Shown here: piece after piece, positions 1 to 64,000 of the stretch
Position numbering within the stretch: the stretch's first letter is position 1
Layout of the letters: each line of letters begins with the position of its first letter
NCBI GenBank assembly: GCA_964035575.1
Contig: OZ037845.1
Span: 496,001 to 560,000, forward strand
Direction of reading: 5' to 3'
DNA: 64,000 bases
Source of the DNA: Rhynchopus sp. YZ270_cl-10
Lineage: Eukaryota
Position numbers and translations under genes: made by a program
The notes under the pieces: model-generated
What the model saw: the letters and a program-made list of their open reading frames with translations, nothing else
Told to the model about the DNA's origin: nothing
Database searches by the model: none

Positions 1-359
1 TACAATCAAAAGAACGCAGAGAAAAGGGAAAAAGAGAAGACAAAAGTTGGGCACCGTGCGCCTGCGGCGCTACCTACTGTTCTCAGTGGTGTCAAAAACA
101 CCACCATTTCATCTGAAGTTGGGTTTTCAGACCTGAAAATGACCCTTGTTTACGAGTATGGGTTCATATTTTGTGAAAATTTAAGTCACTAAAATTTTGT
201 CCATTTTTCCGTATATCCCCCACCACAGCCTGGGATTGGCTCGGAAATGCCACAAAACACTGTTTTTTCACCCCCTGGTGCACAGCTGTTTCAGGTACGT
301 TTTTTGGTACCGTTTTTCCATTTTTTCGCCGATTTTCCCCAAAATTAGCGCGACCCCTG
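1..359. mobile_element. Right part of a non-autonomous hAT-like element, same family as 37938-38811 (left end outside window)
   Basis: 132-258 is near-identical to 38585-38710. It ends in ...aattagcgcgacccctg (359), like the TIR ...aattagcgcgaccactg (38811), and shares the accgtgcgcctgcggcgc motif. Confidence 0.75.
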
Positions 360-477
360 ATTTACACCCCCGCATACCTTCTGTCACGACGCTCCAGCCC
401 TGCGTAGCTTGGGATCGGGGACGACGAGCCGTAACGTTGCTGTGATTATTGAATGATACACAAAAAAGTAGAGTAGA

Positions 478-630
478 AAATACAAAAGCCCTCTCGTGAA
501 CAGTGTACCGTGGTACAATGACCGGGTGTACCGGGTGGACATCCAATCATGCAGTCCTACAATACATTTCGTTTACATCTGATATGTTCCACTCCCGCTT
601 CCACTCATCGGCCAGATCGGGGATCATTGC
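478..630 (-). repeat. Dispersed repeat with a degenerate hammerhead-like core (copy 1)
   Basis: Aligns by eye with 60756-60871, 39425-39527 and 9219-9281. Core reads CCGATGA instead of CTGATGA and stem II is shortened. Confidence 0.7.
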
Positions 631-739
631 GAATGCAGGCAAAAAAAAAAACGAAAATCTAAAAAGAACCGCCTCTCCTTTCTCTGTTATCCATCCATCA
701 TGAAAATCTTGAAAATCTTAACCCTCTCCACAAATAATA

Positions 740-2011
740 TCATACCGCTGTGTAGTCGTAGTAGGCACCTCTTGGGCGGGAGGCGGTGGAGGTGATGGAC
801 TGATGCTGTCTGAAGCTGTTTGTTGATGCAGGGTTGATCATGGATGCAGGTGACATGGCGCGCATGGAGGGGACGAGCGCAGGGGAGTTTGCAGCTGTGT
901 GCTGCGGGGACTGCGAGCGGAGGATGCTTTGCAGTGCAGAGCGGGCCTGCTGCAGTTTGACTTCGTTCTCGAAGCCTGCGCCTGCAGAGGACACTATGGC
1001 ATCCTGGGCTTGCTCCAGCTTGCGAGAGAGCATCAACTTCTCTGTTTCCTTCTCTGCAAGCATCGTCTGCAGCTTGCTCACCACCTGCGGTGCCTGACCT
1101 CCATCATGCGAATGAGGCTGTGCAGGCTCTGCAGACGCCCCCCTCATCTCCGCCACCGCCAATTTCGCTTGAAGATCTTTGATAACAGCCTTATCCTGGT
1201 TCGACCCATGCTGACTCAAATTCATAGAACTCCGCGACTGTCTCTTATCCTTCAATGACGCCTGCTTCGCTTTAGTTTCCGCATCATCCGCACGTTTGGT
1301 CTGTTTCTTCACTTCAGCCTCCAAAGCCTTAATCTTCTCAACCCTTTTGTTTAAATCTGCGGTCAACAGTTTTACCTTTGAATCTGCCGACCCGCTGGCC
1401 ATGAGACGCTGAAGGGACGCATTGGTTTGTTCAAGAGAGTACACCTTTGCGCGGGAATCTGCCAACTCACGCTCTGCCTTCTCCAAACGCTCTTCGGTGG
1501 TCAACTCAATTGGAGCTTCTTGTGGAGTAGGTGGAGCTGGTGACGGCGCTGCGACATCCTGCGCCGCAAGACTGGGGGATCCCACCGCAGTTCCTACCAC
1601 GCTCTCAGCGCGTTCCGATGCTTGGTCGCCAACGGAGGGTGGGCGGAGAGTGGTGCTGTGCTGGAGGGTACCTTGGCTGTTTTGGGAGCGTACACTGTTT
1701 CTGCGGCTGCCTGCTCCGGAGGCAACGGTGGGTGACATAACGTCGGCGGCGGCGGCGGCAGATGCTGCAGCAGACCTGGCCAGGCTTGCAACCGATGCCT
1801 GCTTCTGCAACGGCGATGCAGAAGAGAAACTGCCCTGTCGTGACCGTGCCTGCGTCGGTGTGCCTGCTCCAGACGCATGCGACCTCAACGGTGTACCCGG
1901 AGGCTTTACAACATTCTGCTGCGAATGCACAGACCCTCCCCTACTACGAGCCTCCAAAGACGCAGGCGAATCGCGAGCGGACGACGCATCAGCAACAGTA
2001 GATCCTGGCAT
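740..2011 (-). CDS. Hypothetical protein, Ser/Ala-rich disordered N-terminus and coiled-coil C-terminal half (423 aa)
   Basis: Long ATG-initiated ORF with heptad-like E/K/L-rich segments, on the cluster strand. Confidence 0.8.
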   Translation of the reverse strand: MPGSTVADASSARDSPASLEARSRGGSVHSQQNVVKPPGTPLRSHASGAGTPTQARSRQGSFSSASPLQKQASVASLARSAAASAAAAADVMSPTVASGAGSRRNSVRSQNSQGTLQHSTTLRPPSVGDQASERAESVVGTAVGSPSLAAQDVAAPSPAPPTPQEAPIELTTEERLEKAERELADSRAKVYSLEQTNASLQRLMASGSADSKVKLLTADLNKRVEKIKALEAEVKKQTKRADDAETKAKQASLKDKRQSRSSMNLSQHGSNQDKAVIKDLQAKLAVAEMRGASAEPAQPHSHDGGQAPQVVSKLQTMLAEKETEKLMLSRKLEQAQDAIVSSAGAGFENEVKLQQARSALQSILRSQSPQHTAANSPALVPSMRAMSPASMINPASTNSFRQHQSITSTASRPRGAYYDYTAV

Positions 2012-2409
2012 TTTTTGTTAAACTCTCAAAAAAAAAACCCCCCTTTGTGTATTGTCTGAAGGGAATTTTTGGGAATTTTGAGGTAGGGGGTAGAAATGAA
2101 TGGGAAGATAGGAAAACACATTTTTTTTTGAGGTATCTAAACCTCCAAATCCCCTTGAGAATGGGGGAGAGAGAGAGAGCGATAAGAGAGGAAAGAGAAC
2201 GGGAGAATAATCTTACAAATAAAAAACCCCACAAAGACACCACCTTTTTTTTAATTCACAACACCCCCCACCCCACAAAACCCCTCAGGGATTTCTTTTA
2301 ACACATTTCCCCCCTTTTCCCCCCAAAGAATAATCTCACAAACCCCGCAATAAACCTGGAAATGCTTCCTGAGTAAAAAAAAACTCCTCACGCAATAGGA
2401 CCCTCCCGA

Positions 2410-5400
2410 TTAGAGGAGACACTCCGCGTCTTGCATGAGTTTTTTTGAGTTATCTTCAAGTTGTTCTCCACAACCTGCTGCATCACGGAGGCGGTCACGT
2501 AGTCCACTGATACGGTTTGGATCTGTACCAAAGTCTGTATCATGGAGTGTGGCGAGTTCTGTGGATGTGTCACGGTTGTTTACTGCGTAGCCGTTGTTTA
2601 CATCACTGACGAGCTCTTTGCAGTTGCGGATATTGAAGCTCAGAACAGAGTTGTTGTCAGTATCAGCCAATAACGCTTTGTCCATCCTCTTCTGCTTTGT
2701 GAACACCCGCACCACAAAGTACCCTGCCAGCAGCAACAACACCAACAACACCCCGCACGCCGCGATCACAATGATATGCACCAGCTGCGAGTCTTCCTCA
2801 TGCTCCTCACACACCGGCACTCCACCAATCACCTCCGACCCATGATATCCTGACACACATGAACACAAATAATCCTCCGTCGTCGTCAACGAATGATCAA
2901 AACAGGTTGCAAGAGGCCCGCACGGTGCTGCAACACATTCATCCCCGACCCCAATAGGCTTGCAAACAACGGTGGCCCCGTTAATCGCAGTCGGTGTGAA
3001 GACGTCCATGATGCTGGTAGCGCTTCCCATTGAAAAGTTTGCGGTGCCGTCTTTGGGGGTTCCTGCAAGGATGAGGGCGCTCTGATAATATGTTGGAAAC
3101 GTAGCAGGCACGGAGTAGACTTGAGACATTCGTGTATTTGGTTTGGAAAGAAGCATCAAACTTCCTGAACCAACTTCGAGTGCGCCTCCTTCAGGACAGT
3201 CACGCTCCCAAAAAACGACGAGACGGTGAAGAGAATCGGGACTGCGGTTTGCAATGGTGACGACGACGTCGCGCGACTGCGTTCCGTTGTCGGTGGTGCT
3301 GTGTCTCGCGAAGGAGACCTCAAATGAATCGGCGGTTCCAAGCAAACGATAATCCATCGAAGGAGACGCTGCTATGGTAGGGGGCACCACCGTTTCACCA
3401 CGAAGCGCTTGATTGGTGGAGGCCTGGAGGGCCTCCTCTAGGCCGTCTTTGTATATGGGGACAATGTTGGCGCAGAGTCCTGCAAAGTACATTGCCTTGC
3501 CGATGACAGAGCGAACACCGTTGAGTGGGACGTCTGGCATGGTGAAGTCACCTATGAAGTCGTTAGTGGTCGCATCAGTGGTACCGGCGTTGGTAATAAA
3601 GCGGGAGGTGCCTTTTGCAATGCTGTACCCAGCTTTGTATTGCATGTCGCCCACTGATTGGCAAGGGGTGAACGACGCAAGGAAACAGCTGTCAGGATCG
3701 AAGGGAACGATCTGTGCAGATTCGTTCTGTTTTGGACATGGTTGGTCTGTGATGAACCAGCTGTTCGGTGCGACAGGGAGGGTCAGCTTGAGGAATGGGT
3801 TGGACACCACCGCATCCTCCCGGGTTACCACCTTGTTCCCGCTGAGGTCGCCTTCCCCTTTCTCTGCCGGCCGCGAGCGGAGGTAGATCGCGACGTTCTT
3901 CGAATCCTCCTTCACCCCATCTGCCAGCAACGTCTTCGGCACTGTCGTCGCAAACACTGCCATCGCCGCCTCCACCCTCCCAAGCACCGAGGAAGTCTCC
4001 TCCTCTAGCCCATTGCTCGCCTCCAACACAGCAATTGTATTAAATCTATACAAATCTGACGCACCATTTTGCCTATTATCCCCATAAAACGTTCTAAACA
4101 CTGTCCCCTCACTTGGTGACGACGTATCCTCAACTACCTCAGGCGCTTCCGTATCAGGGTTCACAGTTGGTTCTGCGGTCGGCGCAATGGGTTCTGGAGT
4201 GGGTGGAGCTTCAGTAGGAGGAGGAGGGGGTATGTTCGTAACGGAGTACGAAAGCACCACAAAGCGGCCGTCTGAGAGCAGCGCAAAGAGAGACGTGGGT
4301 GTGCCTTCAGATACCGTCGCACCCTCCGAGAGTTGCAGCCCTGTGACAACAACACCCTTCGCAGTGTCGTCAACGGTAATGACATCAACCAAGGTGAAGA
4401 TGGAAGAGGTACGTAGACCGGTTGCGTCGTCGCGTCCAGAATAAAAATTTGTGTTCGGTTTGGCAAACCCCGTCGCATTGTAGCTAGTGGTAAACACCGC
4501 AATGCGAGGAAGCTTTGTCGGAGAGAGCAGTGTCTCGCTGGAGGAGTCAGAGATGAACACATAGCACACTTCGTCTGCATTGCACGACGTTACGACAGCA
4601 GTCGCAGAGCCAAACTCAGTGAAGCTAGACGCTGAGTTTTGGAACAACTGAATTCGCTCCTGTACGTCGGTCTGCTCCGCCTCGTTAGCTGCAAAGCTTT
4701 CCAGGAAGTATTCTGGGTCCTTCATATCGCTGATGGTAGTGCTGTCAATGACATCTTTACTAAAATCGTCGAAAACAACGCGTTTTTTGAGGAAAATGTC
4801 TACAGCTTCCGCAGCAGGGTCGAAAACAGGAGGGGTCGCAAACATAGAAGGTGTGGCAAGCAAAGTGGCGAGCCACGTCTCGTCAGGAAGGCTTCCGGTA
4901 GGCAGCTTTTGTCCTGCGGGAATGGTGTTTTCGAAAAAGGCGAAGTTAATCGCCGCGACGTTGCGCTCCACAACAATCAGCTCCGTTGCGAAAGGGGAGT
5001 CCTTCGTCCCCGCCCCTATCGTTGCAGTGATCAGAAGCCTCACCTTCCCTGGCATCTCCGCTGCCTTCTCAACGGTACCAAGCTTCCTGCGCCCCATTTC
5101 AATTTCCTGCACCATAACCTTCGAAAAATCGAGCGAATAATACCCCGTCACATCCTGAGCTATTACCCTATACTGCCAGGCACCATCATAAAAAACCAGG
5201 AGCTGAAGAAACGACTCAATTATCACCCCAGAAGCGGGCAGCGAGGTGTACGTGAGGTAGGAGTAGACCCCCATGTAGCTGCCCTTTGGGATAAGCGATT
5301 TTACTGCGTCTGGTAAAGCCTTGAGGGAGATTTCAAAGAAGGGAAGGACCGAGGTGCGCATATTGTCACACGACAATTTTGAATTCTGCATATTCGCAAA

Positions 5401-6297
5401 AAATGCGTTAATATCGTCCACCAACGGAGACATTGGAGGCACCTCATTCGAAAACCGATACGTGGACAACGCAGCCACACCGCTTTGTGGTGTATCACTA
5501 CCCCCCATCACACTACTATCCACCAGAAAAACACTCAGATCAAACGAGGTGGCAGACATAGCGCAATACGCCGTCCCCTGCAATGAATAAAGATCACCAT
5601 CCTTCCCGGCAGGGATGTTTGTTACGAGCCCAAAAAAATCGGGGGCACTGCCAATAACAAACCCTCCAACGCTGCTGGAGACTACTGCCGAAGGTGCCTC
5701 TCCGCCATCACCATTGTACTGCGTGACACCTAGGGTGCTCGAAAGGGAACGGAACGCTGCGTTTAAAAAGACGTTTTCTGCGAGAATAGCGTCTGCAGTT
5801 TGTGTACTCCCACCTCTGGACCGGACGTAGTCGAAGTCTCGAACCTCAGAATCCTTTGCAACGGGCGCGCCATTAGAGAGAAGGCTCTTTCTGCGGAGGC
5901 TCATGAAGAAGCGATACTGCTTTTCGGATAGCGGAAGCATCGGGAAGGCACGCCAATCCCATCCTTCGTTGCCTTCGTTTTGGCGTAGGCTGTACGCGGC
6001 GGCAGTATCAAAGGCGGAGGTGACAGTTACATTGACAGTATCGGGGGTGTCACCTTGAACGTATGTAGGGGCAACAGTCCCCGCATCAACCAGCCCCGCA
6101 GCAAAGCAGAATTTTCCATCAACCTCACCCCTACCCAACACACCCTGCAAGCTTTCGACCGACGTCGTCTCCCCAAAGGTAGGCAAATCCCGCGGGTTGC
6201 TTGCTAAGTATTCACCATAGTACGTTACAGTCACGTTCTCATCAACCACAATGCGTGCCAAACTCAGAGGCAACACCGCTAAGAAAAATATCAACAT
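2410..6297 (-). CDS. Type I membrane protein (~1295 aa): signal peptide, Pro/Thr linker, EGF-like domain, transmembrane helix
   Basis: Start reassigned to ATG 6297 (MLIFFLAVLPLSLA signal). PPPPPTEAPPTPEP linker; DECVAAPCG..C..YLCSCVSGY EGF-like pattern; IIVIAACGVLLVLLLLAGYFVV TM followed by basic residues. Confidence 0.85.
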   Translation of the reverse strand: MLIFFLAVLPLSLARIVVDENVTVTYYGEYLASNPRDLPTFGETTSVESLQGVLGRGEVDGKFCFAAGLVDAGTVAPTYVQGDTPDTVNVTVTSAFDTAAAYSLRQNEGNEGWDWRAFPMLPLSEKQYRFFMSLRRKSLLSNGAPVAKDSEVRDFDYVRSRGGSTQTADAILAENVFLNAAFRSLSSTLGVTQYNGDGGEAPSAVVSSSVGGFVIGSAPDFFGLVTNIPAGKDGDLYSLQGTAYCAMSATSFDLSVFLVDSSVMGGSDTPQSGVAALSTYRFSNEVPPMSPLVDDINAFFANMQNSKLSCDNMRTSVLPFFEISLKALPDAVKSLIPKGSYMGVYSYLTYTSLPASGVIIESFLQLLVFYDGAWQYRVIAQDVTGYYSLDFSKVMVQEIEMGRRKLGTVEKAAEMPGKVRLLITATIGAGTKDSPFATELIVVERNVAAINFAFFENTIPAGQKLPTGSLPDETWLATLLATPSMFATPPVFDPAAEAVDIFLKKRVVFDDFSKDVIDSTTISDMKDPEYFLESFAANEAEQTDVQERIQLFQNSASSFTEFGSATAVVTSCNADEVCYVFISDSSSETLLSPTKLPRIAVFTTSYNATGFAKPNTNFYSGRDDATGLRTSSIFTLVDVITVDDTAKGVVVTGLQLSEGATVSEGTPTSLFALLSDGRFVVLSYSVTNIPPPPPTEAPPTPEPIAPTAEPTVNPDTEAPEVVEDTSSPSEGTVFRTFYGDNRQNGASDLYRFNTIAVLEASNGLEEETSSVLGRVEAAMAVFATTVPKTLLADGVKEDSKNVAIYLRSRPAEKGEGDLSGNKVVTREDAVVSNPFLKLTLPVAPNSWFITDQPCPKQNESAQIVPFDPDSCFLASFTPCQSVGDMQYKAGYSIAKGTSRFITNAGTTDATTNDFIGDFTMPDVPLNGVRSVIGKAMYFAGLCANIVPIYKDGLEEALQASTNQALRGETVVPPTIAASPSMDYRLLGTADSFEVSFARHSTTDNGTQSRDVVVTIANRSPDSLHRLVVFWERDCPEGGALEVGSGSLMLLSKPNTRMSQVYSVPATFPTYYQSALILAGTPKDGTANFSMGSATSIMDVFTPTAINGATVVCKPIGVGDECVAAPCGPLATCFDHSLTTTEDYLCSCVSGYHGSEVIGGVPVCEEHEEDSQLVHIIVIAACGVLLVLLLLAGYFVVRVFTKQKRMDKALLADTDNNSVLSFNIRNCKELVSDVNNGYAVNNRDTSTELATLHDTDFGTDPNRISGLRDRLRDAAGCGEQLEDNSKKLMQDAECLL

Positions 6298-6727
6298 CAC
6301 GCAGGTTATATTGTAGCAGGCGACGGCGGCGGCATCAAGGGGATAAAGTTTAGAGGATCTGGCAAAAAAGAAAAAAAAATATGCCGCAGGAGGGTTGGTG
6401 TGTACTGAAGAAGGGGTGTGGTGTTTCGGGTGTTGCTGGGCCGGTCGGAGGGGTTTTAATAATAAAGAAATTCTCTTTTTAAAACAAAAGGCCACTTTGG
6501 GTCCAAAATTTCCCCTTCTTTGTGGAAGGAAAGGGGGGGATTGGGAGGGGGCGGTGCACCTAGTAGGTGCACACATCCTGAGAAGTGGCATATGCACAAT
6601 ACAACACCCATTGAGTGTGGTGCATCATAATGGCCACAAAAGACAACTACGAAGAGCGCAGCAACACCTACATACACTCCATTTATTTGAATATACACAA
6701 AAACCGCTCGTTCCACACAAGGGTGGC

Positions 6728-9700
6728 CTACTTCCGCCAGGACATCACATGTTCCCCTCCGTTCCTAGCCTCGTATCTTCCACCCTGATCCCCTCTACGA
6801 GGTGCACGAGCACTGTCACCCCGGCCTTTCCCCCACGCCCGACCACCTGCTCTGTCGACGCTTCGCACTGCATCACTGTCCGGCTGTGCAGGCTGTACCT
6901 CGATGATGTCTTTGTCCCATGCCCGCACACCTGCGTCATAGAAGGACAACTCACTGTGGTCGCGCTTCGGTACGTCAACGGACACAGTCTCGAGCGTCTG
7001 GTAGTCTGACACACACATTGCGACACGTGTGTTGCGGGAGTGCGTGAGGTAGCGCTGCATGTGCTCCAGCCCCTCACGCACGTCTGCAACGTGCGCAAGG
7101 GAGTCGGACACCCCGGTCACACGTGGCACCAGCAGGATCTGCAGACACTGCGCACGGCTGAACGCGACATTCATGGTCGGCAGCGGTGCGTAATAACGAG
7201 CGCGCTTGCCGTCGAGGGACATGCCTGTGTTCACAATGACAACGTCTGCAGACTGGCCCTGCAGACGTGCAGGTGTCCCTACAGCAAGGTGTGGGTTGCC
7301 CTCGCAGTGCGCATACATTTGCTCCGACGGCGAGCCAGCGCTGTAAAGGATGATCACAGAGACTGTGTCGCCTGTGTGTACAACAAAGTTGTTCTGCACA
7401 ACAGCCGCAAGCGCCACACACATCGCTTCGGAGAAGACGAAGTACGCCGACGCATTCATCTCCTCAGGCGTGTCGATCTCAAAGGACATCAGCCCGCCCA
7501 CCTTCCCTTCGGTCCCCAGCTGGGCGGCAGTCACCTCCTTTGCAACGACCTCCTCGTAGTGGGAGGAGTCTGCAGCAAACGGCATGGGGCTCTCGTCGTC
7601 TGCGCACGTTGCTGTGAAGGGTGTGCGGAGAGAGACAGTGGGTGTGTCCTTTGCCCGCAGCCACCTGTCAAAGTACGCCGGGTTCTGGGGGGTTGTGGTG
7701 GTGTCTGCTTCGTACACCGCACGACTCAGGTCGGCGATGTCGTGGTGTGACCGCAAGCAGTGTGTCAACTTTGTGATGAACGTTGTGTTGAGCGCCTCCT
7801 TGCACTCATACTTGTCTGTGAGGGATATGTTGCTGCTGGGCGACGCCTGTTTGCGCAGAAGGCAAAGCAACACCGAGTCGTGCACTGGATGGCTGAAGTG
7901 CGTTGTTATGTTCTCCCCAAGGAGGATTCGGTCGTCGTTCGCCGGCTGCATCTGCAGAGGGTCCCCTGTCACAACAAAACGGCCCCTAGGATGCAGACGC
8001 GCAAGCACACCAGGCAGGTCTCTGCACCACATCTGCGACCCTTCGTCGACCACACCCATCTCAAAGAGCGCAGGTTGCTTAATTGCTGGAGCTGCTTTGG
8101 CGTTGTGTACCTTTTGCGACATATGCTTTTTCGGCAGGTACGACGCACGAAGGTCCTGATTATTCACACCATAGACTACAAATTTTGGGCACTCCTGTTC
8201 AAACGGGACGGTAGTAAGGTCGGTGTTGCTGTACAACCTGTAGCCCTCCGACTCCGCCACACAGACGACAACGTGTGGGTGGTAGACGCGTTTCGCGATC
8301 TCGGCCAGAAGGAGGTGGATGGGTTTCCACCCTTTTGCGGTGACAAAGACTTTGAACGTGTCCTGCCCCGCACGTGCACGCTCCGACACTATCGTGGCGA
8401 CTGCTGTGGAGAGCGCAATCGTTTTCCCTGTCCCCGGCGGGCCACACACAACGCTTATCGTCTTCTCGATTGCGCACCGCACAACCTTCAGCTGCTGAGG
8501 GAAGAGGTACGGGCGGAGTTCGCCCTCCACGCTCTCGTAGTTGACAGCCCCCACAGGCGTGCCCATCTTACGGTTGTGTTCCTCGGGGCTCTTCAGGATC
8601 GACGCCACCCTGTCCACACCACCCTCCGCATAACCGTCCCCTTCACCCTTCAGCAGCAACTGTGCATTGTCGTATTGTGATTTGTCGGAATACCGCTTGC
8701 GCAGTGTGAAGACGGTGCCTTTCTGGATCCATAGTGTGTGTGTGTGTGTGAGCGCACGTAGAGCTCCACGTCCGTCCCTATGACCTTCAACTTCACTGCA
8801 TCCTTCACAGAAGACCTAAACGAGACCAGGGCAGTGTTCTTGAGGTCCTGCCAGCACTGGTTCTCAAGAACAAGGAAAAGGAATTGGAAGTCGTTGAAGC
8901 TCCCCACGGTCGACCCGGACTGGCCTTCTATCACGCACTGTTCGGCATGTTTGATGGATCGCAGGTGGAAGTCGTTCACAACTACAGAAGCCGTGCCGGT
9001 ACGGACCCCCTCACTATCCTCAATGTCATCTACAACTAGTGTGACCACTTCACTGTGAAGAGCCTTGCGCAAGTCCCGCATGAGACCCTTCTGCAACACG
9101 AACCTCAAGTCTGCAATAAAGTGAGAATGGTAAAACATCTAAAATAACCTCGGGTTTTGGTCTCCCCATATTGTAGGGTATTCCCATTGAAAGATGCGCC
9201 ACGCGACCCGTAATCAGACATCCATTTTGTGATGTGCCCTCCACCTGCTTCCATCATCAGTCAGATGGACAGGGATCATTAGACACAGGTGGCTGTCATG
9301 TAGGGCTGGGGTAAAAAAACATCTCATACCACACACGACATGTTCCGTATGGCACAACTGAACGTAGGGGAAGCGTCGTGCCTGCCCCAACGCCACGATA
9401 GTACCTGGCGTACCACACCCATCACCCACGGCTCCTCGAAGCCACTTGCCCGACAGGAGCTTGGCACCTGCGATTGCTGTGCGTTGGTGAAGCTTTGTGC
9501 GGGCATCCTTCTCTAGAAAGTACGCATCACGTGGTTCAATTGCACAGCCGAAGTATGCGAACCATGATTTGTAATCGATGTGGGCGGTTTGCGGTGAGAA
9601 ATATGCATCGGACAAAAGGTTCTCCAGGTCGACGATCGCGGCTGTCGTTCGTGCCATCTCGCCGCTTTGCGTTGTGCAGTACTTAATCACATCTTTGATT

Positions 9701-11274
9701 ACATCCTCGGGTTGTGTGCTGTGCAAGCCCAGCTTGTTTCCCATGTCGGTTGCAATCGCCATCACAGCATCCGCGGTCTTCCGGTAGCGGTCAACATCGC
9801 CGTTGTACGGCACATGCATGCTCTTCGCCAGCGCAAGCCATTCCACCACTCGGCGGCTCGCCGAAATACTCAGATGTGCAGGCATATTATTATAATCCTT
9901 TCCACGCAGCGCCAGGTTCTTCGCATTGAACGCATCTGTGCCGCCGAAGACGTCGATGGGGAAGCCTTCGCTGATGGACTTGACATTGGGGTACTTACCG
10001 TCCGGGTCATTTTCCCGAACGAACGAGACGAAGTTCTCCAACTCCATTCGCTCTTGATCGGTGACGGTGTAGATCTGCATCGTTTTGCCTTGGCACTCGT
10101 TTAGAATTTTTTCCAGGGCCTCCCGCACTTCGTGCACCGTCATGCCCAGGTCGCGCACGTCGTGCTCTTTACTTGCATTGATGCGGTCAATGACAACACA
10201 ACACCCTGAGAACAGCGTGGCCGTGCGGTCCTCGAAGTAGAGGAACGACACCACAAGCTCCACCTCGGGCTCCTCCCTCTGTATGTTCAGCACGGCTGGT
10301 GTGCGCAGCACTGGTTTGTTTTGCATGGCAGACGCGAGCATCGCCGGGGCATCATCTGTGTGGTCTGTACCCAGCCTCGCCGCAATCTGCTGCACATTGC
10401 GCAGTGCATCCTCCCTACGCCGCTTCCACAACGTCTGCAGCTTCACCAGCCCATCCCCATCCTCAGGGTCAATCTCAACAAGGTGCACAAAGTCTCTCAC
10501 AGGCAGAAGCTTCAAAGTCCCTTCCGCATCCTTCTCGCACGTAGACCGGAAGACGCAGCCACGACACTTCCCGTTCAACGTCCAGTCGCGGACCTCCTTC
10601 GGGTAGCGCTCGTGGATGCTCTTCGCAAAGGTTTTGCAGCGGTGTTCGAACATCCCTCTCTTCACGTGCTCCCAGGAGGAAGGGTTCGCGGTCGATTGTT
10701 CGCAGTCGTGCCAGTTCAGGGAGATCCGTTGGGTTCCCACTGTTGGGCATATCTGGATACTCGCATCGTGCACAGCAACATCGTGCACAGCATCTGTGCG
10801 AAGAAGATCCTCCAAGACAAGTGCCGACAGTGTCAGCATAATGCCATGTCTGTTGCGAATTTCTGCACTATTGGTGAAGACGTAAAGACACAGCACAACC
10901 TCGTTGTCGACAACCTTCACACTCAGCAGGTTAGGATCGAACTGCGCGACATTAGGGAAGTCTTGCGGGCTAGGTACAATCGTCACACTATCAAAGAAGC
11001 AGATCGGGTGCGACGCCGCCGCCGTGGCCATCTCGGTGACAACGCTGCGCACTGTGCCACGTGCCAGAGTGAATCTGGTGTCCACAAAGGCGTGCTTCTT
11101 GTTCAACATGTCCTTCATCTTGGCCACCTCCTCCGCCTTCTCGTCATGGAACTGTGCGGCCGCACCAGAGTCGCTGTCCTGCTCCCTCCCTTGTTGCAGG
11201 TTCTGCAGGTACTTCGCGCAGTCCAGTTCCCTGTACTGCCCTGCGGCATACGGTGAAAAGGGATGGCACACCAT
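6728..11274 (-). CDS. Cas4/Dna2-like Fe-S nuclease-like domain + SF1 (Upf1/Dna2-type) helicase, ~1430 aa; exons 11274-9330, 9110-8758, 8722-6728
   Basis: GT-AG introns at 9111-9329 and 8723-8757 join three ORFs in frame (4293 nt). Helicase motifs GPPGTGKT, VVDEGSQ, TGDPLQMQP, LQGQSADVV, MNVAFSRAQ. Cys pattern LDCAKYL ... CRGCVFRSTC. Confidence 0.8.
9219..9281 (-). repeat. Intronic, internally deleted copy of the hammerhead-like repeat
   Basis: AATGATCCCTGTCCATCTGACTGATGATGGAAGCAGG...CACAAAATGGATGTC aligns with the 60.8 kb copy. Confidence 0.6.
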
Positions 11275-12142
11275 TTGTAACTGTGTGGTTTCTGGTTGTT
11301 TAATATCAGGTATTCTTTGGGGGAGTGTGTGTGTGTGGCAGAACGTATCTGATTGTAGACACAGAGCTTCACCTTGGGCACAGTGGTGCTCGTACAGTAC
11401 CAGCTGCATGGCATTGCACAACGGAGCTGTCGGGGGTAATGGTATTTCCTTAGAAGGGGAAAGTAGGAGAATGATTGCTGGCTTTGTGCAGGAACTATGG
11501 TGCGTTACTTTATGGTCATGCAGCTGGGCTGTCCGAGACTCTAGTCAAATGTGCATAATGTTTCATCAGTCAAGAAATAAAGTGTGGTGTGTGATTGTTT
11601 GCGTTGTGTCAGCGGCCGGGTGAGGTTGGAATGTATCTGCCACGTGCAATAAAAAAAAGGGGGGAGGAAGGGGGGACTGAGGTTTGCTTGTTTTGCACAT
11701 CACTTTGTTCCGTGGGGAAAAGTGTGGAGAAACAATGTCGTTCGTAACTCTTGGTATCTTCCGCTTCCCCTTTCTGATGTCAAACACATCATAAGGGGGA
11801 AGGCAAAAGCCGCACCAAAAGGTAGAAGAAAAACCCAAAAAAGCAAAAGAAGTAAGCTGGCGAAGAGAAGATGTGTTTTGGAAACACGGTAAAAAAAAAG
11901 GAAAGCAAAGTTGTGAACGGTAACGTGCAGACGCCTCGTGGACGCACACACAACAAGAAAACCCAAGGTGTGGAGATCAAAGCTAGCTCAATGTCTCCAC
12001 AATAACAGGGCGAGCAGGAAGTGGACGACACATTGTACATCCCTTCCTTCCTTCCCGATCCTGTCCAAAAAATATGAAAGTCGAAGTGAAGGTGAAAGTC
12101 GCAGACATCACCAAAAGGCCCAAAGACACAAAGCAAAACAGC

Positions 12143-12787
12143 TCATGCCTTGAAGACAGTGCGAAGGCCCTCCGCAGACGCGTAGTACTCCTTCACCTTC
12201 GGGTGGTTTGCAACCACAGCCTTGTGTGCAGCAAGGTTCTTGAACGACACCAGTGCGTCCGACGGGATGCCTTCAAAGAACCCAGACACAAGGAAGTGCA
12301 CGGCTGTGAAGACCGACAGGTCTGCCACTGTCAGGGAGTCACCCACAGCGTACTTCTTCCCCGCAAGACGCGAGTCCAGGAAGACAAGCCACTTGTGCAG
12401 GTCCCCACCCTCAGCAACAGCTGTCGCAGCGAATTCCTTCTTCTCCGCATCGTCCGTCAGCGCAAAGAACTTCCCCAGAACTGTGAAGAGCTCCCCTGCG
12501 TAGTCAATCGTCTCGTCCACACTCAGCGCCACACGTGCATCCTCGGGGTACAGGTTCGTCAGTCTCCCGACGTAGCGCAGGATTGCGTTGCTCTGTCCCA
12601 CCACCTCCCCGTCCACGTGCAGAAGCGGCAGCTGCTGTGGGGCCACCTTCGCCTTCAGACTCGCTCCCCACGTTGGGAAGTCAATGTGCTCATCCTCAAA
12701 CGCAAGGCCACCGATGTGTGCAGCAAGACGGACTGCCTCGGGCTTCGTGGGGAAGGGGAAGTAGACAAGCTTCAGGGTCGGTGCCAT
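12143..12787 (-). CDS. gst: Glutathione S-transferase, sigma-like (214 aa)
   Basis: N-terminal catalytic Tyr (KLVYF...EAVRL), QLPLL..DG...QSNAILRY, GDSLTVADL N-capping motif. Confidence 0.93.
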   Translation of the reverse strand: MAPTLKLVYFPFPTKPEAVRLAAHIGGLAFEDEHIDFPTWGASLKAKVAPQQLPLLHVDGEVVGQSNAILRYVGRLTNLYPEDARVALSVDETIDYAGELFTVLGKFFALTDDAEKKEFAATAVAEGGDLHKWLVFLDSRLAGKKYAVGDSLTVADLSVFTAVHFLVSGFFEGIPSDALVSFKNLAAHKAVVANHPKVKEYYASAEGLRTVFKA

Positions 12788-12917
12788 TTTGTGTGGTGAG
12801 GGTGGTGTTGTGTTGTTGAGAATCTGTGTGGGGTTGGTTTCGTTGGGTGAGAAAGGAAGGGCGAGAAGTACTTCCTCTCAAGACACAGGAGACTTGATGT
12901 GTTTCGAGGCAGAAGAG

Positions 12918-13012
12918 AGATCAGAGGTGTCCTAAGGTATTGTAAAGCCTATTCGGGCATCGCTCGTGGAGCTCCGACTGGGGCGGCATATCAGTGGTTT
13001 TCATCACTTCCG
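12918..13012 (-). ncRNA. Box C/D snoRNA, dual guide for LSU rRNA (P-loop Gm, E. coli Gm2251-equivalent; and the G of CAGGUGUCCUAAGG, the SNORD58-type site)
   Basis: Box C GTGATGA 13007-13001; guide ATGCCGCCCCAGT + D' CGGA; guide CCTTAGGACACCT + box D CTGA 12924-12921. Both guides are complementary to conserved LSU sequences and the +5 rule hits a G in each. Confidence 0.85.
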
Positions 13013-13674
13013 AAGCTGCAGTTGTGTGTTGCATCGTGGTGTGATATGATGTAGTTTGTGTGCACAGGTTGCATTGCGGTGACAAACTGCACAGCAGGGG
13101 CTGCACGGATGGGATACTGTGAAGAATACAAGAAAGCGTCATGTCTTTATTTTATCAACTTTGCTGCACATTATTTTCTGGTTGGTTCGGGCGTGCCATT
13201 TTCATTGGTATGTTGCAGAGAAAGGCAAAGCTCACAGAAAAGCGAGCAACTGCACAGTCGCTGTTGACACACACGACAGACATGCCCGGTCACCTCCTTG
13301 TGCAGAAACCACAAACCATGTCGAGGTTAGCAGGGTGGGGAGAGGGGAAACGTGACAGCACTTCATATTGGGTGCCACATCACGTTACCTTCCTTTCCGT
13401 TCCCACTGCTGACCCTCGAAACAAACAAACAAACAAAGACGAATGGACCACACTTGGACTTGGGGCCACACACGTCTGATCAAAAGAGTTGAAGAAAAAG
13501 AGTGAAAACGCAGACAAAAGTGGAGTTAGGGCGGAGATAGAAACGAGAGAAAAATCCCAAAAAACAGCGTTGCGGTGTTCTCTCAAAAAGAGAGCAGCGT
13601 GGGAAATCCCCAAAAAACAAGAACAAAAAAAAATAAATGAAGTGAAGTTCCAGTCTGAGCACCCTGTTACCTTC

Positions 13675-14382
13675 TTACTTCTGGGCAGCAGCGGCAGCAG
13701 CAGCAGCCTTCTTGGCCTCAATAGCAGCCTTGATTCCTGCTGCATTCTTCAACCACTCACCAGACTTCTGGAAGTTTGCACTGTAGCCCTCAACAGACTT
13801 CAACCGCTCAATGTAGGCAAGGATGGACGGGTATCCCTCCAGCAGGTTCTTCCCAATTTTCCCCTGCACAAGGAGGAGCTGGTCCACCTCAGGTGCGAAC
13901 AGGAAGTCCGCAATCGAGATGTTGTCCCCAGCCACGAAGTTCTGCTTCGAGAGGAGGGTGTCGTACAGCTGCAGGGTCGGGGTGACCTTCTCGATGCCTG
14001 CCTTGAGCAGGGCGGGGAACTCCTCGGCAGACGCAAAGAAGCAGTGGGTCACAACCTCGCCACTGATCTTGCGCACTCTGGCCAGGTTCCGTGCCACAAA
14101 CTGCATCACCTTCGCCTGCTGCTTCTTGTCCTTCGGCACAATGGCGTGCCCCTCAGCAAGGTACTGCAGGATCGCAGCACTCTCCTCCAGGAAGAAGTCG
14201 CCCTCCTCGTACGACGGGATCTGGCCGGCAGGGAACTTCGCAACGTAGTCGGGGTGCTTCTGCTCCCCCTTCAGCATCTCAACCGTGCGCAGCTCAACAT
14301 CAGACTTCGCGTAGGCAGCAAACCACGAAACAGAGCGGCAAGGCTGCGAGAAGTCGTGCGAGTTCAGGATTCCGGTCGGCAT
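13675..14382 (-). CDS. gst: Glutathione S-transferase, theta class (235 aa)
   Basis: SQPCRSV theta-type active-site motif, GQIP, LEESAAILQYL, GDNISIAD. Confidence 0.92.
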   Translation of the reverse strand: MPTGILNSHDFSQPCRSVSWFAAYAKSDVELRTVEMLKGEQKHPDYVAKFPAGQIPSYEEGDFFLEESAAILQYLAEGHAIVPKDKKQQAKVMQFVARNLARVRKISGEVVTHCFFASAEEFPALLKAGIEKVTPTLQLYDTLLSKQNFVAGDNISIADFLFAPEVDQLLLVQGKIGKNLLEGYPSILAYIERLKSVEGYSANFQKSGEWLKNAAGIKAAIEAKKAAAAAAAAQK

Positions 14383-14854
14383 CTTGTGTATTTTGTTGGT
14401 TGTTGTGTGAATGTAATACTATTTGCGTATGGTGTATTGAAACTGTACAGCGTGTCAGTATTGGGATGGCATGGGATACTGCGAAAAACATCAAGGAATG
14501 AGAGGGAAAGAAGAAAAAGAAGGGTGAGTGGCATTCATTTATCAATTATCAGATCGTGTTCTACGTGCCTAGTGGTGCTCACAGCAATCCCGGTACTAGA
14601 AATGTCCAAAATATAATGTTACCGTGCAGACGCCTTTTTGGATACAGGCACATGCAAAAAAAGAATAGAACGTTTGAAAAAAATGACGAAAGCCTCTCGT
14701 GCTCAGTCACTTTCAATAGACGTTGTCAGAAAAAGGAACAGGTAAAAGAAACCACAAAGATGAGTGTTGCTTGTGCATGCATCTCCACCTTCACATCGAA
14801 CATGAATGGAACTCACGTTCACACACATTGTCGATAAAGGTAGAAAATAAGATA

Positions 14855-14926
14855 TCCTCTGAACCAGGTACAGGATGGGTATCTAAGAAGATACGTATCC
14901 GCAACCTGCACCATGTGACTGGTCCA
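14855..14926 (-). ncRNA. Candidate single-hairpin AGA-box (H/ACA-like) guide RNA
   Basis: Basal stem GGACCA/TGGTTC directly followed by AGA. Pocket strands GTCACA and CCTGT match SSU rRNA ACAGG-UC-UGUGAU, with a 14-nt pocket-to-box distance. Confidence 0.45.
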
Positions 14927-15860
14927 CAGAACGTTAGAAAACAGGGTAGAGAAGAAGGGGCAGAGGTGTGCAGGGGCACACACCATCAGATCTTGGGAGC
15001 TTGATGAGGAAGCTAAAAGAATGACAACTTGAAACAGGTTATGTGCCCAGGATGTGCACACATTTCATCAAGAAATCGGGGAAAATGGGAAATGGGAAAT
15101 GGGGAGCAAACTAAAAAGGGGTGCTGGGATATTTACGAACAGGAGCAGAGAGAAGCGTGCCGCCATCCAGTGTGTCTCGTGGACATATAATGTCGGCGTA
15201 CTTCTCAAGCAGCTCTTCGCAAAAACGTGACTCCTCCGCACAAGCTCGGGGCTCGTGTTGCTGTAGTACCGTTTGCAGTGACGGGGCAGCACATTGAGAC
15301 ATCTAGCATCTCAGAAGGCATACAAGACCACAGTCAGTTGCAACTAGTACAAACCAACACGCACTCTGCTCAGTGTGTTGCGACACATCCGACTCAGAGA
15401 GATGTGCAATACTGAAAAACACAAGAAAAGAGAGATGTGCACGAAGGAAGCAACTCAACTGGTTAACACTGCAAACCAGTTGACCCATAAATAATGATAT
15501 TATTCTTTCAAAAAAGCAACAGAAACAGGTGAGGGAACACAAAAGCTTTCCTCAAAGCCTTGTGTGCAGAATGCATCACAGGGTTTGAAATAGAAAACTG
15601 TTCAAACTAAACAATAAAAACCCCCACTATCCCGTCTACCCAGCAAATAGGCAAGGTGTGACAAAAAGTAAAACAGACGCTGTGCACATGGCTACAGCGC
15701 CAAAGTAGTGAACAAATAAAGGTTGTATGATACCGAGGCTCATGGTCTTGGTCAGATCGACAACACAAACAACATAATTCAGAACGAAAATGTGAAGACA
15801 ACACCCCACATCCCCCCATTCACCGAATGCACCAGCATCATCCTTTCACAACGAAAACAC

Positions 15861-17036
15861 CTAGAGGCATGTCAGCGAGTCGAGACACGCAATCTTGGTG
15901 CATCCGAGAGCTCCGTCGTTGCAGGAGCAAGTGTTGCAGTCGTTGGTGCCTTCGTCCTTTCCAGTCCATCCGTCAGCAACTACAGTTCCGCACTGAAGGC
16001 TGCAAGTCTTCTGACCACATGGTGCCGAGTCACATCCGATCATAGTGCATCCAAGGACTCCGTCAGTGCAATGGCAGGTATTGCAGTCGTTGGTTCCCTC
16101 GTCCTTGCCTGACCAGCCGCTTGCAACAACAGTTCCGCACTGAAGGCTGCAAGTCTTCTGACCACATGGTGCCGAGTCACATCCGATCTTAGTGCATCCA
16201 AGGACTCCGTCAGTGCAATGGCAGGTGTTGCAGTCGTTGGTGCCCTCGTCCTTGCCTGACCAACCGCTTGAAACTACAGTTCCGCACTGAAGAGTGCAAG
16301 ACTTCTGAGCACATGGCGCCGAGTCACATCCGATCTTAGTGCATCCAAGGACTCCGTCAGTGCAAGTGCAGGTATTGCAGTCGTTGGTTCCCTCGTCCTT
16401 GCCTGACCAGCCGCTTGCAACAACAGTTCCGCACTGAAGGGAGCAAGTCTTCTGACCACATGGCGCCGAGTCACATCCGATCTTGGTGCATCCAAGGACT
16501 CCGTCAGTGCAAGTGCAGGTGTTGCAGTCGTTGGTTCCCTCGTCCTTGCCTGACCAACCGCTTGAAACTACAGTTCCGCACTGAAGAGTGCAAGACTTCT
16601 GGCCACATGGCGCCGAGTCACATCCGATCTTAGTGCATCCAAGGACTCCGTCAGTGCAAGTGCAGGTGTTGCAGTCGTTGGTTCCCTCGTCCTTGCCTGA
16701 CCAACCGCTTGAAACTACAGTTCCGCACTGAAGAGTGCAAGTCTTCTGGCCACATGGCGCCGAGTCACATCCGATCTTGGTGCATCCAAGGACTCCGTCA
16801 GTGCAAGTGCAGGTGTTGCAGTCGTTGGTTCCCTCGTCCTTGCCTGACCAGCCGCTTGCGACAACAGTTCCGCACTGAAGGGAGCAAGTCTTCTGACCAC
16901 ATGGTGCCGAGTCACATCCGATCTTAGTGCATCCAAGGACTCCGTCAGTGCAAGTGCAGGTGTTGCAGTCGTTAGTTCCCTCGTCCTTGCCAGACCAGCC
17001 GCTTGCAACAACAGTTCCGCACTGAAGCTCACAGGA
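15861..17036 (-). repeat. Coding tandem array, 8 x 147 bp near-identical units (plus two diverged units upstream)
   Basis: 49-aa unit xCxLQCGTVVxSGWSGKDEGTNDCNTCxCTDGVLGCTKIGCDSAPCGQK. Confidence 0.95.
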
Positions 17037-17621
17037 CTTCTTTGTTGGGCAAGGCAAGTCAGGGCATGCGATCAGAGTGCAGATGAGGTGTCCGCTCTCA
17101 GTGCAGCTGCATGTGTTGCAGGCGTTGTCACCCTCGTCGTTTCCACTCCATCCGACAGGGACAACAGTGCCACATCCAAGAGTGCAGGTGGTGGGCTCAG
17201 GCTTCGGGCACTCCTTGCTGTTGGGGCAGCCCATCTTTGTGCACGCAAGACCTCCGTTGATGCAGTTGCACATGTTGCAGTCGTTGGTTCCCTCGTCGTT
17301 GCCCATCCATCCGTTTGCAACAACAGTTCCGCACTGCAGAGTGCATGTCTCCTGCTTGGGTTGGACACACAGCGGTGTGTGGAGTGTACCATCGCCCTCA
17401 CACAAAAGGTGGTCTTGACAGTGCTGGGCACTGCATGGACGTGCACCGCCACAGGTCTCACCCTCTGCACGCTTCGGCACACAGACAGAGTAGAACGAGA
17501 GGCAGTGGCCGTACCATTCAAGCGGACGGCACCACTCGCTTGGTGCGCAGTCGTCGTTGGCCCAGCACTGCTGAGCTGAGACAGCCGCAACAGCTGTGAG
17601 GAGCAGTGTCGTGCGTAGCAT
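15861..17621 (-). CDS. Secreted multidomain pacifastin-like serine protease inhibitor (586 aa): signal peptide, IGFBP-like Cys module, 10 inhibitor-like repeats
   Basis: Signal MLRTTLLLTAVAAVSA. Repeats match C..CNxCxCxxGxxxCTxxxC, with P1 positions K, L or M. Confidence 0.8.
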   Translation of the reverse strand: MLRTTLLLTAVAAVSAQQCWANDDCAPSEWCRPLEWYGHCLSFYSVCVPKRAEGETCGGARPCSAQHCQDHLLCEGDGTLHTPLCVQPKQETCTLQCGTVVANGWMGNDEGTNDCNMCNCINGGLACTKMGCPNSKECPKPEPTTCTLGCGTVVPVGWSGNDEGDNACNTCSCTESGHLICTLIACPDLPCPTKKSCELQCGTVVASGWSGKDEGTNDCNTCTCTDGVLGCTKIGCDSAPCGQKTCSLQCGTVVASGWSGKDEGTNDCNTCTCTDGVLGCTKIGCDSAPCGQKTCTLQCGTVVSSGWSGKDEGTNDCNTCTCTDGVLGCTKIGCDSAPCGQKSCTLQCGTVVSSGWSGKDEGTNDCNTCTCTDGVLGCTKIGCDSAPCGQKTCSLQCGTVVASGWSGKDEGTNDCNTCTCTDGVLGCTKIGCDSAPCAQKSCTLQCGTVVSSGWSGKDEGTNDCNTCHCTDGVLGCTKIGCDSAPCGQKTCSLQCGTVVASGWSGKDEGTNDCNTCHCTDGVLGCTMIGCDSAPCGQKTCSLQCGTVVADGWTGKDEGTNDCNTCSCNDGALGCTKIACLDSLTCL

Positions 17622-18017
17622 TGGAGCAAGGTATGTGTTTGTATCAAAAGAGTATCTGTGGGGTGACGTGGCTGAGGTGCTGGGAGGAATATTAGAGTGA
17701 TAATGTGTGAAGTGTGGCGAAACAAAAGGTGCAGAGGGAAGGTGTTGCCCCCCTGTTGCAATTTAGCTTTGGACGTATTCTGTGGCCCAAGCTGCAGTCG
17801 TAATGTGATCATCGCTCTCAAGACGTGATGTGGTGTGTGAATGCACAGGTTGTGGAGTCAGCCAGGGGCGAAAGTTGCTGTGCTGTGCTGTGCACAACAG
17901 CATGTGGTGGAGAGAGGAGCATCTGCGCCCACCTAGACTAGGGATAGAGCGCACATTACAGCACCTTCCCTGTGCGGGCGGCGGTTCAACTTCACAGCAA
18001 GACACAGCAAGCAGTCG

Positions 18018-18121
18018 TAGTCAGATGGCTGATCCTGCACTTTGAGACTCATAATCTATGTCAACACAGGACACGCCTTGCTGGGGCGTGCCTTCAGGAG
18101 TCATTTAAGGTCATCATGAAC
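18018..18121 (-). ncRNA. Box C/D snoRNA; D guide complementary to the SSU rRNA 5' end (UGGUUGAUCCUGC)
   Basis: Box C ATGATGA 18117-18111; D' CTGA 18097-18094; internal hairpin GGCACGCC/GGCGTGTC; guide GCAGGATCAGCCA; box D CTGA 18024-18021. Confidence 0.7.
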
Positions 18122-18170
18122 GTGTGGTGTGGAGTGTGGAGTGTGGTTGTTTGCTTTGGTGTTGTGTCAG

Positions 18171-18246
18171 CAGTCAGGTGAGGTTGGAATGTATCCACAG
18201 CGTTGCTTCGGCTTGGCTAGGGCGGTTCCAGGATTTCATCATGCAC
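18171..18246 (-). ncRNA. Box C/D snoRNA; D' guide complementary to the LSU P-loop region (UUUGGCUGGGGCGG)
   Basis: Box C ATGATGA 18242-18236; 14-nt guide CCGCCCTAGCCAAG + D' CCGA; box D CTGA 18177-18174. Confidence 0.65.
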
Positions 18247-18281
18247 AACAGAGGAGGGGAGGAAAGGTGGTGAACAGAAGT

Positions 18282-18370
18282 GTTTCAGACAAAGCGGTTA
18301 AAGTATGTGCTCATGGTCGAGACTCACATTGGTGCCAGCACTGGCAATTAAAAAGGTTTTCATCATGTTT
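18282..18370 (-). ncRNA. Box C/D snoRNA candidate; guide complementary to SSU GCAGUUAAAAAG
   Basis: Box C ATGATGA 18366-18360; CTTTTTAATTGC; box D CTGA 18288-18285. Third member of a regularly spaced cluster. D' box unclear. Confidence 0.55.
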
Positions 18371-18865
18371 TCGTGTCAATGTTCGGAAGAGAAAAAGGGA
18401 AGGGGTTGGTGTCGTTTTGTTTGTTGGTGTCATCCATGACCTTGAAGATTAAGACACAAGAAGTCAAATCAGAGGAAAGGCAAACCATACAGAAAAGAAA
18501 AAGGTTAAAACCCAAAAAGAAGTAAGTGGTCGAGGTAAGTTGTGTGTTCTGGAAACACAACAAAAGAAAACTTGTAAGAAAGCAAAGTTGTAACCGTGCA
18601 GACGTCTCGTGGACGTGGCACGTAACAAGAAACCAAATGTGAAGAACAACTCCCGTGTACTACACGAGCCGTTCAATAAAACAGGAAGCAGGGAAAATGG
18701 ACAGCACACGCTAAAGCAACGGGTAGAGTGACACCCGTTGTGCAAGGGAGTGGACGGCACAATGCGCATTCCCTCCCTCCTGCCCGTCTGTACAACAGCA
18801 CAAAAGTCAAAGAGAAAAATCGAAGAATGCAGACACGCAAGAAGTCACTGTCATCCCAAAGCAGC

Positions 18866-19510
18866 TCATGCCTTGAAGACAGTGCGAAGGCCCTCCGCAG
18901 ACGCGTAGTACTCCTTCACCTTCGGGTGGTTTGCAACCACAGCCTTGTGTGCAGCAAGGTTCTTGAACGACACCAGTGCGTCCGACGGGATCCCGTCAAG
19001 GAACCCAGACACAAGGAAGTGCACGTGTGTGAAGATCACCAGGTCTGCCACTGTCAGGGAGTCACCCACAGCGTACTTCTTCCCCGCAAGACGCGAGTCC
19101 AGGAAAGAAAGCCACTTGTGCAGGTCCCCACCCTCAGCAATGGCAGTCGCACGGAGGGCCTTCTTCTCATCTTCATCCTTGATCGCAAACGACTTGGCCA
19201 GAACTGTGAAGATCTCCGCTGTGTAGTCAATCGTCTCGTCCACACTCAGCGCCACACGTGCATCCTCGGGGTACAGACCCGCCAGCCTTGCAACGTAACG
19301 CAGGATTGCGCTGTTCTGTCCCACCACCTCCCCGTCCACGTGCAGAAGCGGCAGCTGCTGTGGGGCCACCTTCTGCTTCATACCCGAGCCCCACGTCGGG
19401 AAGTCAATGTGCTCATCCTCAAGCACAAGGCCACCCACGTGTGCGGCAAGACGGATCGCCTCAGGCTTCGCGGGGACGCCGAAGTAGACAAGCTTCAGGG
19501 TCGGTGCCAT
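18866..19510 (-). CDS. gst: Glutathione S-transferase, sigma-like, diverged paralog (214 aa)
   Basis: ATG at 19510 (MAPTLKLVYFGVPAKPEAIRL); collinear with 12143-12787. Confidence 0.93.
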   Translation of the reverse strand: MAPTLKLVYFGVPAKPEAIRLAAHVGGLVLEDEHIDFPTWGSGMKQKVAPQQLPLLHVDGEVVGQNSAILRYVARLAGLYPEDARVALSVDETIDYTAEIFTVLAKSFAIKDEDEKKALRATAIAEGGDLHKWLSFLDSRLAGKKYAVGDSLTVADLVIFTHVHFLVSGFLDGIPSDALVSFKNLAAHKAVVANHPKVKEYYASAEGLRTVFKA

Positions 19511-19645
19511 TTTGTGTGGTGAGGGTGGTGTTGTGGTGTGTTGTTGAGAATCTGTGTGGGGTTGGTTTCGTTGGGTGAGAAAGGAAGGGCGAGAAGTACT
19601 TCCTCTCAAGACACAGGAGACTTGATGTGTTTCGAGGCAGAAGAG

Positions 19646-19740
19646 AGATCAGAGGTGTCCTAAGGTATTGTAAAGCCTATTCGGGCATCGCTCGTGGAGC
19701 TCCGACTGGGGCGGCATATCAGTGGTTTTCATCACTTCCG
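19646..19740 (-). ncRNA. Box C/D snoRNA, identical second copy of 12918-13012
   Basis: Box C 19735-19729, box D 19652-19649, same guides. Confidence 0.85.
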
Positions 19741-20211
19741 AAGCTGCAGTGGTCGCAAAGAAGTACTTGAGTATCAAAACATGGGGGTTGGTGTCGTTTG
19801 TTTTGCACATCACTTTGTTCCATGGAAAAAAGTGTGGAGAAACAATGTCGTTCGTAACTCTTGGTATCTTCCGCTTCCCCTTTCTGATGTCAAACACATC
19901 ATAAGGGGGAAGGCAAAAGCCGCACCAAAAGGTAGAAGAAAAACCCAAAAAAGCAAAAGGAGTAAGCTGGCGAAGAGAAGATGTGTTTTGGAAACACAGT
20001 AAAAAAAGAAAGCAAAGTTGTGAACGGTAATCATGCACCACAAGGTGTGGAGATCAAAGCTAGCTCAATGTCTCCACACCAAGTGTTGCACAGGGTGCGA
20101 AGGACGGCACATTGCATCCCTCCTTCCTTCCCAAAAAATAATATCAAAGTCAAGTGAAGTGAAAGTCGCAGACACATCACCAAAAGGCCCAAAGACACAA
20201 AGCAAAACAGC

Positions 20212-20856
20212 TCATGCCTTGAAGACAGTGCGAAGGCCCTCCGCAGACGCGTAGTACTCCTTCACCTTCGGGTGGTTTGCAACCACAGCCTTGTGTGCAG
20301 CAAGGTTCTTGAACGACACCAGTGCGTCCGACGGGATGCCTTCAAAGAACCCAGACACAAGGAAGTGCACGGCTGTGAAGACCGACAGGTCTGCCACTGT
20401 CAGGGTGTCACCCACAGCGTACTTCTTCCCCGCAAGACGCGAGTCCAGGAAGACAAGCCACTTGTGCAGGTCCCCACCCTCAGCAACAGCTGTCGCAGCG
20501 AATTCCTTCTTCTCCGCATCGTCCGTCAGCGCAAAGAACTTCCCCAGAACTGTGAAGAGCTCCCCTGCGTAGTCAATCGTCTCGTCCACACTCAGCGCCA
20601 CACGTGCATCCTCGGGGTACAGGTTCGTCAGTCTCCCGACGTAGCGCAGGATTGCGTTGCTCTGTCCCACCACCTCCCCGTCCACGTGCAGAAGCGGCAG
20701 CTGCTGTGGGGCCACCTTCGCCTTCAGACTCGCTCCCCACGTTGGGAAGTCAATGTGCTCATCCTCAAACGCAAGGCCGCCGATGTGTGCGGCAAGACGG
20801 ACTGCCTCAGGCTTCGTGGGGAAGGGGAAGTACACAAGCTTCAGGGTCGGTGCCAT
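20212..20856 (-). CDS. gst: Glutathione S-transferase, sigma-like (214 aa), one residue different from 12143-12787
   Basis: ATG at 20856; GDTLTVADL versus GDSLTVADL. Confidence 0.93.
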   Translation of the reverse strand: MAPTLKLVYFPFPTKPEAVRLAAHIGGLAFEDEHIDFPTWGASLKAKVAPQQLPLLHVDGEVVGQSNAILRYVGRLTNLYPEDARVALSVDETIDYAGELFTVLGKFFALTDDAEKKEFAATAVAEGGDLHKWLVFLDSRLAGKKYAVGDTLTVADLSVFTAVHFLVSGFFEGIPSDALVSFKNLAAHKAVVANHPKVKEYYASAEGLRTVFKA

Positions 20857-21794
20857 TTTGTGTGGTGAGGGTGGTGTTGTGGTATTGAGAATCTGTATGT
20901 GAGGTTTTGTTTGTGAGAAATGACATTCGAGTGTATTGCTCTGAAGACATCGATTTTGAGAAACACACAAAAAAAAAAAAAAAAATCTCGCAATACTTAG
21001 CGGCCCTCTCGAGGTTTACGAAGGAAAACCACGGAGGTATTTGAAGCTGCTTGACTCTACTCCTCCTTTCAGCTGAACATCAGAGAATCCCTTTACCAAG
21101 CACTTGAGCACACCCACATCCTCCACTGCTTTCCACCGAGAATGGAAAACCAAGCAATACTGCAAAACCAAGCAATAGAAAGGCTTATAAGATGATCCTA
21201 GCCTCTCGCACTCCATCACCTTAAGGAATAGACTTCTGGGACCATAAAATACTAGACTGAGAATAGGGAGTTACATTGGGGGATGCTAAGTAGTAAGGAA
21301 TATGTTCAACATACTGGCACCAATCTCTTTGGTGCTGTTAGAAAACGACAAAGAAAAAAAAAAAACGTCGGGATTTTGAGAGACAAACTGCACACTTAGT
21401 ATTGGGGTTTTTTTCGGGAACGGGGCGTGGAAAGTCTGGGGTTCCTTCTGTAAAAAAGGAGTCGCCCTACTATTGGCATTAAAATGCCTGCCACCTGTTC
21501 ACCACCCTTTAGAGAGTATGACTGAAGAAAGAATACTGTTTTTCAAACTGCCTCGTAAGGCTCTAGACATTAACGCCACAAAAAAAAATAAATTGGGCTC
21601 AAAAAAGGATCTAAACTTAAAACTTAAGATGACCTCGCGGACACATAATCTTTAAAAAATCTGCACATTTTCTTCAGATTACTCTAAGACTTTAATAGAG
21701 ACAAGCCATTGCCTCAAAAACCCAACAAAATACGACACATTCCATCGTGTAATAAGATGCAAAATGCCCCCCATCCCCTCTCCCCTTATTCTCC

Positions 21795-23315
21795 TTATAG
21801 AAACGCCGAACCTGGCCGTGACGGTCGTATTGCCGATGCTGTAGAGGGGCGTGCTGTTGTCTTTCGTTTATAGAGGGAACAGGTAGACGAGGCACGTCCA
21901 CCACCACCACCACCACTACCATACGACTTTCCACTGATGAGCGAAGCGTAGTCGGGGGCGACTGTGGTTTTTGCTCGCCCGCAGGCGGACATAGGGCGTG
22001 CGATGCGGTGGCCATTACCCCTGGTGTACACCGCACCACCACCACCCCCCGCAGTCGGTTGCGGCTCAACAATCTCATCCGCAGGCACAGCCGCAGACGG
22101 GACCGCCTCCTCCTTGGCACGCTTCTTATCCCTGCTGTACTGTGCCGCCAGCAGCACCGCGTAGTTTTCATTGTAGTTCTTGAACCGCGAAGGGTCCTGC
22201 GGTGGGTAGGAGAATGCGGTGTGCGACTGCAGGGTCCCCTTGACGAAGCCTGAGTCGACGTCGCCCCAAGGTGTGCGGCGTGTGCCCCCTTGTGTTTCCT
22301 GCGGTGGGCGATTGAAGGCAAGCCCTGCAGGCGGCTGTGCACTGAAGAAGGCTTCGTATGTAGTGCCGCGTGGCACCGTGGTGTTGCTGATCTGCTTAGG
22401 GCGGTACTGTGCTGGGTTGTCAGAGGCGGCGCAGCTGGAGGCCATTGCAGCAGAGCCCACTCCAGTGTCGGTGTCTGCGGCAGGCAGGCCAGAAGGAACG
22501 GAGGAAGGTGGTGGTACCAGACCCCGCATGTTCGCGAGCTTGACCTCGTGAATGCGCTGCTTCATCTTGCTCACGCTCGCCCGGTAGATGTGTTCCGCAG
22601 TGTTGCGCAGGTTGCACGCAGCAAAGCTCTTCGTATAGTCCGTCTTCCCCGCAAAAAGGGAAAAAGGTTGCATCTTCCCAAAAGTGTTTCGAAAGCACTG
22701 CCGATCCGTGTCGCTCGCCCGGGACAGCCAGATTGTCGCAAGCTTGAGGCTGCCTGGTGCAAGGAAGCTGCCACCATGCGCAAGGATCGCGCGGGCACGC
22801 ACCATGCCCTCCTCTGTTGTCGTCAGAGGCTCGCCATTCTGGACAAGCTTCACAGAGCGCACGACGTATTTGAACTCTCGCCGCTGCTTGCGCGTACTGT
22901 AGTTGTTGTACCAATTCTCTACGTCATCCCGTCGGTCGGGGTCGATAAAGGTTTTGTACTTTCCCTGTAAGATGGTTTGATGTCACCACAATGAAACACT
23001 ACGAAACAAACAGGCTCATAGAGACCTTCATCCGAGACAATATTGTTCTAAGCTACGTCTGCAGGAAAGCAAGTGAAGTTGATAGTGCAAACGCCTCTGG
23101 GACGCAGGCACTGACACTCCGCGGGTTATCGAACCCGCGGAAAAGAACAGATCCTACAGGCGATTAGCCATGTTGTCAGATGAATTGTACCTCTTGTCCA
23201 TAAGACTAAAAAAAGGGGGGGTGTATTCGTGTCTGCGCCATACCTGCAAGGTGTGGTACGTCGTGGTCTGGACAACGATATCAGTTGCGACGTTCGTCAT
23301 GTTCAACGTGCCCAT
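21795..23315 (-). CDS. Hypothetical protein (~413 aa); exons 23315-23244 and 22964-21795
   Basis: CAG|GTATGG...CTTACAG|GGA intron (22965-23243) joins MGTLNMTNVATDIVVQTTTYHTLQ to GKYKTFID... in frame. Confidence 0.7.
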
Positions 23316-24017
23316 TGTTGGAGAAAAAAAAGGGGGACACTGCCAATGAATGTGTTCTTCCTGAATTGAATCTAAAGTACATGGTTGGTTTGAGGGTAGA
23401 AGGTGCACGTTTGGAAAAGGCGGTAATGGGGGTCAGTGTGCTGTATTATTTGACTTATTATAAATGTGACCATCGTCTTCTAATGCTCCTCCCTGCACAT
23501 ATGTGTCCTCTCGTTTGTTAGAGAGATAAATGGCGGAAGCATGGAACTGCAGCTATCTTTTAAAAAGCCCCCATGCAGTTGAGCAAAAAAGGACAAAAAA
23601 AAAAAAAGTGAAAAAGGCATATTTTTGTTCCTGACGAAAACAAATACGCCCATCCCCAAAAAAAAGAAAAATATGTGATACGATTCAAGAGACGCGAGCC
23701 TCTGTTTTCCTTGACTATTTTTTTTTAACGCTAATACGGTGGCTAGACTATGAAGGTATTTTTGTTTTTGGTTCGTGTGGCGTTTTTTTTTATTGAGAGT
23801 ACGTAACTCGATACAACTGTTTTTAGAACACAAAAAAATGCCCGCTTTTTTCCCATATTTTACTTTTTTCATCTTTTTTTCCTTTTGTGGTCCCCCCGAG
23901 TTTCCCGATCTTCCTATCAAATAAAATAAAATAAAGAATTGCGCAAGAAAGTAATGTACACAACATCCGTGTTGTTGTTTCCTGCAACCCCGCCCCCAAA
24001 AAAACATAGAACAAATT

Positions 24018-24852
24018 TTAGTTCCGACGACGGCGGCCGATTTGTGCACTGAAACCTCCAGTGATGGACTGCACAGTACGGGACGCGTTGCACTGGTTGC
24101 ATGCAAGCGTTGTCAGTCTCGTGTGGGGATCCTTCACGAGGTTAGTGTCCACTGCTTTGCACATGCCGCAGGTCACGTATGCCTCAATGTACTTACGCAG
24201 AAGACCTTCAATGTGCTTTGGTGTCAGACGACCCTTCAGAATCAGGTTCTGCTGTCCGTCGATGTTTCCAGTGGTTCCCAACTCAGTCAGGATGAAGCTG
24301 AACATATGTTCCTGAGGACGGCCCAGGGACTTGCAGATTTCTGCAAAGTTGGTGAAGGCAACCTTCTTGGTTCCGTCACGCTGCACTGTCGGGGGGCGGA
24401 TCTTCGTCTTCTGGTTCACTCCCAGCGAGGGGTTGTTCGACTTGATCCTGTCCATGACAAGGTGGAGGATCTCGGGGTAGGTGTACTCACGGTCGGTTCC
24501 TTGGAATGCCTCCCAGTTCACCTCACCCTCAACCTTGGTTTCCTCCACCGAACGCTTCTTCTTCGGTTTGCACAGTTTCAAACTCGCGTAGAATTCCTCA
24601 AGTGTTTCGTAGTCAGAGTCCTCGTTGGTTCCTCGTTGTGCCGGCTCGGGTGACTTGGTCGCACGCTGTTGTGATGTGGTGTGACGGTGTGACGTGATGA
24701 TGCGGTGATAATGCCGAACATACCTCCTGGGTCTGTGCACGCGTCGTCTCCTGGTCGCTTCCCTCATCGTCACTGTCGACTTTGCGCTTGACTGTCTTCT
24801 TCTTCTTCTTCTTCTTCTTGCTCAATTCCAATTCTTCGTCGGTGCTGCTCAT
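24018..24852 (-). CDS. EIF2S2: Translation initiation factor eIF2 subunit beta (258 aa); exons 24852-24724 and 24665-24018
   Basis: Poly-Lys box, FTNFAEICKSLGRPQEH, ELGTTGNIDG, C-terminal CxxC...CxxC Zn ribbon. A 58-nt GT-AG intron restores the frame. Confidence 0.93.
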
Positions 24853-26365
24853 CTTGTCTGTTGACCCTTTGATCCTGGAAGGTGGTGTGGTGATCAACGG
24901 GAGTGTAGTTGCGAGATGCACTAAATTACAAAAAAAAAATAAACGAAGCCCAAATCTCTCCTTTTTCCACTCTGAACAACACGTCAGAAGGCATTTGCCC
25001 CTGTATTATAATTTCTCGGCGTGCCTTAGAGTGAGTGTGTAGAATCGTACGAGGAGCGAAAGCTGCACAGAAAACAGTAACGTCATTGAGTGAGGAGTTC
25101 GTAATTTTGGCACATACGATGTAGTGTCACCACATTAAAATTAGTACCAAAGAAGACGTTAAAGACGAATAAAATGCATGAGCTGTCCACAAAGGAACCA
25201 AAATGACTAAAAAAGCACACCAACAAACAACCATTTCTTTTTCCCCCTTCTCTGAGGGCAGGGTTGGGGTTCCGTGTTTAGGGGGGATGGGGGGTCTTTT
25301 ATTTCCTTCCCCCGCTTTTTTTTTTGTTTATTTTTTTTGTCTTTTTTGCAGCCTTTCCCAGACTACAAATCTTTGTTTTCCTCCTTCTATCTTACCCCCT
25401 TTTGTATTTTCTTTTTTTCCTGCTCATTTTACATCATTTTGTGAAGTACTGTTCCTTTCATAAAAACTGGACCCGGAACGTTTTATTTATTGTAAAATGA
25501 CTCCCTTCTTTTAAATATTTACAGAATATTTCTTTGGCGTTCCTATGGAATTTGATTTACTGTTTTTTTCTTATTTTTACTTTTGCACATTCTGCCCATT
25601 CACCTGGACGCGGTGTTGGGAGGGGGGGAAATATGTCTTTTTTTTTCTCTATTCATTCGTAGTCTTTGGGGGTATGGAACAACTTTGATGTGTTTTTGAT
25701 ATTCTGAAACAAAATTAGTTTTTTAAGATGAACCTAAGCTTTTGCTTTGCCACCTTAAAAAACTATTTGAAAAAAAAATTGGGCAGCCATCACTACGATG
25801 GTCTACCATAGAAAGGACTGAAGGGGGGGCACGCTCGTGGATCCGCTTTAGCTAAAAATGGTGATATCTTCTGCAAAAAAAAAGGCGGATTTTGCTTTAG
25901 AGAATGAGGGCGATAGAGTTGGGAGTGCAGGACAAAGGGGAGGGGTACCCAAAAAGCCAAATTTTTCGGATGAGGCCAAAACCGCAAAAAGAGAAAAAAA
26001 AAAAAAAAACATCCTGCATGGTGCAAGAATGTGTGCATCACTTTCTTCGCACCGTTAATCGAGAAAAGGACCCTCAAAAGCTCAGAGGCTCAAGGTTCTA
26101 ATTTCATATTCTCGAAAAGCGGGGGAAGAGAGAAAGAAAAGAATAGAGGCAAACATTCACTCTTTGACATAAAAAAACCCTTGGGTGTTTTCTTAAAGAA
26201 ACCCACACTACCCGCTCGACTCCACACATAACCCTTTTCACATTGTGATACAGCAGCGTTGGTTCCTTTATTTGATCGGTCTTACTCGAACTTTGACCGT
26301 AAGTACGACTAAAATGGGGTGGGGTAAGGGGGCGTGAGGGGGGGGAAAGGGGACGCACATTACGC

Positions 26366-27200
26366 TCAGTTCCGACGACGGCGGCCGATTTGTGCACTGA
26401 AACCTCCAGTGATGGACTGCACAGTACGGGACGCGTTGCACTGGTTGCATGCAAGCGTTGTCAGTCTCGTGTGGGGATCCTTCACGAGGTTAGTATCCAC
26501 TGCTTTGCACATGCCGCAGGTCACGTATGCCTCAATGTACTTACGCAGAAGACCCTCAATGTGCTTTGGTGTCAGACGACCCTTCAGAATCAGGTTCTGC
26601 TGTCCGTCGATGTTTCCAGTGGTTCCCAACTCAGTCAGGATGAAGCTGAACATATGTTCCTGAGGACGGCCCAGGGACTTGCAGATTTCTGCAAAGTTGG
26701 TAAAGGCAACCTTCTTGGTTCCGTCACGCTGCACTGTCGGAGGACGGATCTTCGTCTTCTGGTTCACTCCCAGCGAGGGGTTGTTCGACTTGATTCTGTC
26801 CATGACAAGGTGGAGGATCTCGGGGTAGGTGTACTCACGGTCGGTTCCTTGGAATGCCTCCCAGTTCACCTCACCCTCAACCTTGGTCTCCTCCACCGAA
26901 CGCTTCTTCTTCGGTTTGCACAGTTTCAAACTCGCGTAGAATTCCTCAAGTGTTTCGTAGTCAGAGTCCTCGTTGGTTCCTCGTTGTGCCGGCTCGGGTG
27001 ACTTGGTCGCACGCTGTTGTGATGTGGTGTGACGGTGTGACGTGATGATGCGGTGATAATGCCGAACATACCTCCTGGGTCTGTGCACGCGTCGTCTCCT
27101 GGTCGCTTCCCTCATCGTCACTGTCGACTTTGCGCTTGACTGTCTTCTTCTTCTTCTTCTTCTTCTTGCTCAATTCCAATTCTTCGTCGGTGCTGCTCAT
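26366..27200 (-). CDS. EIF2S2: eIF2 subunit beta, tandem copy (identical protein); exons 27200-27072 and 27013-26366
   Basis: 2348-bp offset duplicate with synonymous differences only; stop TGA versus TAA; unrelated 3' flank. Confidence 0.93.
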
Positions 27201-27489
27201 CTTGTCTGTTGACCCTTTGATCCTGGAAGGTGGTGTGGTGTAGTGTGGTGATCAACGGGAGTGTGGTTGCTAGACTAAATTACAAAGAAAATAAACGAAG
27301 CCCAAACACAGAGAAACTACGGTAGGGAGGATGAGGATGTGCCGGTGCGTGCGCATGTTGATCACAGAATGCATGTAGTCTCCCCCACACCCTTACGTCA
27401 AGGAAGGAATTAGAGCAGCTGGAGAAAGATAGTTTGGTATGCAAAAAATAATAGAAAAGCTACATCGAGTATACTACCTTACGAACCGG

Positions 27490-27648
27490 AACCTGGGGTG
27501 CAGCACAGGAAGGCTTATTACCACAATGGTAAACGCACTGGGCTGCGACGGAATTGGTGTCGACATAAACGATTCGTTTATTTGCGATGCCAATAGACTC
27601 AATGAGAGTCACAGAAGCAAGGTCACCTTGGTGACGTGCTGCATTTTG
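27490..27648 (+). pseudogene. Class I SAM-dependent methyltransferase fragment
   Basis: NLGCSTGRL..MVNALGCDGIGVDINDSFI...KVTLV resembles motif I and the following strand. Antisense to the cluster and not a full gene. Confidence 0.5.
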
Positions 27649-28029
27649 AGCCTTTTTAAAGTAATAAACCTAATTCAAAAAAGGTGTTGCTTTGTGCGAT
27701 ACTACGCAAGAAGTGAAGTTTGGTGGTTCCTCCTTTTTCCACTCTGAACAACAGTACGTCCGAACATTCAGACGCAAGCAAAAAAAAAAACGAATTGTTT
27801 TGTAGGTTAGTTTGTAGGTCAGAAGGTATTTGCTCCTGTATTATAATTTCTTGGCGTGCAAGCCTGAAAGTGAGAAGTGTACAATGGCCTGCGGAGCGAA
27901 AGCTATCGCAAACAGCGTCAGCGACAGGAGTCCGTAATTTTTGGCATCTCTAGACTGGATTCCATAATCCATCTCGTGGTAGCATCACGGCACTGTCCAA
28001 TCGGATAAGAATGGCTCAGCTATGACTTC

Positions 28030-28317
28030 TCAAGGATCATTGCGTGATGAGACATTCGTGACTACTACAAATGTGTTGACATAGGATAGCAAAGCAGATG
28101 TAAAAGAGGTGGTCAGTACGAGACCTTTGAGGATCAACTGTGGCCCATCCATGTTGTATGTGACATCCAACTTAGTCGCAATGTAGTCGGCAACGTCAGA
28201 CGGGTTGCACGCAAGCGCGCTACACACATCAGAGAAGTTCGTAACAGTAAACCTTTTTCCATGTCGAAAAGCCTTCGGGGCTGGTACCTTGACACATGGT
28301 GCAGTACCTTGGTTCAT
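28030..28317 (-). CDS. Short eIF2-beta/eIF5-domain paralog lacking Lys boxes and Zn ribbon (95 aa)
   Basis: KVPAPKAFRHGKRFTVTNFSDVCSALACNPSDVADYIATKLDVTYNMDGPQLILKG aligns with the neighbouring eIF2-beta core. A ctccag acceptor lies 5 nt before the ATG. Confidence 0.6.
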   Translation of the reverse strand: MNQGTAPCVKVPAPKAFRHGKRFTVTNFSDVCSALACNPSDVADYIATKLDVTYNMDGPQLILKGLVLTTSFTSALLSYVNTFVVVTNVSSRNDP

Positions 28318-28663
28318 CCCATCTGGAGTAGGGGGAAATCTTTCTTTTTGGGATGAATACAGAAAGGGAGAGAAATAGAGAAGAGAGAGGTGTACCTTTA
28401 TTTTTGTTAAAATCACCCTTTTTTAGTGCGTGTATTCTCTCTTGAGACGAGAGGCACAACAAAAAAGCAAATGAAGTGTACGAAACCTTTCTAGAAGAGA
28501 AAGAATCAAAAAGAATTCAAAAAGAACGACAGCGTCATTCTTTTTGAGAGAAAACGGAATAATTGTTATAATATCCGTTATGTGTACTGCATTTTCCCCC
28601 AACCCTTTCAAAAGGAGACAAAAACAAGCGAGACTTTCCACATTTCGAACCTCTTTTTTTTTT

Positions 28664-29815
28664 TCAACCAAGGCTCAGCGAACGTACCTCCACCTTCCCA
28701 CCACAGGTGAAGCAGAGTTGCACACAACCCGCGCCCTTGCTGACAAAGACGACGTCACAGCCTGCCTCCCAACCTCCTGCAATGGCACGGGTAGATTCTT
28801 TCTCACACCCAACCACGCCCTCCTCCTCCTCCTCCTCCTCCTTCCCCTTGAGTGCATGCACAGTGACACACCTATCACTCAGAACCGCAAGCCACCCCCC
28901 ACACGGCGACACATCCACCCCCACAATACGTCTGCCAACACACAGTGTCCTGGCCAACACGGCACCTCCTCGCACACCAGGCAGCAGATCCCACACATAC
29001 AGCTCCTCACCTAACCCAGAGGCCACCACTGCGCCCCCCGAGGGGACAAACACAAGACACTGCAGGGATTTGCTGGCAACCTTTGCGACGAGCCGCCCTT
29101 CCTCTCCTGCGTTCCAGACCCTGAGGTGGTTGACACCTGCTGCAGCAACTTGGGTGGTGTGCACAGAGAGACACCGTGTAGCATAGCGTGCCAACCATCT
29201 CAGATACGCACCAGATGAGAGTGCACGGAGGTGCACACCACTCGCCCCGCAGGACACAATCCATGCAGGGGTCACCTTCACCTGATAAGTCGCGGTTGTG
29301 GAGAGCACCCTCCTCTCGGGTCCTGCCACTGCTGCCTGCACCATGCCGTTCACCCCGCATGCCACAACCCAGGCGCCACATGGCGACAACGCAACACCAA
29401 GGCAACACCCCACCTCAACACCGCCCACCACACGGTCTGCACAACCCTCCCTCCGGAGCGTGATGCGCTCACCCCAAAGGTCGCCTGCAGCAAGCACACC
29501 ACCCATGGTGCAAAGGGCTCCCGCATGTGGAGGGTCAAGAAGCGGTGAAGATGGTCCTGCACACAGCCTCCTGTTCGGTGGTGTACGCGGTGTCGCCGTG
29601 CGCCCTCTTGGTGTCTCAGTACGGCGACGCTTTGCCCCCCCACGTGGAGTGTGTGCCAGACGGTTTGGGGGTGAGCGCTGTGTCGGGGTGACCTCCTGTG
29701 GTTTGCACGGTGTAGAGCGTGTCGGTGTATGCGGTGTACAGGGTTTCATTGTGAGACCTGAAATATAATCTGAAGGGGGGGATAGAGAGGGGGTGGCTGT
29801 TTTGTTACATTCCAT
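28664..29815 (-). CDS. WD40-repeat-like protein with a Pro/Thr-rich N-terminus (383 aa)
   Basis: VALSPCGAWVVACG, LRVWN, VFVPSGGAVVASG..LYVWDL, VDVSPCGGWLAV. Confidence 0.7.
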   Translation of the reverse strand: MECNKTATPSLSPPSDYISGLTMKPCTPHTPTRSTPCKPQEVTPTQRSPPNRLAHTPRGGAKRRRTETPRGRTATPRTPPNRRLCAGPSSPLLDPPHAGALCTMGGVLAAGDLWGERITLRREGCADRVVGGVEVGCCLGVALSPCGAWVVACGVNGMVQAAVAGPERRVLSTTATYQVKVTPAWIVSCGASGVHLRALSSGAYLRWLARYATRCLSVHTTQVAAAGVNHLRVWNAGEEGRLVAKVASKSLQCLVFVPSGGAVVASGLGEELYVWDLLPGVRGGAVLARTLCVGRRIVGVDVSPCGGWLAVLSDRCVTVHALKGKEEEEEEEGVVGCEKESTRAIAGGWEAGCDVVFVSKGAGCVQLCFTCGGKVEVRSLSLG

Positions 29816-30030
29816 GGGGAGGTGGTAAAAATGGAGGGAAATTCCTGGGGGGTGGTTAGGGTCTGACTTTTTTGGAAATATTCAACGACGATGAAGCAGA
29901 AGGAGGAAAAGGCGAGGTATGACATGATACACAATCACTCTGCCTTTTTTCTTCAAATATTTGGTATTCGCCTCGGTCACTGTAGCGCTGCTGCTCATTT
30001 TTTTGTTCTTTGGAAAGATGCACGCACATC

Positions 30031-30140
30031 CCACCTGATTTTTACCCCGCGTATAGGCGCGAAAAGGCCCCGTTCAGGCTGCGTAGAGGCCGAAAAGGCC
30101 CGAATCCCGTTTTTTTTTTTTGGGGGGTAAAATCAGGTGG
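30031..30140. mobile_element. 110-bp MITE
   Basis: TIRs ccacctgatttt(t)acccc; 5-bp direct repeat ACATC at 30026-30030 and 30141-30145. Confidence 0.75.
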
Positions 30141-30744
30141 ACATCACAAGAAAAAGAAACAAAATAAAAGAAACGTCTCTGTGCACACACACACACACAC
30201 CCAACAAAAATAAAATGAAAATCTGAGCAGATATGCTTCACTGTGCTTCTTCTAATAAACAGAAATTTCCAAGATGGTCAAAATCTCACTTTTTTTGCTA
30301 AAGTCACCTAAAAATGATGGTTCGTGACAACACTCTTCAATGGGAAGGTTATGAAACCCCTGGAGTATTTCGCGAAACAAAATCCCTTTTTTTGTCTAGA
30401 CCTAGAGAACTTTGTGTCTCCCCTCATAAAAGCCTCTGTTATGTCAGAGGCTGTCAGAGAGCGAGAAAGAGCAAAAGCCCGGGGCTATTTTGATAAAAAG
30501 GTTTAGAAGTAGATCCTCAGGCGTCACTGCGCCTCCTTGATGCTAAGTGAAGTGTGTAAAAGACGGCGGAATCAGTGGTGTAATCCTGTTACCATATGGA
30601 CATGGACTGGCGAGAAATAGTAGGATCGGGGTAGGTAAGTAAGGTTGTTTTCGTTGATTGCACAACCCTCCTGTTTGAGGGATGATTTGGCGACCGTACC
30701 CGGTAATACTATTTCTCCTTTAAAGCAAGCTTCGTAGGAATATA

Positions 30745-30802
30745 CAGGGGCTCCGCTACCGTATAAAGTTCTGTTGCGGCGCAACAGAAGTCTGAAAATT
30801 TT

Positions 30803-30837
<35 letters not shown>

Positions 30838-31242
30838 ATGGTTGAACCACGAGAGTACCATGGGGAACTGGGTTGCTGACCGCACCATCCAGGCTGTACC
30901 TCAATTTTTTTTGCCTGCGGCGCCATTTTTCCTTTTTTGCTCCGCAAAAAATGATTCGATGTGTGACTCTGTGCTGTAAAAAGCTAGATTTTTACACTGT
31001 ACCCTAAATTTTTTTTTCGCCTGCGGCGCCATTTGTTTGATTTTTTTTTTGCTTCGCAAAAAAAAATACAGTTCCCTATGTTCCCAATGTCCCTGGTCAG
31101 CAGTGCTGAAAAATTTTTGGGCACAAAAATAGCTGACCCCCCTATTTTGAAATCTGAATCCCTGGATAAGACACTGGCGCAGGGTGGAAAAAAACCCCGC
31201 AACAGAACTCAAAAAAAATCTGAAAACGTAGCGGAGGGGCTG
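30745..31242. mobile_element. hAT-like MITE (~498 bp)
   Basis: TIRs CAGnnnCTCCGCTAC, sub-terminal gttctgttgcgg inverted repeat, flanking duplication GAATATA. Confidence 0.7.
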
Positions 31243-34200
31243 GAATATATAAAAAAAAAAAAAAAAAATTGACTTGAAATACGCCCTCTCGTGGCAGTGT
31301 ACCAAAAAATAATATAGCACCGCAGCAAAATCCGAGGGTTGAGAGCACTGCAGTGTGAAGCTTTTGCAGGGCAGAGGTGTAGTGCGGTCAAAGACAACAA
31401 AAAAAGGGGGAAAGCTGAAAGTGCAAGCGTCCCACCGTACATCGGCAGACGCAATGACGAACCAATACAAGCATTTGAATAGAATAAAACGAAGGAACTA
31501 CTAAAAATTATGCTTAGTACTCAGTGCTCTTGATGCTCCTTGTAAATAACGCAAAAAAATAGCGCAGAAGGGAAGGGGGGGAAAGGAAAGGAAAAAATAA
31601 AAGAAAAAGACAAGACAACGACAGATGTCCCTCCCACTGCCCCACGCACACCCAATGCTTAGTGATTGTCAAGGCAAGAGCAGAGGGAAAACACATCTCT
31701 CTCTCTCTCTGAACCGACAGTGGGGCCTCACCCTCTCTTAGGGATTTACATGGACGTCCTTACAGGTGGTACACCATGACCCTTCATAGCATGGGGAGAA
31801 GCTCTGGCCTGACATTTATATACCCTGGCCAAGGGTTTAACATGCATTTAGTGGGTGCAGGGACGTGTACCTCCCTGAGGACAAAAAAAAAAACAGAAGA
31901 GTCTCGCATACCTCAAACGAGAGGAAATACAGACAGCCCACTTCATCCCCGTGAAGTGTGGGCAAGACATGGCGTGGCACTTCCTCCAGAAACCCTGTGA
32001 AGGTCGTGGCCTGAGGGGGGGGTGCTGGGGATGGTTAACCGATGGGACAAGGTGGCCACACACTGTGCGGAGTCACACACCCAATCCCTAATGATTGATC
32101 TTCCCAGTACGCATGTTTGAGTTAAAAAAAAAAAATATGTGAGATGAACCTAAGCCTCTCGTGCTTAGTCAACCTACCTAAAGAGAAAAAACAATATTGT
32201 AACATGAACTTTCAGTACTCCAAATATGTTAGCATCCAAAAAAAAGGCAAAAAAAAATCAAACTATTTGGTGTTCGTGATCCCCTTTGCTATTTCGTAGC
32301 ACGCGTGTAGCATTTGTGGTAAATTCACGAATACCAAATATGCCAAACTTACTTGGACACTTCCTGGAGTACGTAGGTGTAAGCATATCGCCTAACGAAA
32401 GTGAAGAAAAGGTTTATAAGATGAGTCTACACCTCTGTGCTTGGTCACCTAAAATAAAGAACACATTTTCCACAAATATACATTCATTATCGCAAAATAA
32501 AATACAGGCAGTGCGATGATGGCGAACAATGATTCCCTCGTGTGACGCTAGATAAAATTTGTCAACCAAAACAAAACAAGAGAAGAACCTTGGTGCGTCT
32601 GGCGAGTAGGCACACTGTTATTCGGTTGTCACATTTTGTGGACAAAAAGCTTCAGCACAAAAAATGGTTTCAAAGTCACACAACAAAATACTAAGATGAT
32701 CAGTAACCAACGAATGCTGCCTGAGTAAAAAAAAAAAGAGATGATGAGTGCAGAACATCGAGCGCAAAGACTGAATAAAAAAAAAAAGAGAAAAAATGGT
32801 TGTTCGAAAGTGAAAAAAATGGGGCAAAGTTTTGTTGAAGAAAGAAGAAGAAGAAAAAGAAGAAAAACTAAACGAACGGACAGTATCGAAAGAGGGGCAA
32901 AAAAAAAAGAGAAAAAAAGAAAGTACCAAACGCCTCTTGCCGGACAACCGACGGACGCAGGCAGGGAGAGAAATAAAAATGTGTCTCACAGGACACCTCC
33001 AAATAGGGAAAATGGTTTGCTGCAGGAACTACACAACTGCTTTTTTTTATCACAAACCCAAAAAGAAAGGAACAAAAGCCTCGGAAGACGACTTTACACA
33101 ACTTTGAACAAAACACACACAAGAACGTTGCAAAACAACCTCTGCGAACATCAGGTACCAAAAAAAATAAATACCTTAGACATCTACGGACGCAGGCACT
33201 GAAAGAAAAGTGAAGTTGATACTACAATACGCCTTTTGGGACGGGCACTGACAAAAGAAAAAGAAATACGAATGCTGCTGAAAATCCTTTTGGAAAACCT
33301 CTCATGTACATGCAGCACATATTACGAGAGTATCCACATGAAATCACGCACCAAGTGATGAAACATCATAGAAGCAGGGGGGCATATGCGGCCGCCCTGT
33401 CTATAAAATAACAGACGCAACGTGTGCGTCTCCTTTCCTATTTACTGTGCAACACATTGATTATATTCAGATACCTTCTTTCCAGAGTAAAGAACGGTGA
33501 AATTGAAAGGTGAAAATAAAAACTGCCCAAAAAAACAACAACTGAACCACATAAGGGCCAGCTGCCTCCTGGTACAATTACCTCAAATTTTCTGAACATC
33601 AAATGCACAAAGCAAAGTGGGAGAGGGAGAAAGATCTTGTAGAGGGGGACCCCAAAAGGGGGCATGCTTTTACATCTCTGCAAAAGAGGGGGGCTTTTAA
33701 AGTGCCGAAAAAAAAGGTACGTTTTTTTGTTTCGAAGGGCCAAGGGGGCTTATAGACAAAACGTACACCAAAAAAAAAAGTATTAAAAAAGATGAGCTGA
33801 CCTCCTGGGCACACACTGCATCGTTTTCCAGAAATCGTTATAAAGAAAATATCGTTAGAATATCACATGGATATGATCCTCTAGCTCCTGTTGGATAAGG
33901 CATTTGGCACGCATTACAAGACAGGTTCCCCGCAAAGCTACATAACCCGTACAGAGTTAGTGCCCTGTGCAGAACGGCTCAGCCCATAGGGCACGTCAGA
34001 TGCAAAATGGAACAGCAAGAAAGAGAAAAACACTGTACTAAGTAAGGCGTCTGCGGCAACAGACCTGAGTGACATCTTCGACCTTATCGGGTCCCAGAGG
34101 GGGGTAGATCGAAGCAACCCAGCCGTGTCCCACTCCACTTCGACAGGAAGCCTCTTGACAGAGAGACCATGCAAGAAGTCTATAACACGATGGCGATGGC

Positions 34201-35014
34201 GGAGCACCTTGCACAGTCGCATCGAAATGAAGGAATGTACCTCGTGTACGCAGATTATAATAAAAAAAGGGAAGTTGAAAGTGCAAACGCCTCACCGTTC
34301 ATCGACGGACGCAGGCACTGATGGCACAAAGGCACGGCAAAAAATGGTAGGCGGTTCTTGGGCCTGAGTTGCGTGGGGGGGGGAAACACCCCAAGTTACT
34401 ATCCAGAAAGAGGCTAAATTTTGGGCACCTTGAGTTGCAAGATGGCGCAGCCAAAGAGAACAGCAATAGAGCAAAGGTTATTTCACAACGTCAAAAGGAA
34501 AAAGGAAAAAGAAGAAGAAGAAAATGAAAGCTGAAAGCGCAAAAATCTCAGTGACGCAGGCACACTGGGCGCTCCGGTGGGTTGTCAAAATACCTGGAGA
34601 TATGTTCTTGTGCACCCTGCAAGGTGTGTTCCTAGACAAACGCTATTTCAAAAAAATTCAAGAAGAACAAAAAGTTATTAGTGCAGACACCTCCGACTGA
34701 CCCACGTACGATGCCAGAGGGGGGGAAAGGAGAAAACTTGATGAACGTGCCGCCCGTCTCGTGCACATACACCAGGGAAAAAATAGTAAGGGTTGCAAAG
34801 TGCTGTGACATCCACACAGACTTCTCTGTACACAAAAAAAACAAAAACAAAATATGAGATGTGAGTATCAACAAACCAGTAGGGTGCCTGTATACAGACA
34901 CACATCTTCGTAAAGATGTACCCCACCCTCGTGAGGTCCAACAGGCATAATAAATAAGACACGTCTGGAGCAAAGCGGCGAAATGTTTTTTTTTTTTTTT
35001 TTTTGTTGTGTCGA

Positions 35015-35769
35015 CAGGGCGTTCGCTATCGCCATCGTTTTTTCCTGATCGTGGCGAAATGCCAAAAACCCCGAAATTTTCGTTTTTTTACTAGTGCTTA
35101 AAATAGGTCAAAAAAAATTTTCCCGCCGGAGAGAAGTTAGTTCGTGGGGTGAATCCCTGGTACTGAATGGTCAAAAAAAATTTGCTATTTGCGCGTGATC
35201 CCTTCCCCAGCACAAGTGATATTACAGCTGAACTTTCCTGATACTAAAACCAGCAAAACGATGGAGAATTTCATCAATCCCCCCTCACTGAGGGTCTCTT
35301 TGTGTTGTTTAATCAAACAGATGTACAAGAGAGGCATCTGTCATATGAGACTTCATCCTTATTTTGATTATTTTCAACTCTCTGCCGTTGAAAGTAGAGT
35401 TGACACGAGCAGTGACACCTTCTATAACAGGGGGTACGGTACACCTTCAGCAGACTGCAGGATTGAGGAGCGAGCGGGAGTGCTGGGGAAACTTCCTCTC
35501 ACGGCAGGCGGGTTTGCGGATGATTTTGAGTACAGTGGACATGCACCCCTCTGCGACCCCCCCTCCGGGGGGGTCTACAGGGTGGTGGGGAGAAATCTCT
35601 CTCTCTCTTTTTTTTTTTTTTTCCCCCTTTATTTATTTATTTATTTATTTATTTATACAGGGTTTCGCCCCGGTGGGGCGAAGCCCTGGGGCGAAATAAA
35701 ATGTCATTTTTTCAGGAAAAGATTTTTTTAACGAAAAAAAATATTTTTCGCCCCGGGGCGAACGCCCTG
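35015..35769 (-). mobile_element. Deleted hAT transposon (755 bp) with a decayed transposase C-terminal dimerisation-domain remnant
   Basis: Perfect 12-bp TIR CAGGGCGTTCGC and 8-bp TSD TGTGTCGA. The minus strand encodes YPLL*KVSLLVSTLLSTAE / LKIIKIRMKSHMTDASLVHLF / IDEILHRFA with a stop and frameshifts. Confidence 0.88.
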
Positions 35770-37007
35770 TGTGTCGACAATCACCTGCTAGTGCAGGATC
35801 TGTACTCAATGTTTTTTTTTTTTTTTTTTTTTTGGTGCTAAAAATACAAAATTGATTGCAATGGAATCCAATCGCAGTACAAACATCGGTGGTTTTTCGG
35901 ATTTTGAAAAGCAAAGAGTTTTTGCCCCACCTTCGTTAATTACCGCGACGGTAGCCATTTTCTCTCTCTCTATGACACTTTTACGGGGGAAAAAAACACG
36001 CTTTTTCTTTTTTGCTAATCTGTTTGGCAGCTCTACATTCTAAAAATGTAAAAAACCAATCAACCTGGGGTAAAGAATAGTTGGTAAAGGTGGTACGCCT
36101 ATTTAGCTTGGCAGTATCACCAAAAAAGAACATAGGCTAAGCAACTAGTTGCCGGGTTACGGTGTAACGCGTATTGCGCATCGCTCCGAATCGGTTCGTT
36201 CCTTAACACGAAGTGTGTTGGGGGTAAACTTATTCGGGCCCTTTGACCCCAAATGCAAAACAATAGGCTGAAATAGTAAGCGTAGGCAGGAGGGATTTGT
36301 ACAACGAAAAAACCCCACCCCAAGATAAGGTGGGTTTTGGATTCAAATGATACCTAAAGGGCAAAGGGTCTGGTTGTTGTTGTCTTGTTCATCGACAAAC
36401 ACCGTTGTTGAAGAAAAAAGGGATACGATAGTGTGGTTTGTGCAGCTTTAATCCACTTTGATTTCCCTCAAATGCGCAAAAAATACAAAAAAAAAGGGGG
36501 GGTAAAGAAAGGGTCCTGGGGAAGGATAAACTGTGGGGGAAACCGTTACCCTGCAAAAAAAAACCCCCAGACCAATATTCATCACGAGACATGTTCTAGG
36601 TAAGACACGTCGCTTACCCAGGGGAAAAAAAGAGAACTTTCTCAGATGAATGTGCCTCTCGTGCACACACATTTAAAAAAAGTTTTTGTAAGATGGGCCC
36701 AAGTCTTGTGTACTTAGGTATGTGTCCAGAGAAAGAGCTTTTTACCCCACTTATATTGTGTATAGCAGACGAAACAAAACAAAACAAAGTTCGGTGAAAT
36801 AAGATTAGGTTCAAGATATGGGGTTCCTCGCATGAAAGAAAACAAAGAAAGGGTTCTCGGGCTTGGTCACCTTTCATCACAACGTTATCGTCGGCGCCCA
36901 GGTGTATGGCTTTTGAATAACGGGGTTAACTAACGGGATAAGGTCATTTCCTTAGTTCATAAGTAAAAAAATCAATGAGTTTGGTGTGGCTGTATAGGGC
37001 TAGGGTG

Positions 37008-37866
37008 TATACCCTAGAAGGACCCAAGAAGTACCCAATTTACACCTAATTTTAAGGGGGGTGCAAAAATTATTTTGTGTATATTTTTTTGGTGGTTTTT
37101 TGTGGCCAGAAATTTCCCCCAGAAATTTTCACCCCAAAAAATCAAAAAATTTTTTTTTTGATTTCGGTGCTCCGGGGCTTCTGCGTGCTGTGATGGGGTC
37201 ACTTTGCGCTCAGAACTGAGTATTTTTGACCTAAAATGCATGTATCAGTTCTTACAGGCCATTTTCAGGTTTTGTGTGTAATATGGTCAGTACTTGACCA
37301 CTGAGGGTAAAGTGCAAAGTAAACGTGGGGGCAGTTTGCATAGCTGCGAACTTTGCTGCGCGTTGTGACCCCCCACAATTTGACGGTCGGAGCTCGTAGA
37401 ACCCAACGAGGAGTGAGAAAAGGATACGTCGAAAGAATAAAAGTAGCATACCGTGCGCCTGCGGCGCAAGCTTTGCAACCCACCCCACGCATGACATAGT
37501 TTGGCTGCAGCAACCTGAACACCTGGTAGTGGTCGTCGCAGGCCACTGTCGTCTCGGACCCCCCATATTCGACCATCATCCCACGATTTCCCAAAAACCA
37601 AAAGTTAGCGTCAGGCCTGGTCATGACAGGTAAAATGCACTGGGGTCTGGGTACTGGGTACTGGGTGCCAACCCCGGATTTTGAGAAAATTTCCATCACC
37701 GAACACGTGGGGCTCTCGGATGTACCAACTTTTTGCGAAAACAAGGCTACTAACCACAGGGAAAGCTCGAGAAAAAAATCACGTTTTCCTTAAGGAAGTG
37801 CCCTAAGGAAAATCACTATACCCTGGAAGGACCCAAGAAGTACCCAATTTACACCTAATTTTTAGG
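37008..37866. repeat. Segment bounded by a ~50-bp direct repeat (37008-37058 and 37817-37866)
   Basis: tataccct(a/g)gaaggacccaagaagtacccaatttacacctaatttt occurs twice, 809 bp apart. Confidence 0.7.
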
Positions 37867-37937
37867 AAAATCACACCAGAGTTGGAAAGATTACCTCAAG
37901 CCTTCAATAAAAAAAAAAAAAACTTCCATCGTCAGAT

Positions 37938-38811
37938 CAGAGCTCGCGCTAAAGTCCATCCCTCATCCCGGGATTTTTGGGGGTTTTGGTAGGAACGTTT
38001 TTTTTTTTGCAGTACGGGGATTTCATTAAGAAACCAGAAGTTCTAATATTGTTGAGTAAGACCACCACATAGTGGACTTGCATATACATGTGACCCCGCC
38101 GTGGAACGCAATTGGCTCGGAAAGTCAAAAGAAAGAGGAGAAAAAAGAAAAGGAAAAAAAAAAAAAGTTGGTTACCGTGCGCCTGCGGCGCTGCCTGTTC
38201 CCTTCCAGTTTCTACAGGCAAACACTTGCCCCCTTTACCTTACACTGACGGGTTTTGACCAAAACCAAAAACTTGTCCATTTCGGCAAATTGACCCCACC
38301 ACAGAACGGACGAATTCCGGAAATGCAAATGCCGGTGTTTTCGCGCATTTTCATGTTGCAAGACGTCAGGATCAGGGAGAGAAAATCTGGTTGTGGGATT
38401 TACATTGGCCCTCTTTACCCACATGGATTTTGACCAAAACCAAAAAATTGGCCATTTCGGCAAAGTGACCCCACCACAGCGCGGACGGATTCCGGAAATT
38501 CCAATCGCGGTATGTTTTGGGGCTGAAAACCCACTGATTTTCAGGAGAAAAATTGCTTCCAAATCTCGGAATTTTCCGAATTTTCCTGAAAATGACCCTT
38601 GTTTACGAGTATGGGTTCATATTTTGCGAAAATTTAAGTCACTAAAATTTTGTCCATTTTTCCGTATATACCCCACCACAAGCCGGGATTGGCCCGGAAA
38701 TGCCACAAAACGGGGTTTCCGGGCCTCCCCAGCTAACCTTTTCAAGGAACGTTTTTCCGTACCCGAAATCCATTTTTTCCCCATTTTTTCCCATAATTAG
38801 CGCGACCACTG
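37938..38811. mobile_element. Non-autonomous hAT-like element (874 bp) with internal ~175-bp subrepeats
   Basis: TIR CAG(A/T)G(C/G)TCGCGCTAA; exact 8-bp TSD CGTCAGAT (37930-37937, 38812-38819); three ccccaccaca...ccggaaat units. Confidence 0.88.
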
Positions 38812-39198
38812 CGTCAGATACAACATGCAGCATCTTTTGTGCAACGCTGACGAAACGAAGCAAAAAAAACGAGATTTTGATTTGACTCATTTTGTTTTGT
38901 TTGCAAAATGTACCTTTAGATTTTGAGGTGTGCATGGAGCAAAAAAAAGATCGGGTCTTTTGTTTGTGCGCTCAAAGCCGGGAAAACAAAAAGGTGAAAA
39001 AATGTGTTAAACTGAAGTACGGTTGTTGTGGTTAATTGAGTACTCAAAGAAAACAAGCAAGCTTCTGTTTTTTTTTCAATCCGTTTTGTTTGCCCTGCAG
39101 CGCTGCCTCCAATCTTTTTAGAATTGACAACAAGTTGTTTTATCAAAAAAAATTGCAAAAAATTGGCCCATTTGTTCGCACCCCATGCGCATCCGGTG

Positions 39199-39344
39199 CA
39201 TTGTTGGGTGATCTATGAACGGAGAGATATTTTTTTCACTAGCTCTCAGTAAGCTCTCACGGCTCCCACTAGCTCTCACTAACTCTCACAAAGCTGTCAC
39301 AGCCTGTCACGTGTCTCACGGAGACGATCACAGATCACCCCAAT
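39199..39344. repeat. Small inverted-repeat element enclosing a ~10-bp tandem repeat (agctctcact x ~7)
   Basis: cattg..gggtgatct / agatcaccccaatg ends; tandem units at 39241-39320. Confidence 0.45.
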
Positions 39345-39424
39345 GGTGTATCTTGTGTAGCTAAGCTTGATCACATTCGTTATTGCGCAGAAGTAAAGTG
39401 TATAGGCCGCTTAAATCAAAGTTG

Positions 39425-39527
39425 ACTTGAAATACAAAGCCCTCTCGTGAACAGTGTTACCTTGGTACAATGACTAGCTGTACCGGGGGGGTGGACACCC
39501 AACCATTTCGTGGTTTACATCATGATA
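39425..39527 (-). repeat. 5'-truncated copy of the hammerhead-like repeat, ending in a C-GAGA-G hairpin
   Basis: TATCATGATGTAAACCACGAAATGG...GGTACAGCTAGTCATTGTACC...GTTCACGAGAGGGC matches 478-585. Confidence 0.7.
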
Positions 39528-40036
39528 CCCTCATAGTAAAAATAATGTTTTTTCAAAAATAAATTAATAAAAAAATGACCCAAAAGTAACATTTTTTTTG
39601 TAACAATTTAATAAAATGTTTTATTCGTTTTTTTGCAGTTGGGCAAAAAGTAACAAATGTTACAAAGAAAAAATAAAAAGCCCATGGTTGAAGCACGGGA
39701 GTACCATAGGGAACTGGGTTGCTGACCACACCATCCAGGCTGTACCTCAATTTTTTTTTTTGCCTGCGGCGCCATTTTCCCTTTTTGCTCCGCAAAAAAG
39801 GGTTCGTTGAGTGACTCTGTGTAAAAAGCTATATTTTTACACCATGGGTGTCCGCGCTGTATGCTTTATTAGCCCCCCCAGTAACATTTTTGTTACGCCT
39901 GCGGCGTAACAAAAATGTTACAAAAAAATAAAATCCAAACAATGAAAAAAGTAACAAAATGCAAAAATGTTATAAAAAAAATAAAAATCGCCGAAATAAT
40001 TTATTTGTAACAATAACATAATTTATACTATGAGGG
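39528..40036. mobile_element. Tc1/mariner-like MITE (509 bp)
   Basis: TIR CCCTCATAGTA(A/T)AAAT(A/T)ATGTT flanked by TA on both sides; internal perfect 19-bp-stem hairpin at 39881-39921. Confidence 0.8.
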
Positions 40037-40863
40037 TATCAGAAGAGAAAACCTTGCTGAAAACTATTGATCGTCAGCGTCACGCCTTCGTAAGAAGCAG
40101 TAGAAATAATAAGAAAAGTCTGCCTTGAAAGACGAATATACCGCACAAAGCATAACAGCAGCTAAATAGAAAGTTGAAAGTGCAAACAATATTTTTTTTT
40201 TTATTGAGCCATAGACAACTGCTTTTTTTTGGGAGTTTTTTTTATGAAAGTTTTAACATGACACTCACAACAACTAAAGTATACAAAAAAAGTAAAACAA
40301 AAAATGGGGTAAAGTTATGCCGATAAGGCCATCGGAGACCATGCCAGATCAAACAAAACAAATGAAATGCAATATCGGTCACTTCTCTAGGGTACCTTCT
40401 GACAGCGATGAGACCACAAGATGCTCTGGCCCTGACACTGACACAATAAAGAACAGAAAAGAAACAAGCGGGAAGATGAAAATAAAATATTGAAAAGATG
40501 AATATGCCTCGCGTGTATGCGCATCTTGTAAAAGAAGAAAAAAAGGTAGAAAAGTTTTGTAAGAACAGTGCTCACCTTAAATTGAAGAAAGGGTTATAAG
40601 CCTCTCTGTGCTTAGTCACCTTGATCACATTCGTTATCGTGCAGTATCAGCTGTGTGGGTTTCCACAAGATTATTGTTTGTCATTTCCCCAGCCGGAGTT
40701 CGTAATTTTTGTTTTTGAAAACTTGGTTGTATTAGTGTAGCCACCATAGAGTGTGCTCCACCATGTATTTTTTTTTTTTTGGCACGTACGATGTAGTATA
40801 AAAATATTAAGCGTTATGCACAACACATCCTGCGTCTGCAATGAAAAAGAGAACATCTTCAAA

Positions 40864-41008
40864 AGAGGAACGTGCCTCTCGTGCACACATCAAAAAAGAA
40901 AAAGAAAAGTTTATAAGATGATCCTAAGCCTCTCTGTGCTTAGTCACCTTATCATATTCGAAAGAAAGTGGCGTTGATCGTGCAAACGCCTCTTGGGACG
41001 GCAGGCAC
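40864..41008 (-). repeat. Cluster of three dispersed hairpin motifs (types A, B, C)
   Basis: TGTGC-ACGAGAG-GCAC; AAGGTGA-CTAAGC-ACAGAGAG-GCTTAG-GA-TCATCTT; GTGC-CTG-CCGTCC..GGCG-TTT-GCAC. Each recurs many times in the window. Confidence 0.75.
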
Positions 41009-42361
41009 TGAAAGAATAAGTTTGCAAGATGGACTTGGGTCGCAAGAGCAGTCACCTTGATCGCAAACAGAAAAGGTTTATGACAACGACGAGCCAATTC
41101 TCGGCGCACTTCGGAACCTTTGTAAAGAGAAAGAAAAGTTGGTAATGTACACCCATGTCCCACAGTGTTTAGCCTAAGCAAGTAAATGAAGAGAAATTAA
41201 TAGGTGCAAACGCATGTTCCAGAGTAAAGGAACTGGAAACAAAGAAACGCTTAATGGAAAACTTGGTTGTATTAGCGAGGAATGAGCCCCACTATTATTT
41301 TCCCCTCTCATCTGTTCTAGCTTTATGCGGACTCTTTTCCCATGGATGCAGTTGGAAGTACCCTTGTCGCCAGCAAGCAGAAACTGCTGGCGTGCCTGTT
41401 GTCGAACGGAGAGGGGTGCGGTGGTTATCCACATCTCCCCTCCGTTACCAATACCGTCTATACCACAAAAGAATGAAAGGCATTGAGCATGTCAGGTGCT
41501 CCCTCTTTTTCTGCTATCCATGTGAACAGATGTCCCCATCAAAGAAAGGATTGTACAAAAAAAAATAGTTGTTTTGTTTTGATCATCAATACGCACTAAT
41601 AAAACCAGAGGAAAACTGTTGTAATGAAAATCACTGTGCTGACTCACCCTTGAACACCAAATCATTCAAGAGGACCTTAACACCAAGGTAAACTGATGAG
41701 ATGTTGCTACAAGCACCTCGCCGTCCGGCCGGCGCTGTGAAACCAGATTTTTTTTTTTTTCATTTTTCGCCCACCTGATCTGGATAACTCGACTACGAAG
41801 GGAATTACTTTTTGTTGAACGCAGCCAAAACAGTGTGAAATCTGAATTGGCGCCAGGAGAAATAACGGGAGGAGAGAAAATAGTCGGTATCAGGCGATCA
41901 AAACGTTGGCTTTTTTTCGTTCCGGTTTCTAATAATACTACGCGTAATGGGGGGAGTAAGGAGCAGGATAAGAAGGTGAAGAAAGAGAGAGAGAGATGAG
42001 AAAAAAAGAGAGAAAAAAAAAATGTGAATGTGTCTCTCTTTTGAAACACATCATAAAAACAAAAGGAACAATTATTGAGGAATTGCACTGTACGAAGACA
42101 AAAATGTACACAGTGATCCAAAGAAACATTGGAGGGGGTAAAAAACCTTCTGTAGCGGAAAAATCCCAAAAAGCCCACCTTAGTTTCTAACCCCTCCTAT
42201 GTTTTCGTAGATCACAATAACTCTTTTCTGTGCACTTCTTATTCTGTGAAGGAGCAAAACCGGACCACAACATTACACTTTTCTTTTCTTTTTCCTTCGT
42301 TATTCAAGAGGAAGTACAGACCAAGCGGCACGTCTATCCATTTTGGAACACTTTTCCGTTC

Positions 42362-44584
42362 TTATAACGGGGTCACGTCAGGGGAGCCGACGGTCGACAC
42401 CGCCGCACATTCTGCTTCGAACACGGAGAGAGCTTTTGCCCAATTCACCGCATCTTTGCTGGGAAGGCATTTTTTAAATTGAGCTAACGCCTCGCGGGCT
42501 TCTGAGAGCAGCCCGCTGTCCTTCGCTTTGTGAAAATTTGCGAGATGCTGCACTTCAGCCCTGGCCTCTGTGTTGATACGCTCTAGCTGGTACATCCATT
42601 CCCCTTCTTCAACGGTTTTGATGTTGGTTGTGTAGGACGCCCCGTGGTTCAGCTCTGTGTAGTGTACACGCACCTTGGTTGCCACTAAGAAGGCTTCGAC
42701 GTAAGGCAACTGCGCCAACAGCTGATTCGAGACTACCACAGGAAAGCCGAGGTGGCGTGCAAGGCTTGCCATAGATGACGCACCATCCAACAGATCGACA
42801 CCAAGAACCGAATGCCTGTGTGCAGAGTCCCCTAGAATACCACTAAAGGATTTGCAGCCGTGCACCCCAATGGTAACGTTTTTGAAGCCAGTGGATCCCT
42901 TCAGGGTGCCTTGGGAGACGGCGAAGGAGAAGTGAATAGCATTGTCCTTCGCATTGCTGAGCCACGAAAACGCAATCTTCCCGCCCTGCACCACAGAGAC
43001 CCTCCCTGCATGCGCAGTGGCCACCCCATGAACAGCAGAGAAAAAGGTTCCAAAGGCCTTCTGCGCATGCACCCGATCCTTCACCACTACTTGAGGAAAG
43101 TCTGCAATGTCCAGCACACAGCACACTGCGCCTGGGAAGATCTTTACCCCAAGACCAAGCGACACCCCGCCGCGCATATTCTTCGCGGAGACAACAGAAG
43201 ACGCGGAGGCGATGGTTCCTCCCCGCGACCTCTTGCTTGCAGTTTGGGAGACCGAGGAGGTTTCCGGCCTGTCGGTGCTGTCTTCATCAGACGAGACTTC
43301 TTGGGGAAGAAACGTTTTCACCTTTTTAAGCATACGCACTGATTGCCAGAAGCCTTGGTACAGCGATCCAACCTCTTTGAGGATGCTGGTCTCGGGGACG
43401 TGCTCAATGTATAAGGAATCGGTGTTCATCGACGCGATTTCGTCGAATGCGACGGCAACCTTGCGGATAGGGTAAATGAACATCATTGCTAATGCAATAG
43501 AAGCTACCACCGCCCCAGCAACTAATCCAATGACAATCAGCCGGGTCGTTTTGTTGCTGTCCTCAATGCGAGCAAAGAAGTGCGACCTCGGCACCGCCAT
43601 CACCAAAATCCAATTCAAATTCTCATGCCTCAACTGCCTCATCTGCACCCAATGCCCTCCACCATAGCCTATCTCTTGGTGCCCCTTTACATCCCACTCC
43701 GCCACTGGCATAGGAAACACCTCTGTACCAAGGTAATGCAACAAACCATCCCCCGAGGTGGCTAATGTGTATCGGGTGTACACCTTGGGTTCTGATTCAG
43801 CAAAGGGTTGGGAGTGCTGGGTGCTTGCAATGAGAGTATGCTCAGGGTCCATGAGCGCAAGCACACTTTCCGGCGAGATTTTGTACTGATTGAGATCAAT
43901 ATCACGTAGGTTCGATGACACCATAACCCCACCACGCAAAGACCCATCACCATTCAACAATGGCCACGTCAACGATACCTGCAGGCCTGGAGACACCAAA
44001 TTCGGGTTCAAACTGACAAACACATCACTCCAGATCGGCACATTCTTTTCAATGGTATGCGGGTTATCCCGAATAATAACATAATACGGCCTGTTCAGAA
44101 TGTCCATCGCGAAGTGAAACAGAAAGGGATCACTGTCGTTATATTTCCCTGTGTTTTTATCCAACATTTTGTAGATTGTGATGGTGCTGTCTGTGTTAAG
44201 GTCGACCACAGAGTTTCCTTCCATGTCTACCAGACAACCACGCCGTGTTGCGTCATCCATGTAGACATCCCAGGACGCGAATTTAGTGTGGTTTTTGTAT
44301 TCTATAGCGTTTTGTATCTTGGGATGTTGGCATGAAGTGCCATTGTAGTGGCCTATCTCGACGCCGTATTTCATGCCGTGTAGATGGTCTACGATTTCCA
44401 TGATAAAACCGTCCATGATGTCGCCATACGTTGTCCCAATGATCCGTTCCGAGAGTGCAAGTGATATATCAGAAATAGAGTCCTTTGCATTCAACCTCGT
44501 AATCTCAAACGTAAGAACAGAAGACATACACACCAACCCACTAATAAGCAACACAAACGGAAGTAACGTCGGAACACTAAACAT
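42362..44584 (-). CDS. Membrane receptor (~740 aa): TM, Cache-like extracellular domain, TM, HAMP-like segment, degenerate class III nucleotide cyclase domain
   Basis: ATG 44584; RPYY, PIWSDVF, LNWILVMAVP Cache-like features; second TM; VLDIADF and VQGGKIAFSW cyclase-like motifs. Confidence 0.75.
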   Translation of the reverse strand: MFSVPTLLPFVLLISGLVCMSSVLTFEITRLNAKDSISDISLALSERIIGTTYGDIMDGFIMEIVDHLHGMKYGVEIGHYNGTSCQHPKIQNAIEYKNHTKFASWDVYMDDATRRGCLVDMEGNSVVDLNTDSTITIYKMLDKNTGKYNDSDPFLFHFAMDILNRPYYVIIRDNPHTIEKNVPIWSDVFVSLNPNLVSPGLQVSLTWPLLNGDGSLRGGVMVSSNLRDIDLNQYKISPESVLALMDPEHTLIASTQHSQPFAESEPKVYTRYTLATSGDGLLHYLGTEVFPMPVAEWDVKGHQEIGYGGGHWVQMRQLRHENLNWILVMAVPRSHFFARIEDSNKTTRLIVIGLVAGAVVASIALAMMFIYPIRKVAVAFDEIASMNTDSLYIEHVPETSILKEVGSLYQGFWQSVRMLKKVKTFLPQEVSSDEDSTDRPETSSVSQTASKRSRGGTIASASSVVSAKNMRGGVSLGLGVKIFPGAVCCVLDIADFPQVVVKDRVHAQKAFGTFFSAVHGVATAHAGRVSVVQGGKIAFSWLSNAKDNAIHFSFAVSQGTLKGSTGFKNVTIGVHGCKSFSGILGDSAHRHSVLGVDLLDGASSMASLARHLGFPVVVSNQLLAQLPYVEAFLVATKVRVHYTELNHGASYTTNIKTVEEGEWMYQLERINTEARAEVQHLANFHKAKDSGLLSEAREALAQFKKCLPSKDAVNWAKALSVFEAECAAVSTVGSPDVTPL

Positions 44585-45362
44585 TTTTGGATTTTTTTTG
44601 ACCTTGGGAGGGAAGGGGGGAAGGGTGGGAAGAGGGGAGGAGAGAGGAAAAAATTGGAGGAAAAAATAGTGAAGGAATGAGAGGGAAAGTACTATATCGA
44701 TGTTGGGGGGAATAGGTTCTAAAAAAAAGGGGGAAAAAATATCTCTAGAATTTTGGGTGTGAAACAACCACAAAAAAGGGGGATGCCTAGATACCTCAAA
44801 AAAGGCAGATGGGGTAGGTTCCTCATCACAATTTTTTTCGTGTTGACTACCGAGGTTTTGTCGGGGAATTTGGGAGTGCATTTAATTGCAAAGAAAGGTT
44901 GACGAACACCGTATAAAAAGTGAAGTTATTAATGCAGTCACCTCCGACTGACCCACGTACGATGCCAGCCATCCGGATGAAAGCACAAGTACCCTGCGGC
45001 CTACAATAGCAGATGTAAAAAAATCGTTTGAATAAATCAGTGGAGTTGTCCGCTTGCAAAAACTCCATTTCCTACTGGGAACTCCCCTCTCACTTCGTTG
45101 CAATAACGTTTGAGCACATGCAGCCTACTTTGATACCACAGACATGCTGCCTGGGAGCCCTGCTACCGTATCACTCCACTGCCACAATCTGCCACCCTCC
45201 ACGGCTGACTACCGAACAACCGAATAACCTGCTTTGAAAGAATCTCCCTCAGGTACATGACACAAAGAGCTTCTCCTCCCCTCCCTCCCCCTTCTCTCTT
45301 TCAAACTCCGCTATTTCTTTCGGTCCACATTATCCGCATTGGTTTCACATAAGATTCTCACC

Positions 45363-46184
45363 CTACTGCTTAGCCCATCGTACCGACTCTGTCATTGACG
45401 ACGCTGTTGAAGCAACAGACTGTGCTCGACTTCTTTCATGACTATTCTGCGACACAAAACTCTTTAATGCTGTTGCAGCAAACCGCGCACCCCCTGGACC
45501 AAGACTCCCAGAAGACATCGATGATGGGACCCTCCACAACGCAACACCTACCCCACCCCCACCCGACCCACCCTCACTTCTTCTCTCCTGAACATCATGC
45601 AATGGCGACGGCGACGGCGACACCGACACACTACTCCCTCTTCTCCTCAATGGCAACGGTGGATCTGGCGCCTGGTAATGCGACTGCCTCGGTACACTCT
45701 GTGGGGAAGGTTCATATCGTCCAGGGGCTGCAGGGAGGCTTGGTTGGGGAGGGTCGGGGAGGGCTTCTACGAGAGCATCGTGGTGGGTTTGAAGACGTCG
45801 GGTGGTGGGTGCACGGCTGTTGCGTCTGCATGCAGCGAAGAAGAAGAGACGACGGTAGTAAGGTGAGAGGTAGATGACGTAGGAGAGAGAGGTGCGTTGG
45901 GTGGCCACGCGTGTTGCTTGGCTAGCGAGTTGTGTGTTGAGGCGTACGGCACGGCGCAGTTCTCGTTCCAAAGCGTCGGTGCGTGCTGCCTCACGTAGTA
46001 CCAAGTCCTCTCTTCGTTTCCTCTCCGCCCTCCATTCCTCCCTCAACTCCTCGACCTCCCGTTTCAACCCTTCACATTCCTGCTCTTTTCGTGTCAACGC
46101 AACTTCGAGAAGGGATTGGTGGTGGTGTGGATATATTGCACCGCCTTCTGGGCATTCATATCCAACGGGAGGGGCGTATTGCAT
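45363..46184 (-). CDS. Hypothetical coiled-coil / Ser-Pro-rich protein (273 aa)
   Basis: ATG ORF with a heptad region (KEQECEGLKREVEELREEW). Confidence 0.65.
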   Translation of the reverse strand: MQYAPPVGYECPEGGAIYPHHHQSLLEVALTRKEQECEGLKREVEELREEWRAERKRREDLVLREAARTDALERELRRAVRLNTQLASQATRVATQRTSLSYVIYLSPYYRRLFFFAACRRNSRAPTTRRLQTHHDALVEALPDPPQPSLPAAPGRYEPSPQSVPRQSHYQAPDPPLPLRRRGSSVSVSPSPSPLHDVQERRSEGGSGGGGVGVALWRVPSSMSSGSLGPGGARFAATALKSFVSQNSHERSRAQSVASTASSMTESVRWAKQ

Positions 46185-47405
46185 CAGGGTGAGGGTGAGG
46201 GTGAGGGGGGAGTGGAGGGTAAGGCAGCAGAAGGGTGTAATGAATACTCTGAAATGTTAGAGTCAAAAGGGGGCAGGAGAATAGAGGGAAAATGTGTTGT
46301 GTAGTGTTCTGGAAAAATGGAGAATATTTGAGTACAAAAGTGTGTCGCAAAAACAGAGTAATAGTGTTGCTATCGGGGGAAAAAGGAGGGGGCTACTCAA
46401 AGCAGGAAAAGGATGGGGAAGGGTGGTGTTTTTGCTTCAATTTGTTTTCTTCTGTTGAGGATGTGGTCCTGATCAAAAACCTATGGGTTTTACGTTAGTT
46501 TCAGGCCCGCCTTTCCCATATTTGTAAAAGTGCAAACAAAGGGAAAAGGAGAGAGTACACACAAAAAAATCCTAAAGACAGAGAGAAGATCATGCCAGAC
46601 ATCACACAGAGCAACGGCAAACTTGGTGCGCATTGTCGGTGTGGTGTGTTTGCACGTGGGGCGGGGAGGAAAGGGAAAAGGGAAATAAAAAGGAATAAAA
46701 CTTGAAAGATGAATGTGCTTTTCGTGCACACACATCTTTAACTCAAAAGAAAAGCAAATAATTGATTGTTTATAGAGCGCAGCCCAAAACACACATTCCG
46801 CACCGTACAGGCACAGCTTCCCCTCTCTGTCTCTGTCCCCCGCACGATCAAGTCAACGTTCCAGTCCACACCTTGCAGGTGTGGTAGTGAAGTTGCGCAC
46901 AGGGGATGATAGTTTTAAGGATGGAAGCACTGCAGACGAGGTGGTGTCTGCAGGGAAAGGGTCCTGGACAAACATGACAAAAGAAGGACACAAAAAGGGG
47001 ACACAACAATGCGAACATGGAAAATAGAAAAAAGTGACATAACCGAAAAATGTGCGTTTCAAAACAACAACGTGCCCCTCAAAAGAGGGAAATCGTCAGG
47101 TGAAAAAAAAAAGCAGTTGCAAAGTTGTTACTGCGAATGAGGAAGACGCAAGACAGGAGAAGAAGGATCTCATGTGTGCTGGCAGCCTCGCTTTGTCACA
47201 TCCACAAAAAAGCAACTGCTAATATAAAAGCCCGAAAAAAACGAGAACACGTTGTAAAAACGACACAATGCGAATATTTTAAAGTAGAGAAAAGAGAAAA
47301 GGGAAAACTTGAAAAACTAGCATATGATCCCACCTGCAAAGAAAAAGTGCAGCCAAGAAAACATTTGTAAGCTGAGCACTGTCACAGTCACAGCCACAGC
47401 CACAC

Positions 47406-48617
47406 TCAGATGCACTGTCCACGGCCCTCGCTGTCCAGCATGCAGCGCTTCTGGTCACCGCAGTCCATGAGCACACACTGGTTGAACACACAGCAGCTGG
47501 CGCCGTCAGATCCCGCAACGCACACGTGGTCACGCGCAGTGCAGCCGGTGGAGGCTGTGCACGACGCCTTGTCTCCGCACATGGCCTGCTTCCTGCAGAT
47601 CACGTCCTCGCAGCAGCCATCCTGCTTCTGGTCAGTCACCTCCACACAGGCGCTGGTGCTTCCCGTGAGCAGTGCCAGCAGCATGTCGATTCTGCAGATG
47701 AGTGCGTCTGTGCCCTCAACAGCGCCGTAGCCGGCAGGGCAGGAAAGCGGGGCGGGGCAGCAGGGCTCCTCGTCACGCACGCAGCACTTCTGGCACCTTG
47801 GGCCCTGGCAGGTAGGGTCAACGGTGCAGGTGTAGCCAGGCTTGCAGGCGTCAAAGCCTGTGCCACAGGTGGGGCCCTGTGCGGAGCAGAAGGAGGGGGT
47901 CGGCGGGGTCGGGGGGGTCTCCTTCACACAGGTTCCGGGTGCGTCGCACGTCGGCTCCGAGCACTGGCAGGTGAGTCCCGAAGCACACCTGTTGTAGAAG
48001 CAGGGCAGGGTGTAGCCGCCACAGCCCGCACCCTCAGGCTGGTAGTCAACACACTCCTTTGTTGTGAGGCATGCGAACCGGTCGGGCGAGGAGGTGTCGC
48101 GTGTGGCGCGGCAGAACTGCGTGCTCGGGCAGTCGGCGTTCGTGTCGCACCCGTTCACAACAGTAGGGGCCGGAGGGGCGGTCTCCTTCACACAGGTTCC
48201 AGGTGCGTCGCACGTCGGCTCCGAGCACTGGCAGGTGAGCCCCGAAGCACACCTGTTGTAGAAGCAGGGCAGGGTGTAGCCGCCACAGCCCGCACCCTCA
48301 GGCTGGTAGTCAACACACTCCTTTGTTGTGAGGCACGCAAAAAGGTCGGGCGAGGAGGTGTCACGTGTAGCGCGGCAGAACTGTGTTTTCGGGCAGTCTG
48401 CGTTCGTGTCACACCCCTGCACAATCTGCCTGCACGTGATGGTGGTGCAGCACGCAGACGCTGTCGTGCACGTACCGCTCTGCAGTCCCTCTGGTGTGCA
48501 CGGTGTCGCCGTCTCCACAAACCCAAGCGGGCAGGTGGGGTGCTGCAGGCAGCAGTTCACGTCTGCAGACGCGACAGACGCGAGCAGTGCTGACACGGTG
48601 ATTGAGAGCATCTTCAT
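47406..48617 (-). CDS. Secreted cysteine-rich protein (~403 aa) with two IGFBP-like modules
   Basis: Signal MKMLSITVSALLASVASA; 264-bp internal duplication encoding GCDTNADCP..FCR..CV..EGAGCGGYTLPC....CASGLTC. Confidence 0.85.
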   Translation of the reverse strand: MKMLSITVSALLASVASADVNCCLQHPTCPLGFVETATPCTPEGLQSGTCTTASACCTTITCRQIVQGCDTNADCPKTQFCRATRDTSSPDLFACLTTKECVDYQPEGAGCGGYTLPCFYNRCASGLTCQCSEPTCDAPGTCVKETAPPAPTVVNGCDTNADCPSTQFCRATRDTSSPDRFACLTTKECVDYQPEGAGCGGYTLPCFYNRCASGLTCQCSEPTCDAPGTCVKETPPTPPTPSFCSAQGPTCGTGFDACKPGYTCTVDPTCQGPRCQKCCVRDEEPCCPAPLSCPAGYGAVEGTDALICRIDMLLALLTGSTSACVEVTDQKQDGCCEDVICRKQAMCGDKASCTASTGCTARDHVCVAGSDGASCCVFNQCVLMDCGDQKRCMLDSEGRGQCI

Positions 48618-49423
48618 CTTCGAAGGGTGCTGTTTGTTTGTGTTGTGTGCAATGTTCCTGTCGGAATGTGGTGTGGTGTGCGAGGGGCTTGCTTTGGGGT
48701 GGTGAGGTGGTGACAAAGTAGCAAAAGGATGGGCAACACAGGGGACGAACGGTGCCAAAACGCAGAAGTGGGAAGTGTTGGGGAGACTATGGCTTCTTTT
48801 TATTTTCCAACTTTTTTGGGTATTCAAATAGAAGGGGGTAATATAATGACATTGCAGGGGAGGGAGTCACACAAAAGAAGTGAAGTTCATAGAAAGAAAA
48901 GAAGGAGTAGTTGAATCTGCCTCAGGAACACACACACACACATCTAACTAAAGCAAGGTGCAATGAAGTCCAACACGCCTCTGCGGACGCAGGCACAAAA
49001 AGCTATTTTGTTGTTGTCTTTTTCTTTGGTATTGCGTGAGGGTTGGCTCAACAGAAATGAAACGGGGTGAGCGGGTAGGGAGACTGCAAAATCAGTGGGG
49101 AAAATCGTTGCTTGCTTTTTCGCCTAATGGAAACATCAAATGTAACCACAACGCAAAAACAAAAGCAAAAACAAAAAAAACGGGGTTTGGAAGTACATCA
49201 GGGGACACCATGTGTGGTAATGACACACAGACCCAAATGGAGGACTTTGTTTTACTCACATGGTGGTAGCACATACTATAAAACACTGAAACAAAAAAAA
49301 CGGCTAATACAAGGCAAACTGTACAAACAAATGCCATCCAACTACGTTGCGACAACACATTTAGGGAATAACAACAGGGGGGTATGGGTATCTAGGGGGT
49401 TCCTGGGAACTGGGGAAGGGTGC

Positions 49424-50963
49424 TCAGACTCTGTCGGGGTAGAACTGAGCGTAGTTGGCGGACATAGCTGTCTCGTACGAAGCGAGACGTGCCGATGTGC
49501 TGCCACCACCCACCTGGGAGTAGTTGAGTGGTGTGGGTGCAGGTGGTGCCATGGAAACGCTCTGCAGAGGTGACGCGTTGCCGGTGGCGGCGTGTGAAGC
49601 ACGTGGCGGGCTGGCACGAGTGGTGCGGCCAGTGAAGCTCTGGAAGTCCTGACGCAGCTTCATCTCCTTGGACTCAAGGCTGTCGCGCTGCTCCCTCAAA
49701 CGCACCTCCTGCTCAAGCAGCGGTTTCTCCTCATCATCCACCTGCCTGCGGCGTGCGTTGAAGTCAACGTTCTCCTGTTCCAGCTGCTGCACAGTGCGTT
49801 CCTGCCCGTCCACAGCCTGTCCTGCGTTCACCTCCTCTGCCTTGCGCTGTGCCTCACGCTCCTTCGCAGCAAGCAGGTCACGCTGGTCCTGGTCGCGCTG
49901 TGCCAGCTGGCGTGCCACCTCGTTCGCAGCGTCACGCAGGGCTGCGGCAGCCGCACGCTCACGCTCCTGGCGTGCAGCCACCTCCGCCTCCGCGTCCGCA
50001 GCACGGTCGCCAGCAACGTGCACCTCACGACGTGCCTCGTTCTCCGCAAGCACCGCATCCTGCTCGCGTGTCTGTGCCTGCGACAGCTCCCCACGGCAGC
50101 GCTCTGCTGCCGTGCGCTGCATCTCCACCTCGCGGTGCTGCTCTGCAAGCACACGCTCAATCTCACGCAGACGCTCCTCCGCCTTCGCCACCTCCTGCTC
50201 CTGCGCCTGCAGCCTGCGTGCTGCCACCTCCACAGCACGCTGTGCCTCCGCAAGCTCAATCTGACGCTGCCTTTCCCTGTCCTTCGCACGGTTCAGCTCA
50301 GCCATGCGCTCACGCAGCTCCTGACGGGCACGCTCTGTTTCGTCGTGTGCAGACTCAAGTGCGCTCTGTTGGTGGTGTGGTGTGGTTAAAGTGTTCTTGA
50401 AGTGGAACAGTGATGAAGGTGAACACAAACAACAAAACACACCTTTGCCTGTGCCTCACGTGCCTGCACATCTGCCACAATCTGCAGCTGTGTCTGCAGC
50501 TTGTGGTCTGCAGCATCAGTCTCCTGCTGAGCCTGTGCATACGCAGCACGTGCAGCTGCCTCGCGACTGCGCAGCTCGTCCAGCAGACGCTTGGCCTCCT
50601 CAATCGCCTCCTTCTGCGCAATCTCCGTCCAGAAGTCCTTCGCACGGTAGTACACACAGTCAATCAGCGTGGGGTACATCTCCCCAAAGCGCTGGAACTC
50701 CGCCAGCGACACAACACGGTCCTGGTTCGAGTCCGCCTTCTCAAACAGGTCCTGCACGGTTGCTGAGGTGAACCCGACATTCAGCCTTCTGAAGCCAGAC
50801 GAGAACGCCTCCGTGTCCAGCGAGCGTGTCTTCCTTGTGTCAAAGTCCTCAAACAGACGTCTCACCTGTTGTGTGCGAAGAACATGGGCCAGCACGCTTC
50901 ACTCTTGTCACATACCTTCTCGTCGTGGTTCGCGTGGTCGGGGAATGCTGCGGCGGCTGTCAT
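49424..50963 (-). CDS. EF-hand + long coiled-coil protein (~470 aa); exons 50963-50916, 50865-50443, 50365-49424
   Basis: GT-AG introns of 50 and 77 nt give a continuous frame. EF loop DSNQDRVVSLAE; Ala/Glu/Arg coiled coil. Confidence 0.85.
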
Positions 50964-52931
50964 TGTTGTGGTGGTGGCTTGTCTTGGGTGTCTGTCAGGT
51001 GGTGTGTTCAAATCACTTTTTTGGTAGCTGCGAAGTGCGCAAGCCACTGGGGGTTATTTGAGTAATGTATGAAGCGTAGCACGGCACATCAAACTTGTGG
51101 GGACAAAAAAGACTTCTATACTGACAGAACGTGGGGAGCGAACCAGTCGGTTCAGCAAAAGGCATTGATTTTTTCCTATTTTTTCCTTACACACAAAGGA
51201 ACAGCAACACCTGCAACAGTACCACCGGGCGGTCACGCCTCAGGGCCAGCTCTACCCATATCCCCTTACACCTTGTATAAAAAGACTCCCAACCCATCGT
51301 TCTTTTAGCTGTTTATTGCACCAGAGAGGACACTATCAGAATATATTTGCATTGTGATGGCAAACACAGATAGAAGCTCAGGCGGAACAAGGGTCCCGAT
51401 CTCACTCATAAGGCAATGAATGAACTTCAGTGAATAATAAAAAAAAAGCAAATAAAGGTTGGAACTAATCCAGATCAAGGCAGGTGTGCTCTGTTGAGAG
51501 TCACCACAAAAGAAAAGTACTAAAGTTGAATGAAAGAGAAAAAAAGAGTTGAAAAGTGGAAAAAACGATGAATGGGCCTGTCGGGTCACATCATCTATTT
51601 CCAGATTTTTTTTTAAAGAGAAAGGAGCAGTTGGCAGTTGACATACCAAACCTTAGGCTTACACCTACTTCGACTTGGAGAAAGAGATTTTGAAGAATAA
51701 AAAATTCTACTGTTGCAGGTTTAATAGGGAGAAGAGACTTGAAAGAAAGAAGGCAGGGAAAACACATCACAAAAAAAGGTTTACAAGATGACCCTCTCAT
51801 GCTTGGTCACCTTGATCACATTCAAAGGAGGGGTGTAAGTTGGACAGAACAGGTTGGTTAAGATGACCCTGGCCTTTCGCGATTAGCCGCGTTCTAAAGA
51901 GACGTTAACAACTTACCAAATCTGTCTTTCAATGAGAAAAAGTTCATAATATGAACCTAAGCTTCTCGTGAGTAGTCACCTCACAAAAAAAAGTTGCAAT
52001 TTGTTACAGCACACTGAGATTTATTTTCCTCTTGAAGCAGATCTCCTTTTTTTCGGGGGGAAAGCACATTTGAGGCGAAAGACCCTTTAAAAAAAGCTGA
52101 ACACAAAAAGCTTGTCAATAACAAAACAAAAATGAAGAAAAAGACGCCTCTGCAGAGACAGGAGACGGGCAATACAAGAAAATTGAAAGATGAACATGTC
52201 TCTTACACATATGAATGCATGCACATCTGAAAAGAAAGAAAGAACAGTTTATAAGATGGCCCTAAGCCTCTCGTGCTTAGTCACCTTTGGGGAAATAAAA
52301 CTGGAATGTGTCTCTGCAGCTCATCTCTCAATAGAAAACTGTGAGATCAACGCAAGCCTCACATTGCTTAGTTACTTTGGGGGGAGAAATACCCTATAAA
52401 AAAAAGCACACACTGCGGTATGAAGTGAAAGCCGAAAAAGTGCAAAATAATGAATCGGGTGGTCAGGCCTGCATCCATCTTGAGGGCTGTCAGGAGGGTT
52501 ACTTTAAAAAAGAAATGTTAACTTTCTCAGTGCACACTACGCACTCAACACAAACTAAAAAAAGCAAAAGAAAATGACACGGAAGTGCCTTTTCTTTTTT
52601 GAACATCTTTCATCATCACACTACTCCCCTTCCCCTCCTCCCCCTCCTCCCCTCTGAGACACCCAACTCTCCTGCCCTACTCTTAACGGCTTTGCATGGA
52701 GTCGGCCCTCCTTAGTGCTTGCCCCATGAAGATGTTTGGTTGCACCTGTTGGGTGTGGGTGTGGGTGTGGTTTGATAACAGATTTAAAATGGGTAACGCC
52801 TGAACGGAGTACAGCCCACTTGGTGTGGGTGTGGATTCTCTTTCGAACTATGTTTACTCAAAAAAAAACCAGAAAAATTGCATAAAAGACCTGCACCTTC
52901 ATATTTTTAGACACCACCACAACACATTAAG

Positions 52932-55134
52932 CTAAATAGCATCAACAGAATTGCATACCGTCTCGGGGTCTTCCTCAGGCGTGGCCGTGAAGTAGCACTG
53001 CTTCCCTGTGATGGACGCCTTCCGCTTCAGCCGCCCTATAGGCTGCGCGAAGGAGGGTAGTGAACTAAGCTGCGACATCGTTCTTGGTATCCCCCCGGCT
53101 ACCTGCATCTCCTGCCGTACACCTACATTCGACCCACCACGTTTGAGTGGTACACATAGACTGGACTCACGACGTTCTCCCAAATCCGGAACCTTTTCCA
53201 CCGTTTCGAGGGGGTCTTGATCGCTTGAACGCCGAAGACGAGAAATTCCATTGTCCCTTCCTGCTGGCGCTTTGGGGAGTTTTGCTACTGGATCTTCGTG
53301 TCTCGGTCTGGTAGGAAGGACTTGCGTGCTTTCGGCTCTTTCTAATGAGGAAAATCCGCCGAAGGAGCGTCTGCGCATGGAGCGGGTGAGAGGTGCCTGG
53401 TCTACAACAGCGTTTGCCCCGTACTCATCGGAGACCATGTAGGTGCCGAAGGTGTCCATGAAGTCGCGGTCGGCTTGGAGAAGCTCGCCGAGCTTCATGT
53501 TGTAGGAGACCTCGAGGGATTTCTCTTTGTTGACTTCGGGGATGTGGAGGGTGCGCATGGGGTCGGGGAGGCGTGTTGTCCAGCGGTAGCGGTGCTTGTA
53601 GACCAGATGCAGTGTGTTGAAGAGCCCCCGATGCAGCTTCAGGATGTGGCGCTGCAGGAACTCCAAATTCGACTCCGCCTTAGAAGCACGCAGCTCCATA
53701 TTATGCTCCTTCTCTGCAGTCTCCTTATTAAGCTCCTGAAGGCGGCGCTGGTAAACGGACACCTCAAGACGCAGGTCGTATACCTCCTTGGGTGTGTCAG
53801 GGCGGACGTTGACCTGGATTTCAACGTCGTTGGTGCTGTACCGTGTGGTGCGTATGCGTTCGGCTTCCTGATTGGGGGGGTGTGGTGGGTCAAGTGTGGG
53901 ATGAAGTTGAGGGGGGAGTAACATACTTCACGCTCTTTGGAGAGAATCGATTTTGTAAACCCATTTATCTTTCGGGCAAGCTCTGCGACGGTTTGCTGTG
54001 TTGTGGAGAAGTTTTTGTTTTTGTTTTCAAAAAAAAAATCAATACCTTTGACCTAATGAGGGTCTGCTCTATTGTCTTATAGAATTCTTCAAATATCTTT
54101 CTGAAAGGACGTGATGTAGGACGTGCCCCGCCACCCGCAAGCTGCGAGGACTTCTCGTTGAAGAGAAGCCACAACGTTTGGAGCGTGCGATCACCCATCT
54201 GCTTCAACTCCTTTGCTGACTCGCCTATCTCCTCTCTGCATTCTAGGAGCAGAGGTGCGTACGACGATCGCTCGAGAAGCGCAAGCACATGAGAGTCATC
54301 TGGGGCCTGCAACTGCACTCGGTCGTTGAATTTGAGGTCGCGGCCAAGGTTTGCGCGGGCCTCTCTGTGCTGCTGGTAGCGCCCCTGCTTTAAGGTGTTC
54401 ATGAGCGAATGCAACGTGTCGGTCGAGTATTCGTCTTCATACTCCATGCAGGTTTTCTCAAGCTTTTGGAGGCGTTTTTGCATATCACGGTGCATCTGTT
54501 TGTTCTCTTTCTGAAGAACTTCGATTCTACGATCTGCCTGTTGTTTGAAGAGCTGATGTGCTAGGAGCATCTTCGCCTTCTCCACACCACGGAGGTGGAC
54601 CTCCTCGCTGCTCTCCCCTGCACCGCTCTGGCTGCGCTGTCGCTGTGTGTTCTGTAGCTGGAATTTTTCGTATTCGAGCTGCATCTGGTTTGACTTCATT
54701 AAGGAGAGCTTCTTGCTGATTTGGTCGTATTTGTCAGACAGCGCCACCACCTCCTCATCTCTGTCCGAAAGCTGCTTGGTGCGAGCCCGCAAATTATCCC
54801 TCAACCCTGTTAGCTGCTCCTCCTTCGCCTTCAGCTTTACCAACAAAAAGTAGACCTTATCCTTGTGTTGCTTTGCTATGCTGGCCTCCTCGATGACGCG
54901 CTTCTTGAGAACGTTGTACTCAAAGAGAAGGTCGTCGTTGGTGCTTTGTTCTGTGAGGAGTGCGTTGTTCATGCCGTCTGCGTCTGTGGTGGTGTCGTTC
55001 TGGGGATGTGAGTGTGCGCGGCTTTGTGTCGTGTCCATAGGATCGCCCCCCACATCAATCATCTCAGGCGGCGTCTCACTACCAAAAGCCTCATCTGCGA
55101 TGAGAAGTCGCTCGACTCCCCCCGCTTTTAACAT
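52932..55134 (-). CDS. Coiled-coil protein (~697 aa); exons 55134-54046, 53995-53927, 53867-52932
   Basis: GT-AG introns at 53996-54045 and 53868-53926 join in phase 0 through a 23-codon exon. ATG lies just after a ccttcag acceptor. Confidence 0.75.
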
Positions 55135-55455
55135 TGCACTCCTGAAGGGGGGGGTGTGGGTGTGAGGTAGAAATAAAAATGCTGCTTTCGGTCGCAACAC
55201 CGTGAAATGGCACAGTGCCGAGATGGGACTCACCGACTCGCGATGACACTGCCAAGACGACATGACATGTCTGGAACAAAAGGTCCAAGGGGTTAAATTC
55301 GATGTAGCGTTCAGCTTCCCCCAGGACATAAGGAATATTTGGTGCAAGGTATAGAAGACGTCGGGTTGATCACCGGTGGTGGCGCCGTGGAAGAGGGCAG
55401 GCAGCTCCACCGCACCAAAGGCTGAAGCGCGAAGCATGGGCGCTCGGCCAAAAAT

Positions 55456-55850
55456 ATGTGTCCGATCGATGATGAGCTCGCACAGTGGGTGGGCACGACA
55501 ACTGTCGCTTGTGGGCTCAACGGTTCCGACCTGGGGCAATGGTTCGATGATGCTGTCACCGCCCTCGTAGGCACCAACGAGCCTGCCACAATCGAGAGTG
55601 ACATCACCGTTGTCAGCCTAGACATCAAGAAATTCGATGCAAATGTGGTAGACGAACTGCTGTTCAATGAGCTAAATGGCTGGCCTTACTGCAAGGGAAA
55701 TCGAGGTGGGATGGGTGGTGGATGCTCCCCTCACAAACTAAAGCATACGTGAGAGAGTCCTGAAATACATCGTACCGGATGGCGTGGCGAACGCCCTCAC
55801 GACGCTCCGTACGGCAACGTGTGAGGGTATGTCGTTATCGTGCAGGAGGG
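55456..55850 (+). pseudogene. Decayed RNA-virus RdRp fragment (tombus-like endogenous viral element)
   Basis: TTVACGLNGSDLGQWF ... VSLDIKKFDANVVDELLFNE (motif A context); frameshifted KYIVPDG..TT..YGN (motif B-like); YVVIVQ without an intact GDD. Confidence 0.5.
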
Positions 55851-56208
55851 AAGGGGTATCAAAGAGAGGTAACGCGAGCATGGGGTTCAATATGGGATAG
55901 GTACGTTTTACAAACAACTGGTAGGGGGAGGGTGGAGGGGAAACTGCGGTGTGCCTGGGTGGGGAATAACATATGCACAAACAGGGGGAAGAAGGCGGTC
56001 GTGAAAGTAGGGCGCTTTTCTCGGGAACCACAGGCCCCGAAAAAAGAACAGGTTGAAAAATACAACATTCTGTAAGAAAATCTAAACAGGTTGGTGGGGA
56101 AAGTAAACAAAAAGTACAAAAAAAAATTTGAAAGTCGAATGTGCCTCAGGTGCACACATTTTTTATCAATGGACAACAAACGTACAGATGAGATTAACTG
56201 ACTTCGTA

Positions 56209-57793
56209 TCAGTAGTATGTGGACTTGGCAACACCGACGGGGCTTGTGTGGCGGGCAACAGCAGGGCTGTCGTACTGAACGGGGTACAGAGAGGGCTCCC
56301 TTGCCTGGGCCAGGCTGTCGTAAACAGAGGCGCGTGCTGCTGCGCCAGCAGCAGCAGTGTATGAAGCAGTAGTGACAGGTGCCACGGGCAGTGCAGCTGG
56401 CTGTGCTGCAGTGATGCGTGGAGGGCTCGGGGCACGTGTCTGGCGGCCAGTGAAGCATTGGAAGTCCTGACGCAGCTTCATCTCCTTGGACTCAAGGCTG
56501 TCGCGCTGCTCCCTCAAACGCACCTCCTGCTCAAGCAGCGGTTTCTCCTCATCATCCACCTGCCTGCGGCGTGCGTTGAAGTCAATGTTCTCCTGTTCCA
56601 GCTGCTGCACAGTGCGCTCCTGCCCGTCCACAGCCTGTCCTGCATTCACCTCCTCTGCCTTGCGCTGTGCCTCACGCTCCTTCGCAGCAAGCAGGTCACG
56701 CTGGTCCTGGTCGCGCTGTGCCAGCTGGCGTGCCACCTCGTTCGCAGCGTCACGCAGGGCTGCTGCAGCCGCACGCTCACGCTCCTGGCGTGCAGCCACC
56801 TCCGCCTCCGCGTCCGCAGCACGGTCGCCAGCAACGTGCACCTCACGACGTGCCTCGTTCTCCGCAAGCACCGCATCCTGCTCGCGTGTCTGTGCCTGCG
56901 ACAGCTCCCCACGGCAGCGCTCTGCTGCCGTGCGCTGCATCTCCACCTCGCGGTGCTGCTCTGCAAGCACACGCTCAATCTCACGCAGACGCTCCTCCGC
57001 CTTCGCCACCTCCTGCTCCTGCGCCTGCAGCCTGCGTGCTGCCACCTCTACAGCACGCTGTGCCTCCGCAAGCTCAATCTGACGCTGCCTTTCCCTGTCC
57101 TTCGCACGGTTCAGCTCAGCCATGCGCTCACGCAGCTCCTGGCGGGCACGCTCTGTTTCGTCGTGTGCAGACTCAAGTGCGCTCTGTTGGTGGTGTGGTG
57201 TGGTTAAAGTGTTCTTGAAGTGGAACAGTGATGAAGGTGAACACAAACAACAAAACACACCTTTGCCTGTGCCTCACGTGCCTGCACATCTGCCACAATC
57301 TGCAGCTGTGTCTGCAGCTTGTGGTCTGCAGCATCAGTCTCCTGCTGAGCCTGTGCATACGCAGCACGTGCAGCTGCCTCGCGACTGCGCAGCTCGTCCA
57401 GCAGACGCTTGGCCTCCTCAATCGCCTCCTTCTGCGCAATCTCCGTCCAGAAGTCCTTCGCACGGTAGTACACACAGTCAATCAGCGTGGGGTACATCTC
57501 CCCAAAGCGCTGGAACTCCGCCAGCGACACAACACGGTCCTGGTTCGAGTCCGCCTTCTCAAACAGGTCCTGCACGGTTGCTGAGGTGAACCCGACATTC
57601 AGCCTTCTGAAGCCAGACGAGAACGCCTCCGTGTCCAGCGAGCGTGTCTTCCTTGCGTCAAAGTCCTCAAACAGACGTCTCACCTGTTGTGTGCGGTGAA
57701 CATGGGCCAGCACGGTTCACTCTTGTCACATACCTTCTCGTCGTGGTTCGCGTGGTCGTTCCAGACTGCCTTGGCTGCGACTGCGACTGCCAT
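56209..57793 (-). CDS. EF-hand + coiled-coil protein paralog (~485 aa); exons 57793-57734, 57683-57261, 57183-56209
   Basis: 6818-bp offset duplicate of 49424-50963 with the same introns and different N- and C-termini. Confidence 0.85.
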
Positions 57794-58719
57794 TGTTGCT
57801 TTGTGTGCTGTGTCAAACAGATTGCTGTGCGATGTGGAGGTACACTACTAAGAACACGTTGACAAAGGTTGAAATAAGAACGACATCGGAGCAGCCAAAC
57901 CACCTCACAGCACACCTTCCCTTCCCTTGAGGACGAGGGTCTACATCCACACCCCTTACCCCCAAAAAACCAACGGGTACAGATACAAAAGACTCAAACC
58001 TCTTTATTTGTTGGTATTGTACACCGACAGGACACATGGCGACAACGTTTTCTTTTTCTTTTTTGCCCCCCATTTGCCCTCTTCACAGAGTCTGCTTAGA
58101 GGGAAAACGGGGGTACGAAGTTAAAATAAACAAAAGACAAACTGAGGAATATCGACAGCCTGCTTCAACGAAACGGCTGCAGATGCTACAAAAAAATTTT
58201 TTGGAAAAAAGCTTTGAAAGATGGGGCTCCCTTCCCTTTAGACTTTTGTTTCAAAATAAATGCGATTTTTTTTTCTTTTGCACCTCTCGGATACAAAGCA
58301 GGAAACAACCGAACTAAGAGCGAAGCAAACCGCTCAGACGGCATAGTCGTAAGACAAAAAAAAAGGGATAACCCTCACACAGGCGACAATAAATAGAGGG
58401 GAAAAAAAATGAAAAAAACGGTGCGATATATGCCTCAAGGGACGGCAGGTAGGCTTAGTGGGCTATCGAGAGAAAAAAAGGTGTGTTATGAACGATATCT
58501 TCCTCTTAGGGTGTACGCACCTTCAATAATATGATTAAGACAAAGGAACGAAAGTTGGAATGACGAAACCTAAGCCTCGCAGTGCGTAGTCACCTTAAGG
58601 AAAAAGAAGCATTGGGTTAAGGTATTTACCCGAAAAAGAGGAGAATTTTGTTAAAGAGTTATACAACAAAGTAATGCGGGGAAAAAAAGAAGAGGGAAAA
58701 AAAAGAAAGAAAAGTTTGT

Positions 58720-58754
58720 AAGATGATCCTAAGCCTCTCGTGCTTAGTCACCTT
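58720..58754 (-). repeat. Consensus-like copy of hairpin type B
   Basis: AAGGTGA CTAAGC ACGAGAG GCTTAG GA TCATCTT. Confidence 0.8.
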
Positions 58755-59397
58755 ATCATAATCGTTATCGCACAGCATCAAAGAAAACGTTTAGAAGATG
58801 AACCTTTGAAAAAAAAATTTATGTTGGTACAGACAAGAAGTAGTCGGCAATACAACTTAGTTTTAAAAAAAGAAACGCTAATGGATGTGTTTCTCGCGCA
58901 ACAAAGAAAATTTGAAGAGATGCGAAGCTTCGATACACAATCTTTTAAGAAAGAGAAAATAACGCAGTTTTTTTAATTTCTTTTACATCTCCAAGAATGC
59001 AAACTATGGTCAATACTGACCTTTTCATAACTCCCCTCCCCTTTTTCCAAGGGAACAATCTAAAGAGTCACACTTTTTTTTTTTTGTGCCGACAATCACT
59101 TTACAACCTAGGTAAAGAATCTGCACTCAATACCAGCCAATGCACAGCATGATTTTTGTAGTCAGTTTGAGTAAGACTGATTTTTTGGGCCAGGCCGAAG
59201 ATCGGACACTTCTCGTACTCCCGCATGCGAGAGGGGTACGAGATGAGTCAGTCTAACTCAGACTGACTACAAACCATGGTACAGAGCATTTTAATTATTT
59301 TTCCCCCTTCTCTTCCCCTCTTCTTCCAACTACACCTCGACCCTCAAGCCGTTCGTGAAGATTGGAAAATACGGCAAATCTCCTTCCATTCCCCACA

Positions 59398-60504
59398 TTA
59401 TGCAACACAATGCGGACATCTTGGCCCAACTGAGGATATTACGGTAAGACAGAGGGCAGCAGTGATCAGAATATCGGGACGCCTTTTGCCTTTATTGCCA
59501 AGGATGTGTTCGACCACTTTAGAGGCTACTCCACGAAAGAGCGCGTTAACGTCCTTTACATTGCCTGTGTAGCTGGCGATACGGCGTACAGACTCCACTG
59601 CGACAGCTTGGGGAAGCGAGATCAGCCAGTCATATGTAGCCGGACGCAATGCATCCAATCGTGGTAACGGTTCTGTCCCTACTGCCTGCAACAACACTTC
59701 AACAAGGTATCCAGGAACCGGCTCGACCGCTCCGCAAGCACTTTCTGCATCGACCGCATCAATGGCCTCGCGTACCACTTCCTCCAATGTTTCTGCACAT
59801 TGCAGTGCTATCGCTGCCCTTGCGATGACTGCCCTCTGAAAGGCCTCAGGACGCCTCAACAGCAGCCCTATCACTTCGTTGTTCACAACCTCTGCCAGCC
59901 CCGACGCTTTAAGAATCCGTTGCGTTTGAAACGGAAGCAGCAACAACGGTGTTGTCTCAGGGAGCTCTGCGGTGAAAGTCGTTGGAGTTGCGAGCCACGG
60001 AGAATCCGCGGTGGCTGCTGTAGAAAAGCCGTGATAAAGCTTCGCAACATTGGAGACAGGTGGTGGTGCTGCACAAAGACGTTGTAGACATTCGCATGCT
60101 AAGGGCGGACTTTGTTTGACACATTCCTTCACCAAACGAACACCATGTCTTTCCCAAGCTGCGTCGCTTAAGGTATGCTTCGTGTACACCAACCACGCCA
60201 CCACCGCATCCGTCAACGGCTGCACACGAAGCACAGCAACGCCACTACCTTCATCATGCACACCCTCACACCCCCGCACCTCCCCTTCAAGGAACCGTAC
60301 CTGCTCCCGATGAGGGAGCTGCACCACCACCCCAACCAAACCAGGGTTAAGGTGGCTCACCCGAGCGTACTCCGCAGCCTCGTTGCAAAGAAGCGACCAA
60401 CCGTCCAATCGAGGCTGCAAATGAGGGTCGTATGTTGTGTGGTGGTGGGGGAGATGGTGTCGAGAGTGATGGTGCGCACGCCCCTCAGGGGCGAGGCTCT
60501 CCAT
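59398..60504 (-). CDS. Hypothetical protein (368 aa)
   Basis: Long ATG ORF on the cluster strand; no motif recognised. Confidence 0.65.
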   Translation of the reverse strand: MESLAPEGRAHHHSRHHLPHHHTTYDPHLQPRLDGWSLLCNEAAEYARVSHLNPGLVGVVVQLPHREQVRFLEGEVRGCEGVHDEGSGVAVLRVQPLTDAVVAWLVYTKHTLSDAAWERHGVRLVKECVKQSPPLACECLQRLCAAPPPVSNVAKLYHGFSTAATADSPWLATPTTFTAELPETTPLLLLPFQTQRILKASGLAEVVNNEVIGLLLRRPEAFQRAVIARAAIALQCAETLEEVVREAIDAVDAESACGAVEPVPGYLVEVLLQAVGTEPLPRLDALRPATYDWLISLPQAVAVESVRRIASYTGNVKDVNALFRGVASKVVEHILGNKGKRRPDILITAALCLTVISSVGPRCPHCVA

Positions 60505-60799
60505 TAAGAAAAAGAGAGAATTTTTGTGTAAGGGACGGGGAATGGAGGGAAGAGGGAGGGGAGTAAGTTGTCTGTGAAGAAAGGGGGGCGAATGGGGTGA
60601 ATGGGGTGTGGTTAATTAAACCACAGTATGTCGCTTCATCACAGCGGTGGCGAGTGGCATGTGACTTCTGCCCAGTGCCCTGAGAATTGGTTTGCGCTCT
60701 TTGCAGACTAAGGGTAGAAAAGGGCTGGTTTGAATCCTCCCTTGGAGGAATTGCATGACCGGCTGTACCGGGGGATACCCAACCATGCAGTACGACATC

Positions 60800-60856
60800 C
60801 ATTTCGTGGTTTACATCTGATATGTGCTACTCCCGCTTCCACTCATCAGCCAGATG
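60800..60856 (-). ncRNA. Putative hammerhead ribozyme with non-standard (pseudoknotted) strand order, inside a dispersed repeat (60756-60871)
   Basis: CATCTGG-CTGATGA-GTGG-14nt-CAT-A-TCAGATG-TAAA-CCAC-GAAA-TG: intact core, 7-bp stem I, 4-bp stem II, 3-bp stem III. Confidence 0.55.
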
Positions 60857-61523
60857 AACGGGGATCATTGCAAAAACAGGGACGCGAATCCTGTGTGATG
60901 TGGGTCTGGTTGGGGGAAAAATGGGGGTGAGGGTGGATACCTTTTTTATTCCTGGTCTGCCCTCCTGGGCTGTGTGTGTGTGTTTTTTTTTTGTGTTTTG
61001 TTTTTGCAAGGTTTTCTGGGTTTCGTTCACAATTCCCCCAACCCCCTCCCACAATACTCCTACACAGGATTCTTTTTTCTCTCCTACACATCCCATCACG
61101 ACTCATGTCGTAGATGAAGTCCACCATGCTGTCCGTTGTGTCTTTGTACTGCTCGTAGACACCAGGCATGCTGAAGACCTCCATCGACTTTGCGTTGTCG
61201 TCAATCCACCACCATCTGTCCCCGGCAAAGTCTTCTTCTGTTTCACGGGCGGCCTTTTCTTTTCCTATCTTTGCAACAAGTCTGTCATTGATGAAGTTCA
61301 CACCGGGAAGTGTTCTGTTGAAGTCGACGTGTACGCCGGGCTTGGCGACGGTCGTTGGGACAGGGAAACCATCTATGTCCTGCATTCGTAGCTGCTCGTA
61401 GTATCTCTTGTACGGGCCCTGCAACGACTGAAACAAGAGCGACAGCGTCAGAAGAAACACCGCCACTCCGATAATTTTCCTGATGCTCACATGCTTCGCT
61501 GTGCGGGACACTCCTTTCCTCAT
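60846..61523 (-). CDS. Type II membrane protein; 3' end uncertain (probably spliced)
   Basis: MRKG..basic N-terminus + IIGVAVFLLTLSLLF anchor. The distal ORF runs through intron-like CA-rich sequence. Confidence 0.55.
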   Translation of the reverse strand: MRKGVSRTAKHVSIRKIIGVAVFLLTLSLLFQSLQGPYKRYYEQLRMQDIDGFPVPTTVAKPGVHVDFNRTLPGVNFINDRLVAKIGKEKAARETEEDFAGDRWWWIDDNAKSMEVFSMPGVYEQYKDTTDSMVDFIYDMSRDGMCRREKRILCRSIVGGGWGNCERNPENLAKTKHKKKTHTHSPGGQTRNKKGIHPHPHFSPNQTHITQDSRPCFCNDPRSSG

Positions 61524-61717
61524 GGTTTGGGTCACTTAGCCGAAATGGCCAAGTTCTTGGTTTTGGGCAAACCCCGCCCAAGCCCCCAACCCCAACCCCA
61601 AAAAAGGGATCTTTGAAATCCGGGTGAAATCGGGTGAAATTGGGCTCAGGTGGGCACAAGGTGGGGCTCTGGGGGGGCTATTGTGGGCTGGTCGCGGGAC
61701 ACCACATCATATTCTGT

Positions 61718-61792
61718 GAAAATTCGCTGAAATTTTATTCATTTTTTCGTGTCCCCACCACAAGCCGGGATTGGCTCGGAAATGCAATAAAA
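61718..61792. repeat. Fragment of the hAT-like family internal subrepeat
   Basis: ccccaccacaagccgggattggctcggaaatgc matches 217-250 and 38671-38703. Confidence 0.65.
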
Positions 61793-62270
61793 CTACCTAT
61801 TGGGCGGAAAAAAACAACAGGAAACTTGCGCACTTTTTTTTGCCTTTCTTTTTCGAAAAATTTCAAACGCCCCAGAGTTAGGGTCGGGCCGAGTCGGCCG
61901 ACTTTCTGATTTTCCGAACAGTCGTCCCGACTATAAATATTTTTTCGTTATATTTTCCCTTCCGTCTGACTGTTCTTCCCGCTTCCGCTTCCCTGATTCC
62001 ATCCCCTTTGTCCTTTATGGTACTCGTCCCCTGTTTTTCTTTCTTCTTCAGCTTTTTCTTTTTCTCTTTTTCTTCCTCGTCTTCATCCGCCTTTTTTGCA
62101 GTACTACGGTAAGTGCAGTCATCTACTGACACATTTCCAAAAGAATGGGCGTTACTTTCTTTTTCATGAAGATAAGCGAAAACCCTGCTTGCCAGGTACA
62201 TAAACACTGAATGCAGCTTGTCCAGCATCACCTCACATTTTGCAAGACGGCTGGTTAGGCAGTTGGTCAT

Positions 62271-64000
62271 CTAAATGTGTTTACAGATTCTCCTGAGGAA
62301 TGGCACCCATCTTGTCGTCCTTGTTCTGGTCGGTGGCAACGGTGTGATCCACGTGCGGTTGGGAATATGTGGGACTCGAGACAGCAATGCAGGCCACACA
62401 GGACGCGAAGCCAACACGCTTTCGGTTGATGTCTTGGGGTCATGATGTGCGTTGACCTGCGCTTCTGCTGCTTGTGTCTGCGCATTGTTCAGCCAAAATG
62501 GTGCAAAGAAGTGGTAGTAATCCTCAAAGTTTCCTGCGTGCACTACACCTATAACGCGATCCTTCAGGTTGTCATCCTGCTTGCACAACGTGACCCAGTC
62601 TTCCGGAAAGGTCGCGGTGGTGTGCCACAAGAACACATCAGTTTTGTCTGATGATTTTTCGACCTCTTCCCACATCCTCCCCATGGGGGCACCCTTCTCG
62701 TTCTCGCTGTGCTTTACCTGCAGCACCTCATTCACATCTTTGTCTAGTCGCAAAAAGATATCTCCGTAAGGTGCCTTCTCTGCGTTCTGGAATGCAGAGT
62801 CTGTGAACGGGGCACTCTGATGGTACGTGTTATTCGGTGAACATTTGCTCTGTACCGCGTCCTCCTGTTTTGAACCACGGGTCTCAGTCTGATGCACTGC
62901 AAAACGGGGCGTGAGGGGGGTGTTCGTGAACTCGTGACGGCTAGGCTCATTCATCCACTGTACACCTTTGTGCAGGAGCACCACGCTCGTTGGTCCGGTG
63001 TCGTGCAGCTGAGAGAGGAGACACCTATACCACAGCACGAACGACTCGAAGGAAGCGCCGTCCTGCTTCTCCGCGAAGCACCCTGCGAGCAGGCTTCCCG
63101 TCATCGAGGAGTTGACAATAGCCCAGATGAGTGAAAGCCTGAGATATGATTTACCCCCCTCCTTTTGAATATCCATGAGGCCCTTGGATAGGTGTGCTGC
63201 GAGGTCGGTGTCTTGCTTCAGAGGCACCTTCAGCAGCGCATATCTGAGCAGCATCGTTTGATCCTCCACGCTGGCAACAATCCCGTTATACCGAATCTTA
63301 ACTTGGTCACACACAATGCTGAGCAGCTCAGATTCGTCCTTCTCAGGGTGCTCTTTGGCGACGTTACAGAGTATCTCAACCGCGCGTCCATAACCTTTCA
63401 CGATATCGAACAAATTTGTAGACCTACCCTTTGGCATGGTCTCGGGTTCTTTTGTGAGAAATGGGAGTTGCAAGTAGTGTGGGACCACGCTCGATCCCGT
63501 CAATGCATCCACCGCCGTCTTCTTTGCAGTCAGAGTGCATACGCTAAACAGGAAGAACGGAGATCCCATTTGACAGGACAGCATCACCTCTCGCAGGAAA
63601 CTACGTATCCTACCGTTGCTCTCTGGGTCTGATACTAGCTCATTGTCCGACAAGTTGTGCACTCCGTCGATCATCAGCAGGCACACCACGTTAGTCGGGT
63701 ACTGCTCTTCCTTTCCGAGATATTTGCACAGACGTTCTACAAGCTCGCTGAGAGTGAAGCCAGCTCTGTGGGCTTCGCTCCACACCACGAAGGCTTTCAT
63801 ATCGTCAGTCGTATGACCCAGCAGATGGAAACAAATCCGATCGACCACAGCAGACTCAGACGGTCTTTCGTGTTCCTTCTGGTACGAGGTCCCATTCTCG
63901 AAGGACACGTTGAAGGTGAATACCGTCTTGCCCTCCGTTTTATGCGCCAACACCTCTGGCACCCTCATGAGAGCACGAGACTTGCCCATGCCCAGACCTG
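62271..64000 (-). CDS. Crinkler (CRN)-type P-loop NTPase + restriction-endonuclease-fold protein, 5'-partial
   Basis: Walker A GLGMGKS at the window edge, FNVSFENGT, Walker B LLMIDG; C-terminal NAEKAPYGDIF...EVLQVK nuclease-like motif. Confidence 0.75.
   Translation of the reverse strand, partial: GLGMGKSRALMRVPEVLAHKTEGKTVFTFNVSFENGTSYQKEHERPSESAVVDRICFHLLGHTTDDMKAFVVWSEAHRAGFTLSELVERLCKYLGKEEQYPTNVVCLLMIDGVHNLSDNELVSDPESNGRIRSFLREVMLSCQMGSPFFLFSVCTLTAKKTAVDALTGSSVVPHYLQLPFLTKEPETMPKGRSTNLFDIVKGYGRAVEILCNVAKEHPEKDESELLSIVCDQVKIRYNGIVASVEDQTMLLRYALLKVPLKQDTDLAAHLSKGLMDIQKEGGKSYLRLSLIWAIVNSSMTGSLLAGCFAEKQDGASFESFVLWYRCLLSQLHDTGPTSVVLLHKGVQWMNEPSRHEFTNTPLTPRFAVHQTETRGSKQEDAVQSKCSPNNTYHQSAPFTDSAFQNAEKAPYGDIFLRLDKDVNEVLQVKHSENEKGAPMGRMWEEVEKSSDKTDVFLWHTTATFPEDWVTLCKQDDNLKDRVIGVVHAGNFEDYYHFFAPFWLNNAQTQAAEAQVNAHHDPKTSTESVLASRPVWPALLSRVPHIPNRTWITPLPPTRTRTTRWVPFLRRICKHI

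What the first reader, a model, noticed from the sequence alone, without database searches (positions are those of the whole stretch)
60756..60871. Hammerhead ribozyme core in a strand order that is not type I, II or III
Seen (minus strand): CATCTGG(60856-50) CTGATGA(60849-43) GTGG(60842-39) AAGCGGGAGTAGCA CAT(60824-22) A(60821) TCAGATG(60820-14) TAAA CCAC(60809-06) GAAA(60805-02) TG. Established: the hammerhead core is CUGANGA + GAAA + NUH with G10.1-C11.1, and the three known types are circular permutations of strands A(I'-II), B(II'-III), C(III'-I). Here all core bases are intact, stem II is GTGG/CCAC, stem I is TCAGATG/CATCTGG (7 bp) and stem III is CAU/AUG. But the substrate strand sits inside what would be loop II, giving order A-C-B. 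Inference: this is a pseudoknotted or dimeric hammerhead cleaving AUA/U between 60821 and 60820, with a 4-nt linker tying the tips of stems I and II, which are neighbours in the active fold. Other copies carry pairing-compatible changes: CATCTGA in the 9.2 kb copy, an extra A-U in stem III at 564-587, and CCCG/CGGG to CCTG/CAGG. Descriptor searches for types I-III would miss this order. Caveats: stem III is short, and a competing pairing CGTTCAT/ATGGATG exists that would leave only 3 nt for stem I.
Basis: partly seen in the sequence, partly recalled or inferred. Interest (0 to 1): 0.88.

Follow-up and report, generated by a model that had tools for sequence, protein, structure and literature searches.

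The report
Scrambled hammerhead ribozyme in diplonemid repeat
A very common repeat in this marine protist's genome carries a predicted self-cutting RNA wired in a rare scrambled order, which we found in print only for two soil sequences, and many copies begin right at the predicted cut, so the cut likely happens in living cells and likely sets where new copies start.

Summary
The motif is real: all hammerhead core bases and stems I, II and III lie at the stated coordinates. A match this good arose in 5 of 18,908 shuffled windows. The strand order is not new. It is 'type CSG' of Eckert et al. 2023, known from two soil-metagenome sequences that cleave in vitro.

The new part is the setting. The ribozyme sits in a roughly 230-nt, high-copy dispersed repeat of a diplonemid. 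In three of four runs, the strongest listed upstream junction with unrelated DNA falls at 60820, the first base after the predicted cut (45, 36 and 4 contigs). Three of five window copies share one 3' end and differ at their 5' ends.

Best reading: a non-autonomous retroelement whose RNA is partly cleaved, so reverse transcription often runs off at the cut. The machinery may be Penelope-like, but no partner gene was found. Weak points: stem III has 3 bp, covariation is not significant, and cleavage and expression are untested. The scan earlier noted other rearranged hammerheads in Penelope-like elements on other DNA.

The parts
60857..60862 (-). 5' strand of the fourth helix (stem I-II interaction helix, here P0), CCCGUU, directly 5' of stem I
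   Evidence: 6 bp with 60832-60837, stacking -12.1 kcal/mol, the strongest helix in the 81-nt region; same place as the helix in published CSG-1/2
60850..60856 (-). Stem I, 5' strand (2.7 to 2.1), CAUCUGG
   Evidence: 7 bp with 60814-60820; G2.1 is A in 11-23% of depth in four runs, turning G-U into A-U
60843..60849 (-). Core CUGAUGA (C3-A9)
   Evidence: listed changes at U4, A6 and G8 are 0.5% or less in the two deep runs
60839..60842 (-). Stem II, 5' strand with G10.1, GUGG
   Evidence: 4 bp with 60806-60809; U10.2 to A in 3-6% of depth in three runs would break a pair
60832..60837 (-). 3' strand of the fourth helix, AGCGGG, one base after stem II
   Evidence: one compensatory pair in the 9.2-kb copy
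60825..60831 (-). Unpaired 7-nt linker from the fourth helix to stem III
   Evidence: holds two of the three most variable positions of the motif (60825: 8-17%; 60826: 11-27%)
60814..60824 (-). Substrate block: stem III strand CAU (60824-22), A17 (60821), predicted cut between 60821 and 60820, stem I 3' strand UCAGAUG
   Evidence: contig junctions with unrelated DNA at 60820 in runs X1 (45), X4 (36, plus 21 at 60822) and X7 (4)
60810..60813 (-). 4-nt linker UAAA joining the tip of stem I to the tip of stem II
   Evidence: the matching linker in CSG-1/2 is also 4 nt
60800..60809 (-). G block: stem II 3' strand CCAC with C11.1, GAAA (G12-A15.1), stem III strand UG
   Evidence: G12 to A in 2.5-3.7% of depth in three runs, at a CpG
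60755..60919 (-). This copy of the dispersed repeat. The 5' limit is uncertain (about 60880-60920), and it lacks the last ~55 nt of the family's 3' tail
   Evidence: profile search; depth profile
456..640 (-). Second copy, from about 60 nt upstream of the cut to the shared 3' end; core U4 changed to C and stem II 3' strand partly deleted (predicted dead)
9210..9319 (-). Third copy; G10.1 lost, 11-13 nt lost after or around the cut, G12 changed to A; ends about 27 nt past the cut (predicted dead)
39412..39525 (-). Fourth copy; begins within about 3 nt of the cut and runs to the shared 3' end. A later TA-flanked insertion blurs the exact first base
31262..31303 (-). Fifth copy; only the last ~42 nt, followed by a T run
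   Evidence: E 4e-9

Best explanation
The motif is a type-CSG (non-circularly permuted) hammerhead inside a high-copy dispersed repeat of about 230 nt in a diplonemid genome; it is predicted to cut its own RNA after AUA (60821/60820), and the repeat likely spreads by reverse transcription with a borrowed enzyme, so that copies made from cut RNA begin at the cut. Shown: the core, four helices, block order, copy structure and junction cluster. Inferred steps: (1) The repeat is transcribed with its host region; all 5 window copies lie on the gene-coding strand. (2) The RNA folds into a four-helix pseudoknot. The fourth helix and the 4-nt linker clamp stems I and II together, in place of the usual loop-loop contact. 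(3) Cleavage is slow or partial, because stem III is short and a 9-bp hairpin can hide the core. (4) Reverse transcription starts at a U-rich end about 120 nt downstream of the cut, at T-rich sites. On cut RNA it runs off at U60820 and leaves a ribozyme-less copy of about 120 nt. On uncut RNA it reads through the ribozyme and stops at variable points upstream. (5) The enzyme is most plausibly Penelope-like (about 0.45), since those elements keep a hammerhead just upstream of an internal priming site. My odds: a selected CSG hammerhead family 0.9; this copy cleaves in vitro 0.7; cleavage explains the junctions 0.7.
For: Only the CSG order matches; 5 of 18,908 shuffles match as well. A fourth helix, not asked for in the descriptor, sits where CSG-1/2 have it: directly 5' of stem I, pairing 0-1 nt after stem II. 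The stem I to II linker is 4 nt in both. The four CSG helices stack to -34.2 kcal/mol against -16.4 for the rival plus stem II (loop penalties not included). The three motif sites with the most frequent changes in the two deep runs (60850, 60825, 60826) are all tolerated by the fold; rough P 0.011. Junctions at 60820: 45 contigs in X1, 36 in X4 (plus 21 at 60822) and 4 in X7. Their loose parts are long (median 255, 255 and 115 nt), unlike the family, and A-rich on the + strand. No junction of the opposite kind (copies ending at 60821) is among the listed rows. The window holds one such copy (39525). Stops caused by structure alone would be expected at the 3' edges of helices (60800, 60806, 60814), not at 60820 (inference). 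Three of 5 copies share a 3' end, with 5' ends at about 42 nt, at the cut, and about 60 nt above the cut. In the anole Penelope-like element, priming starts 85-92 nt downstream of the hammerhead cut and targets are AT-rich (PMC11167929; subtraction mine).
Against: Stem III has only 3 bp (5 in CSG-1/2), and the motif fails the published CSG search pattern. The best nested fold (-19.0 kcal/mol, z -0.47) is not the ribozyme, and the ribozyme helices have nested pair probabilities of 0.04 or less (pseudoknots not modelled). Covariation among window copies is not significant (167 of 500). U10.2 to A (3-6%) and G12 to A (2.5-3.7%) would damage the fold. Only 24 of 420 loose-end rows were shown, so the background rate of junctions is unknown, and X6 does not list 60820. 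The depth drop across the cut (36, 26, 13 and 46%) is the largest step in three runs but not in X6, and depth also falls by 17-43% just downstream. T-rich targets could supply U60820 by microhomology. Two of 5 window copies, including this one, lack the shared 3' end. No reverse transcriptase was found in the 9 ORFs scanned. X1 may be the window's own source, and the runs share variants, so they are not independent lineages.
Confidence: 0.7

Rival explanations
1. The ribozyme is real, but the unit is a retrozyme-like tandem or circular RNA. Cleavage makes unit-length monomers, and an intact ribozyme is re-formed at each monomer junction, so the sequence above the cut is the monomer's own 3' end.
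For: It explains how progeny keep a ribozyme that is cut in the middle. Five single-contig 'goes back' joints show two pieces of the repeat head to tail, two of them restarting near the cut (60818, 60825). Animal non-LTR retrozymes are described as tandem hammerhead units derived from Penelope-like elements (bioRxiv 10.64898/2026.07.22.740005).
Against: All 5 window copies are solitary. The 3' tail shows no clear similarity to the leader above the ribozyme. No copies ending at 60821 are among the listed loose ends.
Confidence: 0.15
2. The repeat is transcribed from the + strand and ends at 60820 with a poly(A) tail. The hammerhead on the other strand is either a passenger or works on antisense RNA.
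For: The loose ends beyond 60820 are A-rich on the + strand. Two window copies end at different points on the low-coordinate side, as 5'-truncated + strand copies would.
Against: Agreement with the A-rich consensus is only 0.43-0.57, which is not a clean tail. The 31.3-kb piece holds only what would be the 5' end. A four-helix ribozyme would straddle the element's end by chance, with its cut on the exact boundary. No tRNA-like head was found.
Confidence: 0.07
3. The RNA mostly folds another way: upstream CGUUCAU pairs with the G-block strand (a type III-like order with no stem I), or the 9-bp hairpin covers the core. The motif is then an inactive relic, and the junction cluster reflects AT microhomology.
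For: Rival helix -8.8 and hairpin -12.0 kcal/mol stacking; the nested minimum-energy fold lacks the ribozyme. ATAT at 60823-60820 is an AT-rich patch next to T-rich targets.
Against: The rival leaves no stem I, so it cannot be what selected an intact core. The 0.6-kb copy lacks the UUC it needs. A paralogous locus seen through protein P0051 appears to lack about 4 nt there too while matching the window's reading frame exactly over 60855-60814 (inferred from amino acids). Other T positions upstream are not among the listed junctions in the deep runs.
Confidence: 0.08

Closest known systems
Type-CSG hammerhead ribozymes CSG-1 and CSG-2 (Eckert, Friedrich, Weinberg, Weinberg 2023, PMC10085705)
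   Same: Block order C-S-G; full core with G10.1-C11.1; fourth helix between the strand just 5' of stem I and the strand just after stem II; 4-nt linker from stem I to stem II; about 63-66 nt.
   Different: Published: two similar unique sequences from soil metagenome DNA, host and role unknown, helices 8/6/6/5 bp (fourth, I, II, III), GUC site, 2-nt link to stem III, rates 0.004 and 0.026 per min. Here: a high-copy repeat in a eukaryote assembly, helices 6/7/4/3 bp, AUA site, 7-nt link. No sequence likeness beyond the core by eye, and it falls outside their search pattern.
Penelope-like elements and their non-autonomous derivatives (pLTR hammerheads; PAc, PMC11167929; Craig et al. 2021, PMC8557442)
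   Same: Hammerhead close to the 3' end of insertions, with a tail of about 90-120 nt beyond the cut; heavy 5' truncation; AT/T-rich targets; occasional partial tandems.
   Different: Their described hammerheads are type I. No RT or GIY-YIG gene is linked here. For PAc no RNA-seq reads began or ended at the cut, whereas here many genomic copies begin there. I found no report of these elements in diplonemids.
Animal non-LTR retrozymes (Li, Clavereau, Pollet 2026, bioRxiv 10.64898/2026.07.22.740005)
   Same: Short, non-coding, hammerhead-bearing repeats spread by borrowed machinery.
   Different: Those are tandem arrays with type I hammerheads. The copies here are solitary, of type CSG, and many lack the 5' half of the ribozyme.
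Pr77 HDV-like ribozymes of trypanosomatid L1Tc/ingi/SIDER elements (PMC4035085, abstract)
   Same: A self-cleaving RNA in a euglenozoan retroposon that can free element RNA from co-transcripts and define a 5' end.
   Different: A different ribozyme class. An HDV-like ribozyme lies wholly downstream of its cut and is inherited whole (recalled), whereas this one loses its 5' half on cutting.

Membership tests
Type-CSG hammerhead | Block order C-S-G | tested here: met
   only order that matches; naming
Type-CSG hammerhead | All conserved core bases (CUGAnGA, G10.1-C11.1, GAAA, UH) | tested here: met
Type-CSG hammerhead | Stems I and II pair | tested here: met
   7 and 4 bp
Type-CSG hammerhead | Stem III pairs | tested here: inconclusive
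   3 bp only, stacking -3.2 kcal/mol; 5 bp in the published pair
Type-CSG hammerhead | Helix bringing stems I and II together, and a short I-to-II linker | tested here: met
   6-bp helix and 4-nt linker, as in Suppl. Fig. 10
Type-CSG hammerhead | Limits of the authors' search pattern (stem III at least 4 bp, link at most 10 nt). This is a search setting, not a family definition | tested here: not met
   2 bp beyond U16.1 and a 14-nt link, against the pattern text
Type-CSG hammerhead | Covariation in the stems | tested here: inconclusive
   1 compensatory pair, 167 of 500 shuffles; G-U to A-U switch at 11-23%
Type-CSG hammerhead | Site-specific self-cleavage, lost on G5 change | not testable with these tools
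   indirect only: junctions at the predicted site
Type I, II or III hammerhead | Circularly permuted order CGS, GSC or SCG with three stems | tested here: not met
   no hit in the window; no Rfam match
Penelope-like element (autonomous) | ORF with reverse transcriptase and usually GIY-YIG endonuclease | tested here: not met
   none in 9 ORFs near the copies; the rest of the genome is not held
Non-autonomous Penelope-like derivative | Hammerhead near the 3' end with a tail, 5' truncation, AT-rich targets | tested here: met
   3 of 5 copies share a 3' end about 120 nt past the cut; 4 of 8 flanks measured are 50-73% T
Non-autonomous Penelope-like derivative | 3' end shared with an autonomous partner; partial tandems (pLTR) | tested here: inconclusive
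   no partner available; five single-contig head-to-tail joints
Non-LTR retrozyme | Tandem units, each with a type I hammerhead | tested here: not met
   solitary copies, type CSG
Non-LTR retrozyme | Circular RNA form | not testable with these tools
   no RNA holder on record was listed
L1Tc/ingi/SIDER retroposon | Pr77 hallmark with an HDV-like ribozyme at the 5' end | tested here: not met
   no Rfam match in the window or around the copy; the motif is a hammerhead

The most novel reading that the evidence does not exclude
This is the first non-circularly permuted hammerhead with a known host and a job. It would be the processing signal of an undescribed Penelope-like or retrozyme-like retroelement family in Euglenozoa. 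Thousands of its genomic insertions would record in-cell cleavage by starting at the scissile bond, and its intact sense-strand copies could cut the host's polycistronic pre-mRNA.
Probability: 0.4. Interest if true: 0.8.

Novelty: new variant of a known kind. Interest (0 to 1): 0.62.

Why it matters
The authors who defined type CSG called the evidence for its biological relevance weaker, because it rested on two similar sequences of unknown host. A high-copy family in an assembled eukaryote genome supplies many variants for covariation, a host and a likely role. It also shows that a 3-bp stem III and a longer link fall outside the published pattern, so more such ribozymes may be hidden in repeats. 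The role of hammerheads in Penelope-like elements is stated to be unclear, and in the one element studied in vitro cleavage was dispensable. Insertions that begin at the cut would give a direct genomic read-out of in-cell cleavage and a way to count cut against uncut templates.

Tried and rejected
Rfam finds nothing at gathering score in the window and only chance-level hits around the motif.

No whole genome is held, so copies could not be collected and aligned.

A 19-nt family pattern gave 4 metagenome hits, all unrelated in their flanks and taken as chance, and 0 viral hits. A gapped core pattern gave 0 in prokaryote genomes and 0 in viral contigs.

No RNA holder was listed. X7 is only a guessed RNA run, and contigs cannot show cleavage. 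Nine of the 17 listed runs had a small share or none of the words; of these only X7 was laid. Four of 17 runs were laid in all. The family's 3' end was not mapped with reads and rests on window copies alone.

A dimer was considered and set aside: there is no palindromic stem III cap, and published CSG RNAs cleave as cis constructs. It was not tested.

The upstream ORF (60846-61523) was considered as the element's own protein. It has no Pfam match, only two paralogues, apparently on the same contig, and only chance-level Atlas hits (best 0.82). It is treated as a duplicated host segment, not an RT.

A mitochondrial or rDNA origin was considered because of the high depth. The long laid pieces listed for X1 have about single-copy depth, which points to many nuclear loci.

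Literature: 'hammerhead + CSG + SGC' from 2023 on returns only Eckert 2023. 'hammerhead ribozyme + diplonem' returns two unrelated papers. The D. papillatum genome paper has no 'ribozyme' or 'penelope' in its main text, and none of these, 'hammerhead', 'GIY-YIG' or an 11-nt family motif in 7 supplement files. One search returned nothing; two searches listed nothing on euglenozoan hammerheads (listings only). Most subscription journals are not in the library.

Full report
OBSERVATION. I wrote a descriptor with the three hammerhead blocks: C (stem I strand, CUGANGA, stem II strand), S (stem III strand, UH, stem I strand) and G (stem II strand, GAAA, stem III strand). Run in all six orders on both strands of the 64-kb window, it gives one hit: C3 at 60849, H17 at 60821, order C-S-G, stems of 7, 4 and 2 bp beyond A15.1-U16.1. 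In 18,908 locally shuffled windows, 5 CSG hits and 27 hits of any order were as good; loose hits occurred at 0.048 per window. Rfam has no match.

THE ORDER IS KNOWN. Eckert et al. 2023 (PMC10085705) name the six orders. I read parts 1-5 of 8 of the main text, 15 of 28 supplement passages holding 'CSG', and supplement part 2 of 42. They found two similar unique CSG sequences in soil metagenome DNA. Both cleaved at the expected site (0.004 and 0.026 per min), and the authors judged the evidence for biological relevance weaker than for SGC. Their alignment shows a fourth helix between the strand directly 5' of stem I and the strand directly after stem II, and a 4-nt linker from stem I to stem II. 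The window motif has both: CCCGUU (60862-57) pairs with AGCGGG (60837-32), the strongest helix in the region at -12.1 kcal/mol stacking, and the linker is UAAA. This helix was not part of my descriptor, so it is added support. Helix lengths differ (6/7/4/3 bp here against 8/6/6/5), and the motif fails their search pattern (stem III at least 4 bp, link at most 10 nt). A search for 'hammerhead, CSG, SGC' from 2023 on returns only that paper. A 2026 paper cites it only in passing (passages).

HOST. The long ORFs are nearly all on the minus strand. The nearest named relative of a window glutathione transferase is from Rhynchopus euleeides at 56% identity. I infer a diplonemid. The Diplonema papillatum genome paper (passages; 7 supplement files searched) describes many unclassified dispersed repeats and about 3,600 scattered 28S pieces, but mentions no ribozyme or Penelope element.

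THE REPEAT. A profile of the copies finds 5 pieces in the window, all on the minus (gene-coding) strand (two-sided P 0.06): 60919-60755, 640-456, 9319-9210, 39526-39412 and 31303-31262. Three share a 3' end about 120 nt past the predicted cut, ending in Ts. Their 5' ends differ: about 42 nt long, at the cut, and about 60 nt above it. The other two, including the focal copy, lack that end. Four of 8 flanks measured are 50-73% T. The 39.5-kb copy starts within about 3 nt of the cut; a later TA-flanked insertion with inverted ends (39528-40036) blurs the first base, and the far side of that insertion carries no upstream family sequence. The 0.6-kb and 9.2-kb copies have broken cores. Protein P0051, apparently from a duplicated segment on the same contig, matches the window's frame exactly over 60855-60814, so another locus carries the core. 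It seems to lack about 4 nt in the stretch needed by the rival pairing (inferred from amino acids).

READS. Four of 17 listed runs were laid on 60500-61200, all as contigs. In X1, 1,775 contigs were laid, and summed depth peaks at about 5,000 times the single-copy flank. That is not a copy number, but the long pieces listed have about single-copy depth, so the repeat occupies very many nuclear loci. Among the 24 of 420 loose-end rows shown, the upstream junction inside the repeat is at 60820 in X1 (45 contigs), X4 (36, plus 21 at 60822) and X7 (4, with 2 each at 60849 and 60881). X6 does not list it. The loose parts are long (median 255, 255 and 115 nt), A-rich on the + strand and unlike the family. 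In X1 and X4, downstream loose ends are short (12-85 nt) and continue the family. Position 60820 is the first base of the predicted 3' product. Depth falls 36, 26, 13 and 46% between 60814 and 60823, the largest step in three runs, but it also falls 17-43% between 60805 and 60813, so depth alone is weak.

VARIATION. Forty of 47 variant rows were shown. In the two deep runs U4, A6 and G8 change in 0.5% of depth or less; G12 changes in 2.5-3.7% (a CpG) and U10.2 in 3-4%. The three commonest changes are G2.1 to A (11-13%, giving A-U) and two linker positions (8-14%), all tolerated by the fold (rough P 0.011, with tolerant sites chosen by me). X7 shows core changes at 17-31%, mostly from one or two contigs at low depth. 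Five contigs show head-to-tail pieces. The runs share variants and X1 may be the window's source, so they are not independent lineages.

FOLDING AND COVARIATION. The four CSG helices stack to -34.2 kcal/mol; the rival plus stem II gives -16.4 (no loop terms). The best nested fold is -19.0 (z -0.47) and is not the ribozyme, and a 9-bp hairpin can cover the core. Pseudoknots are not modelled, so this neither proves nor excludes the active fold; it suggests slow cleavage. On the five window copies 93.9% of cells pair, with one compensatory pair that 167 of 500 shuffles reach. Covariation is therefore not shown.

MECHANISM. Shown: core, helices, order, repeat structure and junction cluster. Inferred: the minus-strand RNA is the template; reverse transcription starts at the U-rich end about 120 nt past the cut, at T-rich sites; it runs off at U60820 on cut RNA and reads through on uncut RNA. 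This accounts for short ribozyme-less copies, variable 5' ends further up, and the absence among listed rows of copies ending at 60821. The layout resembles the anole Penelope-like element, where priming starts 111-118 nt into the ORF and the hammerhead cuts at +26, on AT-rich targets; there, cleavage was dispensable in vitro and no reads ended at the cut (PMC11167929, parts 1-2 of 4). Craig et al. 2021 (passages) describe 5' truncation, partial tandems, tails and unclear hammerhead function. No partner RT is in the 9 ORFs scanned, and the genome is not held, so the Penelope link is a resemblance only. Retrozymes (part 1 of 5) are tandem with type I hammerheads, which does not fit the solitary copies. 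Trypanosomatid Pr77 elements use an HDV-like ribozyme for a similar purpose (abstract).

EARLIER SCAN NOTES. No look-alike of this sequence is recorded. Notes on other genomes describe rearranged hammerheads in Penelope-like elements, one with copies starting near the predicted cut. They are unchecked leads, not support.

VERDICT. New, as far as my searches reach: a eukaryotic host, a high-copy retroposed setting, a reduced stem III outside the published pattern, and a genomic footprint consistent with cleavage in the cell. Cleavage, expression and the mobilising enzyme remain untested. Interest 0.62.

Noticed in passing
window 60609-60683 (+): A 75-nt piece of 28S rRNA (LSU model from position 2139; E 0.49, weak score but clear alignment; very high depth). 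It lies about 70 nt past the ribozyme copy's 3' end, antisense to it.
   Followed up: partly
window 39528-40036: A TA-flanked element of about 510 nt with terminal inverted repeats (87% over 45 nt) and a central palindrome (39881-39921); MITE-like. An inner part recurs at 30818-30997.
   Followed up: partly
window 60846-61523 (-): ORF with a membrane-anchor-like N-terminus and no Pfam match; its stop codon is the UGA of the ribozyme core. The segment from about 61300 to the ribozyme is duplicated (P0050, P0051; read depth well above single copy). It may be a first exon or a 5' transduction.
   Followed up: partly
window 132-359, 38585-38811, 61707-61793: Another dispersed repeat family, 79-83% alike, with one copy next to the 0.6-kb ribozyme copy and one about 800 nt above the focal copy.
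   Followed up: no
window 32124-32171, 40886-40960, 52222-52287, 58696-58780, 23065-23114: A further short dispersed repeat family of 50-70 nt.
   Followed up: no
window 6728-8815 and 9214-11544 (-): Adjacent long ORFs: a superfamily-1 helicase-like protein (weak AAA_30/AAA_11/AAA_12 hits) and an upstream ORF with no Pfam hit. The 9.2-kb ribozyme copy overlaps the end of the second.
   Followed up: no
window 15861-17621 (-): A cysteine-rich, probably secreted protein made of 49-residue tandem repeats (147-nt period).
   Followed up: no
window 12143-12787, 18866-19510, 20212-20856; 24018-24767, 26366-27115; 49424-50305, 56209-57123 (-): Local gene duplicates: three glutathione transferases, two eIF2-beta-like genes (label from recall) and two coiled-coil genes.
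   Followed up: no
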